DNA from: Amphiscolops sp. MND2022
Taxonomy: Eukaryota
Assembly: GCA_964187785.1 (NCBI GenBank)
Contig: OZ076418.1
Span: 4,712,001-4,776,000 of the forward strand
Reading direction: 5' to 3'
Length of the DNA stretch: 64,000 nucleotides
Part shown: positions 1 to 64,000 of the stretch, one piece after another
Layout: every line of letters starts with the position of its first letter
Position numbering within the stretch: position 1 is the first letter of the stretch
Program-made: the position numbers and the translations under genes
The notes under the pieces: model-generated
The model's input: the letters and a program-made list of their open reading frames with translations, nothing else
Told to the model about the DNA's origin: nothing
The model's database searches: none

Positions 1-3
1 AAA

Positions 4-714
4 TTGAAAGAATGTGAGAATGATGTTCCAAAGTTGAGGAAGCAAGTAGAAAGCTTTCTTGCCAAAAGTAATGAACATATAAACACCATTCAACCAAAAT
101 TAGCGGAACTAGAATCTTGCAAAGCGGCCTTGCTACTTCAGAAGAATGCGCTTAATGATTACTTCGATAATAGATCAGCTTTGGAAGGTTTCGCTTCGAA
201 TTCTGTCTCTGATATCGATATTTCATCCATCGATTCCTTTCTTAAACTGCCCTTATCGCTTGTTGACGTTTCTTGTCTGGTTCCCCAGAAACAGGAGCCC
301 AAGTTCTTTTTCGCGAATTACAGTCGCTTCTACATCAGGTCTGATAAATGTGTCGAAATTTTGGGATCGAATTCTGTCCTTATTGACAAATACGTTTTCT
401 CGATATCTGCTGTACAGAATAAAGATGGTGGCAAGCGTACTTTTTTGGGCCTGAAATTAATCTGTTTAGAAGCGCCTCCTCATACTGACAATTGGAAGTT
501 GCGTGTGAAAATTAAAGTCGCACTTCTTAATCAGCCCAAGAACAGACGCGGAGCTCATAAGATACAGGAGTTTCAGAAAGAGTTCACTAAAACGGATGGC
601 ATGCATGGTCTGAATGTGATCTTATGGTCACAGCTATTGGATCCTGTCAATGAATGGTTGAATAAAGATGACAGTTTTGACATCAATTGTATCGTTTCGA
701 CGGCCAATCAATGA
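4..714 (+). CDS. Coiled-coil + MATH (TRAF-like fold) domain protein, 3' portion (5' end outside window)
   Basis: Frame open from the window edge. Heptad-like N-terminal part is followed by a MATH-like beta sandwich (FLGLKLIC...WKLRVKIKVALLNQ...GLNVILWSQLLDPVNEWLNKDDSFDINCIV). Confidence 0.7.
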   Translation: MKECENDVPKLRKQVESFLAKSNEHINTIQPKLAELESCKAALLLQKNALNDYFDNRSALEGFASNSVSDIDISSIDSFLKLPLSLVDVSCLVPQKQEPKFFFANYSRFYIRSDKCVEILGSNSVLIDKYVFSISAVQNKDGGKRTFLGLKLICLEAPPHTDNWKLRVKIKVALLNQPKNRRGAHKIQEFQKEFTKTDGMHGLNVILWSQLLDPVNEWLNKDDSFDINCIVSTANQ

Positions 715-1119
715 ACTTTTTTGCATACTATTATTTGGTGCTATTCTGCGGCCTGGGAATGAATAATGTTAGATAAGCGATATTGCAATCTTTCAATGTA
801 ATGGATAGTATGCTGTGTTCGCCTACTGCTTCATATATGCAATAATGCGTAGACTGTTTGAAAAATCGAATCGATCTTTTGTGTAATATAAATTGCATCT
901 ATACTTCTCATGAAAAAGGAATTTTACTGTTAAGGGTCCATTTTTAGTCGCTTGATGAAATGAAACGCTACTATCATAAGGACTTTCATGCCCAATGCCA
1001 AAATTTCGAAAATTACAAAAAATACTACAAATTGAAAATTGCTAGGTCAAGTGGTCCCCTTTTCTTTTTTTTTCGGCACTGTTTTGCTTTAATAAACAGT
1101 TGATTTTAGGCACTGTATA

Positions 1120-1295
1120 CAGTAGGGGGCTTTTATAACGACACTGAGGGGCAGTTGATTTTAATGTCGGCATAAAAACCGTTGCTATAAAGATTGTCGT
1201 TACAAGCATTTATATTGTTATATGACAGGAATTTGGAAGATGGTCGTTATAAAGGCTCGTCGTTATAAAACACTCCGTTATAAACACCCCTACTG
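1120..1295. mobile_element. MITE, Tc1/mariner-type
   Basis: Imperfect terminal inverted repeats CAGTAGGGGGCTTTTATAACG / CGTTATAAACACCCCTACTG flanked by TA on both sides; internal CGTTATAA repeats. Confidence 0.7.
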
Positions 1296-1625
1296 TATAT
1301 TGTTTTATCCAAATAAAAATATTGAGTAAAAAACGCTCGCAAAATTCAAATATTGAAATTGCTTCAGGAGAAATTTACTTGGAATTGAAAGATTGAATTC
1401 TTCGGGGTTTGTGATAAATTGACTTAAATTCATCGCAAAAACTTGTGGAAATGGTAGGTGAACTTTCTGATATTTTGACTTCATTCGCAGTTGCAAAAAT
1501 ATTAACGATGCCCGAAGTAGCCAATTTTGTTGAATGATTTTTCAGATCATCATTGTTTCCATTTTGACTCGCCGTCTTTCTATGTGCTCTCAAAGCTTCT
1601 TCGCCTGTCACTGATCTGTTTTTTT

Positions 1626-2110
1626 AGTCGGCGCGTTTTCCGCCCGACTATTACAGTGACTAGTGACACTTTTTTTTTACAGAACTACTAAACTACTGGA
1701 CTGGCAAGCGGAAACGCATCTAAGTTAGTGCAAAGGATCCCTTTTTCATTCACTCCATTTTTAACGGTAGATACAAAACCAGACGAGACTATATGGTCAT
1801 TTGAATTTTTTTCGGCACTGTGCTTTTTATCGAATTTTTTTGTCGCCAAAGGCTCTCCCCTTCCAAGTTTTTCGGCACTATGAGACTGTTTCAAAATTCT
1901 CATTTTTCGTTTTTTTTTCGAAAATTTTCCAAAAATTTTTTTTCGAATTTTTGAAAATGTCTCCAAAGGGTCCCCTCTTCAAGTTTTTTGATATTTTGCA
2001 GTAAACTGAAGTTTACAGTAAACTGAAGAAGGGTCCCTTTTTACAATTTTGAAAACTTGGCGCTTTTTGAATCTAGATATAGCGCCGACTTTAGACGTTC
2101 CCGTCTTGTT
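1626..2110 (+). mobile_element. Non-autonomous Helentron/HINE (DINE-1-like) element
   Basis: 5' subterminal AGTCGGCGC plus nearby partial inverted CCCGACT; 3' GCGCCGACT then AGACG-TTCC-CGTCT hairpin; T-rich flanks; internal AAGGGTCCC subrepeats. Confidence 0.6.
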
Positions 2111-2121
2111 TTCAGACTAGA

Positions 2122-2312
2122 ATGGCGGTCGGGTCCGTAGAGGAGCCCGTTGCTGCTCCCCGCAAGCACCAGTCGGCGGGGGGCGAGTCGTTCGTGTGGC
2201 CGACCACAGACCTCGCCGTGAACAATGGCAAGAAACACCCGCTCAGAGTGTCTGTCCCCAAACACGACCCCCTTGTGAACATCAAGGCGTCTCACAAGTC
2301 ACAACTCTCCAG
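2122..2312 (+). CDS. VPS35L: VPS35L coding exon 1
   Basis: ATG at 2122, HPL/DPL motifs, AG|GTAACC donor in phase 2. Confidence 0.75.
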
Positions 2313-5300
2313 GTAACCTCATTATTTTTAGTCGGCGCTTTTCGTAGAAAACGCTGACTATAGCAGTGACTTTTCTTTTTTAAGACCAACGAAGTGACAG
2401 ATTTTTAAAGTTTTATAAGCTGACTAACACTAACTGCCACACTACTTCTACTGGCACTTGGCATAGAGGTTAAGCCTAATGGACCTGGGCGTTTTGCAAA
2501 AATTCAAAAATTCGGATTAAAAATATTAAATAATTAATATCTCCACAACTACGCGTACCAGAGAAACGAACTTAAGCGCGTTTGAAAGGTCTGGTATTGG
2601 GCTTTTATTTTGATTAGCTGAGCCCCTGTCGCCGCGCGCCCCCTCCTTCAGAATTTTAGTTTCTTTTTCCGGTACCGCCGCTTGGTGCGGCCCGCTGCGC
2701 GGGGGGCTTGTAGTAACAACAGAATATAATTGGGACTTGTTGTACAAGCGTGCGGGTTTGGTTTTTGCTATGGGTCACGATTTTTTGAGAAAATTGGATT
2801 TCGCCAGAAACTGAAATTTAGAAAAAAAAACAATTTTTTGTGCAAAAAAACTCATTTTTGTCAGTTTTGGAGACATATTTACTCTTCCTAATGCTTGTGC
2901 CGTTCAAATCAGTCTAGGTACCAATGAACTGTTGAATAAAAACTGTGCTAGAGAATATGGGCTGCTGGCAAACGGAATCAGAAATTGAAAAAAATGGTAG
3001 GCTGCTTTAAAGCTTTTTTTTGGATTTTTTTCTCCAATTTTTTTCTTATGCGGGTACTGCAGAAGAGAATACTTTGACACTTTGAAGTCCTTTTGCTATT
3101 TCTGAACCTTGGATATGGCGCCGACTTGGGCCGTTCCCGGCTTGTTTTTTATTATGGATTTACAGATGGTTGAGGATGATTATATATACTACAAAAATAT
3201 AACTCACACTACAAAAAACAATTTCCGACTAATCAACCACACAAACTGAAGGGATTGCTCGCAAACAAAAAATCGCCAAGAAGGCGGCATAAGTCATTGT
3301 TTCATCAAAAACCATTTCGGAGTTTTGCAATTTCCTGACCGGAGTTTTCCAGCACAGGGTCCAATTTACTTATGCTCAACCAGTTTTTACTGCATTTGAT
3401 ATGCAGGCTGAAGAGAAAAGCACATGACACGTGTTACTTTCATATGTGAAAATAATTTTAAAAGTTTCAGACTAGCCTGAATAAAAGTAAAACCTTCCAA
3501 AACAAAAGGTTAACTTCTATTGGAATAGGTTTTCGTTTGACAAAAACCTTTTTTCACTCATTTTGACTGATTATGTTGAAAATCAACCGTTTCTTGTCAG
3601 AAAACAGGAAGCTATTGACAAATCCTAACCAAAAATGAGTGACTTCATAGAGAAAAATAATGTGAAAAAAGTTTGCATTATCAATTCTAGACTGTCACCC
3701 TGAGAATGAATTAAAAATTGAAGGTTTCTGGATCGGTTTCATGTCTTCTTGGTTTAATATTTTCACTAAATTTCATATTGAAAACAATTTCATTTTGAAA
3801 ACAAAATTTCATTTTGAAAACAAAAATTACGGACAAAAAAATCTTCCGAGTGAGTTCTCCAACCCCTCTAGGAAGGGGCAATTCCTCAATAGCACCCAAA
3901 TCGAATGAATACTTTTTTGGCAGACCTTTTCCGGACATGATCCTAAGCATCCCACTTTATTTCATTTTTGATCCTATGGATTTTACCGCGTTTCATTGAT
4001 GTATGTATTTTTATACTAATGTTATCGCAATATCTTCATTTTAATTCAGTTTACATCTTTTTTATATTTTGAAAAAAAATAGTGCCGGGGTTTAACAGAA
4101 AAGACCTTATATGCAGGGTTGGTCATTTGTTTGTTTTTTAATCAAATAAAACAAACAAACAGTTTTTTATGGAATTAAACATGTTTTTTTTGTTTTCTAT
4201 TGTTTTTTTATAAAATTTCCACGTCAAACTGAGAAAACGGATATTATTGTTTCTTAATCTTTAATTGCATTAAATGTAAATTAAAGAAAATTATTTCTTG
4301 TTTAATTGGCAATACAAAAAGCAGAGTTTGGCTACCTTTTCGTTATCCAGTTGGCATTTCAGCTTTTTTGAATATACGAATTTTTGAACATAATTGATAC
4401 ACATATCAGATTCAAAAAATAAGGGGTGAAAACAATCGAAAACAAAAAACAATAAATTATCTTATTCAAATCTCATAATGTTGAATAAAATGTTTGAAAA
4501 CGTTTTTCATTGGCGTGTTTTAAATAAAACATTGTTTTAAAACATTTAGACGGGCCAACCCTGCCTATATGTGAATATTCCTTTTGTGAATATTGATTGT
4601 TGTGTGTGTGTACCAATCAGGTCTTCGACAAGTGTGAGTGCCCTGAAGATGCCAGTGACAGTGTCTTACCAGGGAGACGCCACTCACGACCCCCTCTCGT
4701 TGATGGCGGCCCAGGCGCACAATGTGCTCAAGTCCTCTGCTGTCCTACCACCACCATCATCCACAGACCCCCTGGGGGGCGCCAATCTCTCTGTGCCCGA
4801 GAGGGGCGCGTCCAGAGGGACCTCATTTGCCCACTCAGAGGTTGGTCTACTCCAAGGCTGCTGCATCATACAAATAGCGCATCTTGTTTGCTAATGTCCC
4901 CCCCCCCCAAACTACAAATTTATTATTGTATTACCCCAAGGTTCATTCTCTGATGCTGCAAACTGGTTCTGTCCAGAATCAAAATCAACTTGGTCAATAC
5001 AGTAGGCTGGGGGCATTGGGCATTAGCAAACAAGATCCCGAATAGTTTAGCTGATACGACAATGATATCAGTGATCTATTATAGCACGATATTGTTTAGT
5101 CAGCGCTTCCATTTAAGACTAAAATCGCCAGACTATTTATTACAGTAACTTTTTTCAAGACAGACGCGAACGCGGCATGGTTGGTGTTTTATATGGCAGT
5201 TGACGTTGGCTCAAGTAGGAATTCCGAATCAGAGTTCGAATCTCGCTCCTATCCAATTTTTTATGCCAACTTATGAGTTGTTCTCGGCTTGTTTCCAATT

Positions 5301-8300
5301 GAAATCTCGAACAAAAAGTGAAAATGTTTATTAATAATTTTATTACCTTTATCTGCAATTTGTCTCAAGAAAGAAGGTCGGTCTTCTGTCACAGGCCTAT
5401 GGTTCCTCTGTTTTGCTTCAGTGAAAGCAGGAATAATATAGAAATCTGAAAAATACAATTTTTTCAGTCGACTTCTGCTCGTGATTCCGAGTACCTACTG
5501 AAAAATTCAGATATTTGGTTCGGCAGTTCCGACGGACAATTCACTTCTCGTGCGATGAAACGAGCTAGTGTTAATTATGCTTTCGTACGCCGAGTCATTG
5601 AGATGAAGCGAACGAGTGTTAATTATTTATTCTTTCGCCGAAAGAGCTTCGTCTGCATTCAAATGCGAATGCGAAGCTTCGTCTACGCTTAGTACATTAG
5701 TGTAAGAAAAGAAGTGAACCCTTATTTGTAAGAAATAATTTGGACTGTTAACAAAGCCAACATTTTACATGGTGATTTCTTTCAATCTGTATTTTGCTCA
5801 TGAATTTAAGGGACTGGAAAGACAAATTGAATGTTTAAGATAATCGGTACAATCGTCTTACATAGCAGATTCTTCTGATATTAATTTTATCGGTGAGAAA
5901 TCTAAAACCGAAAATATAATCCACAATCTTTGCAAAAAATAGCGTAGTGACTTACGTATTACGATAGTGAATGGAATGAAATAATAGAAAACCCCCGAAA
6001 AAGCTATATAATACCAATTGTCCTGATGTAAGACGAATGTCTTCGGGAAATGAAGAAGTACCTGCCAAATGAAAAAATTGTAAATTAGGTGCCAAATGTT
6101 ACAAAATTGTTTAAAATGATGTCCCTGTGCCAATGCAGTAGTAAATACAATCAATGAAATAGAGAAGTTTCTTCATTGTGTGCAAACCTACATTTCAAGT
6201 GCCCAATAAAACTTTAGAATGCTTGTTTATTTGATTTTTAAATAACTTGGACGATAGCAGAAATCAAAGCTAGTTTTGTTTTGGTCCATTTTTTAAAGGT
6301 TCAGTTTATTTCTTACACTATTGTAGTTATATTTTCTTTAGTCCGAGAAGAATTAAATGCCGTGTAAACTGGTACAGTCATTAATGGTGCGCAATATAGC
6401 GATTAAGCAGGAGTGTATAGTTATTCCAGATATGCTTCTATTATATAAAAGGAAAACCCTAAAAGCAGAAATAATACAGTGCTCCGCAGGGGCCTATTTT
6501 TAGTCGGCGCCTTTACCTTTAAGGAAAAAAGCCCGACTATTACAGTGGGTAGTTTTTTCAGTCCTTACTGAATGGTCCATTTTTCTGTTTCATTTGTTCA
6601 ACTTTTTAACCGAGATATTTTAGTTCGGATGTAACGGACTCAAAGTTTGGACGTAGCGTTTTCAAAGTTTGGGTATAATGTTTTCAAAGTTCGGATATAA
6701 TGTTTTCAAAGTTCAGATATACCGTTTCCATTTTTCCCCAAAATTTTGTCAATTTTTTCCCTAAAATTTCACATAATTTGTTATGCCTTAGATATGGCGC
6801 TGACTTGGGGCGTTCCCGGCTTGTTAAAAATTAACAATTTGTGCACTTTTGCAGTTGCAAGTTTTAAGCACCCCCGAAAGTCTGTTATACTTACAAACTA
6901 TACAGTGTTGAATTGCAGCACGAGGATTCGAGTGACTTTGGTGCCGCGGCAGCAGCTGGGACAGGGAAAGACGGGGGTGAGTTGTTTGTGCCGTGGTCGC
7001 TGAAGAGACTGGAAGTGCTGGAGAAGTTCACCACCAGCGAGAAGCTCTCCATCTCTCTCGAGGGGGCAGCAGGAGGGCTGTCCAAGACGACCACCGGGTC
7101 CGCCGTGGAGGAGAAGATAGCCCGGAGACTGGACCAGCTGGATGAAATGGGTTGGTACTTTTTCTGCAAGCATCTGTCGTCGCATTTCACTTCCAAGGTC
7201 TTGAAAGACAAGGCATTATTCTTGCAGATATCTTGGAAGATCTCGCAGGAAAATGTCTGAATCTTGGAAGAACCTTGGAAGTAAATGCCGGTTCTTGGAA
7301 GTCACATGGGAGAAAATTTTTACAGCATTAGCGAAACAAATATACATGTATTCAAAGAGTTTAACTGTATTTATTATAATTGCATTTAATACGCTCGAAA
7401 ACAAAGATAAAAAGTCTCCAGTCACTAGAAATTGTTCGCTTACTTACATAATAGATACGCACTCTTAGGGATGATCTTACGGTTCAATACATCTAGAACA
7501 TAGATGGCTTTTAATCGAAAAAAGGGGCTCAAACCCACGACCACTGTGTTCCCCCTAAGCCGATTAAAGTGTACTAAAAAGTGGTACATGCAAGGTGAGC
7601 TCTGTGGTCTGACAAAAAAACCTAGTCACTGTAATAGTCGGACTTTTTCTACTAGAAGAGCGCCTACTAAAAATGAGAATGCATAAAACTGATGGCTTTC
7701 GATGATGAATTCAAACGTTATGTTGGATGAATTTGAGTAAGGACGTGAGTCCCCCCACCGTTTGTTTCCCTAGCCATGGAGACGGGGATGACGGGGGGCA
7801 AGGACCTGACGCAGCGGGAGTACATGGGCAAGATCGAGGAGATGAACAGTGCGCTGATGGCTGCGTGGAGCAACGAGGAGAAGGTGAAGAGTCTCAAGAT
7901 CGCGATCCAGTGCACCAAACTGCTCTCGGACACCTCCGTCACCGAGTTCTACCCCAGCAAGTTCGTGCTCGTCACAGACATCGTCGACACCTTCGGAAAA
8001 CTCATTCACTCCCGGATTATGAGGTGGGTGTTACGGTCACATTTATACTCTTACATGCAAGGTTCTTTCAAGTTTGTGGGGAAAACTGAAATGATGTCCG
8101 AAACTTGGTTGCAGTCATTTGAAAAACGTATTCACAGTTCTTGAACAGTCGATTATAAAACTTTTCATGCTTCTTAGTTTGCCATCTAAGTTCAAAAAAC
8201 TTTGTCAAGAAAGAATCCACCGATGAATCTTATCTGAAAGTTGATTTCGTTTGAATGTTTTTGTATTTCTGAGAATAGACTATAGATTGAATCGATTTTG

Positions 8301-11300
8301 GTTTTTTTGAGGTAGTGTTGTACTTCCGAAACGTTCCAAGTGCCCCTTTCTCGGCTTTCGAAGTGTGACTGCGGCATCATTTTTATTTTTGTCGGCCCTT
8401 TTTGAAGAAAAAGCAGCAGACTTACAGTGACTATTTTTTTTCTCCGGTTCACCCTGAAGCGTCCTTGTTTTATGCTTGCTTTCACTCAAGGGTTCATCAT
8501 TCTTTTTCGGCATCTTTGGGCAATGTGAGATTGACAAAAAGTTTCTCGAAAATTCTTGAGCCGTTTTGGAAAACTTAGCTGCGTTTGAGTCTCAACCGGG
8601 CACCGACTTGGGCCGTTCCTGGCTTGGTATGGTCAGTGACAAAAATAACGCATTTGGCGAAGAAAAGCTAAACTAAAAAAGCAACGGTGAGAAGTCAGAC
8701 CTTTGTGACCTTGAGCAAGTCACTTTGATTGCAACCACAGTCTTTAGTCGACCAATACTTGGCTGCAAATATGTTACCATAGCTTGCTGTGGGGAGATCC
8801 GAAATGGCGTAGACTTAGGAAAGCAGAACTGCTTATTCGGCGTCCATCCCTCGGAATTGAGGAAATTATTTTTTTCAACTTTCATTCCGTGGAGTTGGCA
8901 CGGAATAACCAGTTCTGCTTTTCTAAGTCAGTGCCCTTTCGGATACTATCTCCCCATATCAAGCTATTATGGCACCACATTTGCAACCAAATGATCAAGT
9001 AATCGGGGACTTGAAGCTGTGGTTTCAGCCAAATGGTCAAGCAATGTTTTTTTCTCCCCCACCGCCAATTTAAAACATTTAGTGGAAGTAAAGACTCAAT
9101 AAACTAAAAATAAAGTAGAAATACTCAATTGTGAAGTAATTCTCGTGTTTACAGTTTATGATCCAGATCCAAACTTTGTTCATAGATTTTTCTCCTATGA
9201 ATTCGCACATTGTTGGTTAGGAAATCACTACTGATTGGTTATTCGCCCGTCCACCCCGCGGAATAGGGGAATTAATCTTTCTTCCTTTTTTGTTATGTTG
9301 GTAAATTGACAAACGATGTTTTAATCCCAATTGATCTGGGCCTTTTTGCAAATTTTCAAAAAATCTGATTAAAAATTTGAATCAGTAATGTCCCCAACTA
9401 CACATGCCACAGAAATGAACTATAGCGCTTTTGAGAAGTCTGGTATTGGGCTTTCATTTTGGTCAGGTGAGCCCCTGTCGCCGCGCCCCATTCTTCAGAA
9501 TTTAAGTTTTTTCCGGTATTGCTGGTATCGAAGTGCCAAGGAACGGCCAAAGTCGGCGCTATATTTAAAGATCAAAAAGCGTTAATTTTTTAAAATTGTA
9601 AAAAGGGGGACCCTTTGGGCTTTTTGAAACTCCAGTTTGTTGCAATATATGAAAAAAATTGAAGGGGGACCTTTTAGAGACATTTAAAAAACTTTTGAAC
9701 AGTGTCACAGTAATGTAAAAGGGGACCCTTTGGGATTTTTTAGCATCCATTCTGTTGCAAAATATCGAAACAAATGAAGAGGGCACCCTTTGGCACAATC
9801 CAAAAATTTTCAGAAAAAAAGTCTCATAGTCCCGAAGAAAAATCCAAGTGAAACACACCAAGATCGCCAAAGGGTGATCCTTCAAGGTTAGTGTTTTCGA
9901 GGTTCTAGACGTCGGTTTTGTTTTTTCTTATTTTGGACGAGCTTCTGAGGTTCGATTGTTTTGAACCTCCGTAGTTCAAGTTGTTGAACAAATGAACAAT
10001 AAAGTAGACTTTACGCGTCCAAAAAACTACCCACTGTAAGAGTCGGGCACTTTTCTTCAAAAGCCCCGACTAAAAAGAGTGTTATGTGTGTGTGTTTACA
10101 GCAAAGCGATGTCGCTACCGGACAACTTCGTGCCCGAGATGGTGCCGCAGAGTGCGAAGGAGCTGTGTCGCAACTGGTTCTACAAGATCTACTCCATCCG
10201 CGAGATGCTGCCCCGTCTGTACGTGGAGGCCTCCGTTCTCAAGTGTTACCAGTTCCTCACCCTCGGCGAGTACAAGGGCGCTCTCGCACGCATCACCAAG
10301 ATGATCCGAGGTATTGTTACTTGCACTTGTTATTTCGTCGTCCAATCAGATTTGAGATGGACTTAATATTCGTTCTTCGTAAAGATGATCAGAAGTATTC
10401 TATGCTTGTGTGATTGGGTAGACATCGAACTACGGAGCTGAATTTCTGTGAGGATGTTCTGTTTTGTTCAAACATGCATTGGGCTATTGTTTTACGCCGG
10501 GCTTCAAATATAAGAGATGTATAGGATGGATAAGAGCGACTCAGCATTCTCGATACTTTTCGAGGTTGTTATTCAGAATAGTTTGATGATTGAATCTACG
10601 AATACTTCAATCTACGAAGTTCGATGTTGAAACGCTACTTGGAGAACAGTTTGTTTCTATTATTTCTGCGGTAGCAGGAATATTATTGAAATCTCAAGAA
10701 TTCTACTTTTTTTCAGTCCAATTCTTGTCGTGGTACTGAAAAAGTCAGATATTTGTTCGGCAGTGACTGTAAGCGTGAGAATTAAATTTCTCAAGCTGCC
10801 GACGACAATTCAATTCTCGTGCGATGGAACGAGCGAATGTTCGTAATTATGCTTTCGTACGCCGAGTTATTGAGATGAAGCGAATTAGTGTCAATTATTC
10901 GTTCGTTGAGAGCTTCGCCTGCATTCAAATCCGAATGCGAGACTTCGTCTACGCTTAGTAGTTATACTATTTTCTTTAGTCCGAGATTTAAAGGCGGTAT
11001 AAACTGGTACAGTGATTAATTGTGCGCTAACTTATGATTAAACAGGAGTGTATTGGTATTCCAGATGTGATTCGATTATTAATGAAAGATTAAAGCAGAA
11101 ATTATAGTGTGCCCCGGAGGGCCCTGTTTTAGAAAAGATAGATGAGAAAGACTCAATTTCTTATCGACTACTTTCTGCATGAACCTTCGAAGTTTTTGTA
11201 TGAGCCTTCAGAGTTTCTTTCCTAATTTGCCATTTTGTTTAAAAAGCAATAAGAACCACGCGTAATCAAACCACGAATTAGTTTTTTAAGCTTGTTTGTG

Positions 11301-14300
11301 CCCACAGTGCAGAGGGGGCGTGTCGGTAAAGATTAATGAAAAAAATCGCAAAAAGATCAGGTGTCAAAACGCGGCAAGCCGCGTATCCTCCTTACAGTGT
11401 CAGTAACGGTAAAAACAAATTCTGAAAACATTGACAAGTGGAGGATGATTTATAAACTAGGTCATCGTATCTCAATTTTATTGAACGTCCGGAGAAAAAA
11501 AAGGTGTTGATTCTAGGATTAGCATAAGCCACCCCCCCTGAAGGATTGTCAAGTTCAAGGACAGTTTTTGCACACTGACATGTTCCTAATAGTAATAATA
11601 ATTGAATTCATGTGATATTTGATTAAAAAGATAGACAAGCAAACACAAGTTTGGAAAAACAAACACCAGAAAAGACCTCCAAGGGCAAACGCCCTCTTAA
11701 CGGAGGCTTAGCAAAATTAAATGATTAACAGACTGGAGGAGTGTCAATTTTTTTCAATTTTTTTGTTTTCAATAATCTGTTGTGATTGTGTGTCTGCTGT
11801 TGGTTAGGTTCCTAATAGTAATAATAATTGAATTCATCTGATATTTGATTAAAAAGATAGACAAGCAAACACAAGTTTGGAAAAACAAGCACGAGAAGAG
11901 ACCTCCAAGGGCAAACGCCCTCTTAACGGAGGCTTAGCAAAATTAAATGATTAACAGACTGGAGGAGTGTCAATTTTTTTCAATTTTTTTGTTTTCAATA
12001 ATCTGTTGTGATTGTGTGTCTGCTGTTGGTTAGGTTCCTAATAGTAATAATAATTGAATTCATCTGATATTTGATTAAAAAGATAGACAAGCAAACACAA
12101 GTTTGGAAAAACAAGCACGAGAAGAGACCTCCAAGGGCAAACGCCCTCTTAACGGAGGCTTAGCAAAATTAAATGATTAACAGACTGGAGGAGTGTCAAT
12201 TTTTTTCAATTTTTTTGTTTTCAATAATCTGTTGTGATTGTGTGTCTGCTGTTGGTTAGGTTCCTAATAGTAATAATAATTGAATTCATGTGATATTTGA
12301 TTAAAAAGATAGACAAGCAAACACAAGTTTGGAAAAACAAACACCAGAAAAGACCTCCAAGGGCAAACGCCCTCTTAACGGAGGCTTAGCAAAATTAAAT
12401 GATTAACAGACTGGAGGAGCGTCAATTTTTTTCAATTTTTTTGTTTTCAATAATCTGTTGTGATTGTGTGTCTGCTGTTGGTTAGGTTCCTAATAGTAAT
12501 AATAATTGAATTCATCTGATATTTGATTAAAAAGATAGACAAGCAAACACAAGTTTGGAAAAACAAGCACGAGAAGAGACCTCCAAGGGCAAACGCCCTC
12601 TTAACGGAGGCTTAGCAAAATTAAATGATTAACAGACTGGAGGAGTGTCAATTTTTTTCAATTTTTTTGTTTTCAATATTCTGTTGTGATTGTGTGTCTG
12701 CTGTTGGTTAGGTTCCTAATAGTAATAATAATTGAATTCATGTGATATTTGATTAAAAAGATAGACAAGCAAACACAAGTTTGGAAAAACAAACACCAGA
12801 AAAGACCTCCAAGGGCAAACGCCCTCTTAACGGAGGCTTAGCAAAATTAAATGATTAACAGACTGGAGGAGTGTCACTTTTTTTCAATTTTTTGTTTTCA
12901 ATAATCTGTTGTGATTGTGTGTCTGCTGTTGGTTAGGTTCCTAATAGTAATAATAATTGAATTCATCTGATATTTGATTAAAAAGATAGACAAGCAAACA
13001 CAAGTTTGGAAAAACAAGCACGAGAAGAGACCTCCAAGGGCAAACGCCCTCTTAACGGAGGCTTAGCAAAATTAAATGATTAACAGACTGGAGGAGTGTC
13101 AATTTTTTTGTTTTCAATAATCTGTTGTGATTGTGTGTCTGCTGTTGGTTAGGTTCCTAATAGTAATAATAATTGAATTCATCTGATATTTGATTAAAAA
13201 GATAGACAAGCAAACACAAGTTTGGAAAAACAAGCACGAGGAGACCTCCAAGGGCAAACGCCCTCTTAACGGAGGCTTAGCAAAATTAAATGATTAACAG
13301 ACTGGAGGAGTGTCAATTTTTTTCAATTTTTTTGTTTTCAATAATCTGTTGTGATTGTGTGTCTGCTGTTGGTTAGGTTCCTAATAGTAATAATAATTGA
13401 ATTCATGTGATATTTGATTAAAAAGATAGACAAGCAAACACAAGTTTGGAAAAACAAACACCAGAAAAGACCTCCAAGGGCAAACGCCCTCTTAACGGAG
13501 GCTTAGCAAAATTAAATGATTAACAGACTGGAGGAGTGTCAATTTTTTTCAATTTTTTTGTTTTCAATAATCTGTTGTGATTGTGTGTCTGCTGTTGGTT
13601 AGGTTCCTAATAGTAATAATAATTGAATTCATGTGATATTTGATTAAAAAGATAGACAAGCAAACACAAGTTTGGAAAAACAAACACCAGAAAAGACCTC
13701 CAAGGGCAAACGCCCTCTTAACGGAGGCTTAGCAAAATTAAATGATTAACAGACTGGAGGAGTGTCAATTTTTTTCAATTTTTTTGTTTTCAATAATCTG
13801 TTGTGATTGTGTGTCTGCTGTTGGTTAGGTTCCTAATAGTAATAATAATTGAATTCATCTGATATTTGATTAAAAAGATAGACAAGCAAACACAAGTTTG
13901 GAAAAACAAGCACGAGAAGAGACCTCCAAGGGCAAACGCCCTCTTAACGGAGGCTTAGCAAAATTAAATGATTAACAGACTGGAGGAGTGTCAATTTTTT
14001 TCAATTTTTTTGTTTTCAATAATCTGTTGTGATTGTGTGTCTGCTGTTGGTTAGGTTCCTAATAGTAATAATAATTGAATTCATGTGATATTTGATTAAA
14101 AAGATAGACAAGCAAACACAAGTTTGGAAAAACAAACACCAGAAAAGACCTCCAAGGGCAAACGCCCTCTTAACGGAGGCTTAGCAAAATTAAATGATTA
14201 ACAGACTGGAGGAGCGTCAATTTTTTTCAATTTTTTTGTTTTCAATAATCTGTTGTGATTGTGTGTCTGCTGTTGGTTAGGTATCGGAGACCCTTTGGTG

Positions 14301-17300
14301 GCGGTGTACACGCGTGCGTACCTGTGCAGAGTGTGCATCCAGCTGGCGCCCGAGTACAGAGACTGTCTGCTGGAGAGCCTCAACGACTTCCTGCTCTGTC
14401 TCGACCAGATTCAGCCGCCCCACGTCATCGACATTGTCAAGACATGCGGCATGGAACTGCCTGCCTACTACCAGCTATACCTGCCAGGTACCCACCTACC
14501 TGTATAGATACAGTTTACTTTGCCCCCATTTAACATGTTTGTGTTATTCAGAGTTTAAGGTTCCGTGAAACCGAGGATTGGGTGATTATACGTAACTGAA
14601 TTATTGAAAAGCTTATTGTAATGCTCTACGGATGTTTAAATTTACTTTGGATATAACCTAATTTCAGACGAAAATGTGAAGGGGGACCCTTTGGGCTTTT
14701 TTAAACTTTGAATTTGTTGCAAAATATTTTTGAAGGGTGGCCTTTTGGAGATATTAGAAAATTTTTGAAGTCTCCGTGCCCAAAAATTTCAAGGCCCCTT
14801 AAAATTTAGTAGACATTTTGGTGCAGCTATTTTGGCCAGCTCGTGTGGGTTGAAAAAATGAAAAAGAGTTACTATTGTAGACGCGTTTCACTTCATGAAG
14901 CGCCGACTAAAAATAAATATTAGTTTAGTCGTATTTATTTGAAGCTATGTAGCGATTTACTGATATCTGAAATCCTTTGTGCAAAATTATTGGAGTTTCT
15001 GTGTTATAAATTGGAAAATCAGATGTGTTATTTGGACCCACGTGAAAGGCTGATACTCATTTTTTTCTCTTTCGGGACTTTTTCGAAACTTTCCTCAATA
15101 CATCTCATAAATTGTTGTTCTTAGACATTTGTTCTGAAGCATATGTCTAATTTGGTTCCCCCCTATTCTAGCTGTTGAGTGGATGATGCAATGCATAATC
15201 TGTAACGCCTCCGAGGACTTGTTGAAGTGGATCAAGAGCAAAGCAGAGGCCCACCCGGTGCTGCAGTTGGCCGTGTTCGCCACTTTCCCGCCCGAGTTCG
15301 TGTGTCGACATCTCGACTACTTCCTCGACCTCATTCGCCAAGACTTTTCTGGGTCAGAAGCCACTGGAACTGGGGGCGGGGGCTTGCTCATCGTGAGGAA
15401 ATCTGAACTCTACAGGATTCTGGGCGAGAAATGTCTCAATGGATCTGTAAGTTTTTCATGTTTCTGCTAACGCTCGAGTATTATAATTTAAAAAATGTCA
15501 AAAAAGTTGAAGGGGGACCCTTTGGAGACATTGAAAAATTTTCGAAAAAAAGTCTCACAGTGCCGAAAAAATTGAAGGGGGACCCTTTTTTGTCCGGTTT
15601 TGTAGGTTACGTTAAAAAAGTTTTTAAAAAATGAAAGGGGGATCCTTTGCACTAAGTTTGCATTGGCCGGACTTGGCCTGAGTAGTTTTAGTAGTTTCTG
15701 TAAAAAGTGGACGGATCAGTGTGAGGTCTGTTGTTTGAAGAAAAAAATGTCACTGTAAGAGTCGGGCATTTTTCCGTTGAAAGAAAAATGCGCAGACTAA
15801 TAACATGATTTATTTCCGGAAATTTTGATTTTGGGGGTTTATCCCAAAAACGTCCATACATTTTTGATGAAGTTTCGATTTTTTGCTGTTCGATCACTGA
15901 GCTCTGAAAACCGAGAACTACCCAAATCGATGCCCTCTGTTGTAGTTATTTCAACTAGATTTACGACTTTCCTTGAATAATGAATGCATATTTCATTTTG
16001 GTATGCAACTTTAATATGGCACTGAGTTAGATAACATGAAATGTATGTAATTGAAAGGAAAAATTTTTTGACACCCAACTTGCATCATTTAAACCAATTG
16101 ATTTACAACTGATTTGGTATGTTCTTAAGCAGTTTTTGGCGAATGTCAGCGGTACGTTTGGCACTTCTTGCATTTGGTGTAAACTTTGCTGGAACAATTT
16201 GGAATTTGCAACGACCTTGCTTTTAGACAAATGGCATTGCTTTTGGTGATATCTTATTTTCTCAGGGTAATTGAGCTATGTAATGGTAAGGTTGAACACG
16301 GTTTTTAATGAGGAATTGTCAATGACATCGAAAGACCTCAATATAGTCAGAAATCTTGGAGTGAGTATCGTTTCAAGTAGTTAAATGTCAATGTTCAACC
16401 TTTGTTTTTCAAACAAATCTTACTTTTATCATGTCTAAATTTCAAGTAATTGTTTTTACTCTGCCTTTCCTTTATATATGTACCTGTTAGATTTTTCATA
16501 TCAAAAAATAGTGTTTTTCTTTTTTGGCCACTTGATAGTGTTGAGCCGCGCCCTAACTTGCGATGATCATGATGAAGGAACTGAACTACTCAAGTGTACA
16601 GTGAGATGTAACATACGTCAGTGCGACCAGAAAGTAAAAACAATGTGTACTATATAATAGGTGCATACCGTAATCGCATTGTCGCAGACTGCTGCCCCTG
16701 CGATGTTCATCTGTCTTACACATGAAGACGGCAACAGCAGACTACCTCCAGAGTAGTTCGTCGATGATTGGACTTTCGGTCCACTTGACGTCAACAAACT
16801 TATCACATATGTCGACCTCTTATGCTGTTATCTTTAAATACGTGTGTATTTGTTTTGCTGCTGTAAAAATCTTTCATTTGAAATATTTACGAGTTACTTT
16901 CAAGATTCAGACATTTTCTTCCATCTTACTTTCAAGATCATGCATTTTCTTCGAAGGAACTTCCAAGATCGGGCATTTTCTTTCAAGGAACTTCCAAGAT
17001 TCAGACATTTTCTTGCAAGATCTTCTAAGATACCTGCAAGAATAATGCAGTGTCTTTCAAGGTCTTGGAGTGAAATCTTTTGCAGAAAATGTAATGTGAT
17101 CTTTTGGAAGTTCGACTAGGCATGGTGTGTTGATGTTGGTGTTGCAGATAGAGTCGAGGGAGCGGAAGCTGGAGCTGCTGAACGAGGTGTGGAAGGCGGT
17201 GCTGAAGGTGGAGAACATGCAGGAGTTCATGCGGGTTGCCAACGTGTGGATAGAGTTCGCGTCCAAGACCCTCCAGCCTCAACAGGTCGACCTGCTCCTC

Positions 17301-20300
17301 AAAGGTACATTCATTCTACAGTGAGAGATGAAAGACATGTTACTCTGGTGGTCTGTGTTTCAATAAAAGCTACTTTGTCTTTTTTAAGAACTTTGAAAAT
17401 TTTTATTTCGACCGTGAGAAAGATGCTACAGACGCTACTCTAGTCTGTGTTTCAACAAGAGCTATTTTATCTTCTTTTAAAAAATGGGGACCGTGCGAAG
17501 CCGAACTATGTTGGCCTGCAACGAAAATGGTGGCCCAGTGTTCAAAGGGCCAATTTTTTGACTGAATGATGAGATAGTTCCGATAGAACTTCATCTTTTT
17601 AGGACTTCGGAAAAATTTTAATTTTCTTCAAGTACTATTCGGGTTACTTTGTTTCTGGTATAAACGCTTTTTCGTAAGACCTTTCGAAAAATTTTCGAAA
17701 ATTGAACCTCGCTGGTATAGGGACAAAGGGGGCCATTTGGTTTGGACCATGTTGAGAGCGCTCGTTCCGCAAAATTTTCAAATTTTTTCGACGGGTCAAA
17801 GCGTTTTTTGCACTTCGAAGAAATAAGATACAAAATTTTACCGAAGTTCTTTGCACCTTAAGCGCCTGTTTTACTAAGATAACTCGAAATTGATTATATG
17901 TTTCTTAAAATTGCTGAGAGGACTTTCGATGTGCTCTGTGAACATTTCACGTGTTGGCATGCCCCTATAAAATCGATTCATCCGTTCGAAGCTAGCCTGG
18001 TATGTCGAATATGAGTACAAAACCGTACGATGCTGAAAAATTGTGACTTTCTCTTCGGTATCAGGTTCGAATCTCTCGCAACTCACCATTTTTGGACCTT
18101 AAGCAAGTCCTTCATCCCCAGCTTAGAATGGTATGTCAATGGCAAAAAATAACGCAATTGGCGGAGAAAAGCAATAACAAAAAGAGCAACGGTGAGCAGT
18201 CAGACCTTTGTGACCTTGAGCAAGTCACTTTGAAACAACAGCTTCAAGCCCACCATTGCTTGACCACTTGGCTGCAAATATGGTACCATAGCTTGCTATG
18301 GGGAGATAGTATCCGAAAGGGCGCCGACTTAGAAAAGCAGAACTGCTTATTCGGCGTCCACCCCGCGAAATTGTGGAAATTAATTTTCTTTTTCTTCACG
18401 AATTAAATAATTGATGTCGACATAATCCTATCTTTTACATTAATTCACAGTTAAAAGTTGCTCATTTTAATTTATGGCGGAGAAAATTTGCGTTAAAATA
18501 GGGGTTTCCTATACAACTTTAGCTGGTTCCAGATGTGAATTTTTGCTTTTTTGTAGGAAAAATGTGAAAAGGCCAGATACTTTTTTGCTGCAAGATTTGG
18601 CTAATGGGGAAATCTATTTTCTTTCTTTTTCTCATTTTCGTTGCAGGCCTGATCAAACACGTGTCAGCGGACAGAAAGTATGAAAAGATCCTGAACGAAC
18701 TGTCTCAATCTGTCCGCTGCATATTCAGACAGTCCACTCCCGCTACCTGTGCCCAGCTGTTCAGTCTGGAAAACTTTCTGGCACTTCTGGACCTGTTCCA
18801 GAGCGACCAGACGAAGAGATACGAAATAAATCACCTGGTTTTGGAACTGTTCATCAACAACACCTCGGCTGAGTCGCCATGCACGGACCCCATAGCTGTG
18901 AACGCGCTTCTGAGGATTGGGAAAAACCTGCACGATAATCTGGGGGTAGCGTCCAATAAGAGTGTAGCCACCCTAGCGAGGGAGATGTACGCGGAAATGG
19001 GGAGTCCCGTGAGCGATAGCAACCATTCGTACTTCATGGTGGCTGACCTGATCTTGAAGATATTCGAGAGAGTTTCGTTCTCAGGAGACTTTGAAGCCCA
19101 GTTGGCGTTCTATGTTGAAGCCAGAGGTTAGTTATTCCTCGTTGAAAAATAATGGGAAAATTAGCATTAGCAAGATATTTGTTTTCATAATGTTTTCATT
19201 TTTGATGATGATTGGAAGTTTCATTTTTCATTCGAAACTTGAAAATACGGGAGGAACCGGATAACAATTTGATAAGAAAGAAGTGGCTCTCATTTCGACG
19301 TTTCGTCAACCTTCTGTAGACATTATCAAGATCTAGAACAAAGAAAATTGACATAATTTACAGGCAAACAGGATATGTAATAAAAATGGAAAACAAAATG
19401 GAAACAGAAAACAAAAGAAATACCGTATCCCAAATTTTCTCCACTGCATTTTGTTATCAAGAAGTTTCCAGAGTAATGAAATAAAATTTGGAAAAGTTAA
19501 AAATACGTTTTTTTTTCGTCTTGCATTCACGCAAATATGAATAATTGATCTGAGTTTCTTTTTCTAGGCACTTTCTTCCTTCTGGAATCCGTAATAGTTG
19601 CTTGTGTTCACAATGTCAACACCTTAATCATGGAAACCCTGAAACGGGTGCCGAACCACCGACACACCAAGAAAACTGCTTCTTTTATCAGAGCATGCGT
19701 TGCTTACAACATCATCACTATCCCATCAGTGGAGAACGTACAAACCAGACTGACCTTGTATCTCAACTCAGCCCAAGTAGCACTCTTCAACTGCTCAACG
19801 GCCCAAGCCGATTCATTATATCACCAGTTGATCCAGACCATCCAGCATTTGCCAATCAGTATCTACGACGCCAGAGGAACTTCCAACAGAGCCAAACCCA
19901 CCGAACCCTGGCTCATATCATTTTCCGCCAACTTATTCTCCAGTTTACTTCTCATGCCAGATTATCCGGATCAAGGCATCCTTTTCCACTTCCGTAACGC
20001 CATAAATGAATTCGCCAATTACAAATACGCCGTGGATAGCACGGGCAAGGCTCTCATTTTCATCAACGCTCTCAAAGCCCTCAGTTGTTTTCTGCAAAAC
20101 AAGTGGCCTTATAAACTCCCCAATGTTGACAACAACGGGGATCTTTATGGTTTCGGTGCTGACAAAAAGTTTCAAGCTGAGTTGGGCAAAATGGCCAAAA
20201 GTCTAGTTACCGAATTGAACACTCTGATTGGTGGAGGTCCAACCAATAGCGCTTTAGTTCCACTGCCTACGATTATAGACTACATTCTGACGGTGCTAAA

Positions 20301-20505
20301 TCTATGCCAGCCTAATTCCATGTTCGTGCTCAAACTCAGTGAAAAGTTTATCCCCGATTTGATCCCTAGATGTTCTTTCAAAGAGAAGCAGTTGATTCGA
20401 ATGGCACTGGTTTCAGCTTCCCAGCAACTTGGAACCGGGTCTGAGTTTGAAGACGCCAAGAGTTCGTACCGGAAGTTGATAGCTACAATTCCTGATCTGA
20501 AGTGA
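2122..20505 (+). CDS. VPS35L: VPS35 endosomal protein sorting factor-like (Retriever/Commander subunit), 10 coding exons, 1052 aa
   Basis: Exons 2122-2312, 4621-4840, 6919-7150, 7774-8023, 10102-10310, 14281-14487, 15172-15446, 17148-17304, 18647-19126, 19568-20505. All introns are GT-AG with compatible phases; total 3159 nt. Motifs [48 protein letters not shown] and KKTASFIRACVAY match recalled VPS35L/C16orf62. Confidence 0.93.
2330..3146 (+). mobile_element. HINE-like element (possibly composite)
   Basis: AGTCGGCGC ... GCGCCGACTTGGGCCGTTCCCGGCTTGTT termini. Confidence 0.5.
4621..4840 (+). CDS. VPS35L: VPS35L exon 2
   Basis: CAG acceptor, DPLS/TDPLG motifs, GAG|GTTGGT donor; phases fit. 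Confidence 0.75.
5425..5697. repeat. Dispersed intronic repeat (second copy ~10670-10950)
   Basis: Shared blocks ...TTCTCGTGCGATG...GCTTTCGTACGCCGAG...CTTCGTCTACGCTTAGTA. Other dispersed pairs: 6330-6495/10970-11125, 8660-8880/18165-18380, and 7190-7390 (inverted)/16830-17110. Confidence 0.7.
6502..6825 (+). mobile_element. HINE-like element
   Basis: Same termini as the other copies. Confidence 0.55.
6919..7150 (+). CDS. VPS35L: VPS35L exon 3
   Basis: FVPWSLKRLEVLEKFTTSEKLSI, RLDQLDE; G|GTTGGT donor. Confidence 0.85.
7774..8023 (+). CDS. VPS35L: VPS35L exon 4
   Basis: [38 protein letters not shown] donor. Confidence 0.92.
9531..10076 (-). mobile_element. HINE-like element
   Basis: Termini in reverse orientation; GGGGACCCTTT subrepeats. 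Confidence 0.55.
10102..10310 (+). CDS. VPS35L: VPS35L exon 5
   Basis: LPDNF...[33 protein letters not shown] donor. Confidence 0.92.
11582..14280. repeat. Tandem array, 12 copies of a ~226-bp unit (two sequence subtypes) in VPS35L intron 5
   Basis: Unit starts at 11582, 11808, 12034, 12260, 12486, 12712, 12937, 13153, 13377, 13603, 13829, 14055; each ends ...CTGCTGTTGGTTAG. Confidence 0.97.
14281..14487 (+). CDS. VPS35L: VPS35L exon 6
   Basis: [18 protein letters not shown]; the acceptor is the end of the last 226-bp repeat unit. Confidence 0.92.
15172..15446 (+). CDS. VPS35L: VPS35L exon 7
   Basis: AVEWMMQCI... in the phase expected; TCT|GTAAGT donor. Confidence 0.85.
17148..17304 (+). 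CDS. VPS35L: VPS35L exon 8
   Basis: KLELLNEVWKAVLK...ANVWIEF; G|GTACAT donor. Confidence 0.88.
18647..19126 (+). CDS. VPS35L: VPS35L exon 9
   Basis: FLALLDLFQ, DPIAVNALL, VSFSGDFEAQLAFYVEARG; G|GTTAGT donor. Confidence 0.9.
19568..20505 (+). CDS. VPS35L: VPS35L exon 10 (terminal)
   Basis: TTTCTAG acceptor in frame with the 291-aa ORF; ITIPSV, LLMPDYPDQGILF, VDNNGDLYG; TGA at 20503-20505. Confidence 0.92.
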
Positions 20506-21719
20506 ACAAAGCGTGAAATGATAACTATACCCAGAGAAAATGTTTTTTTTTTCACGTATTTATTTTGAAACGACTCTGTTTTCCTCCCAACGCCTAATTT
20601 GTTAGCGAAAATTTTAGACATAAAACCAAATTTTAGGATCCAGATACAAACTTTATTCATACTATTTCTCTTATGAAGTCACGCATTCTTGGAATATCAG
20701 CATCTTTATTGTTTAATTCACAAAAACAATCAATTCGATTAAAACTTAATCACAGTCAAATATGTGGAAAATGTGTTTGAGTGGTTTTTATACGGGTGCC
20801 TTCTATTCGTGGGGATACGATTTTTTACAAACATTTCACCAAGTTTGCAATTGAACCGGCAATTGGACCTCGCGGATGAACGTCAGTTTAGATTTTGGTA
20901 GTAATCGATAACATGTTCCAAATTGACCCGTCATCCAATCATTTCGCAGAAGTTATCAATGACAGTTGACTCTGTAGCTGCAAGAACAGGACCTAGTTGA
21001 TTGGGGTAGTGTTTTTGTGCTACACGTTTATTGTCGGAATTCTTACATTTCCAAAATCATTAACTTCTAATTTTAGAAACGACTCGCCACGGAGTCTTGC
21101 ACAGAAGAATTGTAAAGGTTTTTTGCATAAATGGTGGTTACTGCTTTTATCTAGAAGAGCAGCAATAAGGCTCTTGTAAGTGTGCAGACCTATACGGTGA
21201 AAAATTGTGTAAAATTTTTCTGTGGTATACTTGAAAATGTTTATATCACATGTTCGATCGAAAATTTAGAGACTCAAAGAACAGCTTTTTCAGGCAAAAA
21301 AAATCATACAAGAGATGGGAAAATAATTTTTTGGATCTACGGTTTGGCATTATGTCACGTTTTGGCGTCTTCAGTCCGATGTTGGTTGAGAGGTTAGTTA
21401 GTTTTCAATATTCAAGAATGCAGAAGTGTTGTATAGAAATATATAGCGCAAGAAGGGCTTAAACTGACAAAGAACTAAAAATGAGGATTAAAAACATAAA
21501 ACTTCTGTTGGGAACAGTGCAGAAGAAACGCATATTAGCTGTAGAAGCGAATAATTTTGCCGATAATTTTCAGGGAGTCACTTATTTGGTTGTCGGGATC
21601 ATTTGGTTTGAATGAAGCATTGGAAAGTTTAAGATCATATTACTCAAAGTGTTGCCGTAACAAGGCATTCATACGACAGTTGAGATCGGACTCGAAAGAT
21701 CTAGCTAGATCGCCTTTTT

Positions 21720-22177
21720 AGTCGGCGCTTTTTTAGAGAAAAGAGTCGACTATAGTCATGACTTTTCGTCAGTGTTTTTTTTTCGATACAACTGAAGTGA
21801 CCAAAATAGTTCTACCAAAAGTTCTACAAAATTTTAAATTGCCCCGTAGGCCCAAAGAACTGCACCAGAAAGTTTCCCGCGTAACATACAATACCGGACG
21901 AGACCAAAGGGTCCCCCTTTCAATTTTTCGGCATTGCGAGACTTTTTCTTCGGAGAAAAATTTTCTCCCAAAGGGTCCCCCCTTCAGTTTTGTTGGAGTT
22001 TTGCGACAGATTGGATGTTGAAAAACCACAAAGGGTCCCCTCTTTCATTTTTTCGGCATTAGGAGACTTTTCCTCCAATTTTTTCGGTTGTTGTAGAAGA
22101 GATTACTTTGACGTTGATGTCCTTTTGCTATTTTGAGCCTTAGATGTGGCGTCGACTTGGGCCGGTCCCGGGTGGTT
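21720..22177 (+). mobile_element. HINE-like element
   Basis: AGTCGGCGC ... GCGTCGACTTGGGCCGGTCCCGG termini; AAGGGTCCCC subrepeats. Confidence 0.55.
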
Positions 22178-24941
22178 TCTATTTGTTTCTGGGCGAATCT
22201 TTACTGCGTCTTCTTTTTTCGCCGGAAAACTTCAACAAATTGTGCTGGACAAAGTTCTTGTAAATTTTATATTTCAATTGAAACTCGATTCGGGGTGAGA
22301 ACAGGCATTAGGTGGAGCATGAGAGGGGAATGTAAGTGAATTCGTTATATAGTCGTGATTAACAACTAATATGTGGGGACGGAATGAGATGGCATCGTTG
22401 AAAATCTTTCTAAGGTTCTTCGCAGGATTGGCAACTCCAAACTTGGCTCAATTGCTGAAAAATTTTTGGAAACAGTTTGATGGGGGACTTGTGGGTAGTG
22501 AAGGCGGTTCCTACATGGCTCCAAACACGTGCAAGTTTCCCGTGGCTGCCTTTCAAAAGCTGCTTTTCTATAGGCGGAAAACAAATAGACTTACGCCTGA
22601 TTAACAGACAACCTAAACGGTATTGTTTGGAAAGCTGGGTGTTACGATCACACATTCATCTTTTTTTTCTTATTTTGAATCGAAGATCAAATAGTACCGT
22701 TTTCACAAGGGTCGTCCATTTTGAGCCGGGAACTGATAGACAATTCGTTAAGGCCGAACATCTTAGGAGCTAGTGTTGAGGATTTTGTACAGTAAATTTA
22801 CAAGAAAAACCGACTGGGGGGTTGGATTGCTGTTACATAACAGTATATAGGCATTATTAGCGTTGAAAGTGAAACAAGGACTAGAAAAACATTTTTACAT
22901 GCTTGAAAAAAATGTATGAGTGGGGAATTGGCAGCAAACTAAAATTCTAGGACTTCAAGGCCACCGCAAAAACATCCTGGGTTTAGTTCATATTGTTGGA
23001 CATGAGGGGTGAATAAAAATTGTCGAAAAATGTTTTGCCTCAAAACGAAAAAAGATTCGGCTCAGTTATTTCGCGAGCAACATTTTATCAAGGGCATTGA
23101 TAATGGCCAACGCGAGTCATCCTGGATAGTCGTTTTGTGCTCTGAAACAATCCCAAAGGCCATGACAAAAAAAGACAACTATTACAATTAAATAGGAAAT
23201 ATCTTCGAGCATGACGACAGTCTTTGATTGTATTAAGTTGCAAAGGTATTTCTGCAAGGGTTGAGGATTCAATACCAGTGTCTTAGGCGGCTGGGCGTAC
23301 GTAATCTTTCAACTCTCCACATTGACCGAAAAGTTCTTATGTTCTGGTATAGCTTTCTGAACACTCGGGATCAAAAGAGCTCAAAGATATCTGCTTTGGC
23401 TTGAACACTGGCGAATTTAATAGCAGTTTCTTTGTTGCGATGAACTTTAATGCACCCCGACTTGGCCCCTTCCAGTCAGACGAAACAACAAAAACTCGAT
23501 AACGAGAACGTTGCTTTCTTGATCCGAGATTCTCAATATAAAAAGTTACTAATATAATCGGGAAGAGCTTCCACAACTGCGACTTTGTTTCTGGTTTCTG
23601 TTTCTTCACTTCACCGAGGGCTCGAAATTTACTGGTTGCCCGTATTCATAAAAGCCATCACCAGCTAGATCGAAATCACAGATGCTTTTAAGGTAATCCA
23701 TTCTAAAGGAAATTTTTTGAAAAAAGTTTATTGTGAATATTTAATGTGTGAATCGATAGTTGAAGTTACCCCAGTTGAATAATAATTGGATGGAATGCTT
23801 TTCCATGATGAAAACCCAATTGTCTGAAACGCTAGAGTTCGTTATAGCTTCAATGCAGATCAGAATGAAGTACTTTTACTTCATGGAAAAATCTCATACC
23901 AGCAAGCTCCAAGTCTTCAAAAACAATTTACTACAGGTTCTATTTGAGTAAAAAGATCAAGTTTCCATCAATCAATCCTGATGTGCATTAAAAACAGTTT
24001 TCAGTACTGAAGCTTTTGGTGGAAGGAGATAATTCTGGGATATGGTATTTTCATACATAAATCTTTCACTAATTCTGATGATGCCTGATGGAAAAAAATT
24101 GCAACAGACTTGTTGAGCACATTGCTCTTGAGAAATTTGCAAAGGATTAATTAAACAAGAAAGGCCTTGAGAATTTAGGCAAAAGTCTGATTGAACAATG
24201 AGCCCCAAAAACAATCAACTCTGCTTTTATTTCAACTACAATATCTGCAGACGGAACTGTAAAACTTGGTTTGGGTTAGCTATTAAATTCTTTCAGTCTC
24301 ATGTCACAGTTTCAGACTAACGCCGTACTCTATGTCTTTTCATCAAAATGACAGTGAAGAAACTATAGAACGTTATAGTCTCTGAAATGTTTCATCAAGG
24401 AAAAATGAGTTCCATCAGTGTATGTTCAAATGAATGTCTCAAACATTACATGAAGCCAAAAAACACCTTTCTTCCTTCTGGCAGCACGCGGGGACCTGGT
24501 TGGGGTGGAAGGTGCTGCTGGCACGGTTGCTGCTGACTCGGGGGGAGTTTCTATTGCCGTGGGGGGACTGTATGAGGCTCGGGAACAGTCTTCTAGAAAT
24601 TGAAACAAGTTAGAAACAGCTTAGAATCTTTCGGTTTTTTTAAATTTTGTGAATAGTAAAACGAGCATGGAAGTTGTTGTATGTTCCAAATTGAGTTTCT
24701 TGCGAGGCTAACAGAATGTCAAAAAATGTTTGTCGTGTGCGACATATGGCAAATAAAAAAAAGAAACTTACCGTGAAAACTCAAAAAGAAATAAACTCAA
24801 AACTTGTAATATGTAATTTTGTCTTTTGTAATTTGCGCAGTTTTATCTTTAATATTTTCTCGCTCAGCTCTGAATTTTGAACACGCTCGAACGTGTTCAC
24901 TACCTTGTTCAGCAACGCCGCACACATTCCTTGTTTGGTCA

Positions 24942-25114
24942 TGACGTCAAATGACATCATTTTGTCGTGGACGCTACGCCTACGAATAACACATACAAAA
25001 CACTTTCGTTTGTATAGTCATTTGACTTGACGTCATATGACGTCATGCTCGCTAGCCAATCACGATAGTGATTCAATTTTATTGGCTGACGAAGCGGTCA
25101 AATTTAGTATAAAA
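24942..25114 (+). promoter_or_regulatory. Putative LTR promoter: three TGACGTCA (CRE) palindromes, CCAAT boxes, TATA box
   Basis: TGACGTCA at 24942, 25028 and 25038; CCAAT at 25056 and ATTGG at 25081; TATAAAA at 25108. Confidence 0.65.
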
Positions 25115-25364
25115 GCAGACGAAATTTTCAACTGTCAGAGCTCTTCTTTTGGAATAATACTAAATCGACAAACCCGACCACTCCAACCTCTCAATCTCTT
25201 TACACGAGTTCAACTCCCATCATCAGCGGCGCAGTATTTTTTAGTTAAAATCTTTTTCAATTTTCTTTTCGGAGCTTTCACTTTCATTTTTTCTAAGTCT
25301 TTTTCTTAACTTAAACTTAAATCAGTAATTCCCAAAATTTTACAAGTCCTGGCTCAATTCTGTC

Positions 25365-25650
25365 TTAGACAATTTTCAACGCTGCTTCAAGTAAAGCAAA
25401 TATAACTTATATTTTTGTCAAGCCTGCTTCCTAGTTGAAGTAATCCTGACTTAGACAATTTTCAACGCTGCTTCAAGTAAAGCAAATTTAACTTATTTTT
25501 TTGTCAAGCCTGCTTCCTAGCTGAAGCAATTTTGACTTGGACAATTTTCAACGCTGCTTGAAGTAAAGCAAATTTAACTTATACTTTTGTCAAGCCTGCT
25601 TCCTAGTTGAAGCGGATTCATCTTAGGCAATTTTCAACACTACTTTCGAG
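25365..25650. repeat. 86-bp tandem repeat (~3.3 copies) inside the LTR
   Basis: Units TT(A/G)GACAATTTTCAACGCTGCTTCAAG...CCTGCTTCCTAG; also present at ~45010-45225. Confidence 0.9.
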
Positions 25651-26651
25651 CCAAAACAATTTCAAGTCTTCTCTCAAGCTAGAGCAATCATTCTCTTACG
25701 TTGGAGATTCAGTTGACTTTTGACTTCGAACAGAAGCTATTATACCGTCTTTGTTCAACAAAGATTGAATAGTCCCTGCTTTATAGTGGACTCTAAACCA
25801 AAGTCTGGTGATATTCACTGACTCTAAACTGAAAACCACAGCCTCAGCTGGGTTATAAGAGACTTAAACAACTTAGCTATTGTCTGATTCTTAAAGTCGG
25901 ACCGTTCTCAACTTGAGACAAAGAGTAGCCGTATAGCGCTCTATAAAAACAGTACAAAGAAGCGTTGTTCTAAAACCAAAGAATAGCCATTCGCTATCTT
26001 TCCCAGTCCGTGACAATCGGTGGACTATAAACACCGTGCAAGCTATTAGCTGCACTTTGGAAAAGAGGCCTAACCTCTGATTATTAAAACACAACATAAT
26101 AAAAACTTTACGGCTTATTTCCTGATAACTTAATCTAATAACGTTTTCCTAGTAACTTAACTTATTTCATTTATGGATTGATATTAAACCAGATTTAGTT
26201 GTATTTTGTTTATTCAGCTTGATTTGTTTGTTTTGCTTTTGTATAACTGATATCTATTACAAGTTTAGTATAAATAGAGAAAGGTTCATTTCACCTATTT
26301 CTGAACCCAAACAATTTTTTCCCGGGTCGCAAAAATAAAGTCCTTCCGTTCGAACTCAAACCTGATATTTCCTTTGTGTAAGTGCTGGAAGGCATATAAC
26401 GAAAATTTTAAGTAGGAGAATAATTTCAATTTTCAGTCAAGAAAATAGAAGGAAAGTGAGCTAAGAGTTCACGAATTAGACAATAATTGAGGCTTATAAC
26501 TACCGAAATTCAAAGAGAAAAACTGAAAGAAGAAAAATCACTAATTTTGAATATTCTTAGAGAAGCTTTCGCTAATTGGAAGAAAGATATAGATTCATCA
26601 ATTTTCCTACCAACTTAACAAGCACCGTCACAAATTAAGCACTTCACAAAC

Positions 26652-26668
26652 TGGTGCGACCAGTGAGG
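26652..26668 (+). promoter_or_regulatory. Primer-binding site (cognate tRNA not identified)
   Basis: TGGTGCGACCAGTGAGG begins 3 nt after the LTR end, with the TGG complementary to tRNA CCA. Confidence 0.7.
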
Positions 26669-26680
26669 CAAAACCATTTC

Positions 26681-26812
26681 ATGATAACTTTGGAAGACCC
26701 GGACTACTCACTACTCTGGTTTCTGATTTTCTACCATCTTGTCACTAGTTTTATCACGCTTGTTGTAAAACTAACTATCTGGACGATATCAACCCACCTC
26801 CAAAATAACTGA
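26681..26812 (+). CDS. Leader micro-ORF 1, 43 aa, predicted single transmembrane peptide
   Basis: My translation: MITLEDPDYSLLWFLIFYHLVTSFITLVVKLTIWTISTHLQNN; intact; paralogous to the next ORF. Confidence 0.55.
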   Translation: MITLEDPDYSLLWFLIFYHLVTSFITLVVKLTIWTISTHLQNN

Positions 26813-26817
26813 GGTCT

Positions 26818-26970
26818 ATGAGATCAGTGATAACTCCTGAGGACCCGGACTACCTACTTATCGCTGGAATCTTCCTTGTGTTCATCACCCTTGTCACTTG
26901 CCTCTGTGCACTTCTTTTCAATATACATCTTGAAGACCCCATCACTAAATATTATTCAATCATACCTTAA
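26818..26970 (+). CDS. Leader micro-ORF 2, 50 aa, predicted single transmembrane peptide
   Basis: My translation: MRSVITPEDPDYLLIAGIFLVFITLVTCLCALLFNIHLEDPITKYYSIIP; shares ITxEDPDY plus a hydrophobic helix with ORF 1. Confidence 0.6.
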   Translation: MRSVITPEDPDYLLIAGIFLVFITLVTCLCALLFNIHLEDPITKYYSIIP

Positions 26971-27019
26971 CTGAGGGAAACTCAGCCACAAGAAGATCTA
27001 AACTGTCACAATTCTGAGA

Positions 27020-27900
27020 ATGGCTCAGAACGCAGTCTCTTTTCCTGATCTAGCTTTGGACAAGTTCTCTGGGAATGACCCAGACCAAGATGTTAAATCA
27101 TTTCTTTTGACAGTCGAAAACAACATAGACTTTTCATTTGGATCACCCCCACACGATGCTGGCGAAGCTGCTAGATATCTCTTCAGAAAAAAAGCACTTT
27201 TCTCATCTCTCCTTCGCGCACCAGCTGCAGAATGGTACGAAGGATTTAACGTAGGTAACCCACTACCTACTTGGATTCAAGTCAGGACAGCTTTCATAAC
27301 TCGCTTCTCAGATGACAGAGACAAATACAGACACAGAATAACTGCTGAAAACTGTGTTAGAGGAAAAGAAGAACTAGTCAAAAATTTCTATCATAGAGTC
27401 AAACAAGCAGTAGACAAAGGATGGCCTATCGATGCCGCAGCTAATCAAAATGAGAGATGCTCAACAAAACTTGAGAAATCAGAAGTATATTGACTTCACA
27501 ATCAGAGGACTAACTCCTTCGGGACTTAAGAGGAAAGCTCATGAATATCTGATAGAACATCCAAATACAACATGGGGCAATTTCAAAGACCATGTCGCCA
27601 ACAAAGACTTGATTTATTCAGTAAGTTCGGAGTTTGTACCAAACTCAACTAATGAGCAGAACTCTAAACTAGACTCGTTAGAAAAACAAGTCAGAGAACT
27701 TTCAACTCTTCTGAAAGAATAACAAGTTAATGCTTTGAATCAAGCCAACACACGAACCAATGATGTGAACAATAAATCCAGACAGAATGCCACACGCTTC
27801 TGTCACTATTGTAGACGAAACGGGCACACTCTACAATATTGCAGAACTAAAGCTTTTGATGACGAACGAAAACGTCAGTACAATCGTGAGAACCAGCAGA
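27020..27900 (+). pseudogene. gag: gag (capsid + CCHC zinc knuckle), frameshifted with a premature stop
   Basis: KFSGNDP...PAAEWY...TW..VRTAFITRFS capsid-like segment; CHYCRRNGHTLQYC is CX2CX4HX4C; frameshift near 27460 and TAA at 27720. Confidence 0.88.
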
Positions 27901-30900
27901 TCTTGTCAACCAATTACAGTAGTGAGAAGTAAACAAAAGACAAGAACATACACTGGAGAAGAAATACCTATGCTGGGTCACACATTACTAAACTTTAGTT
28001 TTGACTCTGATGGACAACACTGTTTTCAACTCCAACTCTGGATAACAGAAACCAAAACAGCAAATTTATTGGGTATCGAATTCTGCAGAAAATATATATC
28101 CAAACTCCACTTCGATATTCCGGCAATAGAACTCAAAGACACTCCTAACACAATTTGCTGTGGCAGCCTTTGTAATACCAAACTTTATCCCTACCTGTCA
28201 CTAATCAGGGCAATACGGATACCGCACCAGATACATATCGACGCTAAGACTTCTCGTGTCTACAAATATCAACCAGAAGATGAACAAACAAATTTTGCAT
28301 CAGGGACTACTTTTATCCCTCATCAAAAAGTAGCCAACTCCGGACTGGACTTTGTGAATGTACTTTGTACGCAATCAGAACAATATCTACCATTTCTAAT
28401 GGAGAACAACAAGAATCATCAAATAACTCTTGACAAAGGAATTTTGGGATATTCATCGCTGGACATACTAGATTTCGAGCGACCAAAATACCAAATAAAA
28501 GACTGTGTTAAAATGGTTGACTGCATACTATCTGAGAATGACCCGTATAACGAATGTTTTCTACTACACTCGACACTGACCCACGAACCAGACTTCAGAG
28601 ATGGCATACGTATCATTAATGGGAACGATGATACAATCTTTGAAATTCAAACAGCCATTGCTCACTGCATATCAGCCGACGCAAAAATGAGTAAAGGATT
28701 CGCCGAAACTATCAGTAACCACATCAGCGGACTACAAGAATATTGCTACAAATCAGAAGCTTTTGTTGGATCAGTCATCCCCTTCTGGGACAATGATGCA
28801 AATAGATTCGTATACAACCTTGTCACAAAGAACAAGTTCTTTGAAAAACCTACCCTTGAGAACCTTCGGATATTACTTGAAAATATGAGAGTCCACGCCC
28901 TGCTCAACAATGTTCAAATAATAACAATGCCAAAAATTGGTTGTGGACTTGATAAACTCCCTTGGAATGAAGTACTTAAAATACTGAAAGACACTTTCAC
29001 TGACTCTGGAATTCTCATTCAAATCATCTCCAGAAACGAGCTGGATTCAAAACAGCCACCAAGCCTACGAACTCAGAAGACTATATTGAAAACGAAATTG
29101 ATAACTATGCAAACGAATGGAAAAATGAAAAGAACGAGCTAGAAACAGACTTCACCAAAGATTCAAAATCATGTCAGCCTCCTTGTAAAGAACAGTTTCC
29201 AATACTGAGACCTAAAGAGCTAAACAATGATCTCATCGACTACTATTTGCAGTACCAACCGCAGGAAATAAAAGACTTTATCAAACAATTCGATTTCCAA
29301 TACACTGACTTAGAAGATGAAGAACTTGTCATGCTGATAGATATGATCATTGACTCCAGAGATGTATATTCACAACACAAATTCGATATTGGTCGAACCA
29401 AACAGAAGTTTCACGTCACTCTGAAACCTAACTCAGAACTTCGCAAACAACGCCCTAGTAAAGTTCCACTTCATCTGAAAGACAAACTTGAAAAACTTCT
29501 CGGACAACTGCAAGAAACCGGCATCATCAGAGAAAAGGGAGACGATGACGAACTCGGCTCACTTTTTGTAAACCCCATCATTCTCTTACCTAAAGCTGTC
29601 TACGTTAAACTTGTCATTGATGCAAGATATCTGAATTCTATCACTGACCTAACAAACTACTCTTGGCCATTCGAACCAGTCCAAATGATTATGACAAGAA
29701 TCAACGGCAATTACTTCACAGCAAGTGCTCTCGTGTGCATATCACCAAGTACCCCTTAGTGAAGAAACTCAGAAACTAACTAGTTTCATCGTAGGTGGAA
29801 AACAATACACCTATCAAGTTGGATTATATGGCCTTTGTGGACTCCCTCAATGGTTCAGCCGAATGATGGCGATTGACTTCGAACCCCTAGTAAAGAAGAA
29901 ACAAGCAATCACCTATCTTGATGATAGTCTTCTCCAATCGCAAACCAAATGCGAGATGTTCACAATCATACACGAATATCACCAACTCTTTCGAAAAGGC
30001 GGACTAAAAGCCGCACCTGGCAAGACACACTTCTTCTTGAGAAAAATAAAATTCCTGGGACATGTTATATCTCAAGATGGAATTCAACCAGTAGCTAAAC
30101 GAGTACAAGACTTGAAAAATTTGAAGTCACCGGAATGCAAACGAGACGTAATGAAAGTACTCGGATGTTTAGGCTTTATAGCTGTTACATCAAGAATCAA
30201 GAAGACACTACACCTTTCAAATAGACCGAACAACACGAAACACTTTTCAACCAGATAAAAGAAAGAATCTCAGAGGATACAATTTTAGCAGTTCCTTCAA
30301 CTGAATAGCCTTTTCATATTCACGTTGACTCTTCGAATGTAGGAACTGGATGTATATTAGTTCAACAGTTTCCAGAAGGAAAACGAATAGTCTCTTTCAA
30401 CTCTCGTGTCTTTGTCAAGGCAGAACAAAAAATGTCTACCCTCCACCGAGAGCTTTGCGGTATTGTATCTGCAGACCTATGAGCATTACATAATCGGCTC
30501 TCCATTTCCAATCTACCTTTACTGAGACCACAAACCCATCCTCTACTTATGGGGACGAAAAGGACAACTTTCTCATCGGTTCTTCAAGTACCAAGTTATA
30601 ATAACAAAATTTCACAACTTGAAGATAATCTGGACGCCAGGCTCAAACTTAGCATTCCCAGATATACTTAGCCGAAATGTAACACTGTGCGACATCAACA
30701 AATTACAGCGACAGCATAAAGAAATACCGAGAGATATCATTTTATGATGAAAAGGGAGACCAGATGCATTACACTATCAAACACGAAGATAGCCAAGATA
30801 TCTCATGCAATGACTTCTTTCCAATAATATGCCAACACGGGAACGATAGACAAATTCTACACCTGGAGAATGACGGTGACGAGCAGTATATTGAAGACTA

Positions 30901-33177
30901 CATTGAAGACAATGAAGTCTTAGCTACAATGCAAAACATGACCGATTGCTTTATACTCGGCAAGACAATAAACCAATATAAACGACTTTGCTCAGATGTT
31001 TGTCCCTACTTCACAAACTACACCATCGAAGAAGAAACCTACAGCGAAATTGAAGAACAACAAGATGACGGCTACAACAGTGACAACGAAATTGCAGAAC
31101 TAAACTTCGATCAGAAGGACTCCGAATTCTTACACTTGCAAACGAATCAATCCGAAGAAACAAGTCACAAAAACCAATTCTAAAATCCAACATAGACTCA
31201 GAATTACACCCAGAGGTAGATACAAAGGAATTGATACAAAAATTGAGTGACTTTGCAAAAACTGCTGATTTAGATGTAACTACATTAGTTGAAGAACAAC
31301 TCAACGACCCAGTACTACAAAAAGTACGCAGTTGGATAAAGAAATCAGATAAGCGACCAACAAAAACACATGACAACAATCAATCTAAAGCACTACTATC
31401 ATACTTCAATAGATTCGAGCAACTCTTTATAGACGAAGAAACCAACCTCTTATGCTACAACGACACAGTTCAAGAAACAAACAAGACTGAGATGAAATAA
31501 TGTGTTCCCCTATCACTGTTTCTACCACTTTTTAAACTTGCTCACACACACAGTCACAAGGGTCATCCCGGAATATTCAAAACCTTTGAAAATGTTAGAC
31601 AACTTCTTTTGGCCAGGACGATACAAATGGATTGTTTATCTCAGAAGATTGCATTGAATGCCAAATCAATAAGTCAAAACGTCATGACTTACACGAAGCT
31701 CCATTGGAACAATGGGGAGAACTTGAAACTACACCCTTCAAAACAATTCATATAGACCATAAAGGCCCGCTTAGGCCTAGTAGCAATTCGAACAATCATT
31801 GCTTAGTAGTAGTTGACGCGTTTTCAAGGTTCATTGGTGTCTACCCAGTTAAAGACACTAGCTACTATCACTGCATTAGAAAAATGGATCACATCTTATG
31901 GCATTCCTCAGAAAATAATACACGATAACGGGAAAGCATTTATCAACAGTGACTTCATCAACTGGACTAAAGAATTCGGAATAACTCTTGCACCACGAAC
32001 AACATACCATGGACAAACGGAAAAGTAGAAGTACAAAATCAGCACCTTACACGATATTGGAGAAACTTCACTAACGAGTCAGGTAACAATTGGTCAAAAC
32101 TAGCACCGAAGTTTGCATTCGCTCATAACACAAGCGTAAACTACACAACAGGACTTACCCCATATGAAGTAGTGTTCGGGACAAAACCACAAGTTCCTAT
32201 GACGTTAAAACTTGGACTAATACGAGACAAAAATCTTGCGATCTCGCAGATCCGAATATTGCGAAGGATTGAAACCCCATACACACAGCGAAAATCAGCT
32301 ATCGAACAAATCCCTGGATCGATTACTCAGACCACAACTTTCAGACGAACTTATTGCTCGCGAAAATGACTTCAAACGAATCTATTCGTCAACCTATCAA
32401 CGATGCCGACAAATCACTTCTAAAGCACACGAATACAGGAACCGATTCAAACTCGGACGACCTATCAACATTGGACAAAAAGTATTCTTAGAGAATCACA
32501 CTGCCGACTTGAGCAGATCACAAAAATTAAAACAATTACGTGTTGGCCCTTTTACAGTCACTAAACAAATAACAAATACGACCTACGAAATTCAAGAGGA
32601 CGCTAATCCTGATAATATCAAAGTTACTCATCGGAATCACCTGATTGAATACTTTCCTAAAGAGGAAAGACTCCCTCCTTTAATCACTAACTACGCGCCG
32701 CCTATAACAAAAGATAGTGATTTCTACAAACATTTAGTGCAGTCGCAAATTAATGACTATAATTCAAACCAACAAAGATTTTCCCTAGATGTAATGCCTT
32801 TTATCATATCGCCGCTACAAGAAAAAACTAACATTCACGAATTGAACAAAAATCACGCTGCACTTTCACCTAACGCTGATTCAGGAATTCAATCTCCTTC
32901 TACGCCTACCAATGATGATCACAATTATCAAAATCGAACTATTTCACCATTGCCGCCGCTACAAACTCCTATACTCCCTATGACTCCTATGCCTATTCGT
33001 GTTCCTACTATTTTGAGGACAACACCGCAATTTCATGAAGCTGAACAATCTACTTCTTCATCGTCAAAAAAGAGAAATAAAGTTGCTGATATTACATCAA
33101 AAATAAAAGCAAAATACAAACGCTCCGATCCTGATAGCTCACTACGGAAATTAGAAAGAAGGGGATATAAAGATTAA
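27900..33177 (+). pseudogene. pol: pol: partial protease, dUTPase-like spacer, macrodomain, RT, RNase H, integrase with GPY/F tail; multiple disablements
   Basis: PR C-half (TYTGEEIPMLG...NLLGIEF), with no catalytic DxG segment visible; RT LVIDARYLN, YHQVPL, TYLDD, FLGHVIS; RH HVDSSNVGTG, ELCGIV, DHKP; IN HxxxGH/CIEC, IHIDHKGP, HDNGKAF, NGKVEVQN; VGPFTVTK. Confidence 0.92.
28600..29034 (+). CDS. TARG1/OARD1 (Poa1p-like) macrodomain embedded in Pol
   Basis: IAHCISADAKMSKGFA...YNLVTK...KPTLENL...MPKIGCGLDKLPW closely follows recalled OARD1 LAHCISEDCRMGAGIA...YYLITK...KPTYENL...MPRIGCGLDRLQW. Confidence 0.9.
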
Positions 33178-36100
33178 ATTATAAAGGGAAAGGGAAACAA
33201 AAATTATAAGGAGAGATTTCCGATTAACGTAACAAAAACGCAAATACAACAAATATCTATACATATATACAATCAGGGAAGCAAGGGCCCAATGGTTTCC
33301 ATTTCCATGTAAGCTTGTTCAACTAGGAAATTCACAAATTGCTGCTGGTTCCCCATCTCCCAACGCACCACTAACTCTCGCTTCGCCAATGGGGACAAAG
33401 CCAAATACGAAGTTCGAATTGTCTCTAACTTGAAGAAAAACACCTCTCCCACTGAGGACGCTCAACCACTGAAACAGAACAACTTGTATATAAAAGAGGA
33501 AAAATTGACTTCTACTTGACAGCACAAGTACAATCACATCACTATACATCATACGACTATAGAGAAGTACCAAAAAGGTATATTAAAAAACAAAAAGACA
33601 TTCTTACGAGGAGTTCCAGTGACAATTCCCAAAATTGCCTGAAAACGATCACTAAGATCGACAGGAATAGCTGCATCCATCCCCAACATCGGACGACGAC
33701 TATCAGCTATTACCTGCTTGAGTGATCTTAATTCGTTTTGACAGATAATTGCCGGCCATACATGTTCCCCATAATCTACTACAGGAATCATATCTGACGG
33801 AAGAAAATGCGGATGAACGACAGGAGGATTGAGAGCCATATAAGTCTTAAAACACACAGATTGAATTTTCACTTTCAGCACCCCTCTACCTCAAAAATTT
33901 CCCAGCTACCCAACCCAAAAATTTGCGAACGCACAAACCGAACAAAATTCACAACTTTTCTTTTTCGTTCAACGGCGGTGGGACTACTTTGTAGTTATAT
34001 AGTCAGTAGAAATCAAAAAAAAACAGAAATTAACACCCGAAAAACACCCGACCTAACAGCCCAGAAACAGCAGATAAAATGAAGAAAACAAAGAAGAAAA
34101 ACAACAAAAGCCCCAATAAACAATCTCTACCCATCTGTGTTATACTCACATTGTATCTTTTAATCTAAACAAATGTCACATTTGCTTCCTTTAATTTACG
34201 CTTTTGTTGAAATAAAAGAAAAGAAAATCTTTTGTTAAACTCTCTTTTGTCAGTTGAAGGTTAACGTTTTATCTTTGTTCATTTTCAGATAGTCATCTTT
34301 TCAACTCTCCTCTTCGAATTTAGCTATTGTTCATAATAACATATTTTTCTTTTCAGCTAGCAATAAACAAATTTGCTCAACTTACCTTTTCTCTGCTGTG
34401 ACCGAAAATAATTTCTTCTTAGCTTTTTAATTACCTTTCATTTTAGCTGCCAAGCTCTTCAACCTCACACTTATTCAATAGTATAGATTATTCCCACTAG
34501 CAAGCTCCGCTGTTGCCAACGGAGACGAATTATAAATTCTCTTTTAACTCCTTAATTACCTTTTATTTTAGCCGCCAAGCTCTTCAACCTCTCACTTAAT
34601 CGATAACATAGAATATTGCCTCTTACAAGCTCCGCTGTTGCTAACAGAGATGAATTCTCTTTTAACTTTAACTCTTTAATTATCTTTTTTTAACTACCGA
34701 CGAATTCAACTAATGATTTTTGCCCCCCAAGCTCCTTTGTTTTGAGCAAAAAGTAAATTTTGAACTAGTTCTTTAGCCATCGCTTTTGTAAGATTCTAAA
34801 ATGAATTTTACAGAGTAAGTCGAAGCGCATGGTTTTGTTTGTATTTTAGCAAAGCTTACAACTACACAATCAACTGACGAATCTAGCAGCAAATGTACCT
34901 CAAGATAAACAACGACTTCTACAGGATAATAAAATCAGAGTTAAGAAATCAAACTTTTCACGTCCTTCTACAACACCATCAGGCTAAAGAAGACTGCTGA
35001 TTTAGATGTAACTACATTAGTTGAAGAACAACTCAACGACCCAGTACTACAAAAAGTACGCAGTTGGATAAAGAAATCAGATAAGCGACCAACAAAAACA
35101 CATGACAACAATCAATCTAAAGCACTACTATCATACTTCAATAGATTCGAGCAACTCTTTATAGACGAAGAAACCAACCTCCTATGCTACAACGAGACAG
35201 TTCAAGAAACAAACAAGACTGAGATGAAATAATGTGTTCCCCTATCACTGTTTCTACCACTTTTTAAACTTGCTCACACACACAGTCACAAGGGTCATCC
35301 CGGAATATTCAAAACCTTTGAAAATGTTAGACAATACTTCTTTTGGCCAGGACGATACAAATGGATTGTTTATCTCATAGAAGATTGCATTGAATGCCAA
35401 ACCAATAAGTCAAAACGTCATGACTTACACGAAGCTCCATTGGAACAATGGGGAGAACTTGAAACTACACCCTTCAAAACAATTCATATAGACCATAAAG
35501 GCCCGCTTAGGCCTAGTAGCAATTCGAACAATCACTGCTTAGTAGTAGTTGACGCGTTTTCAAGGTTCATTGGTGTCTACCCAGTTAAAGACACTAGCTA
35601 CTATCACTGCATTAGAAAAATGGATCACATCTTATGGCATTCCTCAGAAAATAATACACGATAACGGGAAAGCATTTATCAACAGTGACTTCATCAACTG
35701 GACTAAAGAATTCGGAATAACTCTTGCACCACGAACAACATACCATGGACAAACGGAAAAGTAGAAGTACAAAATCAGCACCTTACACGATATTGGAGAA
35801 ACTTCACTAACGAGTCAGGTAACAATTGGTCAAAACTAGCACCGAAGTTTGCATTCGCTCATAACACAAGCGTAAACTACACAACAGGACTTACCCCATA
35901 TGAAATAGTGTTCGGGACAAAACCACAAGTTCCTATGACGTTAAAACTTGGACTAATACGAGACAAAAATCTTGCGATCTCGCAGATCCGAATATTGCGA
36001 AGGATTGAAACCCCATACACACAGCGAAAATCAGCTACCGAACAAATCCCTGGATCGATTACTCAGACCACAACTTTCAGACGAACTTATTGCTCGCGAA

Positions 36101-38730
36101 AACGACTTCAAACGAATCTATTCAACCTATCAACGATGCCGACAAATCACTTCTAAAGCACACGAATACAGGAACCGATTCAAGCTCGGACGACCTATCA
36201 ACATTGGACAAAAAGTATTCTTAGAGAATCACACTGCCGACTTGAGCAGATCACAAAAATTAAAACAATTACGTGTTGGCCCTTTTACAGTCACTAAACA
36301 AATAACAAATACGACCTACGAAATTCAAGAGGACGCTAATCCTGATAATATCAAAGTTACTCATCGGAATCACCTGATTGAATACTTTCCTAAAGAGGAA
36401 AGACTCCCTCCTTTAATCACTAACTACGCGCCGCCTATAACAAAAGATGGTGATTTCTACAAACATTTAGTGCAGTCGCAAATTAATGACTATAATTCAA
36501 ACCAACAAAGATTTTCCCTAGATGTAATGCCTTTTATCATATCGCCGCTACAAGTAAAAACTAACATTCACGAATTGAACAAAAATCACGCTGCACTTTC
36601 ACCTAACGCTGATTCAGGAATTCAATCTCCTTCTACGCCTACCAATGATGATCACAATTATCAAAATCGAACTATTTCACCATTGCCGCCGCTACAAACT
36701 ATACTCCCTATGACTCCTATGCCTATTCGTGTTCCTACTATTTTGAGGACAACACCGCATTTTCATGAAGCTGAACAATCTACTTCTTCGTCGTCAAAAA
36801 AGAGAAATAAAGTTGCTGATATTACATCAAAAATAAAAGCAAAATACAAACGCTCCGATCCTGATAGCTCACTACGGAAATTAGAAAGAAGGGGATATAA
36901 AGATTAAATTATAAAGGGAAAGGGAAACAAAAATTATAAGGAGAGATTTCCGATTAACGTAACAAAAACACAAATACAACAAATATCTATACATATATAC
37001 AATCAGGGAAGCAAGGGCCCAATGGTTTCCATTTCGTCAATTTCCATGTAAGCTTGTTCAACTAGGAAATTCACAACTTGCTGCTGGTTCCCCATCTCCC
37101 AGCGCACCACTAACTCTCGCTTCGCCAATGGGGACAAAGCCAAATACGAAGTTCGAATTGTCTCTAACTTGAAGAAAAACACCTCTCCCACTGAGGACGC
37201 TCAACCACTGAAACAGAACAACTTGTATATAAAAGAGGAAAAATTGACTTGTACTTGACAGCACAAGTACAATCACATCACTATACATCATACGACTATA
37301 GAGAAGTACCAAAAAGGTATATTAAAAAACAACAAGACATTCTTACGTGAGGAGTTCCAGTGACAATTCCCAAAATTGCCTGAAAACGATCACTAAGATC
37401 GACAGGAATAGCTGCATCCATCCCCAACATCGGACGACGACTATCAGCTATTACCTGCTTGAGTGATCTTAATTCGTTTTGACAGATAATTGCCGGCCAT
37501 ACATGTTCCCCATAATCTACTACAGGAATCATATCTGACGGAAGAAAATGTGGATGAACGACAGGAGGATTGAGAGCCATATAAGTCTTAAAACACACAG
37601 ATTGAATTTTCACTTTCAGCACCCCTCTACCTCAAAAATTTCCCAGCTACCCAACCCAAAAATTTGCGAACGCACAAACCGAACAAAATTCACAACTTTT
37701 CTTTTTCGTTCAACGGCGGTGGGACTACTTTGTAGTTATATAGTCAGTAGAAATAAAAAAAACAGAAATTACCACCCGAAAAACACCCGACCTAACAGCC
37801 CAGAAACAGCAGATAAAATGAAGAAAACAAAGAAGAAAAACAACAAAACCCCCAATAAACAATCTCTACCCATCTGTGTTATACTCACATCGTATCTTTT
37901 AATCTAAACAAATGTCACATTTGCTTCCTTTAATTTACGCTTTTGTTGAAATAAAAGAAAAGAAAATCTTTTGTTAAACCCTTTTTTGTCAGTTGAAGGT
38001 TAACGTTTTATCTTTGTTCATTTTCAGATAGTCATCTTTTCAACTCTCCTCTTCGAATTTAGCTATTGTTCATAATAACACATTTTTCTTTTCAGCTAGC
38101 AATAAACAAATTTGCTCAACTTACCTTTTCTCTGCTGTGACCGAAAATAATTTCTTCTTAGCTTTTTAATTACCTTTCATTTTAGCTGCCAAGCTCTTCA
38201 ACCTCACACTTATTCAATAGTATAGATTATTCCCACTTGCAAGCTCCGCCGTTGCCAACGGAGACGAATTATAAATTCTCTTTTAACTCCTTAATTACCT
38301 TTTATTTTAGCCGCCAAGCTCTTCAACCTCTCACTTAATCGATAACATAGAATATTGCCTCTTACAAGCTCCGCTGTTGCTAACAGAGATGAATTCTCTT
38401 TTAACTTTAACTCTTTAATTATCTTTTTTTAACTACCGACGAATTCAACTAATGATTTTTGCCCCCAAGCTCCTTTGTTTTGAGCAAAAAGTAAATTTTG
38501 AACTAGTTCTTTAGCCATCGCTTTTGTAAGATTCTAAAATGAATTTTACAGAGTAAGTCGAAGCGCATGGTTTTGTTTGTATTTTAGCAAAGCCTACAAC
38601 TACACAATCAACTGACGAATCTAGCAGCAAATGTACCTCAAGATAAACAACGACTTCTACAGGATAATAAAATCAGAGTTAAGAAATCAAACTTTTCACG
38701 TCCTTCTACAACACCATCAGGCTAAAGAAG
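31261..38730 (+). repeat. Internal tandem duplication: copy 1 31261-34992, copy 2 34993-38730
   Basis: Near-identical ~3.73-kb copies with junction AAAGAAG|ACTGCTG; both contain integrase, the Pol tail and the downstream spacer. Confidence 0.95.
35230..36907 (+). pseudogene. Second (duplicated) integrase/Pol C-terminus
   Basis: ORFs 35440-35664, 35549-35764 and 35972-36907 mirror those of copy 1. Confidence 0.9.
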
Positions 38731-38831
38731 TTTATCACTGTACCTCCTACGTCAATTCACTGGGACTACTTTCATCACCTATTCCTTTTTGTTGGAGCAA
38801 TCCCCTTCGATGTCTTCAGAAACGAAAATAA
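38631..38831 (+). CDS. Accessory ORF, 66 aa, unknown function
   Basis: ATG-initiated, preceded by a TTTTAG acceptor-like site, and ends 9 nt before the next ORF. Confidence 0.4.
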   Translation: MYLKINNDFYRIIKSELRNQTFHVLLQHHQAKEVYHCTSYVNSLGLLSSPIPFCWSNPLRCLQKRK

Positions 38832-38840
38832 TGGTATTTA

Positions 38841-39197
38841 ATGATGAACATAATTTTTGATGAAGGCGAAATTGATGAAGTAGAATTCAACTGCCCTTGG
38901 AAAATAACAACTCCTTCAGGCAATTCCGAAAATTTTATAATTACCAAACTTAGGTGGTCACAAATATCACCTTGTTTCATCTCCGTGACACTACACCCCA
39001 CTAGCGGCAAAAATGAAGTAACTACCTTTGAAGTCGCAGAAGATAGTTTTCTTGAAGCCCAACTTTCTAAAGCACTAAGCGAATACCTTCGGAATCCAGA
39101 ACAACACGTTGAACAGTATCACCTCCACGTTCTTGGGGAGCTAACTGATACAATAGCCCCATTGATGTATTCAGAAAACACTGACAAAAGCAGCTAG
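38841..39197 (+). CDS. Accessory ORF c1, 118 aa, unrecognised domain (paralogue 1)
   Basis: Aligns by eye with c2: EVxFNCPxKITTPSGxxENFII...QLSxALxxY...PExH...LHxLGE. Confidence 0.75.
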   Translation: MMNIIFDEGEIDEVEFNCPWKITTPSGNSENFIITKLRWSQISPCFISVTLHPTSGKNEVTTFEVAEDSFLEAQLSKALSEYLRNPEQHVEQYHLHVLGELTDTIAPLMYSENTDKSS

Positions 39198-39199
39198 AT

Positions 39200-39499
39200 A
39201 TGAACTTTCACCGTAATAACGAAGTTACCGAAGAAGTCAATTTTAACTGCCCCTTTAAAATAACTACTCCTTCAGGCATCACTGAAAACTTCATTATCAT
39301 CAGACTCAAGTTGTCCTTTACCAAACCCAGTTTCATTTTGATAACAATACACCCTGTAAATAATAAAAGCAAAGTCTCCACTTTAGAAATCGCTAGTAAT
39401 AGATTCCTCCGAGAACAACTATCTGAGGCTTTGGATGATTACGCTGAAGAACCAGAATCACATATCACCCAATTTCAACTCCACATCCTTGGAGAGTAA
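39200..39499 (+). CDS. Accessory ORF c2, 99 aa (paralogue 2)
   Basis: Starts 2 nt after the c1 stop; same conserved motifs as c1. Confidence 0.75.
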   Translation: MNFHRNNEVTEEVNFNCPFKITTPSGITENFIIIRLKLSFTKPSFILITIHPVNNKSKVSTLEIASNRFLREQLSEALDDYAEEPESHITQFQLHILGE

Positions 39500-39530
39500 G
39501 CCGACACAACAGCAGCATAAAGAAAATCGA

Positions 39531-39653
39531 ATGAGCTTCAGCTTACGTGAGCAAATCATTAGACAAGTCTGGATCAGGAACATCCTCCCACAACTACACC
39601 CTCAGGTATCTAGAAATCAACTTCCTCAAAACTTAACCCGAAAACGACAATAA
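39531..39653 (+). CDS. Accessory micro-ORF, 40 aa, basic C-terminus
   Basis: MSFSLREQIIRQVWIRNILPQLHPQVSRNQLPQNLTRKRQ, packed tightly between c2 and c3. Confidence 0.35.
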   Translation: MSFSLREQIIRQVWIRNILPQLHPQVSRNQLPQNLTRKRQ

Positions 39654-39661
39654 ATCAACAA

Positions 39662-40060
39662 ATGTTCATTCACAATCTCTGGGAAGAAGACGCAATTGAG
39701 ACAGTTAAACTAAAACTTCCAGTATCGATATACAGTTTAATCGACCCCATCAAAAGCCCTGAACTACTAATCATTAAAGAATTGCAGTGGTCATACCGAT
39801 ACCAGTTCTGGCTGACAGCTAGAGGCTATACAGTATTAAAACCAAAAACTAAAGTCTCCATAAGAGTAGAAGAGAAAACGAAATTCTTTGCCGAATTAGC
39901 CATTGCTTTATCAACCTATATTGACAGTCCTGAAACGAACATACAACCCTTCGACCTACCACTCCTAGACGAATTGTCTTCTTTTATGGAAACAGGACTG
40001 GGTTCCTTCGAAGAATTCTACACTGCTAAAATAAAAGAAATCCTCAGCTTGCAAAAATAA
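39662..40060 (+). CDS. Accessory ORF c3, 132 aa (diverged paralogue 3)
   Basis: ETVKLKLP...LIIKELQWS...ELAIALSTYIDSPETNIQPFDLPLLDEL parallels the c1/c2 pattern; AATAAA follows at ~40114. Confidence 0.65.
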   Translation: MFIHNLWEEDAIETVKLKLPVSIYSLIDPIKSPELLIIKELQWSYRYQFWLTARGYTVLKPKTKVSIRVEEKTKFFAELAIALSTYIDSPETNIQPFDLPLLDELSSFMETGLGSFEEFYTAKIKEILSLQK

Positions 40061-40146
40061 ATCTGTTCTCTGCTTTTTATTATTTTCCCCTTTAATACTG
40101 TGTACTGTGATTAAATAAACTTTTACTCAACTACTTCTTTTCAGGT

Positions 40147-40874
40147 GCAAGACACGGTAACGATCTTAGTATCAAACTCTGCCGTGTATTAATAACTCCC
40201 TGCTCTCATTTTTCATCGATCTAAAATAGATCACGTTTCTCTAGCAGGAAGGCACGGGTTCTGGACGTGCGTATTCAATTTTATCCTTGCAAGAAGACGC
40301 GGTAACGATATCTGTATCAATCTCTGCCGTGTATAAATAACTCCGTTGCATAGCTCAACGAAGATACGGTGTATTGACGTATATTACAATTTTTGTCACA
40401 AAGTTTGACAAAGACACGGTAACGATCAAACGACGGTTTGCATCAAACTCTGCCGTGTATAAATAACTCCCTGCCTTTATTCTTTTCATTGATCTAAACT
40501 GGCCATTTAGAGCATTTTTTCTTTGGTAGGAAGACACGGGTTTTGGACGTGTAGCCTTGCCTTTACTTAACTTTTTTTAACTCTCTCTTTCTCAGGCAAG
40601 AAGAGACGGTAACGATCTTAGTATCAATCTCTACCGTCTATAAATAACTCCCTGCTCCTATTTTCTTTTCTTCTTTGTCTCAAAGAGATCCTTTTTCTTT
40701 AGCAGGACGACACAGGTTTTTAGACGTGTGCTACATTACCTTGCAAGAAGAGACGGTAAAGACCTAAGTGTCAAACTCTGCCGTCTATAAATAACTCCTG
40801 GCTACTCCTCACTTTTGTCTGTTTCAAACAGAACACTTTTCTAAAGCGGGAAGACACGGTATCTAGACGTGTAT
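40147..40874 (+). ncRNA. Array of five covarying three-hairpin structured modules (unclassified cis-acting RNA candidate)
   Basis: Modules at ~40147, 40289, 40409, 40596 and 40743, with compensatory changes in all three stems. Confidence 0.65.
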
Positions 40875-41155
40875 TCAAAAGAGCCTTTCACGAAAAGGAC
40901 TATCATCCATTTGCTTTTGACTAAATTGTCAATTTTCAGCAGAATTCATTCTTGCTCTCTTTTCAGTTCAATTTGAACAAATCATCTGTATTGCCAAGTG
41001 CTACAGATTTCTCGCTGCTCTATTGAAAGCAAAGCGGCTCTTCTCATTGCTTCATCGAAAGCAAAACATTCTCTTCATTTCAAGGTTAGCAAGTCTACCT
41101 TTCTATTTCTAAACCGTTTATAGTATTTTCGGAGTACCGTTTTCATTAGTAGATA

Positions 41156-43289
41156 ATGGATAGTGAAAAGATATACTGTAAATATTTGGTTACTTTCATT
41201 TTGATACTTTCAATAAATCCCATCTACACCGACAAAAAGCAGCCTATACTGGATGATATCGCACCTACAGTCACAGTCTCACATTACGATTGCAGTGAAA
41301 TGTCAGAAAACAATCTCTACTCTCTCAACCAAGTCAAACCCTACAACGTGGCTCCTGAGAACATAGACATGAGCTATGCCAAAATCAAGATGTATACAAA
41401 ACATTTTCGAACAGAGATTAACGCTACCATATGCAGCGTCAAACATCAGAGAAACAGATTCTATTGTGGAATGCATGACCATTCCAGCATCGATATCAAA
41501 CAAAAGACAATTACCTCCTATCTCGATTTAACGCCTGCACAATGCAGACTTGCAGCTGAAGGATCACCAATAACTCTACTAAATCATCAAATTACAATGA
41601 AAAAAGGGATTATTGAACAACATCTTAGATGGAATGGCGACGCAGACGACACATTTAAAAATGAATGTGATGGCTTTGAGTGGATTGAAAAAGATACTTT
41701 CGAGACTCACATCCAAGACATTACTCTGAATGTCAAACTCTAAGATGGAACTATAATGAATAGAAATGGACAACCTCTACCCTGCAAACTAGACGAACTG
41801 GGATGTGACAGCACTTCACTTGACCCATATGCTTATGTGTGGGACAATCCAGACAATTGTATTCTTACCGTACTGAAAGAAGATTACGTAAACATGCTCA
41901 AAATTGACGATCAATACTATATTGTTAGCCGAAACGATTCAGAAAACAAATACCTCTTTGAAATCAAAAACAGACCACAAAAGTTTTGTAATAAACCGTC
42001 AGATGTATATCCTACAACTTATGAATCTTTGTTTGTTGCCATCCTTTATGGTGGATTCGACATGAAAACAGGACGAAATATGATTCAACAAGAAGACAAA
42101 GTCCACAAGATGGTCTATTCCCCTAATAACCAAGAAAGAGATGAACCAGGTCATAGCAAACTCTGGGTTGCCAGTAACCATCATTCAAACCCATATTTTG
42201 GAACATGGTTGAACGTGGACTACGAATTACAACAGGCAACTAAACTGGACTATCTTTTCTTTGAGAGCTCCAGAGCGCTCAAAGCCTCAGAACTTCATCT
42301 TTTAAAAAATCAGTGTGAACAAGAACGATCGCACATACTCACTATTCTAATGCTTTCACTTGAAAACTCAAGACTAGCTGGATATATGATAACTGGAAAC
42401 AGATCAATGTTCTTAGAAAATGATGGAAGCCTTTCATGGCTTTACTCTTGTCCTCTAGTCAGATACCCTCTTCATACGATGAACGGGTGCTACGATAAAA
42501 TACCCATCTTTTACAAAGGACAAATCAAATTTGTAGATCCCATCACAAGGCAAACTTTACCTGATGCAATGCCTCAGAAATGTTCGGATCACATAAAGAA
42601 CCTTTTTCAAATGGACATGGACGATAAGAACTCTTGGTTCTCACTAACACCACAGATCACACAGAGATAGACCTGCTATCTTTTCGCCAAAAGATGTAGC
42701 ACCATTCACAAGGGACAAGTTCCCTCAATCAATCAACGCTGGAATGTACACGAAAGGCCAGCTAACTGAATTTTGGGACAACATCCTCATGAGTTCTGCG
42801 TCGAAGAATGCCTTACAAAAGTTCACAAGAAAACTCATTGTCCCTTCACAATCAAAGAATGGACCTGGAGGATACACATACTAGGCACCCAAAATGGATT
42901 TCATTGTTGATAACATGATATCTCCTGGTTACTTCGAAAACAAATTTAGACAAACATTTGGCACAATTGGATATTGGCTAGAAAAATATTTTATTTGGTT
43001 TGCAGTTTTCCTTTTTATAAAATTTATTATTGATGTGACAGTAACTATCGTCAGAGCATTCGAGATACACCGACTTACTGGAGCATCTATTGGATTTGGT
43101 AAAATCCTACTCTCTGCAACTTACAATCTATTTATGGTTTCCATCTTTCATTCGATGTTCAACCCCACTACAAAAGATGTTCCAATGACAACATTCAGCA
43201 CTGACAACCAAGATGCCTCTGAACACATCTATCCTGTCATAAACCGTCTACCACCTACTAATCGTTTAGATACAATATCTCCTATTTAA
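41156..43289 (+). pseudogene. env: env-like glycoprotein resembling chuvirus (Jingchuvirales) G / class III fusion proteins; two stops and one frameshift
   Basis: Signal-peptide-like N-terminus; HYDCS...LYSLNQV; CSVKHQRNRFYCGMHDH; LTPAQCR; AGMYT..QL; C-terminal hydrophobic segments. TAA at 41741, frameshift at ~42663, TAG at 42882. Confidence 0.82.
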
Positions 43290-43314
43290 CTTTTGTACTC
43301 TGTTTTAGCAAAGA

Positions 43315-44772
43315 ATGACCGACCACACTTCTCTTTCATCAGATCTGGAACTTCTCTCAAAAGAAACTCTAACAGAGAAGGATATACTCGATTTTCCTAG
43401 GTTTGATATCACCTCAGGCGAATCTCCTATTCCTCAACAAACACTTAATCAAACTCTCTTAGAAGGCACTATTACTCCTCCAAACCGCCCTAATACATTT
43501 ATCTTTAACGGCAGTATTAAAAAGAAGAAAACTCAATATTCGTTGAGACAAGCACTTGGAAAACAAAAAAAAAGTGAAGAAGCCGCCGAAAATTATTCAA
43601 AAACGAGAAACCCCAGAATTCATTACAACCTCCACTATACACTTAGAGAAGACGTCAATCAGTGGAAAATTATTTTCTGGGATTCAAGGAGACAAGAATT
43701 TACTACTGAAAACACCGTTCTTAAGAACCAGAGACTATCAGTACCCCTCGGGCTATCTCTGCTTTCATTTGAAAACAAAATGAAAAAACAATTAATAGAA
43801 GAACTCAACCTTAGATTAGCCGCCATGGAAAATGAAATTACAACACTACAAAATCAAATAACAAATCTCAGCCAACCTACATACACCAACGACGACATCA
43901 CCCAGATGAAGATGCTTATTAGCAAGTTCCCAATTAGCAACCTCAAAAACGCACAATATCTGCATGCAACACAATTACAAGTTGCAAACCTTTCCGAACA
44001 ACTGGAACATGAAAGGAATCTACGAAGACAACAAGATAGAAATATTCAGCAACTTCAAACTAATATTCAAAACCTTCAGACTATCATTCACGAGAAGTTA
44101 ACTACAACACAATCAGTAGAACAACCTGTAAATACTCCTCTCTTTACCCCTCCTTCAACTGAACCCGAATCAACAGATGCTCAAAAACAACTTGCTGAAC
44201 TAAAACCCCCTAAAAGACTAACAATGGATCTTTATGATCGTATTCACAGCATTGATTGCGGAAGAAACAAAAAGCTAATCTGGAGAATTAGCTCCTCCAG
44301 CCTTATGTTTGATAGCGCAAAGGCTGCTGAACTAGAAAGGCAAAAAGGCGTCGACCCGCACCCCAAAATACCTTGTAGTTTTCACAGCCCTCCATTTCAC
44401 ACTTCAACTCACGGGTACCGCTTTGATATGAAATTTTATCCTTATGGATGTTCTCCTGCTACTGGAGAAAGCGCTTCACTAGTCATCAACATCCTTCCTG
44501 GCGAATTCGACCCAATCCTCTCTTGGCCTTTCAAACTAATCTTCCGAATTTATGTAATCAATTTGAGTGAGCCCAGTGATATCTGGACAAAAATAGTAGA
44601 TCCAAAAGACAACCAAAATTCAGCTTGTTTTATATGACCTTGTACAAGCTATGGGAACCCGAGCATATGCTTCCCCTTTCTGATCCCACAGAGCCAACTC
44701 TTCAAAAGCAACTCCCCATTCATTCTGAATGATACGATGTTCATCGAAGTCAACCTGGAAGAATCAGAATGA
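43315..44772 (+). pseudogene. Retroelement-encoded coiled-coil + TRAF-C (MATH) protein without RING, 485 codons with one internal TGA
   Basis: Coiled-coil heptads, then LIWRIS...FHSPPFHTSTHGYRFDMKFYPYG...GEFDPILSWPFK...F(R)P...FILNDTMFIEV, the TRAF-C signature. TGA at 44635 lies where the conserved FxRP arginine is expected. Confidence 0.88.
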
Positions 44773-44827
44773 ACAACAACCTGTGTACCCCCGTTACATT
44801 TTCTTCAATCTTGAAACCCGGGTGAGA

Positions 44828-45473
44828 TGTCGTGTGCGACATATGGCAAATAAAAAGAAAGAAACTTACCGTGAAAACTCAAAAAGAAATAAACTCAAAA
44901 CTTGTAATATGTAATTTCGTCTTTTGTAATTTGCGCAGTTTTATCTTTAATATTTTCTCGCTCAGCTCTGAATTTTGAACACGCTCGAACGTGTTCACTC
45001 CCTTGTTCAGCAAATTTAACTTATATTTTTGTCAAGCCTGCTTCCTAGTTGAAGTAATTCTGACTTAGACGATTTTCAACGCTGCTTCAAGTAAAGCAAA
45101 TTTAACTTATATTTTTGTCAAGCCTGCTTCCTAGCTGAAGCAATTTTGACTTGGACAATTTTCAACGCTGCTTCAAGTAAAGCAAATATAACTTATACTT
45201 TTGTCAAGCCTGCTTCCTAGTTGAGTAAAATTTTAAGTAGGAGAATAATTTCAATTTTCAGTCAAGAAAATAGAAGGAAAGTGAGCTAAGAGTTCACGAA
45301 TTAGACAATAATTGAGGCTTATAACTACCGAAATTCAAAGAGAAAAACTGAAAGAAGAAAAATCACTAATTTTGAATATTCTTAGAGAAGCTTTCGCTAA
45401 TTGGAAGAAAGATATAGATTCATCAATTTTCCTACCAACTTAACAAGCACCGTCACAAATTAAGCACTTCACT
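44828..45473 (+). repeat. 3' LTR with two internal deletions (646 bp)
   Basis: Matches 5' LTR segments ~24731-24914, the 86-bp repeats and ~26402-26648; the promoter block is missing. Confidence 0.9.
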
Positions 45474-45802
45474 TGTTTAAGTTGCAGGAGTTCATGACAG
45501 TTTGGAATGTCCTTATGATATTTTATATTCAGAATTTAAAGTCATATACCAATTTTTGAACTCGTTTTTATTATTCAACTTCATCAATGAAAAACTTATT
45601 TAAAACACGTGATTTGACTTTTATATTCGTGTGAACTAAAAGTAAATTCTATTAGATTTTTCGACTGAATCTCGATATAAGTTTTACCTTATTCGCAGAG
45701 TGGGCAAATCACCAAAGTTCTGAAAAAGACATTTGGAGAAGCTGATGACACGATATCATCAAAGTTAATGATCGCATTTTGGGGAGGTTGCCTAAATCGT
45801 GA

Positions 45803-46282
45803 CTCACTTCAAAATGGCACACTTCCACGTGGTCGTTCAAGGACACGTCGCTCGAACCGACTTGCTGGCCGTTTCTTTCTGATCCCTTGCCTTGTGACCA
45901 GCACAAAGATCGCAATCACGACTTTCAGAAATTTCTGATGTTTTTTGAAAATTCTCAGACAAAGACAAATTGGAGAAAAAAATTGCAAAATCTCCTTTTT
46001 TTGTGCAGTTGTTTGTTTCAGCCAAATTGTCCAAGTTTGTTTTAATTTTTGGAAATAAAAGCAAAAAAATTGCCTGAATGCGTGATCGTAGATAGACAAA
46101 ACTGCCCACTGGTGAATGTTATCTAAGTGCCTTTTCAGGGGGTTAATTAGATCGAGCACCACTGGACAGAGTGGACACTTATACGTTGGCCCAGGGTTTT
46201 GCATAGACTTTTGCGCAACGTTCACAATCCTGGAAGAAAATTTCGGAATTTGAATGGGTTCGCTTTCTACTGAAAACCCCAC
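45803..46282 (-). pseudogene. C2H2 zinc-finger coding remnant or exon with frameshifts
   Basis: YKCPLCPVVLDLINPLKRHLDNIH; a second broken finger (CDLC...LNDHVEVCH) ends at a GAA|GTGAGT donor-like site. Confidence 0.45.
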
Positions 46283-46612
46283 CGGAGACTATTTATATCT
46301 CCGAATTGGAAGTGATTTTCTTGTTTTCAATTATACTTCCAGTGAAAAAAGACATTTCAATAACTGAACATCTACAATATATGACGTTATGAAAACTTTC
46401 TGAAGTCAATTTTGGATCCTGAATCACCCCTCCCCCTTCAATGAGTGAATGTCATTGCGTTTTCCAAATTTTTTTTTATATCAGATCACTTTAAAAATAA
46501 TTCAAGCTTTTGAGCTCAGAATGATTTATAATGATAATAATTACAAGTTAGAACACAAACTCTTTTGAAATATATTATATGGCTGAAATAAAAATGGCGA
46601 AAATCAAAAATC

Positions 46613-47010
46613 ATTTTATGAGTGAACTAATCAAAGATGCGTTCTCAGCTTTCCATAAGCTTTGATTTGATGTATAATAATTGAAAACTTTGGAAAAATT
46701 GTATTTTTCATCATTTCGTATCCATATTTTTCGCGATTTTTCGATGATTTTCTCGACTATCAAAAACTATTTTATGAGCGAACCAATCAAAGATTCGTTC
46801 TCAGCGATTTGATAAATAATACTTGAAAACATTGGAAAAATTGCATTTTTCATCATTTCGAATCCATATTTTTGCGATTTTCCGATGATATTTTCGACTA
46901 TCTGAAAATATTTTATGAGCAAACCTATCAAAGATTCGTACTCAGCTTTCCATAAGCTTTGATTTGATATGTTATACCTGGAAACTTTGGAGAAAATTGT
47001 GTTTTTCATC
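46613..47010. repeat. ~150-bp diverged tandem repeat, ~2.7 copies
   Basis: TTTATGAG(C/T)GAAC(C/T)AATCAAAGAT... starts at ~46614, 46771 and 46912. Confidence 0.75.
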
Positions 47011-47888
47011 TTTTCAATCGCTATTTTTCACCAGTTTTAGTTGATTTTTTCGTTCACAGGAAATGATTTTTTGCGCGAACCAATCGAACTTCTTCATTCA
47101 AGTTTCCATAATATTTGATTTGATATATAATAATAAAAAACTTGAAAAGTTAGAATTTTCGTCAACTGATTTAATGGCGAAGTTTTTGTCCAAACTTTTA
47201 CTCAGTTCTGATTGGCTGAAAATCCTCAGAATGTTGCAGTTGCATCACTGAGTAAACATTTACCGCACGATTGTAGACAGTTTGGCACCACCAAAAAGTA
47301 GATGCGTGAACAAAACAAACTGAGGTCACTGATTGACAAGTCACATGCCATGAGTGATGCTTGATTTTGAAACACTTTGAACAGTTATCGGGATGTCGAA
47401 AGAATGTATTGAATAATTCGTGACTTGTTTTCCTTTAATTCACGAGGTTTAAAGTTTCCTAAGGATGTTTCGTTGTTTTTCTCTCAGAACATTCTCAAGA
47501 AAAAAAATTGTAAAAGATGTTTTTATTAACCTCCACACACAACTCGGTAATCATCAGCATGAATTGAACTAGTTGATTCGTTTTCAGAATTTATTCTTGA
47601 AAATTATTTTTCTAAAAGTAGTTCTATCTCAACTTGAACCTCAGAAATAATTTTTTTCGAAAAGTTTCCTTGAATCTTTTCTGTTGATTTCCCCCCACCG
47701 ATATACCCCCCCCGGTTATGTGGTCAAGTGAAATTATCATTGAATTAATAGTAGCAACCAATTGATTGCAGTATTTCATAACTCTAACTGAAACTGAAAC
47801 TCATCGATGATTTTGGGGGCAATTGAAATTTTCGCGCTTTCTGTGAGCGGGGGTTATAAAAATAAAATTTCGTTTATAACAAAGACTG

Positions 47889-47960
47889 AGTCCCTCCCGG
47901 GACTCGAACCTCGTCTGTTGAACTGATGGCCCAGTGACCTAACCACTATGCCACGAGACC
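47889..47960 (-). pseudogene. tRNA-derived sequence (tRNA pseudogene or SINE head)
   Basis: A-box TGGCATAGTGG and B-box GGTTCGAGTCC at tRNA spacing; acceptor and T stems pair poorly. Confidence 0.5.
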
Positions 47961-48960
47961 ATCTCTCGAGAATGAACAGGTTCTTTATATAACGATCATT
48001 CTTTCACTTCGTAAATGTTATGTGAGACGTAAAAGTTATGTGTTATGTTAAAATAGACTGACTTAAAAAATCAAGACACCATTCTTCTGCAACCGCTGGT
48101 GAAAATTTCTATATTAGGAGAAGAAAATCAAAAACACGCCTCGGTAACTGACAACGTACACGGCATTGTTTGGGAAGCCGGCAGTTACGATAACACATTC
48201 ATTTGCCATTTCTTCAACGCGCTCAAACTCAGACTTCCAAACAGTACTGTTTTTACAAAAGGTACCGAGAAGTGCACTGTCTTGAGAAATTTCTTCTTCA
48301 GTGTACCGAATTGGACACCCTTGGTTTTCCCAAAGCTTCTGTTTAGCTATAGTTCAACTGTTTTAGAGTCATCAATCGTCTTAAAAACTGAATCACTGTG
48401 CTCGAGAAAAAGTGATATTTTACAACTAGTTGTTCAATTACTTTCAAAATCCTATTATGAACGCACTCGATGCAATAGCCGAAGAGAACACCCTACAGGA
48501 AAGCCTATCATCGAATTGAAGCCTTTCAGTTACAACATTCTCGGCAGCAACACGTGACGCTGATGCCAGAATAAACTTAGTCAAAGATGAATTCAAGCAT
48601 TTATCCCCCACCGATGTTTTGTCAATCCAGGAAGGTTGAATTGAGTGGTGAACAAAACTGATCCTCGTCGTCCGAATCAAATTTTAGGATTTTTGCACAT
48701 TGTTGCAAACTTAATCTATATTCAGGTTCAATAGAATCATCATCAATATAATCTTCGGGTACCCTCTTCTTCATGGGAGCCTTGAGGAATCTTTCACTTG
48801 CTGAAAACTGTTGTTGGGGTGTTTCACGTATTTCAATGTTGAGCGCTCGGTCAACCGGGACCTCTTCATTTTTTCGTATCCTTTTTTCTCTTGGCACGAG
48901 GTTACTCAACAACGGCCAGAGGTTACTTCTGTATGATCGAGGAGTTTTGAACATTGATAC

Positions 48961-51900
48961 CTCTTCTTCTTCTTCTTTTAGCTTTCACCGCCCACTCTGG
49001 GGGTACGCTCTCCTCTCGGTTGGCCTCGGCAAGTGTTCCTATGTCGAGCCAGGTTCGTGGCGGAGATGGGTATGGTGCAATCAGGACATTCCGTGTATTT
49101 GGCTTTATATTTCCTTGCTGGGGGCAAAGTTACGGGGGATTCTGTTGGTTGGCATCTTTTTCTGTGTCTCGCGAAGTTTTTCCGTGACAGTGACTTGTTG
49201 CATGATGTACAGGTTCTGTGTGTCTCCGATGAATGTTCCCCGTTACATGACTTCTGGTGGTTTGTCCGTGTGTTTTCCGTCTTGAAAATTCTGGTGCAGT
49301 TTGGGCAGGGAAAGAGGACAGGTTCTTTCTTGTTATGTATTCTTTTCGTGTGGATACCCAATCCAGCGGCGGTTCGGCACGTTTTTCCGCATTGTGAGCA
49401 TGTGAGGGACTGCTCAGATTTGGGGAAATTTCTGGTTTCAATTGTTTCGTAGTCTCGGGGTTTATTTGCTCTTTGTTGTTCCCATCGTTCAATATGGGTC
49501 ATTCTGCTGTGAATTATTTTCCTCCACGTTTTTCTATCTTTCGTGTAATTCCCTAGGTCTGAAGGGTTTAGTCCGGCTTCTTTGACAAGTCTTCTCCAAT
49601 ACTGGGGAGTTGTTCTCGTTTTGGTTCTCTCTTTAGGGATTGTTTCTAACGCAGGTGACCATCCGAGCACAGCCGCTTTGACAGGTCTCGAGCTATCCAT
49701 TCTGAGAACGTGACCTATCCGCTCTAAGCTTCGTTTTTCTATTTTACTTTAAAGTGTCTTGATGTTTAGCTGATTACGGATGTCCTGTATGTTCATGTGT
49801 GTTTTCTCCATCGTCATCAGGGGAGGTTCTTTCTTGTTACTCCACACATACCGGTATCTTCTGTCTATCCACTGTTGCATTTTGTTGATTTCGCTTTTGT
49901 ACCAGGGGCGGACTGCGGAATCGAACAAAAGACCGGTCTCGACGCAAGTTTGGACGATTATGGCTTGTTGTCTTTTGGACAAACGGCTTTTTACTAGCTG
50001 GGGTCTTACCTTGGACCATAGGAAGGCTGCTCTCTTTATCCGGTTGGCTACATCTACCCCAGGGTCTACCCAACTGCCCAACATCCGTATCTCCTTGGAT
50101 TCCTCATCTCCGAAAATGAGTTTTTCCTCCTTTTTTCGTTGTTTTTTTCCTCAAATTCTTGCATCGTTTCCTTGATCGCATGACATCCCTGTTCCATTTC
50201 CTCGGCCGTGCCCAGAACGGTTGTGTCATCGGCGAAAAGGGAGATGGAGAAATGTGTTCTTTTGGCCTCTGAGTTGAATTTTCCTGTTTGTTCACTGGAC
50301 GGGATTTTGTCGTTATCCATCCAGTTCCATGCTATTCCCCTTGTTTTACCCGAAGATACTGCTCTTTCGTTGCGTTTCCTTTCTGCTGTTTGGATTACTG
50401 CCTGATGGAACACACTAAACAGGACGGGTGAGGTCGGACAACCCTCCCGTAAACCTCGCTGGGGTATCCAATGGTCGCTGTCGCCTTCCTTTCCTTTCAC
50501 CACGTATGCCGTTGTTTCATGCAGGTCCATCAAGCAGTTTAGGAAAGTGCCTTTCATTCCATGTCTTCTAAGAATTTCCCATAATGCTGGTTTTGATACC
50601 CGTGGGTATGCTTTATCCAGATCCAGGAGACGTCCTACCGGGTCACTGGGGAGGTGTGTTGGCATCTCAAGCGCTGTTCTCCTCCTCTTGATGAAACTCA
50701 TGTCTTCTTGGACCCTGATAATTATTTGTGTTGCGTCTGCCGTTGATCTGCCGGGGCGGAAGCCACTCTGGTTGTCATCCAGAATTCCGTTTTCCTCAGT
50801 CCATTCTCGTAGTCGCTTCGCGAGAACTCTGACCAGAATTCTTATCATCGGCAGTAGGCATACGCCTCTGTAGTTCCCAGTGTTCTCTCTGTCGCCTTTT
50901 TTGAACAGCGGGACGATTTGTCCAATTTTCACTGACGCGCTCCACTTGTCCGCTCGTTGTTCGAATAGAGACTGGGTAAGTTCTACGACGTTCCATTTGA
51001 TCTCAGAGCATGCTTCTTTGATGTATCGAACTCTGACTTTATCTCTACCCGGGGCCGAATCCTTCATTTCATTAATGGCATCCAGGATTTCTTTTTCACT
51101 GGGGGGCATGTTAAGGAGTTCATTACTTTTGATCCTGTTCGTGTCATTACTTTTATCCTCGATGGTGGAAACAGCCTGCATGATGGCACTGGGGTCATTT
51201 TCATACCGCCTAGACGAGATGTTTTCGAAATGCTCTTTGAACTGCTGGGTGGTGAGTTTGGTACCAGCGAGAGGTTTGCTCGATCTTGTGCCAAGGGTGT
51301 GTAAGAGACTGTACATGCTCCCAAAATCTCCCCTCTCAGCTGCCTCCTGACATTCCACCAGCCGTTCGTCCCACCATTGTTGTTCTAAATTTCGGAGCTG
51401 TTTCTTCATATTTTTTCTCGCGAGGGAAAGTTTCTTCTGAAAGACTTTTTGTGTGATCTTGTTCTTCTTTTCTTTCGCTTCATTTCGTGCCTTCACCCAT
51501 CTGTTGATATCCAGTTTTAGATTCTCCAGAACCCCTTCATTCCCTTTTATCCACGGGTTCTCTACTCGTTTTGTCTGCATTCCGCACGTTGTTCTTGCGG
51601 CCTGCACTAGGATAGACGATATTTGATCCCAATCGCGCTCTATGCCGATCTCGTCATCCACCATCAGTTCTGCCGTCTTTTCTCGAAATTTCTGCTGTTT
51701 GTCCTCTTGACGAAGAGCTTCCCACTTTATATTGGGGGGAGGTTTTACTGCTACTCTCCATTTGCGCATTTTCGTCTTTAGGTACAGGCAGACCGGTTTG
51801 TGGTCAGAGTAGGACAGTTCATCCACGGTCCTCATTTTTTTGGCGTGTCTGTGTCTCTGTGACGCTCTCATGATGAAACCGTCCAACTCGTACCATCTCT

Positions 51901-53560
51901 TGGAGCTTTTATTGAACCATGTTCCTCTTTTGGCGTGGTTGGAGAAGGAGTTTACCCACTCGAGGTTGTGTTCTTGACACCAGTCAAGGAGATCTCGGCC
52001 CTGCTCGTTTGTGGGTGTTTCGAGGCCGTACTTCCCGCTGACTCCATCCCTTTCCGACGCTTTGCCTACGTGAGCGTTATGGTCTCCGCCCATTATCATT
52101 AGGCAGTCAGAGGGGATTTTTACAAGGAGGTCTTCGACATCTTTACGGTACACATCGATAGTGTCTTCCCCATGTGTTTTCAAGGGTTGGTAAACGGATA
52201 TGATACACATTTTGTCAATCTGGATGAGGAGCGCTCTTTCTCTAAATTCCATTTTCTGGTTCCCTCTTATCCATTGGTCTAGAGCTGAGCCCCAGAGAAT
52301 GATTCCGGTTTTGAGGGAATGGATTATCGCTACCGTCTTTTCCCCTTTGCCCATCCATATGACTCCTTGTTTGTCTGATCTTGTTTCAGGGATTATAGTA
52401 ATCTCCCATCCATTTTTCTGGATGAATTCGATTGTCCGTTTTAGTCTAGCGCGGTTTTTCTCCCTCATGGAGATTCCTTGGAGGTTCCATGTTACCACTT
52501 TTATCTCTCTATCCGGGGGTAACTTTCTCCGTTCCCTGCGCTTTGTTTGCCTCCTTATGTTTCTCAGTTTTTTGTTTTCTTCTGATCTTTTTGTTTTTCC
52601 CCTTCTGGTTGGTCCCGGATTTGGGTGCACCGTTTCCAGCTTCCTGGCTATTATCGTGCCTGTGTGGCGGGCACTTGCCGAAACGGGTCCGAGAGGGCCC
52701 TCGCCGTCAAGTTTGTTGAAGAGGTGCTTTGGTTGGCTAGACCATTGCCACTCCGTTGGCTTCCGGGAGGTGGCTTCACTGATCCTTACGGCTCCTTGGA
52801 AGTTCCTTTTCCGGGGCCCCTGTGTGTTCTTTGACGCACAAGACATGCTGTGCGCGGCCCACTTGCGCCACGTAGGAGGCGACACACTCCGCACATTGAT
52901 ACCTCATTGGAATCATCATCATCATCGTCGTCGTCTTTGGTATCCGAATTTTCAATATCGCTTTCTCCGAGGGCCCAGCTTTCTTCATAATGAAGTTGAT
53001 TGCCAGGAATTGAGGTATTTTTCATCTCAGCACAAAAAAAGTACCCGGGCATCTTTCGACAGTGAGTTGACGTCGTTTATTGATGCTACCCGAACATCAC
53101 CTTCGCCCTGTGATTCGTTTGTTTGTCCTGTCAATTTCTGCAACAATGGGTATATGGAAACAGGAAATTCCTTGAACTGGTCCACTTTCCATTTGCTGTT
53201 ATGGTACGTTTCTTTAACAAGGACCAACTGCTTGGAGTTCTCGCTAACCGAGGCTCTCATCCGCTCTGTTTCGTTCATGGAAATGATCATCGATTTCATT
53301 GTGATAATGGATGACAACTAAAATAAAGAAAAGCCATTATTTTGCTAAGTATCATAACGAGCGGACGGCAGGTGCGCGTTATATTGATTTCATCAGTGCG
53401 ACGAAAACTGCAGACGGCGGGTCTGCGGGCGGACGCGACAGCGGGTCGCGGCTCGGGCGGGCACGACGGCGGGTCGCGCGGCGGGTGGTCGTCCCGCCGG
53501 GCCCTCGCTCTTTCTGTCAAAACTTTCTTACTGTCTGCGCGAAGGAATTAGAGTGATTGA
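48961..53560 (-). mobile_element. RTE-like non-LTR retrotransposon (LINE), near full length, disabled
   Basis: APE endonuclease (VVTWNL, GGDHNAHVG, SDHKPV), RT (NYRGVCLL, QSGFRPGRST, GLREGCPTSP, LFADD), DRKTWR motif, (GAA)n tail at 48961-48977 and a GC-rich 5' end. No clear TSD, so the 5' boundary is approximate. Confidence 0.88.
48978..52894 (-). pseudogene. LINE ORF2: 2A-like motif, APE, RT, four C-terminal zinc fingers; one frameshift and one stop
   Basis: ORFs 50066-52894, 49749-50084 and 48978-49700 join through a frameshift (~50085) and an in-frame TAA (49749-49751). Confidence 0.88.
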
Positions 53561-53563
53561 CCC

Positions 53564-56500
53564 AAGACCAGTCCGCGATTGTAAGACAATCTAGTCGCGG
53601 CAACAACCCACAGTTCAGTCCCACCTTGAGACTTCGCCCACGGTGCAGCAGAGTAGATTCACAAACCAGGTCACAACACGTTGCTTCCAGTCCTGTGCAT
53701 AGTTGAACGAGAACACCACGTTGCTAGAAATCCCCATAGAAGTGCAAATGCTCAAAGTCCCAACAATTCGGTCAACCACGATAGCCACTGAGAAGCTACT
53801 ATATTCAGCATCTGACCACAAGCTAATCGTCCTTCGCATCACATAAGGACAAAGCCCCAGTAACACTACACTCTAAAACCAACAGTTAAAACGCCCAATC
53901 CAGACTTGTTCAGTCCATGGATTACCAGCCACACAAACAAACGAAAACTTCGCTTCTGATCGCCGTTGTCATCTCGCTACAAGTCTTCCCACACAGGCTT
54001 TCCCTCATACTCTAGTTGGACCACTTCGGACACCGTAAGATTCGGGCACGTTTCCACAATCGGAATAGTCACACCTGCCAACAACGTAGAGCACATGCGT
54101 CTGACTCTGATTCCGACATAAAGGTTCCATCTCGTCTCCTCAGTGCCAGTCCTCTCCTTAAACGTATGAGGCAATCAAGACGGTGGTGTCTTATGCCACG
54201 ACAGTGCTCCAGGAAGGTCATAATGCCACGGCTCGCGATCTTCGTCTTGTTTACATAACAGACACCGCACATACGAATCGCGCGACTGATGGCATTTAGC
54301 ATACCCCAAAGATCTCAGTGAAAATTGTATGCTTTTTTGAGCTGGGCCATGTCCAAACTTGTATAAACTCGAAATATGATTACATGCACTGTATCATCAA
54401 TCTTGGCTTTGGGGCCATTCCGTAATTTTGGTCAACGTAGACCTTTAGTCTGATGTCATTCTCAGCTATGGTAGCGGCCATTAAATCTAACGCCGCCACG
54501 AGAGTGATGATGGGATGGGCTGAAAGAAGAAAAAGTTTCATTCAACGGAACGTTATAAGAATGTCTGCAAAAGTTTTTTTTCAGATTCCAACTGAGAGAA
54601 CTTTGTTTTACTTACAGAATTTGAAACAAAATGCGTGAGAAGACCAGTCCGCGATTGTAAGACACTCGAGTCGCGGCAACAACCCACAGTTCAGTCCCAC
54701 CGGTGAGACTTCGCCCACGGTGCAGCAGAGTAGATTCACAAACCAGGTCACAACACGTTGCTTCCAGTCCTGTGCATAGGTGAACGAGAACACCACGTAG
54801 CTAGAAATCCCCATAGAAGTGCAAATGCTCAAAGTCCCAACGATTAGGTCAACCACGATAGCCACTGAGAAGCTACTATATTCAGCATCTGACCACAAGC
54901 TAATCGTCCTTCGCATCACATAAGGCCAAAGCCCCAGTAACACTACGCTCTAAAACCAACATTTAAAACGCCCAATCGAGACTTGTTCAGTCCATGGATT
55001 ACCAGGCACACAAACAAACGAAAACTTCGCTCCTGATCGCCGTTGTCATCTCGCTGCAAGTCTTCCCACACAGGCTTTCCCTCATACTCTAGTTGGACCA
55101 CTTCGGACACCGTAAGATTCGGGCACGTTTCCACAATCGGAATAGTCACACCTGGCAACAACGTAGAGCACATGCGTCGGACTCTGATTCCGACATAAAG
55201 GTTCCATCTCGTCTCCTCAGTGCCAGTCCTCTCCTTAAACATATGAGGCAATCAAGACGGTGGTGTCTTAGGCCACGACAGTGCTCCAGGAAGGTCGTAA
55301 TGCCACGACTCGCGATCTTCACGTCTTGTTTACATAACAGACACCGCACATACGAATCGCGCGACTGATGGCATTTAGCATACCCCAAATTTCTCAGTGA
55401 AAAATTGTATGCTTTTTTGAGGTGGGCCATGTCTAAACTTGTATAAACTCGAAATATGATTACATGCACTGTATCATCAATCTTGGCTTTGGGGCCATTC
55501 CGTAATTTTGGTCAACGTAGACCTTTAGTCTGATGTCATTCTCAGCTATGGTAGCGGCCAATAAATCTAACGCCGCCACGAGAGTGATGATGGGATGGGC
55601 TGAAAGAAGAAAAAGTTTCATTCAACGGAACGTTATAAGAATGTCTGCAAAAGTTTTTTTCAGATTCCAACTGAGAGAACTTTGTTTTACTTACAGAATA
55701 TGAAACAAAATGCGTGAGAAGACCAGTCCGCGATTGTAAGACACTCGAGTCGCGGCAACAACCCACAGTTCAGTCCCACCGATGAGACTTCGCCCACGGT
55801 GCAGCAGAGTAGATTAACAAACCAGGTCACAACACGTTGCTTCCAGTCCTGTGCATAGTTGAACGAGAACACCACGTAGCTAGAAATCCCCATAGAAGTG
55901 CAAATGCTCAAAGTCCCAACGATTCGGTCAACCACGATAGCCACTGAGAAGCTACTATATTCAGCATCTGACCACAAGCTAATCGTCCTTCGCATCACAT
56001 AAGGACAAAGCCCCAGTAACACTACACTCTAAAACCAACAGTTAAAACGCCCAATCCAGACTTGTTCAGTCCATGGATTACCAGCCACACAAACAAACGA
56101 AAACTTCGCTTCTGATCGCCGTTGTCATCTCGCTACAAGTCTTCCCACACAGGCTTTCCCTCATACTCTAGTTGGACCACTTCGGACACCGTAAGATTCG
56201 GGCACGTTTCCACAATCGGAATAGTCACACCTGCCAACAACGTAGAGCACATGCGTCTGACTCTGATTCCGACATAAAGGTTCCATCTCGTCTCCTCAGT
56301 GCCAGTCCTCTCCTTAAACGTATGAGGCAATCAAGACGGTGGTGTCTTATGCCACGACGGTGCTCCAGGAAGGTCGTAATGCCACGACTCGCGATCTTCA
56401 CGTCTTGTTCACTTAACAGACACCGCACATACGAATGATGGCATTTAGCATACCCCAAAGATCTCAGTGAAAACTTGTATGCTTTTTTGAGGTGAGCCAT

Positions 56501-56791
56501 GTCCAAACTTGTATAAACTCGAAATATGATTACATGCACTGTATCATCAATCTTGGCTTTGGGGCCATTACTTCGGTAATTTTGGTCAACGTAGGCTTTT
56601 AGTCTGATGTCATTCTCAACTATGGTAGCGGCCGATAAAGCTAACGCCGCCACGAGAGTGATGATGGGATGGACTGAGAGAAGAAAAAGTTTCATTCAAC
56701 GGAACGTTGAGAATGTCTGCAAAAGTTTTTTTCAGATTCCAACTGAGAGAACTTTGTTTTACTTACAGAATATGGAACAAAATGCGTGAGA
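53564..56791. repeat. Tandem triplication of a ~1.08-kb decayed coding-like unit
   Basis: Units start at 53564, 54640 and 55719. The minus strand carries RCLLCKQDVKIASRGITTFLEHCRGIRH, a BED/U1-like zinc finger. Confidence 0.9.
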
Positions 56792-59055
56792 AAATTCGAA
56801 CTTATTGCTCAATGACTGAAATGGTTTTTTTCCTGAAAGTTTTTTTCAAGACTTAAGCCACTCGAAGATCTCAAATTGCGGCATTTTCGCAGAATCATTG
56901 GCTCGAAGACGATATCCGTGGCTCTCTTTGAAGGGATCCACGCGCCACTTCCTCCCACTCCTCTCCCTCTCATTGTCATTGTCATTATAAATTCGAAAGA
57001 GTTATAGGACATTTAATTCCTTTTCCCCACAGTTTTTCTTAATCTCTGCAACCCCCATATGGCTTTGACCAATCGTCTCGCTGATTTTTGCCTCCCCCTT
57101 ACTGCTTTCTGTATTAGAAGGGCCCATGCTAATGTTGTCTACACTTCCTATCATTTCCTGAAACTCCTTAACAGTGAGACCCACTCTCTGTTGCAAGCAA
57201 CAGTCACCTTGATACTCTTTTCTTGAACAACTTGATGTTGATACCACTTTGTTTATAGGTGTTTGTGGTCATGCGAACAAGTCGTTTTTCGGATGAAGCC
57301 ACGTCAATATGGGCTTCTCCAAAGTCCAGATCCTTTGTTGACGTGAGAGAGCTGAATGTCATGATTGGATTTTGAAATATTCTGACTTGTGATTATGATG
57401 TGCTACCGATGGTCTCAAAACAATAATCTGGAGAAATTGACAATACTGTGAGGGGACCGAAGCTCACAATAATGACATTTGACACAAATATAATGTTGAC
57501 TGAAACGAATTTGTTTAACTTCCACCAAATTTTGGCACAAGAAAACTAGCTTTTCCTCCTTTTTATTGCAGATATTCATGGAAGTTTTGCATGTGAACAA
57601 GATACTAATGCTTGAAACAGAATCAAGACATCAAACTTGACGATGAGTTTTCCATTATATGGTTCGTCACCAACAAGATTAATATGTATTTTTTGTTTTT
57701 GTCGAGCAAGACTGATCTTTGATGAATAGAAATCTCTAGTTGCTGATTGCCAGCTGATTGAATTGAGCGATAAGCTGGGAAGACATGGAAGCGACGCCTT
57801 CTCTTTGTCTTTGTGATGTGATTGTTAATTTCACCACAGCTGGAATAGGCTTGTCTCCGCGTGGATTTTAAGGTGAGTCACTGAAGCAAACTGTAAACAA
57901 TTAGGCAAACAAACTTAGACAACCCCGGATAAGCTCAGTATTTGTGTGAATGTTTAGCACAGCCGTTGAACGTGCATCAGCTTTTGTGGAGCTTTTGCGT
58001 TCTTAATCTGACTCACTTCAGAGCTGCTTTTTTGACTGACAAATGTCGTCAGTCTCCTGTTGTTATGGCATGACTTTTGAAAATAGCAAAGTACAATATT
58101 TAAAACATTTCATGTGATTCTTGGCATCAAGGGAGAGACAATGAGCAGGAAACGTACAGGTCTGGATACAGCGGCCAGCTGATCTGACAAATAATAGGCA
58201 CTGTTGACTTCTGTTTTTTCCGATGAATGAGAATTACAGAAATATTTCCAAAAGTTTAGTTTTAGTTTTCTTCCACGGTCAAAAAATTGCTCTAAATTGC
58301 TGAACTCATTTACCCACGTTTTCATTTCTGGATAATTTTGTGTGATGGTGACGGTGGTGTTGTGTCGAGACATGCTATATGAGAAAAAGTTTAGAAGCCT
58401 GCAATTTTTGTTGATTGGGAATTGAAATTCAGTGAGACTAACATTTGCTGCGGTATTTTGTGTCGTACAGTATTGAATAGATGTGAGGATTTTATGATGA
58501 ATAGTTGTGCAATTGAAAACAACATATGACTGTGTGAGCCAATTCTATTAGTTGTAAGAGCACCCAAATGAATAAAAGAATGCTGCAGAAGGGAAAAATT
58601 CGCGCTCGTGTAGCTAGCGCCTGCGCAACTTGAATTAAGCGCAGCCGCGCCAATGCGCATATGGACGTTCATTACTTTTTGAGTGTTTTTGAAGTATATA
58701 AAAGTGTATTGGTTCAAAAACGTTCTAAGTACGTGGACCATATGCGTTTTATTCTGTTGTGCTCTCATTATTCTTTGTCTAGCCTATACTGTTGTGGGTG
58801 AATTGAAGCCACGTTCTGTTGATTTTTTCCGATTCTGTTTTCGAAGATTTATCAAGTTTGGTTTTATGTTTATTAGTTTTGTTTTTTGATTTCAAATAGG
58901 ATCTTTGACAGGTCATATTGCGGAGTTGGGAAACTTCTTTGAAATATATCACTCATTTCCTTCATAGCTATATTTCTGTAAATTTTATTTATAGATAGAT
59001 AATTGAATTTATTTTTGATACATGTTTTGCTATCAATATTTAATCTCTTCAAATA

Positions 59056-59066
<11 letters not shown>

Positions 59067-59087
<21 letters not shown>

Positions 59088-59088
59088 T
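59067..59088. repeat. (AT)n microsatellite
   Basis: ATATATAT run. Confidence 0.9.
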
Positions 59089-59280
59089 TCAATTCGCTTT
59101 TTCTCAGTGAAAGTGACAACTTTATCTTCATCTCATCCTCTGCGTTGATTTTGAATCCGTAGATGAGATGTCATCAGGAGAAAGAAATTAGAGAGCGAGT
59201 ATTTACATAACTCCTACGGACCCCGTTATGCAACTCTTATTACATAGAAATAAGCATCCAGTAGTTTCACGATACCAATA

Positions 59281-59844
59281 AACAAGACGAGAACGGCATA
59301 CGTTTGCGCCCCGGTTGAAGCTCGAAAAAAAAACAAAAGTATTTTGAAGCGTCAAGGATTCTCTACTGAATAAAATCTCAATTTCAACAGTACTCAAGGA
59401 ATCCTTTGGGCTTTTTTTGCTTTTATTGTCACCAGAAGTATCAAAAACCGAAGTTTTTCTGCTTTTTTCCACGAAAAACCATAAAACCAAAGCGGGAACC
59501 GTTTTGTGAAATATAAATTTTTCGAAAAAATTCATGGTGCCGAAATATCCTTTGCACTGAAAAACGCATTTCCTATCTTAGAATATCGAAAAAGAAGCAA
59601 AAGAGGGACACTTCTGGATTTTTTTGGGAAACAATCGCACAGTTCCGAAAATAACCTATTAGGTTTCGGAAAAAAACATGTTTAATGAGAATAAGCCTGT
59701 GAAAATAGTATATATAAGGAGATCCTTCCGACTAATTTGCCAATTTGTAGAATTTTGGTTTTTGGCATGAAATGGTCGCTTCGACCGGATTGAAAAAACA
59801 CAATGATAAGGTCCCCATAATAGTCATGAAGCGCCGACTAAAAA
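59281..59844 (-). mobile_element. HINE-like element, diverged
   Basis: GCGCCGACTAAAAA at 59831 and a reverse 3' hairpin/AACAAG end at 59281. Confidence 0.45.
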
Positions 59845-60068
59845 TGCTGATTTTCGCATAATTTTGCATCCAAAGTAGAATCAGATCAAAAATGAGTTGC
59901 TAGATCAACTTCATTGACTTCTTGCATTGATCATTGAGGCAAGTTTTTGAGCAAGTTGCGAAGCATTTCAATGGAGCAGAAATTGTTGCAGTGCCTCTGC
60001 GCTTTTTAAAAACAATTTTCAATCCAAATTCACAGTTTTCAGATTCATTAATTTGACCGTTTTTGAGA

Positions 60069-60470
60069 ATGACAAGCATCGCTGCTGCTCCTGAAGCAGA
60101 AAAAGTGTCGAAATCCTACAAACTAATCCCTGACGTCGATTACGATTTTTGCCCCAAATGTGGAACCTTTTTCAACACAGCCCGCATGATGAAAGAACAG
60201 GCATTGCGATGTGTTTGCGGTTTCGTCTGTGACGAAAGCAAGTTTCTAAACAGAGCCGACACGACTTTCATCGACATAAAACACGAAGAGGCGACTGAAG
60301 ATGAGAGCAAGAAGAAGAAGGAACAAGATGTCATGACAGACAGAGTGTGTTCCAAGTGCGGTAACCCCGAAATGACCTATAAGGCCATGCAGACGAGGTC
60401 AGCCGACGAAGGTCAAACCCTCTTTTATTTCTGCCCCAACTGCAAGTACAGCGAAGTGGAGTATTCCTGA
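60069..60470 (+). CDS. POLR1H: DNA-directed RNA polymerase I subunit RPA12, 133 aa, intronless CDS
   Basis: N-terminal FCPKCG/CVCG zinc ribbon and C-terminal TFIIS-like CSKCG...QTRSADEGQTLFYFCPNC. Confidence 0.93.
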   Translation: MTSIAAAPEAEKVSKSYKLIPDVDYDFCPKCGTFFNTARMMKEQALRCVCGFVCDESKFLNRADTTFIDIKHEEATEDESKKKKEQDVMTDRVCSKCGNPEMTYKAMQTRSADEGQTLFYFCPNCKYSEVEYS

Positions 60471-61137
60471 TATGACGTCATTCAATTCCGTACCCTGTAT
60501 TTTTTTCTTCCAAAGAAGGAGGAGGGGCCGTGATTGCTTTTTCCAATTGGTCGAACTTCAAATGTGCGCTTTGTTGATTGAGAACCATATTGGTAATTTG
60601 GTATCTCAGCTTGAAATGTCGGTTTCGGAATGATTGGATCCAGACTCTTTTGATGAATTTGATCCAGTTTAACAGTACCTGTAGAATTTTTTCGATATTT
60701 GAATTGCATTCTATATGATGTTTGCATTCTGATGACACTAACTTATGAATTGATTAGAAATAAAACAGTGTATTGGAAAATGGAAATGATTTCGAAAATT
60801 TTTTTTCAACTGTTTTTGTAATAATTGGAATTTGACTTGATAAAGTTCCTACCATGTTGTTTGAGTTAACGAATTGCCCCGAAATGAAAGAATACAGTAT
60901 TTTATTTACCCATTTCGAGTTTTTTTTCCAATAATAACAAAAATGTATCGTGTCAGACAACGCTTGCCGGATGAGCTTGAATCGTATAACCGTCGTTCGT
61001 TCGTTTTTTTTTGTGATGGCTATTATTAATAGCCATCACAAAAAAAACGAAATTTGGCGTTTTTCGGAATCCGAGGGCATGGGGGAATACATTCGCCGGT
61101 TTCATTTTCTGGATTGGCGCTATTAAGGCCTGGCATA

Positions 61138-62764
61138 CAGTGCCTAACGAAATTGTAACAATAGACTTTTAAAAAAGTGAGATCTTCTTTTTCTCTCAGA
61201 AGGGTACAGCATTTAAACTAAGTAAGCTTTCAATATGTTTGTTAAACACGTTGCATTAATGTATATTGTTTTGGTTTATATTTTCGAGTTTTTTACATGT
61301 ATTCACAAGCACTCTACTGAAAAATTGTATTGTTACAATTTCGTGTGTGGTTATGTTTTAGAAAATGAATTTGAATAAACGTTTTTATACACTTAAAAAA
61401 ACAGAATATAAGAACAGGAACAGTGTTTCAGTATTTAGTATAACCACCCCGAGCCTTCAAAACAGCGTTTATGCGCTTGGGCATACTATCGATAAGGTTT
61501 TGAACTGTCTCAACTGGTATTTTGTTCCACTCGTCTTGCACCCGTTCCCACAGCTCAGCAACGCTCTCAGGAGGTTTAGAATACATTCGCAATTGGTACT
61601 TCAGCGTGTGCCAAAGGTGTTCAATTGGATTTAAATCCGGTGATTGAGGAGGCCAGTCCATAACTGTTATTCCATTTTCCTCAAACCAGTCTTTCGCCAA
61701 TTTTGAGGTGTGTTTAGGGTCGTTATCCTGTTGAAAAACGATGTCATCTCGTCCCCATCCATAGTGTCGTATTGTACCCATGAGATTATCTGATAAAATC
61801 TCGCAATAAAGCTGGCTGTCCATGTTTCCCTCTATTTTACACGCCTGACCAATTCCCAAAGAAGTCATACATCCCCATAGCATCAGGCTTCCACCTCCGT
61901 GTTTAAACGTACCCTGCACGTGGCAGTCCAATAATGGTGCTTTAGGCTTTTTCCACACCCACTGGAGCCCATCGGAACCAAATCTGTTTATTTTGGTTTC
62001 ATCAGACCATATGACACGCTTGAAATCTTCTGGTGTCCAGTTGGAATACTTCCGTGCGAATTCCAATCTTTGTTGTCTGTGTTTTCTACTCAAGAAAGGT
62101 TTCTTCTTTTTCTTGATTGCTTTCAAACCACTTTTCCTCAATACTCGCCGGATAGCTTCAGGGTGCAATTGTGTTTCCATTGTATTTGAGAGCTCTTTAG
62201 CCGCATCAACAGCTGTTTGTATCCTTCCTGACGACATGTCTCGGACGAGTTTTCTTTTGTCATATGGAGTTAATTTTGATGGACGACCTGCTTTTGGTTT
62301 TGCAAGGCCATTGAAATGCTCGCTCCTCAATCGGGTCACCGTCATATGACTAACAGATGGCACCTTCTTGGCAATTTGCCTTGTAGATAAACCCTCCGCT
62401 ACATACTCGAAAATCTGCGTTTTGGTTGAGATGGGTATAACTTTCATAACAGAAACAAGTAATTAGAGACTGTGAGTGACAAAGAATGAAAATTGTAAAC
62501 GGAAATTTAACAGTTGAAATAATGTAGGAAGTGGTTTTTGCTTTTTGTAATGGCGCACACGAAATTGTAACAATAAATGTTTTATGATTCAACGTGCAAC
62601 CAGAAAAAAGCGTGAAGAAAAACAACTTCCGGTGATTGAAAACAACATGAGAAGAGTATGGTTGTTTTATTATATGGTTGTTTCTAACATAACATTTGTC
62701 TATGAACTAAAATACCCTTTATTAGAAATATGCCTATCTATTGTTACACTTTCGTGAGGCACTG
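61138..62764 (-). mobile_element. Tc1-family DNA transposon, full length
   Basis: 26-bp TIRs CAGTGCCT(A/C)ACGAAA(T/G)TGTAACAATA with 2 mismatches; TA duplication on both sides. Confidence 0.95.
61428..62447 (-). CDS. Tc1 transposase, DD34E, intact 339 aa
   Basis: HTH region with GRP motif, KKKKKP NLS, WSDE, QQDNDPKH and SPDLNPIEHLW; 34 residues between the second D and E. Confidence 0.95.
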   Translation of the reverse strand: MKVIPISTKTQIFEYVAEGLSTRQIAKKVPSVSHMTVTRLRSEHFNGLAKPKAGRPSKLTPYDKRKLVRDMSSGRIQTAVDAAKELSNTMETQLHPEAIRRVLRKSGLKAIKKKKKPFLSRKHRQQRLEFARKYSNWTPEDFKRVIWSDETKINRFGSDGLQWVWKKPKAPLLDCHVQGTFKHGGGSLMLWGCMTSLGIGQACKIEGNMDSQLYCEILSDNLMGTIRHYGWGRDDIVFQQDNDPKHTSKLAKDWFEENGITVMDWPPQSPDLNPIEHLWHTLKYQLRMYSKPPESVAELWERVQDEWNKIPVETVQNLIDSMPKRINAVLKARGGYTKY

Positions 62765-63292
62765 TAAGTGGCAACTAATTGGCCCCATTAACTTGCAAAG
62801 ACACAAAATTGCGGAAAGTAAGATTTCAACTTCGAAGGAAGCTAAGGCAGTCGACATCAAAGGGGAACGAATTCAGTGCAGGCGTCTCGGTTTCCAAGAT
62901 TTCGTGTCTTGATTTGCGCAAAACGCTCAGAAAAAGCTTGCAGATGCACTGTAATGAGTTGTTCACAAGCCATATGTTCAGAATTTATTGGCTTTTTAGA
63001 TAATAGCCTGCGTGAAACCGGCGAATAAAAGCTGCGTGAAACCGGCGAATGTATTCCCCCATGCCCTCGGATTCCGAAAAACGCCAAATTTCGTTGTGTG
63101 GTTTCCGCAAAATCAGTGCTAAATTGCCAAATTCACACGCTTTAAGATATGTCTGCGGAATCTGAGGGCCTACACGCACAGAAATCTGTCTGTAGCGATT
63201 TAGCCTGCAGATGCACTGTAATGCTAGCATTTCATCAAATCGAACATGTTTCTTTTCAGATCCAATATAGCCAACCAACACATGTTTGATCA

Positions 63293-64000
63293 ATGAGGGA
63301 GAAGCAGCGTTTGGGGTGCCAAGTGTACCATACAAGGTCCTACTCCACCACTGATTGTTCCTCGAGTGGTCTCCCTTTGACACCCTGTTCCATCCGAGTG
63401 TATGGCAGGTTCCAGAAAATACTCACCCTTAGAAACCCCAGACTATGTCGCTACATTGAATGCACCCGCAGCGGAAACGAATCCGTTTTGTTCATCTTGG
63501 AATGTGGCCCACATTGGCTGAAAGAAAACACGGACTCATCATCGGCCAAGATTTTGGAACACGCCTTCCAAATTCTGCAAGGCTTGAAGTGCTTGCATGA
63601 AAATGGAATCACCCATCATTGTTTAGACTGGAACTCTTTGAATCTGAACGCGGATGGGGAAATTCAGTTATGTAACTTCGCAGTTTACTTTTCCTCAGGA
63701 GGGGGTAACCTTATTTCATCGCCGGTTGGATGTCCGAGGTTCACCCCTCCTGAGAACCTTAGAAACGGTTGTCTGCCCCACACGATGCCAATTCCTGAAT
63801 TGGACGAGGATTTCAAAATGGACGGGCCAGAGTTCGATATCTGGTGTTTCGGCCTTCTTTTGCTGGAAATAGCTTGCAATGTAAAACTATGGGAGACCCT
63901 GACCCTTAAACAGACCTTTTCCAAGCTAATGTTCCTCTCATTCCATTCGCAGAGCGATGAGAGCTGTGTTTTGACTAAGATTCTGAAGAGTTCAGATTTG
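63293..64000 (+). CDS. TBCK: TBC1 domain-containing kinase, N-terminal pseudokinase domain (runs off window)
   Basis: My translation from ATG 63293 (in-frame TGA just upstream): SSGLPLTPCSIRVYGRFQKILTLRNPRLCRY...FQILQGLKCLHENGITH...DIWCFGLLLLE, matching recalled TBCK SNGLPLTPNSIKILGRFQ. Open to the window end, so absent from the ORF track. Confidence 0.9.
   Translation, partial: MREKQRLGCQVYHTRSYSTTDCSSSGLPLTPCSIRVYGRFQKILTLRNPRLCRYIECTRSGNESVLFILECGPHWLKENTDSSSAKILEHAFQILQGLKCLHENGITHHCLDWNSLNLNADGEIQLCNFAVYFSSGGGNLISSPVGCPRFTPPENLRNGCLPHTMPIPELDEDFKMDGPEFDIWCFGLLLLEIACNVKLWETLTLKQTFSKLMFLSFHSQSDESCVLTKILKSSDL

What the first reader, a model, noticed from the sequence alone, without database searches (positions are those of the whole stretch)
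38841..40060. Three paralogues of an unrecognised ~100-aa domain in a tightly packed accessory cassette
Seen: c1 and c2 share long motifs (FNCPxKITTPSG, ENFII, QLSxAL, LHxLGE) and c3 follows the same pattern more loosely. Gaps between consecutive ORFs are 2-31 nt, and these frames are largely open although gag, pol and env are disabled. Inference: gene-family expansion inside a retroelement, as seen for arms-race effectors, possibly translated by termination-reinitiation.
Basis: partly seen in the sequence, partly recalled or inferred. Interest (0 to 1): 0.7.

Follow-up and report, generated by a model that had tools for sequence, protein, structure and literature searches.

The report
Repeatedly duplicated unknown retrotransposon accessory protein
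A virus-like jumping gene carries three diverged copies of a small, conserved protein of no assigned family, which related elements have also duplicated and placed elsewhere; the copies are likely made in a chain from one RNA and probably bind host-cell proteins to help the element spread.

Summary
Confirmed, and wider than reported. c1, c2 and c3 are true paralogues in a five-gene cassette (c0-c1-c2-cx-c3) between pol and env of a young, high-copy env-bearing Ty3/Gypsy element. All five genes are under frame-specific purifying selection (dN/dS 0.14-0.18; core genes 0.02-0.08). No positive selection was found, so the arms-race reading lacks direct support. Open frames beside a broken gag, pol and env are a length effect in this decayed copy.

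Copy number varies: 39 of 62 places carry c1 plus c2, 23 carry one such gene. A second element family in this genome carries two other paralogues. Elements found outside this genome carry one or two copies directly before gag. Stop and start codons lie within 20 nt at 129 of 135 junctions, which fits termination-reinitiation; a TURBS-like motif appears at one junction type only.

AlphaFold gives a confident four-strand, three-helix acidic domain (pLDDT 84); no family was assigned. Function is inferred: most likely a host-protein-binding accessory factor, like Vpr/Vpx in role but not in fold. The scan had not noted this family before.

The parts
24731..26648 (+). 5' LTR (about 1.9 kb), followed by a primer-binding-site-like sequence from 26652; 4-bp target-site duplication at 24727-24730 and 45474-45477
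   Evidence: sequence read; LTR match
26681..26970 (+). two tandem, similar-looking small hydrophobic ORFs (43 and 50 aa) before gag
   Evidence: context: present in 4 of 4 sister copies listed
27020..33177 (+). gag and pol (protease, macro domain, RT, RNase H, integrase); broken in this copy
   Evidence: Pfam on window pieces and on a sister copy; breaks counted
31258..38730 (+). 3.74-kb tandem duplication (98.6% identical) of the pol 3' part, the spacer and the start of c0; not seen in the 10 sister copies
38571..38587 (+). splice-acceptor-like site (pyrimidine run plus AG) about 43 nt before c0; inferred start of the cassette exon
   Evidence: seen in 13 of the 14 distinct upstream sequences printed; no RNA evidence
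38631..38831 (+). c0, small ORF (71 aa in most copies; frameshifted here); unrelated to the domain; a homologue precedes the domain gene in family B
38841..39197 (+). c1, paralogue 1 (pI 4.5)
39200..39499 (+). c2, paralogue 2 (ends early in this copy)
39531..39653 (+). cx, 36-40 aa basic ORF (pI 12); unrelated to the domain
39662..40060 (+). c3, most diverged paralogue, with an extra C-terminal helix
40149..40880 (+). array of at least 4-5 copies of a roughly 50-nt hairpin-like motif, shared with family B
41156..43289 (+). env-like fusion glycoprotein gene (PF24664); broken in this copy
43315..44770 (+). post-env pair: 153-aa ORF and coiled-coil plus MATH (TRAF-like) ORF; run together and broken in this copy
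44828..45473 (+). 3' LTR, with internal deletions

Best explanation
c1, c2 and c3 are conserved paralogous accessory genes of an env-bearing Ty3/Gypsy retroelement; they are likely translated in a chain by termination-reinitiation from a presumably spliced RNA, and their predicted small acidic alpha+beta domain probably binds host-cell proteins to protect or promote the element, each paralogue likely serving a different partner. Shown: homology, purifying selection, variable copy number, different positions in related elements, stop-start spacing. Predicted: the fold. Inferred: splicing (about 0.7), reinitiation (about 0.65), host-protein binding (about 0.45), different partners for the paralogues (about 0.35). 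The c1+c2 pair likely arose by template switching that joined two single-gene lineages, and was lost again in a young subfamily by recombination between c1 and c2.
For: Selection: in the same 10 copies dN/dS is c0 0.14, c1 0.18, c2 0.15, cx 0.14, c3 0.16, against RT 0.02, integrase 0.03, env 0.06, gag 0.08 (7-10 of the 10 copies per gene). Shifted plus-strand frames give 0.80-2.88; bootstrap upper bounds are 0.22-0.32. Copy number: 39 of 62 places have c1+c2, 23 have one; c3 was detected at 61 of 62 (chosen by hits, not a random sample). Tree: c1 groups with single c1-type genes (96/90), c2 with a single c2-type gene (99/95), family B's two paralogues group apart (93/81, with P0033). L125 has two copies 7 nt apart, 16 nt before gag; L124 has one copy 18 nt before gag. 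Spacing: 129 of 135 junctions within 20 nt, with overlaps of -1 and -4 nt in several lineages; the TURBS viruses have both codons within 20 nt (PMC10275272, passages). Model: pLDDT 84.3, pTM 0.79, five models 81-84. Charge: 9 of the 11 domain proteins computed have pI 4.2-6.1, which suits protein binding better than RNA binding. Context: the element also keeps a macro domain and a TRAF-like MATH gene, modules linked to host defence and signalling (own knowledge).
Against: No partner, localisation or expression was measured; the function rests on size, charge, position, rate and analogy. No positive selection, though power is limited by closely related copies. UGGGA lies at -79 to -83 before c1 in 38 of 49 copies but coincides with Trp-Asp codons of c0, and is found before c2 in 3 of 40, cx in 0 of 33 and c3 in 0 of 48. 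Six c1-c2 junctions are 35-38 nt. A five-gene reinitiation chain would give little of the last protein, so further splicing or scanning may be needed. Single-gene lineages have also spread recently (LTR pairs 0.09-0.33% apart), so the c1+c2 pair is not essential. Two of 11 domain proteins are neutral or basic.
Confidence: 0.42

Rival explanations
1. The domain is part of a Rev- or CERV-like regulatory system: with c0 and the basic cx peptide it would act on the repeated hairpins to export or translate unspliced element RNA.
For: A hairpin-like motif is repeated after c3 here and about 10 times after the diverged paralogue of family B; one of 7 predicted pairs shows a two-sided change in 2 of 13 instances. 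Acceptor-like sites precede c0 and the post-env ORF. cx has pI 12 and family B's d2 has a basic N-terminal extension. CERV is a precedent in a Gypsy element (PMC10309623, abstract).
Against: The domain itself is mostly acidic. Covariation support for the hairpin is thin. Varying copy number is not an obvious need for an exporter.
Confidence: 0.23
2. The domain is a Gag-associated or particle protein (packaged accessory or matrix-like), made in fixed ratio to Gag.
For: In the lineage outside this genome it lies 16-18 nt before gag (L124, L125), after a small hydrophobic ORF in L124. Some database proteins read from the domain into Gag, which is 50-57% identical to this element's Gag.
Against: The frame to gag is not conserved (18 nt versus 16 nt), so it is not a programmed fusion; the read-through records look like decayed copies. 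In both families of this genome the genes lie after pol. It evolves about twice as fast as gag.
Confidence: 0.2
3. The domain is a much diverged member of a known fold, such as a partial PH-like module.
Against: These rows are tied with unrelated helical and Tudor/BAH rows and lie below the Z that the tool calls typical background. The models have four strands; PH domains have seven (recalled).
Confidence: 0.1
4. The ORFs are neutral by-products of duplication with no protein function.
For: Retroelements duplicate segments easily; this copy has a 3.74-kb tandem duplication.
Against: Frame-specific purifying selection, excess third-position changes (c3: 919, 431, 1597 by codon position), conservation across element families and a confident model.
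Confidence: 0.02

Closest known systems
Lentiviral Vpr/Vpx (PMC3715410 and PMC7967035, passages)
   Same: Small paralogous accessory genes of a reverse-transcribing element that arose by duplication or recombination; placed between pol and env and about 100 aa (recalled).
   Different: Predicted fold has a four-stranded sheet, while Vpr/Vpx are helical (recalled). Three copies here, in a Ty3/Gypsy element, and the family also occurs before gag. No host ligase or target is known.
Hapavirus PMIPs U1, U2, U3 (PMC4334499, passages)
   Same: Three tandem, low-identity paralogous accessory ORFs, with clade-specific gain and loss; rhabdoviruses also use stop-start ORFs.
   Different: Negative-strand RNA viruses; no homology shown here; position between P and M.
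MDG1-group sORF1 and sORF2 (10.1101/2025.03.14.642691, passages)
   Same: Small accessory ORFs of Gypsy-group elements with low dN/dS, found before gag and, for sORF2, after pol in some lineages.
   Different: sORF1 is predicted helix-turn-helix and sORF2 is a membrane protein; they are not described as paralogues; those elements lack env.
Planarian Burro giant Gypsy elements (PMC6431247, passages)
   Same: Large Gypsy elements with env-like and MATH/TRAF-C cargo.
   Different: Cargo is mostly in one polyprotein; no small paralogous cassette is described in the passages read.
Env-carrying Ty3/gypsy elements with gB-type env (PMC13524379, passages)
   Same: gag-pol-env Ty3/gypsy elements of invertebrates with a viral fusion protein.
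   Different: The main text has no occurrence of 'accessory', 'TRAF' or 'macro'; supplements were not read.
Cer1 CERV (PMC10309623, abstract)
   Same: Novel accessory protein from a spliced mRNA of a Gypsy-type element.
   Different: Single gene; no homology tested or found.

Membership tests
env-bearing Ty3/Gypsy LTR element | Two LTRs, target-site duplication, primer-binding site | tested here: met
   the matching tRNA was not identified
env-bearing Ty3/Gypsy LTR element | Pol order protease, RT, RNase H, integrase | tested here: met
   Pfam on a sister copy; protease hit is weak (E 0.026)
env-bearing Ty3/Gypsy LTR element | Fusion-glycoprotein ORF after pol | tested here: met
   PF24664, E 1.1e-39; 7.9e-12 and 3.1e-14 for window pieces
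env-bearing Ty3/Gypsy LTR element | RT phylogeny with named lineages | not tested
   only copies from this genome were placed on a tree
Vpr/Vpx | Small paralogues between pol and env | tested here: met
Vpr/Vpx | All-helical fold (recalled) | tested here: not met
   both predicted models begin with four strands
Vpr/Vpx | Recruits CRL4-DCAF1 to degrade host factors | not testable with these tools
   needs interaction assays
Arms-race effector | Sites under positive selection | tested here: not met
   M1a versus M2a 2dL 0.00-0.02, p 0.99-1.0; first 30 unique copies per gene; own implementation; limited power
Arms-race effector | Faster protein evolution than core genes; copy-number turnover | tested here: met
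TURBS-type termination-reinitiation | Stop and start within about 20 nt | tested here: met
   129 of 135 junctions; also 7, 16 and 18 nt in L124 and L125
TURBS-type termination-reinitiation | UGGGA motif upstream of the junction | tested here: inconclusive
   38 of 49 before c1 (confounded by codons), 3 of 40 before c2, 0 of 33 before cx, 0 of 48 before c3
TURBS-type termination-reinitiation | Downstream translation depends on upstream termination | not testable with these tools
   needs a reporter or ribosome profiling
PH-domain superfold | Seven-stranded sandwich with C-terminal helix | tested here: inconclusive
Hapavirus PMIP family | Sequence or structural homology to U1/U2/U3 | tested here: inconclusive
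   library searches only; no direct alignment was made
Rev/CERV-like export factor | Basic RNA-binding segment in the protein | tested here: not met
   c1, c2, c3 net charge -12, -4, -4; only the neighbour cx is basic

The most novel reading that the evidence does not exclude
A protein domain with a fold not yet described, private to one radiation of env-bearing retroelements, works as a counter-defence or regulatory module. It is plugged by stop-start coupling into different places of the element (before gag, after pol), was duplicated independently at least three times and expands and contracts like a gene accordion, with each paralogue aimed at a different host protein.
Probability: 0.25. 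Interest if true: 0.78.

Novelty: new variant of a known kind. Interest (0 to 1): 0.53.

Why it matters
Gene duplications are rarely kept in RNA and reverse-transcribing viruses; one review lists three retroviral cases (PMC7967035, passages). Here one domain appears duplicated separately in three element lineages, and gain and loss can be dated among more than a hundred young copies in one genome. It is a small, soluble, confidently modelled protein, so its structure and partners are within reach. Its partners would show which defences an invertebrate host uses against env-bearing retroelements, or how such elements control their own RNA. The stop-start chains would extend termination-reinitiation to a multi-gene cassette of an LTR element.

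Tried and rejected
Family searches: Pfam gave no hit at the curated cut-off for c1, c2 or c3 or for 54 of 54 family members (best E 0.0024, Spo16_N, 4 members). PHROGs best E 0.027. PDB sequences best E 0.38. ESM Atlas gave no usable hit for c2 or P0039, which shows neither absence nor novelty.

Longer, fused homologues: none among 7991 candidates scored (weak evidence). Viral contigs: none for P0030. P0030 and P0035 types were not found in G000 at the strict cut-offs used; the best G000 match of P0034 is 47%.

Rfam: 0 matches at E 1 or better over 24500-46000. Sequencing runs: no RNA holder listed; no evidence either way. Complex c1 with c3: no answer, alignments not used, partner fold uncertain; no evidence either way.

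Rejected readings: selective retention of the cassette in a dead element (length effect); programmed domain-Gag fusion (frame not conserved); a conserved metal or catalytic site (no invariant column; the Cys and His positions are lost in c3 and partly in family B); pure leaky scanning (14 ATGs in 38631-40060). Three of the 47 hits were dropped as short matches in long proteins (P0061 and P0068 read, P0072 not fetched). The dS-binned ratios are biased by the binning and were not used. The c1 (4 of 9) and cx (4 of 5) intact counts are confounded by length variants.

Literature: six searches found no description of this cassette; supplements were not read and could list these elements.

Full report
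Observation. A profile made from 12 sequences of other elements finds c1, c2 and c3 at per-sequence E 1e-35, 1e-30 and 3.5e-22, while c0 and cx score under 1 bit. The cassette has five ORFs, c0-c1-c2-cx-c3.

The element. It spans 24731-45473, with LTRs, a 4-bp target-site duplication and a primer-binding-site-like sequence. A sister copy shows gag; pol with protease, macro, RT, RNase H and integrase; a PF24664 fusion glycoprotein; a 153-aa ORF; and a coiled-coil plus MATH ORF. This is the Ty3/Gypsy order. The family is large: 139 of 150 scored matches to c2 are 67% or more identical (412 candidates), and 150 of 150 scored matches to c3 are 62% or more identical (552 candidates). It is young: LTR pairs differ by 0-1.9% in the 9 dated c1+c2 copies, and by 8 of 648 aligned bases in the window.

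Open frames are a length effect. In 10 copies, gag is unbroken in 8, pol in 4, env in 5, c0 in 10, c2 in 9 and c3 in 10. At pol's rate, a 400-nt ORF would be unbroken about 93% of the time (my arithmetic). The c1 and cx counts of that call are confounded by length variants; one search lists a c1 ORF of 106-119 aa in all 9 two-gene copies. In the window copy c0 is frameshifted and c2 ends early.

Selection. In those 10 copies dN/dS is 0.14-0.18 for the five cassette ORFs and 0.02-0.08 for RT, integrase, env, gag and macro (7-10 copies per gene). Shifted plus-strand frames give 0.80-2.88, and bootstrap intervals for the cassette end at 0.22-0.32. c1 versus c2 has dN 0.35-0.39 and dS about 2.1. 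My M1a/M2a test on the first 30 unique copies of each gene (of 51, 39 and 50 collected) found no positively selected class (p 0.99-1.0). These are real genes, changing faster than the core but without an arms-race signature in this sample.

Copy number. Of 62 places examined, chosen from search hits and so not a random sample, 39 have two c1/c2-type genes and 23 have one; c3 was detected in 61. Single genes are of c1 type, c2 type, or c1/c2 hybrids. c1 groups with single c1-type genes and c2 with a single c2-type gene. Single c1-type copies look older (LTRs 3.9 and 5.4% apart; only 2 of 7 could be dated), c2-type singles 0.85 and 2.2%, hybrids 0.09 and 0.33%. The hybrids share an RT branch with a young c1+c2 subfamily, and one c1+c2 copy has the RT of the c2-single lineage. 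I infer gain by recombination between lineages and a recent loss by recombination between c1 and c2. An old duplication with separate losses is not excluded, and the trees are midpoint-rooted only.

Wider family. The representative search gave 47 hits, 44 kept; a profile search gave 242, and the 120 listed have no name and no Pfam domain. P0039 marks family B in this genome (about 60 near-full-length matches at 83% or more): gag-pol, paralogue d1, repeats, a c0 homologue overlapping the start of paralogue d2 by one base, env, and homologues of both post-env ORFs; its Gag is 59% identical to this element's. d1 and d2 group together with P0033 (93/81), apart from c1, c2 and c3 (long branches, backbone open). 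A third type, best G000 match 47%, lies before gag: L124 has a hydrophobic ORF, one domain gene and gag 18 nt later; L125 has two domain genes 7 nt apart and gag 16 nt later. So duplication probably happened separately in three lineages.

Structure. AlphaFold2 gives c1 pLDDT 77 with 32 sequences and c3 pLDDT 84, pTM 0.79 with 54 sequences, five models agreeing. Both show four strands followed by helices; c3 has a third long helix. No family or fold was assigned; the searches are listed under Tried and rejected. No column is invariant; W38, L74, P85, E99 and L100 of c1 are nearly so. Nine of 11 members have pI 4.2-6.1.

Expression, inferred. An acceptor-like site precedes c0 and is kept even where the surrounding sequence diverges; similar sites precede env and the post-env ORF. 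Stop and start lie within 20 nt at 129 of 135 junctions, with -1 and -4 overlaps in several lineages; six c1-c2 junctions are 35-38 nt. Reinitiation after long ORFs in caliciviruses and influenza B uses such spacing plus a TURBS, and the SART1 retrotransposon uses reinitiation (PMC10275272, passages). UGGGA is at one junction type only and coincides with conserved codons. Reinitiation is therefore plausible, and a canonical TURBS is not shown.

Function, inferred. A small, soluble, acidic domain without invariant catalytic residues, evolving faster than the core, varying in number and position, in an element that also keeps macro and TRAF-like genes, reads best as a protein-binding accessory factor aimed at the host (0.42). 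Rivals are an RNA-regulatory role with cx, c0 and the hairpin array (0.23), a Gag-associated role (0.2) and a diverged known fold (0.1).

Comparison. It works like Vpr/Vpx or hapavirus U1-U3 as a set of paralogous accessory genes (PMC3715410, PMC7967035, PMC4334499; passages) but is not shown to belong to either. Accessory ORFs in invertebrate LTR elements are known (PMC5408684 and PMC10309623, abstracts; PMC6431247 and 10.1101/2025.03.14.642691, passages). The survey PMC13524379 has no 'accessory', 'TRAF' or 'macro' in its main text (passages). No supplements were read. The scan's own index had no look-alike; it holds other accessory genes of retroelements in this genome, which I did not use as support.

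Verdict. A real, apparently undescribed accessory-protein family with repeated duplication and changing position. New variant of a known kind; interest 0.53; function untested.

Noticed in passing
window 26681-26970: Two tandem, similar-looking hydrophobic ORFs of 43 and 50 aa between the primer-binding site and gag, kept in 4 of 4 sister copies listed; family B and L124 have one hydrophobic ORF there. Possibly small membrane proteins; a second duplication in the same element.
   Followed up: partly
window 40149-40880; L096 3290-3840: A roughly 50-nt hairpin-like motif is repeated 4-5 times here and about 10 times in family B, nearly unchanged although Gag is only 59% identical; one pair shows a two-sided change. 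Candidate export, packaging or promoter element.
   Followed up: partly
window 43315-44770: Post-env pair shared with family B: a 153-aa ORF of no assigned family (dN/dS 0.09) and a coiled-coil plus MATH protein with no RING hit (dN/dS 0.12), possibly a dominant-negative TRAF mimic.
   Followed up: partly
window about 28800-29000: Macro domain between protease and RT in pol (Pfam E 0.0035, dN/dS 0.08).
   Followed up: partly
window 38631-38831; L096 3856-4074: c0 is itself a conserved 71-72 aa protein of no assigned family, shared by families A and B and placed directly before a domain gene in both.
   Followed up: partly
window 39531-39653: cx, a 36-40 aa peptide with pI 12 under purifying selection, resembles an RNA-binding or nuclear-targeting peptide.
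   Followed up: partly
window about 27787-28240 and sister copies: A 152-aa ORF overlaps the 3' part of gag in another frame in most sister copies, and a 181-aa one does so in family B; it may be the gag-pol frameshift region or an overlapping gene.
   Followed up: no
window 38149-38408: Two 125-nt repeats before c0 (also in the duplicated segment at 34410-34669).
   Followed up: no
L072 (G000:C2:11046000-11055999): Three decayed single-c1 cassettes in tandem within 10 kb.
   Followed up: no
window 11443-14441 and 53493-56734: A 226-nt tandem array of about 13 copies and a 1077-1080-nt repeat of 3 copies, outside the element.
   Followed up: no

Follow-up and report, generated by a model that had tools for sequence, protein, structure and literature searches.

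An env-carrying element with a tandem array between pol and env

The window, that is the whole stretch of 64,000 nucleotides of DNA analysed here, forms part of a 1.07-Gb eukaryotic genome. Between positions 24731 and 45473 it holds an LTR element flanked by a 4-bp target duplication, and where the ends of its two LTRs match, their identity is about 99%. LTRs, a primer site, the order gag, RT, integrase and an env-like fusion gene are all present (Table 1) and, judged by its sequence, the element is a young, env-carrying member of the Ty3/Gypsy group. The gag and pol pieces match PF03732 and PF01661 (both below the cut-off), PF00078 and PF22938, and env matches PF24664, the Monjiviricetes fusion family. 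Three small paralogous accessory ORFs and an array of five structured modules lie between pol and env.

Table 1. Features of the element in the window and of related loci (locus numbers are given for features outside the window)
Feature	Position	Strand	Basis or remark
5' LTR (TG...CA)	24731..26648	+	LTR end match; primer-binding site from 26652
gag and pol pieces (gag, macrodomain-like, RT, integrase), split over several frames	27002..33177	+	Pfam
Tandem duplication (3.7 kb) covering the end of integrase and the DNA behind it	31258..38730	+	present in this copy
Three small paralogous accessory ORFs	38832..40060	+	last ORF 39662-40060; no Pfam family
AATAAA poly(A)-type signal	40056..40061	+	overlaps the stop of the last accessory ORF
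ATG-free leader, accessory stop to env start	40061..41155	+	third acceptor-like AG at 40965-40966
Acceptor-like site (pyrimidine tract plus AG) immediately ahead of module 1	40120..40144	+	AG in 32/32 copies
Module 1	40152..40270	+	core 40152-40198; P2 with pyrimidine-rich internal loop; P3
Module 2	40297..40382	+	core 40297-40343; short P2; P3
Module 3	40414..40552	+	core 40414-40469; additional inner stem, itself doubly changed
Second acceptor-like site (tract plus AG), ahead of module 4	40570..40595	+	AG in 32/32 copies
Module 4	40604..40729	+	core 40604-40650
Module 5	40751..40872	+	core 40751-40797
env, gB/chuvirus-type fusion protein, broken in this copy	41156..43289	+	PF24664, E 8e-12 and 3e-14
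MATH-domain ORF after env	43309..44637	+	PF21355, E 1e-15
3' LTR with internal deletions	44828..45473	+	LTR comparison
Accessory protein family members	window 38832-40060; loci L064, L066, L069, L110		
Second-type modules with two pseudoknot-like pairings, before env	L069:6042-6350, L104:995-1448, L110-L125, L103:80-182		

In its Ty3/Gypsy affiliation, its gag-pol-env order, its gB/chuvirus-type env and the need of env for an RNA of its own, the element resembles the errantiviruses with HSV/gB-type env (excerpts of PMC13524379) and the Tor elements of Oikopleura (excerpts of PMC4402516). Unlike both, it carries accessory ORFs and RNA arrays between pol and env. According to the excerpts of the Tor paper (PMC4402516), env RNA is made there by splicing or from an internal promoter; those of the errantivirus paper (PMC13524379) contain no mention of splicing, subgenomic RNA, intergenic or accessory elements or an IRES.

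Several other features of the window were recorded. The weak macrodomain match (PF01661) is located at 27769-29142, ahead of RT, and a MATH/TRAF-domain ORF is found inside the element downstream of env. This copy of the element has 125-nt repeats at 34427-34688 and 38166-38427, and 86-nt repeats occur inside the LTRs (25355-25645 and 45009-45224). Outside the element there are a 13-copy satellite of a 226-nt unit (11443-14441), a region (48622-56734) with a LINE-type endonuclease-RT ORF (50066-52903, minus strand) and a C2H2 zinc-finger ORF (48978-49748, minus strand) together with three 1,077-nt tandem copies, and a Tc1/mariner element (61046-63095) whose 59-nt inverted ends are perfect and whose transposase frame is open.

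Fold and covariation of the modules

A preceding sequence-only reading had described a five-copy array ahead of env. All five modules were located in the sequence, and every pair that had been listed for P1, the inner stem, P2, P3 and the extension of copy 3 is present. The core of about 50 nt is laid out as P1, an asymmetric inner loop, an inner stem, an apical loop of 6-7 nt and an A-rich tail. In modules 1, 3, 4 and 5, P2 encloses a pyrimidine-rich internal loop of 12-14 by 10-13 nt. Among the five window modules both sides are changed in 6 of 23 pairs, and 98% of the 112 cells pair. This covariation was matched by 0 of 500 shuffles and slid partners yielded 0-1 double-changed pairs, a control that favours the fold because the structure was read off the same five sequences. 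P3 was considered as an alternative partner of P1 and dropped, since it does not track the P1 change.

The folding energy of the individual modules corresponds to z-scores of -0.4 to -3.0, with similar values on the minus strand, and the inner stem is missing from the minimum-energy fold of module 1; folding energy by itself is weak evidence for the fold. The core alone folds somewhat better on the plus than on the minus strand. Together with a T.G pair that stays invariant in P1 and a leader purged of ATG (see below), this points to the sense strand as the RNA that would act.

Selection across genomic copies

For 40 of 256 genomic candidates the array region was scored; it was present in all 40, near full length and with 92-100% identity, and five cores were found at 37 of the 39 loci examined. 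At loci L131 and L158 the module-5 core also occupies position 4, a sign of exchange between modules. The sequence-only reading had proposed an alignment of modules from genomic copies. Thirty-seven copies were given for this alignment, of which 5 were left out as they did not span the region. Variants present in at least 3 of the remaining 32 copies were counted as shared and were likely inherited through replication, singletons being likely the result of decay after insertion. At the 207 stem sites there was no shared variant, next to 39 singletons. Shared variants were seen at 5 of 205 core sites (P1, inner loop, inner stem and tail) and at 1 of 168 sites in the stems, junction and loop of P2 and P3. 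Within the module, variation is highest in the internal-loop part of P2 (shared variants at 28 of 179 sites), and non-core sites of the same query showed shared variants at 50 of 387 sites with 105 singletons. The corresponding Fisher tests (p 2e-10 for stems, 2e-6 for shared versus singleton variants) are indicative only, since the sites have a common subfamily history and the copies were chosen by likeness to this region.

Furthermore, in the 32 copies double changes are fixed by module position. For pair 2 of P1, modules 1-3 have C-G and modules 4-5 have G-C; for the inner pair, module 5 has C-G where the other four have T-A. A pair of the extra stem of module 3 is A-T in 17 and G-C in 14 of the 32 copies. 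The change of P1 that had been reported for copy 4 holds insofar as the pairs are present, but the A that makes T.G into T-A is near-private to the window, T.G being kept in 30 of 32 copies; a few further letters in this array are near-private as well. Selection on an RNA fold, as the earlier reading had suggested, is supported by the alignment of genomic copies, the covariation and the ATG-free sense leader. The array is real and under selection as a sense-strand RNA fold.

A sister family reduced to the core

A model of the whole module gave weak tandem matches at 7 of 20 other env-bearing loci. These represent a sister family whose env is 60% identical to that of the family in the window, and whose arrays consist of the first hairpin and A-rich tail alone, in 6-14 tandem copies at a spacing of 50-62 nt and with neither P2 nor P3. 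The three-hairpin module described earlier is present in the window array, but it is not the conserved unit; what the families share is the hairpin with its tail, and this sequence comparison identifies the hairpin-plus-tail core as the conserved unit and P2 and P3 as family-specific. With the units masked, the flanks of the two core families align only as short matches of at most 45 nt. The 19 distinct units contain one both-sides change in P1 and one in the inner stem. Between the two core families, conservation of the unpaired tail and inner loop equals that of the stems, as tertiary contacts would lead one to expect.

A 30-letter core pattern had 845 exact matches in the genome as compared to 0 for a control, and the seven places inspected belong to the two core families; with a changed pair in the middle of P1 the pattern had 0 matches in the same genome. 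The core is so far known from one genome, and env relatives in other assemblies are 68-72% identical; over related animal assemblies env identities span 55-72%. In the viral contigs searched there were 0 matches to the core pattern and 0 env relatives among 32 candidates. Four single matches in bacterial and archaeal genomes, with about 1.8 expected, were taken as chance; three are without the outer stem, and none is arrayed or has the tail. Nine nucleotides of the LTR that are complementary to the 5' strand of P1 were also discarded, as they occur only in the LTRs of this family and are absent from the sense strand of the sister-family stretches compared. At locus L156 three arrays of the sister family fall within 10 kb, spaced about 4 kb from one another, and a tandem duplication is their likely origin.

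Neutral tandem duplication of a palindromic stretch, or an array that binds at the DNA level, would account for whole-module z-scores that are modest and not strand-specific, and slippage clearly alters copy number in the sister family. Such an origin is largely refuted, and we consider it very improbable, by the lack of shared stem variants in spite of the singletons at the same sites, by the double changes fixed per module, by the invariant T.G pair and by conservation across families with unalignable flanks.

The P2 internal loop raises the question of an ENE, in which a pyrimidine-rich loop would bind the poly(A) tail in a triple helix as the main job of the array. The stem-flanked loop of four modules is similar to the ENE that stabilises the RNA of the Evade retrotransposon (excerpts of PMC12501189). 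Where an ENE has a U-rich internal loop on both strands between its stems, however, the P2 loop is C-rich; it also lies far from the 3' end and outside the env 3' UTR, is missing in module 2 and in the whole sister family, and is the part of the module in which shared variants are most frequent, which makes an ENE quite unlikely.

A second module type in the sister clade

Two further families, with env 54-60% identical to that of the core families, carry a different module in the same place in 1-3 copies (Table 1). It comprises a stem with a 6-nt loop that pairs to a strand beyond an A-rich linker, followed by two or three hairpins; a second long-range pairing joins the first of these to the 5' flank. 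Both sides are changed in 8 of 30 pairs among 20 such units. The metagenome contig L103 contributes one copy with one more double change and, with this copy added, both sides are changed in 4 of 6 pairs of the pseudoknot stem; its env is 75% identical to a protein whose best identity in this genome is 59%. The second module type covaries better than the five-module array itself. Its pattern had 0 matches in the viral contigs searched.

In the env tree one branch, which is not firm (87/87), unites the two core-bearing families; the second-type families are its sister (92/91), and all of them together fall inside a 100/100 clade. The module models matched none of nine more distant env loci. Eight mapped distant loci have env after pol with little or no room for accessory genes, and families with env directly after pol carry no array. 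Both module types share the plan of a stem, an A-rich tail and further hairpins. Sequence homology between them was not detected, 1 of 20 pairs reaching p below 0.05 against shuffles. Since the types align no better than shuffles, the second type is an analogy to the core and not a proof for it.

Stop codon, poly(A)-type signal and ATG-free leader

AATAAA or ATTAAA is found within 40040-40075 in 30 of the 32 copies. Both core families show the order stop codon, AATAAA, acceptor-like AG 85-93 nt on and array; second-type families have no AATAAA directly upstream of the array. In all four families the arrays begin 40-100 nt past a stop, and in three they end 25-70 nt before a start. Module 5 ends 280 nt before the env start in the window, and the sister-family array precedes another small ORF and lies 1.3 kb from env. 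The 1,095-nt leader contains 0 ATG as compared to about 10 expected and 17 on the other strand, a count whose independence is lowered by the repeats. The LTR is likewise depleted of ATG (7 vs 20). No ATG occurs in 40145-41150 in 24 of 32 copies, and the sister family is ATG-free over 651-935 nt. Two small related hairpins are located at 41009-41065, between the third acceptor and the env start.

The long stretches free of ATG in both core families, together with the spacing of the arrays from stop and start codons, would suit a translation element, be it internal ribosome recruitment, reinitiation after an accessory ORF or a scanning throttle. Any scanned leader is expected to purge ATG, however, and the conserved acceptors offer an ordinary spliced route to env. 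The distance from module 5 to env in the window and the position of the sister-family array ahead of a small ORF also speak against this explanation, which we regard as unlikely. A dicistrovirus-type intergenic IRES places a pseudoknot directly before the first codon. The 280 nt that separate module 5 from env, and the lack of a match in Rfam, set the array apart from this type. The IRES-like element for env that had been proposed from the sequence is therefore less likely, as no structure abuts the env start and the sister-family array stands ahead of another ORF.

Control of splicing or 3'-end formation was considered as well. Here the folds would mask weak GTAA (donor-like) and AG sites, or reduce use of the poly(A) signal upstream, and thereby balance full-length against env RNA. 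Acceptor-like AGs stand before modules 1 and 4 and before most sister-family units, P1 contains G/GTAA, and P2 has as its 3' strand a pyrimidine tract that terminates in AG. However, the P1 sites match fewer than 6 of the 9 letters of the donor consensus, and hiding a site needs a stem but not an invariant inner loop and tail. We rate this reading as more doubtful than a role in translation.

Accessory proteins and a possible binding platform

The accessory proteins form a family of 105-155 aa, encoded between pol and env with several paralogues per element (73 cluster representatives). Searches of Pfam and PDB and of the Atlas gave no match or no usable match, respectively, and no fold or RNA-binding feature was assigned. 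The paralogues of the two core families are related (23-58%), those of the second-type clade differ, and arrays were found only in elements with accessory ORFs.

These data bear on a multivalent protein-binding platform, in which the inner loop would bind a host export factor or the element's own accessory proteins and so promote the export, stability or packaging of RNAs retaining the array, in a Rev- or CTE-like manner. Sequence conservation of inner loop and tail across families, a copy number of 5 to 14 as for an avidity array, the restriction of arrays to elements with accessory ORFs, and accessory proteins that differ between the clades as the RNA type does are all consistent with it. 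The co-occurrence of protein and RNA type follows the tree, though, and amounts to one event, and the proteins offer no recognisable RNA-binding feature. Export elements between pol and the 3' LTR are known, and the letters AAGACA recall the CTE motif, but they are not kept in the sister family. With CTE, RTE and the MusD MTE the array has in common that it is structured, lies after pol and has sequence-conserved inner loops, many splice sites and repeats. Unlike these elements it matches no Rfam family and is placed in the env leader, therefore being kept in the spliced RNA, and export is only a candidate role here. Neither a catalogued CTE or RTE model nor a conserved NXF1-binding loop was found in the array. 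We consider such a protein-binding or export array possible, as a close second to the exonuclease roadblock discussed below. Export and nuclease resistance had both been proposed by the earlier reading, and both are kept here as candidate functions. If accessory proteins bind the array, this would be a Rev-like system in an invertebrate retroelement.

Relation to known RNA families

The comparison with Rfam, also proposed by the earlier reading, was run and matched no family. Even with E allowed up to 10, nothing beyond chance matches was obtained for this array, for that of the sister family or for the second module type; for the array of the window, Rfam 15 returned four unrelated ones far below the gathering scores, and the hammerhead, HDV-like, twister, twister sister, pistol and hatchet models had no match. 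Ribozymes occur in other retroelements (excerpts of PMC8501958), and small, conserved, possibly pseudoknotted modules might be expected of self-cleaving RNAs. The new ribozyme that had been suggested is nevertheless highly unlikely because of the missing Rfam match and because 5-14 cutters in the middle of the genomic RNA would presumably destroy it as a template for reverse transcription.

The literature searched, which excluded repeat databases and supplements, contained no description of tandem structured RNA between pol and env of an LTR retrotransposon, and no relevant report joining exoribonuclease resistance, trans-splicing or transport elements to such retrotransposon RNA folds. The array is filed as a cis-acting structured RNA between viral genes that belongs to no known family. 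Two uncatalogued covarying folds are thereby added to the few cis-acting RNA structures described from LTR retrotransposons, and both are linked to the way in which RNA for the downstream genes is produced by an env-carrying element.

Stacked exonuclease roadblocks as a proposed explanation

The explanation that we rank first, though still tentatively, is that the five folds may act as stacked roadblocks that stall 5'-3' exonucleases and save the RNA of the downstream genes. The long transcript would at times be cleaved, either at the internal poly(A) signal or through decay or slicing, and its downstream piece would be left without a cap. The core would adopt a compact shape, its tail returning alongside the stem and perhaps pairing with the apical loop, and Xrn2 or Xrn1 would stall at these folds, more surely with more copies. 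The protected piece would then be spliced or otherwise capped at an acceptor and scanned to env, while reverse transcriptase, arriving from the 3' side, would pass the folds; P2 and P3 may be family-specific supports. A compact fold is suggested because the conserved unpaired tail behind the stem corresponds to the loop of the covarying pseudoknot in the sister clade, and protection of downstream RNA is suggested because the array sits behind a cleavage signal. The first acceptor is upstream of the array and so would lie outside its shielding.

Excerpts of PMC12397905 and PMC6299227 describe plant-virus xrRNAs as small stem-loops in which the 3' end base-pairs with the apical loop and which often sit between genes ahead of coding RNAs, and flavivirus xrRNAs as resistant from the 5' side while letting polymerase through from the 3' side. 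Frameshift-type pseudoknots do not stall Xrn1 (excerpts of PMC10321173). The core has the outline of class 3 xrRNAs as given in excerpts of PMC12397905, PMC7668246 and PMC6299227: about 50 nt with a stem, an asymmetric inner loop, a short second stem, an apical loop and a single-stranded 3' tail with possible loop pairing, in an intergenic position ahead of a coding gene. Unlike class 3 xrRNAs, it occurs as a tandem array in an LTR retrotransposon, its resistance is only predicted, and its loop-tail pairing of 3-4 bp (4-9 bp in the class, by the same excerpts) is without covariation. The T-loop (L2B) with its docking inner-loop G or C that these excerpts describe is absent, as the 6-7 nt apical loop has no room for it, and so is the AGY motif before the 3' pseudoknot strand, the core tail being A-rich.

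Loop and tail of the core can form 3 bp, or 4 in one variant; 96.5% of the cells pair, with 0 both-sides changes in 19 units. A loop variant that breaks it is present in 10 of 102 sister-family units, with a compensating tail in 1 of the 10. Module 3 is without the pairing loop, and TGT is found there in 8 of 191 family units. The putative loop-tail pseudoknot of the core is unproven.

The order of features is also reminiscent of nematode operons, in which downstream RNA is shielded from XRN-2 after cleavage via the Ur element (excerpts of PMC7725455). As in the intercistronic regions described there, a stop and an AATAAA are followed by a pyrimidine-rich stretch, an acceptor about 90 nt on and the next gene. 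Unlike those regions, the array is far larger and mostly past the first acceptor. A broader and more speculative proposal is that the whole clade may be operon-like, its transcript being cut at an internal poly(A) signal and two new types of nuclease-resistant fold, in two sister lineages, saving the downstream RNA. If true, this would be the first case of xrRNAs in LTR retrotransposons, and the scaffold would be new among xrRNAs.

Should the folds block exonucleases, the range of xrRNAs would widen from RNA viruses to include retroelements, and a roadblock that is short and can be stacked would make a useful tool. The core size of about 50 nt makes Xrn1, binding, probing and reporter tests simple. 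As a separate observation, a third kind of repeat is found just before the sister-family env (L066:5960-6400 and L063:5950-6310), consisting of three units of about 150-190 nt that start at acceptor-like sites and hold a short hairpin.

Follow-up and report, generated by a model that had tools for sequence, protein, structure and literature searches.

The window, that is, the whole 64,000-nt stretch of DNA that was analysed, contains one LTR element of 20.7 kb that is bounded by a 4-bp target-site duplication (TSD) and carries an envelope glycoprotein gene (env) in its interior (Table 1). The two LTRs were identical in 636 of 646 aligned columns (98.5%). Every ORF of the element was found on the same strand, the base skew was uniform throughout, and self-comparison gave no second LTR pair inside the element or around env. 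No tRNA gene was detected in the 64-kb window, and the 8-mer of the PBS-like sequence was absent from those supplements of PMC13524379 that were available. A gap of 4.2 kb, holding three small ORFs, separates pol from env. The two copies of the internal duplication are 98.6% identical (28 mismatches and 8 gaps), and the duplication may be real or an assembly artefact; 125-nt repeats were seen within it at 34427-34688 and 38166-38427. In this copy none of gag, pol, env and the TRAF-like gene is intact. With LTRs that are ~1.5% apart, these breaks would fit decay after insertion or, in part, sequencing error.

Table 1. Positions of the element's features within the window.
Feature	Position	Strand	Basis or remark
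Left target-site duplication, TGTT	24727..24730	.	Matching 4-mer at 45474-45477
5' LTR (TGT...ACA), internal 86-nt tandem repeat	24731..26648	+	Three blocks common to 3' LTR
PBS-like sequence starting TGG, 3 nt past the LTR	26652..26668	+	Read from sequence
gag, in three pieces, one CCHC knuckle	27020..27932	+	PF03732; knuckle from ORF list
pol with numerous frameshifts: putative protease region, macrodomain, RT, RNase H, integrase	27769..33177	+	Pfam
TARG1/OARD1-type macrodomain ahead of RT	28585..29025	+	PDB 2lgr, E 1e-21
Internal tandem duplication of 3.74 kb, integrase and following region	31258..38730	+	Copies 31258-34992 and 34990-38730
Small ORF a, 118 aa, uninterrupted	38841..39197	+	Paralogous to b and c
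Small ORF b, 99 aa, uninterrupted	39200..39499	+	54% identity with a over 95 aa
Small ORF c, 132 aa, uninterrupted	39662..40060	+	25% identity with a over 101 aa
Diverged direct repeats upstream of env, non-coding	40149..40878	.	Self-BLAST, 67-88% identity
env, class III (gB-type, PF24664) glycoprotein gene	41156..43289	+	Broken by two stops and one frameshift
TRAF-like gene, helical N-terminus and MATH, no RING or zinc fingers	43780..44772	+	PF21355, E 1.1e-15
3' LTR, without two internal blocks of the 5' LTR	44828..45473	+	Last base differs from 5' LTR
Right target-site duplication, TGTT	45474..45477	.	4-mer equals the left one

The surroundings of the element were also annotated. Pieces of a VPS35L-like host gene at 18568-20505 (+; PDB E 3.2e-42) indicate a eukaryotic host. 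A broken non-LTR retroelement with an endonuclease, an RT and C-terminal C2H2 zinc fingers lies at 48978-52903 (-), and a Tc1-like transposon with 59-nt perfect inverted ends occupies 61046-63095, including an open transposase frame of 344 aa at 61428-62462 (-). Tandem arrays were found at 11443-14441 (226-nt units), 46603-47143 (156-nt units) and 53493-56734 (units of about 1078 nt), and a dispersed, MITE-like family of short inverted repeats with arms of 41-126 nt at 1937-22084. Between the PBS and gag of the element, two short hydrophobic ORF-like stretches at 26639-26970 (+) share the motif EDPDY and could be small membrane ORFs; no Pfam family scored above its cut-off for these stretches.

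The affiliation of the element was determined from its termini, its domains and their order. Paired LTRs of the type TG...CA were present together with a short TSD and a PBS, the last base of the 3' LTR being different. The pol domains detected by Pfam were RVT_1, RT_RNaseH, Integrase_H2C2, rve, SH3_Tf2-1 and Integrase_p58_C, those of the integrase being scanned in the duplicated copy. They follow the order RT, RNase H, integrase, which excludes Copia and is common to BEL/Pao. Gypsy elements are marked by RT_RNaseH, Integrase_H2C2, SH3_Tf2-1, Integrase_p58_C and Retrotrans_gag. From this set RT_RNaseH, Integrase_H2C2 and Integrase_p58_C scored above cut-off, and SH3_Tf2-1 and Retrotrans_gag below; the gag match to PF03732 (E 1.8e-4) had 22.1 bits against a cut-off of 24.1. 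For the aspartic protease expected ahead of RT, no Pfam match was obtained in 27769-28401 at E<=0.1. The natural Pol protein P0288, with which the pol of the window is colinear at 81-94% identity up to 31135, had Ty3 as its best PDB match (E 1.3e-46, against 5e-23 for foamy virus), in a set of comparators without a BEL/Pao RT.

The BEL/Pao superfamily has its own Pfam domains (Peptidase_A17, DUF1758, DUF1759 and DUF5641), three Cys-His motifs in Gag and a TSD of 5-6 bp. The gag and pol fragments and the natural Pol proteins P0288 and P0289 matched none of these Pfam domains at E<=0.1, the broken gag has one CCHC motif, and the TSD measures 4 bp. A BEL/Pao identity was rejected on the Gypsy-type domains of pol and the lack of any BEL-type family at E<=0.1. 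Judged by its domains, their order and the TSD, the element is classified as Ty3/Gypsy. The preliminary description had assigned the glycoprotein to a Gypsy element as its env, and this assignment is upheld by the Gypsy-type pol domains and by the one LTR pair that encloses the gene.

Within pol, the macrodomain sits between the protease region and RT; the match to Pfam Macro was under the cut-off. TARG1 enzymes can be described by the pattern TKx(30,35)Px[IL]GxGxD, which holds K84 and D125 as catalytic residues (PMC6397177, as far as available). The pattern was found at 28825-28953 and in all five sequences tested, i.e., those of the window, P0288, P0289, P0290 and P0291, the last four being the only matches among the 130 candidates of the macrodomain search. 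P0290 is a DNA ligase and not a retroelement protein. Both P0288 (415 members) and P0289 are natural Pol proteins that contain the macrodomain. In P0291, an unrelated Gypsy-type Pol, it is located between RNase H and integrase, so that macrodomains occupy two positions in Gypsy pol, in two lineages. The domain is most likely a putative ADP-ribose eraser, encoded as an accessory function that would act on host defence or cell-death signalling. Macrodomains are among the domains annotated for insect Gypsy pol in databases. In the literature reached, which extended to few subscription journals, did not include Repbase and took in the available part of PMC4695847, no paper describing a macrodomain in Gypsy pol was found. 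Given those annotations and the reach of this search, the combination may already be in print.

The env ORF, with a putative signal peptide, an ectodomain and a transmembrane (TM) segment, is located downstream of the Gypsy pol and within the LTRs. It extends over 2134 nt (~710 codons) from an ATG at 41156 to a last stop at 43287-43289. Two stops, at 41741-41743 and at 42882-42884, interrupt it in frame, and its frame shifts near 42,665. The present copy is unable to encode its protein. The preliminary description had reconstructed a protein of ~710 aa with a signal peptide, an ectodomain, a TM segment and the motifs YDC, YCGMHxH and GxYT, and this reconstruction was confirmed, with the signal peptide as a putative one: YDC was located at residue 44, YCGMHDH at residue 103 and GMYT within the piece encoded in the second frame. 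The preliminary description took the three motifs as typical of chuviral G proteins, which they may be. The exact string YCGMHxH is not family-wide; it was absent from many env relatives, which show WHCG. The hydrophobic core at the N-terminus reached a 9-residue hydropathy of 2.96 at residue 12, and an internal stretch also reached 2.73. At the C-terminus a single TM-like stretch was present, with a 19-residue hydropathy of up to 2.2. Three N-glycosylation sequons were found within the first 505 residues. A furin-type R-X-K/R-R site was found in none of P0001, P0002 and P0003, and env does not show the hallmark of the F-type proteins of insect errantiviruses and of baculovirus F, namely a fusion peptide preceded by a conserved furin site.

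The first piece of env matched the Pfam family PF24664 (Monjiviricetes_fusion) with an E-value of 5.6e-27 and 94 bits against a cut-off of 27, and the second piece matched the end of the same profile weakly (E 0.035). A protein database search gave 371 env homologues among 3330 candidates. PF24664 was present in 115 of the 120 best-listed of these 371, which are ENA proteins, and 22 of the 120 were at least 680 aa long among the matches listed. The closest homologue among the matches listed was P0003, an uninterrupted protein of 698 aa with 91% identity; its cluster comprises 290 sequences, a size that does not equal copy number since these are proteins without DNA context. An alignment was built from 82 of 269 listed matches, with long ones favoured and P0003 first. 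Fourteen cysteines were retained in 89-99% of its covering rows, and the window copy keeps 13 of them. A profile made from 33 env relatives reached 1984 representatives at E<=0.001, of which 324 stood at E<=1e-30, and the relatives formed a continuum of identity from 69% down to 22%. At the level of sequence the env family is deep and under constraint because its relatives span this range of identity and are so numerous at E<=0.001. The phage collection contained no match to env. Sequence-profile searches of the PDB with the env alignments returned no match in one case and, in the other, one portal protein (E 0.24). No gB or G protein was reached in the PDB by sequence profiles, and the link to gB is thus structural only.

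The structure of the intact relative P0003, 91% identical to the env of the window, was modelled as a monomer. The model had a mean pLDDT of 77.3 and a pTM of 0.47, and it consisted of long beta-hairpins (residues 54-286), a central helix of 46 residues (343-388), a beta-rich part up to ~491 and C-terminal membrane helices. When the model was compared with the predicted viral structures of the BFVD, the best row was the G protein of Tacheng tick virus 4 (Chuviridae; E 4.6e-32). The next rows were an unnamed entry, a chu-related virus (E 1.3e-30) and a xinmovirus (E 3.8e-30), and further down stood Drosophila unispina virus 1 (Xinmoviridae; E 6.4e-29) and a qin-related virus (E 4.7e-28), the latter with the highest TM-score. 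Several further chu-like names occur among the first rows, and herpes gB enters the list at rank 19. The leading chu-, xinmo- and qin-related G rows were 14-16% identical to P0003, with E-values within four orders of magnitude.

Comparison of the model with solved structures led to herpes gB throughout. It filled 33 of 33 Foldseek rows among the matches listed and 49 of the 50 VIA rows listed, the last being Mokola virus G; the best gB match in VIA had a Z-score of 11.7 with 410 residues aligned at an rmsd of 14.7. Rows 1-5 of a wide search over 48,161 chains were all gB, and domain IV of pseudorabies gB aligned with the model over 155 residues at a Z-score of 8.6 and an rmsd of 3.3. Two coronavirus S2 chains at Z 4.1-4.2 in the wide search were set aside as background level. 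The global TM-scores of the model were low (0.2-0.46) and the rmsd values large, which probably stems from differences at domain hinges. No F-type or baculovirus F proteins stood among the matches listed in the BFVD, Foldseek and VIA comparisons. A class III, gB-like fold is well supported for the predicted structure of P0003. The preliminary description had proposed such a fusogen; its best matches among solved structures were herpes gB in all three PDB comparisons, and the outcome named beforehand as contrary to it, F-type or non-fusion proteins as the best structural matches, did not occur. The qualifier 'chuvirus-type' used in the same description held in part. Membership of PF24664 and the likeness to chuvirus G agree with it, but a specifically chuviral character is not borne out: the term is too narrow, given that the G proteins of a xinmovirus and of a qin-related virus score almost equally and that all are 14-16% identical.

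Between env and the 3' LTR lies the TRAF-like gene, which is interrupted by a premature stop at 44635-44637. Its frame is open from 43315, and the 155 extra codons at 43315-43779 have a coding-like base pattern and gave no match. Sixteen homologues were found among 6074 candidates, 15 of them at 70-100% identity, and several uninterrupted relatives measure 325-330 aa. The C-terminal TRAF/MATH domain scored above the PF21355 cut-off, and all 28 PDB matches of the relative P0126 were to TRAF1-6, with TRAF5 as the best (E 1.6e-14). TRAF2-6 carry an N-terminal RING and zinc fingers. Both are absent from the TRAF-like protein, the first 150 aa of which contained 1-2 cysteines in the seven of seven relatives checked. 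Most likely it is a putative RING-less adaptor decoy, again an accessory gene that would act on host defence or cell-death signalling.

The three small ORFs upstream of env are paralogous to each other, as none of 1000 shuffles reached the score in any of the three pairs, and no family or fold could be matched to them. Two other ORFs, at 38631-38828 and 39435-39650, were rejected as paralogues of a (the score was reached by 361 and 126 of 1000 shuffles, respectively). Small ORF a gave no Pfam match, no PDB sequence match below E 0.3 and no BFVD match at E<=0.001, and its model (pLDDT 59) had no clear fold match. Likenesses of this model to PilZ (best Z 5.1, rmsd 4.2, 76 residues aligned) and to SAS-6 were rejected as background.

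Env, pol and the TRAF-like gene of the window diverge comparably from their nearest uninterrupted relatives (about 81-94%). Such relatives exist for env (P0003, 290 members), for the macrodomain-containing pol (P0288, 415) and for the TRAF-like gene (P0126, 104), where members are not to be equated with copies. The physical linkage of the three genes was seen at one locus, the relatives being proteins without DNA context.

Taken together, the locus very probably represents one copy, now decayed, from a large family of Ty3/Gypsy LTR retrotransposons that carry an HSV/gB-type env; in the operational terms of Chary & Hayashi it would be an 'ancient errantivirus'. In intact copies of such a family, Env would be made from its own transcript and enter the secretory pathway, and Env trimers would form on budding Gag particles. 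By analogy with the Drosophila errantiviruses, which have an F-type Env, these would then fuse the particles with neighbouring cells, probably in the direction from soma to germ line. No gH/gL-like partner was recognised in the element. With neither such a partner nor a furin site, a self-contained trigger would be likeliest, and a self-sufficient one such as low pH is suggested by analogy with rhabdovirus G. The G protein of rhabdoviruses is triggered by low pH. Intact copies of the element may be infectious. The association of env with Gypsy would be old and not the result of a recent capture from a chuvirus. More speculatively, the macrodomain might strip inhibitory ADP-ribose marks, and the RING-less TRAF might compete with host adaptors.

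Compatible with this reading is a direct and independent uptake of env from a chuvirus by the Gypsy lineage, in parallel to the mosquito BEL/Pao element Anakin. Tacheng tick virus 4, the best BFVD match of P0003 (E 4.6e-32), belongs to the Chuviridae, several of the first rows have chu-like names, and several Gypsy lineages contributed to env-carrying elements according to the available part of PMC13524379. The near tie with a xinmovirus, Drosophila unispina virus 1 and a qin-related virus, at 14-16% identity to all, and the continuum of env's own relatives from 69% to 22% nevertheless make such a separate chuviral origin quite improbable. We also consider it unlikely that env travels with the element without making its particles infectious, be it for membrane contact or cell-cell transfer, for receptor interference or as a passenger. 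The signal peptide, every part of the ectodomain, the cysteines and the TM segment are conserved across great divergence, and large clusters of full-length env copies exist; a passenger would not retain these. What speaks for a non-infectious role is that the gH/gL on which herpes gB depends is not visibly encoded by the element, that the furin site is absent, and that env homologues of at least 680 aa made up only 22 of 120 among the matches listed. Solo chuvirus-like glycoproteins have also been proposed to be antiviral in mosquitoes (PMC7642597, available part).

An accidental association, with the glycoprotein having arrived as a viral insertion or within a separate, nested BEL/Pao element, might be suspected from the 4.2 kb between pol and env and from the rearranged state of the locus (the 3.7-kb duplication and the LTR deletions). 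Gypsy fragments without clear capture have been described near such glycoproteins (Dezordi et al. 2023, PMC10084718, available part). Here, a single LTR pair with its TSD encloses everything, and no second LTR pair or BEL-type domain lies inside. Strand and base skew are the same throughout, and env, pol and the TRAF-like gene are similarly diverged from uninterrupted relatives. A nested insertion was rejected in view of the missing internal LTR pair and of ORFs that all lie on one strand, and an accidental association as a whole is highly improbable.

Returning to the reading as a gB-type errantivirus, a wider picture can be drawn, which we offer as a tentative and rather doubtful extension. 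The element would be a 'complex' errantivirus that combines a self-sufficient class III fusogen with a counter-defence set, namely a TARG1-type enzyme stripping ADP-ribose from element proteins or cDNA, a RING-less TRAF that blocks the host's innate or death signalling, and a protein present in three versions whose fold is unrecognised. Gypsy pol would have acquired macrodomains on two occasions or more (ahead of RT in the present element, and in P0291 between RNase H and integrase), and ADP-ribosylation would thereby be indicated as a defence that invertebrates use generally against retrotransposons. Such retroelement envs, instead of having received Monjiviricetes G, may also be the reservoir from which it came.

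By itself, the env finding changes little, since a class already published gains one further example with clear boundaries. If the macrodomain and the TRAF-like gene are selected in env-bearing Gypsy elements, invertebrate retroelements would have evolved accessory genes, as RNA viruses and complex retroviruses have done. Both TRAF signalling and ADP-ribosylation would then become testable as defences against transposons. The deep env family, with relatives down to 22% identity, provides material for asking whether class III fusogens passed from retroelements to negative-strand RNA viruses or the other way.

HSV/gB-type env genes are known from Gypsy elements across animal phyla (Chary & Hayashi, eLife 2026, PMC13524379). 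In the part of that work that was available, ENV_HSV is reported for 221 of 1512 elements, chuvirus-like baits brought up 114 elements, the chuvirus-like glycoprotein known from mosquito BEL/Pao is noted to adjoin gypsy pol as well, and the entry mechanism of gB-type elements is given as unknown. Like those elements, the present one has a Ty3/Gypsy gag-pol-env arrangement between LTRs, with an env that combines a signal peptide, a gB-like ectodomain, conserved cysteines and a TM segment. The furin site is not always retained in them and is absent here. Relative to the descriptions available in the paper, the present element differs in its 4.2-kb gap with three ORFs, its TRAF-like gene after env and its macrodomain before RT; the words 'macro', 'TRAF' and 'accessory' do not occur in its main text. 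Its inclusion rule asked for uninterrupted gag, pol and env. All three are broken in the window copy, but uninterrupted env and pol relatives exist. The pre-filter of that screen allowed 1 kb, with a manual extension of 3-5 kb in some taxa, and layouts with a 4.2-kb gap could escape screens in which env must lie near pol. Acoel names were absent from the text and the seven supplements that were available, and our literature search found no paper on env-bearing Gypsy elements in acoels.

Anakin (Dezordi et al. 2020, PMC7642597, available part) is likewise an LTR retroelement with a glycoprotein related to Chuviridae G. It is a BEL/Pao element of mosquitoes, whereas the element described here has a Gypsy-type pol, a 4-bp TSD and an env that is 14-16% identical to the nearest viral G models. 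With the Monjiviricetes G proteins of PF24664 (Chuviridae, Xinmoviridae and relatives), env has the Pfam family, the size, the topology and the predicted class III fold in common, but it is encoded by a reverse-transcribing element, and no preference for one virus family is established.

The combination of Gypsy with a gB- or chuvirus-like env is thus already known, and the less ordinary part of the element is its cargo. For the TRAF-like gene there is precedent in the planarian Burro elements (Burro/GYPSM1; PMC6431247, available part), which are also large Gypsy elements with an env-like region and a MATH_TRAF_C domain, the latter in a separate accessory ORF in one species. Burro carries a dUTPase between PR and RT, whereas the enzyme before RT is a macrodomain here, and the env of Burro is gypsy/F-like and lies in frame between gag and pol, whereas here a separate, gB-type env is followed by the TRAF-like gene downstream. 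Capture of extra ORFs is also shared with the LTR elements of bdelloid rotifers (Rodriguez et al. 2017, PMC5408684, available part), in which these are enzymatic; the bdelloid cargo comprises a dUTPase, a GDSL esterase, a DEDDy exonuclease and a paramyxovirus-type env.

Follow-up and report, generated by a model that had tools for sequence, protein, structure and literature searches.

What is a TRAF protein doing at the very end of a retroelement, and what might the element gain from it? This question is raised by the stretch 43315..44772 of the 64,000-nt piece of DNA analysed here (the window). A preliminary description proposed that an element had captured a host TRAF without its RING and kept it, with a novel N-terminal extension, as an immune or apoptosis decoy. 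The stretch is the last-gene region of a Ty3/gypsy element that bears an env; it lies between this env and the 3′ LTR, and its limits were given correctly: the ATG lies at 43315, 25 nt past the env stop (43289), and the final stop ends at 44772, 55 nt ahead of the 3′ LTR (44828).

The features of this element are given below. “Family 1” is the LTR family to which the window copy belongs, and “family 2” is its sister.

24731..26648 (+), 5′ LTR, ~1.9 kb, TG...CA, with an 86-bp tandem array (self-BLAST, LTR alignment)
26652..26668 (+), primer-binding-site-like stretch that begins TGG, 3 nt past the 5′ LTR (sequence; same in another copy)
26984..27990 (+), gag, broken (weak PF03732; stops and a frameshift by tblastn with a natural copy)
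27769..33177 (+), pol, with Macro-like domain, RT, RNase H and integrase, and several frameshifts and stops (Pfam, tblastn with a natural copy)
34990..38730 (+), second unit of a tandem duplication of 3.74 kb that spans integrase and the spacer behind it (98.6% identical to 31258-34992)
38832..40060 (+), three small accessory ORFs, paralogous to one another, that also have family-2 homologues (ORF listing, Pfam, other copies)
41153..43289 (+), env, Monjiviricetes-type fusion glycoprotein, broken here (PF24664; 3 stops and a frameshift)
43290..43308 (+), splice-acceptor-like pyrimidine tract with AG at its end, 6 nt ahead of the ORF-A ATG (sequence)
43315..43772 (+), ORF-A, in the family a gene of its own (153 aa), here run into ORF-B (alignment of copies; dN/dS 0.10-0.12)
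43745..43750 (+), private frameshift joining ORF-A to ORF-B (register differs from 48/48 other copies)
43780..44772 (+), ORF-B, a captured TRAF that has neither introns nor a RING (330 codons in this copy, 323-330 aa where the frame is open)
43780..44095 (+), distal coiled coil, a homologue of the first coiled coil in the host TRAF (natural copy L051 is 48% identical to the host exon over 96 aa)
44275..44760 (+), TRAF-C (MATH) domain (PF21355, PF22486; PDB; Foldseek)
44635..44637 (+), private premature stop within TRAF-C (0/48 other copies)
44828..45473 (+), 3′ LTR, with two large internal deletions relative to the 5′ LTR (LTR alignment)

Pfam matches in the window and in natural copies confirm the order gag, RT, RNase H, integrase. 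The element is ~18.7 kb long with gag as a 436-aa frame, and env follows integrase as a separate ORF after pol (135.9 bits for PF24664 in another copy, where the frame is open over 713 aa). The two LTRs differ by 9 mismatches per 645 aligned bases and the insertion is flanked by a 4-bp target-site duplication (45474-45477 = 24727-24730); another copy also has a 4-bp duplication. The 3.74-kb duplication (31258-38730) has diverged as much as the LTR pair and is unduplicated in another copy. With its breaks taken as assembled, the window copy is to all appearances a young but dead element, since gag, pol, and env all carry stops or frameshifts. The small ORFs at 38832-40060 matched no Pfam family, and their homologues sit at the equivalent place in family 2.

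Some smaller observations belong here. A Macro-like domain (PF01661, under cut-off) lies in pol upstream of RT, at window ~28800-28990, and the 86-bp LTR array (25309-25696 and 45009-45254) differs widely in unit number among copies. An E-H-I-Y-P motif in the env tail (window 43220-43245) is kept in both families and is possibly a tyrosine sorting signal.

The TRAF-C domain and the coiled coil ahead of it, both claimed from the outset, stand up to comparison. PF21355 scores 72 bits in the window frame and 72-82 bits across the window and natural copies (cut-off 27.4), the best PDB match of the window frame is TRAF5 (E 4.7e-13), and the top Foldseek matches to a model of an open natural copy are all TRAF domains (E about 1e-11). 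The coiled coil is homologous to a host coiled-coil exon (E 2e-18); the model places helices at 57-102 and 127-151 with low confidence, the pLDDT of the N-terminal half being mostly <50. The helix adjoining TRAF-C is shorter than that of the host and contains a proline. TRAF family members other than TRAF1 have an N-terminal RING and zinc fingers, and no Pfam match to either was found in ORF-B.

TRAF domains form trimers that bind receptor tails via three hot spots, namely the polar pocket, the serine finger, and the hydrophobic pocket (as described in PMC6125299). In alignments with TRAF5 and TRAF1, ORF-B retains the polar-pocket Tyr and has Lys in place of Arg, the strand reading K-L-Y-P-Y-G-C-S, while its serine finger is S-A-C versus three serines in TRAF1/2/3/5. 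The receptor groove also departs partly from the host donor, in which K and S of family 1 are R and D. The assignment of these groove residues to TRAF2 numbering is our assumption. ORF-B keeps the fold and its near-invariant groove strands, the motifs of strand-3 and strand-7 being almost invariant in 26 open copies, without the ligase part.

Two points of the preliminary description must be corrected. The TGA inside the frame is real and private, as there is a stop at this place in none of the 48 other family-1 copies; it had been called the only lesion, and this it is not. A second private lesion, the frameshift near 43745-43750, sets the window copy apart from all 48, and there is a further private in-frame gap near 43351 (the same length difference against 47/48 copies). 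The “novel N-terminal extension” also falls away: in the family, the first ~150 codons of the frame form an ORF of their own, 153 aa long and closed by a conserved stop, and the extension is a decay artefact because the frameshift fuses two separate genes, ORF-A and ORF-B. With the internal stop read as X the window frame comes to 485 residues, and this 485-aa “extended” protein is, to judge from the other copies, not a product of the family. The private changes of the window copy (one synonymous, two non-synonymous, and one stop over 72 invariant columns) are too few for measuring neutral decay.

The family-1 layout is env, a 153-aa ORF-A, a 2-7 nt spacer, and a 323-330-aa ORF-B. Family 2 has the same gene order, with an ORF-A of 163-169 aa that ends in identical residues and an ORF-B of 250 aa. 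Could programmed frameshifting nonetheless yield an ORF-A/ORF-B fusion protein, of which the window copy would be the demonstration? Such a protein might be suspected from the narrow gap of 2-7 nt, from third codon positions that are nearly invariant close to the end of ORF-A, and from 2/48 other copies (L003 and L044) with a continuous fused ORF. These two, however, are fused by indels at other places than that of the window, and the two ORFs share one frame in just 7/47 measurable copies, each via its own indel. In addition, the offset from the ORF-A to the ORF-B frame varies among subfamilies (gap 7 or 2 nt, and 36 nt in family 2), the same residues close ORF-A in both families, fusion is seen in 0/21 family-2 loci (18 distinct places), and ORF-B is present in the protein collection as a 324-330-aa protein. 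A search by ORF-A alone gave 379 candidates; among the 150 that were scored, open frames were mostly of 155, 175, or 187 codons and none was of fused length. We consider a fusion protein very unlikely and rejected it on account of the varying offsets, the different indels, and the lack of any family-2 fusion.

The TRAF domain is carried by many copies and not by the window alone. A DNA search of the genome gave 198 candidates, of which 40 were scored and found to be 91-94% identical, the window itself aside. With Pfam there were 440 candidates; the best-scoring 150 were scored, 150/150 passed the cut-off, and six have an internal stop (a few of these 150 are host exons). The sample used for comparison, 30 loci per search, comprised 48 family-1 copies besides the window, nine family-2 copies, and two host genes.

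Is ORF-B then maintained, or simply copied along with the element as a neutral passenger? Across three independent, non-overlapping subfamily pairs, the dN/dS of TRAF-C is 0.05, 0.08, and 0.10 (upper 95% bounds 0.10-0.16), as against 0.12-0.23 for the coiled coil, 0.46-0.67 for the linker, and 0.02-0.08 for the env tail; in family 2 the TRAF-C value is 0.05 (one pair). When pairs at dS >=0.2 are pooled, from 26 open ORF-B and 29 open ORF-A copies, TRAF-C comes to 0.07, the coiled coil to 0.18, the linker to 0.37, and ORF-A to 0.12, with the proviso that these pairs are non-independent; open copies, moreover, were chosen by TRAF similarity and are biased to intact ones. A passenger would account for the many broken copies and for the near-identical pairs, in which dN/dS is 0.55. 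This value approaches neutrality, as is expected after insertion. It would not account for 0.05-0.10 between subfamilies at dS 0.3-1.0, which is as low as in env, and on these inter-subfamily values a neutral passenger is scarcely credible and was rejected at the family level. ORF-B is under strong purifying selection in two families, with env-like constraint. Neither a non-TRAF score, nor absence from other copies, nor neutral evolution in all of them was found, and the early claim that the domain is kept under selection is upheld.

The origin of ORF-B can be traced to the host, as the preliminary description had supposed: a tree against host TRAFs places the ORF-B families and two intron-bearing host genes, L032 (G000:C3:90.866-90.870 Mb) and L075 (C3:25.702-25.704 Mb), in one clade. 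In a TRAF-C tree of 20 rows, families 1 and 2, a third family (see below), and both host genes stand apart from two other host TRAFs (100/99). A tree of 33 rows, which left out three proteins without the anchor motif and did not include TRAF1, separates the same clade from these two host TRAFs and from canonical TRAFs (99/97). A distinctive motif in the coiled coil, and an insert that follows the first strand of TRAF-C, are common to ORF-B and both host genes. ORF-B lines up in order with three exons of L032, at 48% identity in the coiled coil and 49% in TRAF-C, and it aligns with a spliced orthologue, P0187, at 38% over 373 columns (E 2e-87). The GT...AG introns of L032 and L075 are absent from ORF-B, which runs uninterrupted across them and so fits capture from mRNA.

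Was the RING lost on capture, or before it? P0187 is a 474-aa protein on a 2,362-nt contig, and its initial Met-Pro-Val-Lys is that of the G000 exon as well; it has no RING or zf-TRAF match, only the vestige of one zinc finger. The sole zf-TRAF match among 21 G000 candidates is on another contig, and nothing like its exons turned up in the 15-18 kb ahead of L032 or L075. No longer host protein with a RING was found, which is weak evidence. The host donor thus appears to have been RING-less already, although another 63 codons of open frame precede the Met in the G000 exon, behind an acceptor-like AG, so that further upstream host exons are possible. Relative to this donor, ORF-B lacks the first 55 residues, most of the Ser-rich linker, part of the proximal helix, and the C-terminal tail.

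The two families may not owe their TRAFs to a single event. Between them, integrase is 83% identical, env 61%, ORF-A 40%, and TRAF-C just 27-32%, whereas in TRAF-C each family shares 40-49% with the host genes; this is a hint of two captures, although topology tests do not reject one clade for both families (p-AU 0.27 and 0.37). A third repeated family (L066-L074) has a TRAF that belongs to this host clade and retains the last host intron, mid-way in 3.8-kb inverted arms that are 99.6% alike (examples L078:5359-9163 and L079:693-4501; G000:C1:78.428-78.437 Mb). About 27 of its places were scored, at 53-59% to the host exon, and no arm ORF had a Pfam match. It looks like a palindromic DNA element. 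By their sequences, then, two LTR families and this putative DNA element all carry TRAFs of one host clade.

Intronless RING-less TRAFs of the same clade, on long branches, also occur in other assemblies (P0059, P0072, P0087, P0060, P0061, P0063, P0076, P0091, and P0092). Three intronless TRAFs from other assemblies cluster with family 2 (98/99). Queries with three intronless TRAFs of other species gave no G000 match at strict cut-offs, and P0059 found nothing in metagenome contigs.

What, then, could a TRAF without a ligase do for its carrier? We favor, with a probability of about 0.5, the reading that ORF-B acts as a decoy: devoid of a ligase, it would dampen death or innate-immune signaling in the element-expressing cell. 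A host TRAF would have been captured from spliced mRNA during reverse transcription, and it would now be expressed from spliced subgenomic RNA, ORF-B being reached by reinitiation in family 1 and by its own acceptor in family 2. Acceptor-like tracts are found before ORF-A in family 1 (in 7/7 copies inspected) and before ORF-B in family 2, so that subgenomic RNAs are likely, if as yet only predicted. The protein may trimerize, alone or with host paralogues, via its conserved distal coiled coil; it would then occupy TRAF-binding motifs and relay no signal, and the producing cell would survive better, to the benefit of the element. Dominant-negative TRAF fragments block receptor-induced NF-kB/JNK activation. 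It is important to remember that the argument from such fragments is weakened because it assumes RING loss on capture; with a donor that appears RING-less already, the missing RING does not count as an adaptation of the element. It is weakened further because TRAF1, which is RING-less, has both negative and positive roles (PMC11117997).

The main rival builds on this very ambiguity. ORF-B could act as a positive scaffold and raise, by mimicry, the dose of the host RING-less TRAF; it would join RING-bearing TRAFs or IAPs and switch on survival or NF-kB-type signaling, sparing the cell or driving the LTR. The architecture of the donor is TRAF1-like, and TRAF1 is described as anti-apoptotic and as positive together with TRAF2 (PMC11117997); moreover, the 26 open copies conserve the distal coiled-coil motif that the host also has, and in family 1 it is whole. 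Yet family 2 retains a mere short remnant of the coiled coil with an equally constrained TRAF-C, which places the selected function in the binding domain, and both families are distant from the host sequence (40-49%). We hold such a scaffold to be possible but rather doubtful. The host might also be beside the point, if ORF-B had been re-used in the particle or trafficking machinery of the element, with the env tail, Gag, or ORF-A as partner, and host signaling were untouched. The tight env / ORF-A / ORF-B block of both families would suit this, and the long branches from the host gene (0.9-1.0 versus about 0.1) would permit a change of partner. Against this, the families agree in TRAF-C at just 27-32%, next to 83% in integrase and 61% in env, and an unrelated, env-less element, by its looks a DNA element, took a TRAF of the same host clade; we regard this possibility as unlikely.

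TRAF cargo in mobile elements is already known from Burro, and the element described here is a variant of this theme in a differently built, env-bearing element. The Burro/GYPSM1 elements of planarians carry MATH_TRAF_C, BIR, and BCL2-like motifs (PMC6431247), which makes them a precedent for cargo from death pathways, and the IAP of Burro1 is said, second-hand in PMC13465017, to protect stem cells. As far as PMC6431247 describes them, they resemble the present element in being gypsy-like, in an env akin to mononegavirus fusion proteins, and in MATH_TRAF_C, which forms an accessory ORF of its own in Dugesia tigrina. They differ in their size of >30 kb, a polyprotein of 4,900-5,100 aa, an env between gag and pol, and additional ankyrin motifs (PMC6431247); here, the element is ~18.7 kb, env is a separate ORF after integrase, and the TRAF is the last gene. 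None of the element ORFs scanned (>=100 aa) had BIR, BCL2-like, or ankyrin cargo. As the Burro layout is not matched and the TRAF nests with genes of this genome, we are likely dealing with an independent case, Burro being taken here by its description and not by its sequence.

The host donor and ORF-B resemble mammalian TRAF1 in being a coiled coil plus TRAF-C with no RING and hence no ligase activity (PMC11117997, PMC6125299). The receptor hot spots differ in the alignments, and the clade is separate from canonical TRAFs in a tree of TRAFs other than TRAF1. Like metazoan envelope-carrying Ty3/gypsy elements, the element has gag-pol-env and LTRs (PMC13524379); unlike them, it has five accessory ORFs around env. 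The words “TRAF” and “macro” are absent from the main text of PMC13524379, and the literature searched (main texts, few of them subscription papers) held no account of this element.

What is new here is a TRAF cargo that can be traced to a specific intron-bearing host gene, its env-like constraint, and at least one further capture, by what looks like a DNA element. We tentatively propose, and would not wager at even odds, that one lineage-specific RING-less host TRAF has been stolen repeatedly: by two sister LTR families separately, by a palindromic DNA element, and by elements of related species. The adaptor would then flag a pathway of death or immunity that detects mobile elements in this animal group and that the captured copies antagonize. 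Such convergent theft of the same adaptor would point to TRAF-dependent death or immune signaling as a barrier to retroelements in invertebrates.

ORF-A, the companion of ORF-B, is an orphan. It had no Pfam family, no Atlas match, and no viral fold match at E<=0.001, and its structure model is poor (pTM 0.26). Its N-terminus is acidic, its middle basic, and its C-terminal part small, beta, and conserved; between families it is 40-44% identical, with a dN/dS of about 0.1. We presume a likeness of this layout to that of viral transactivators. One ORF-A match (G000:C7:66571045-66571287) lies within a 929-codon open frame, perhaps env run into ORF-A.

Elsewhere in the window there are scattered host-gene exons at about 7700-20505 (+), the one that was scanned having no Pfam match; we take them to resemble VPS35L. 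A zinc-finger-ended frame at 48978-50150 (-) resembles the end of a non-LTR element. Tandem repeats are found as a 226-bp array of 13 units at 11443-14441 and as three 1.08-kb units at 53493-56734.
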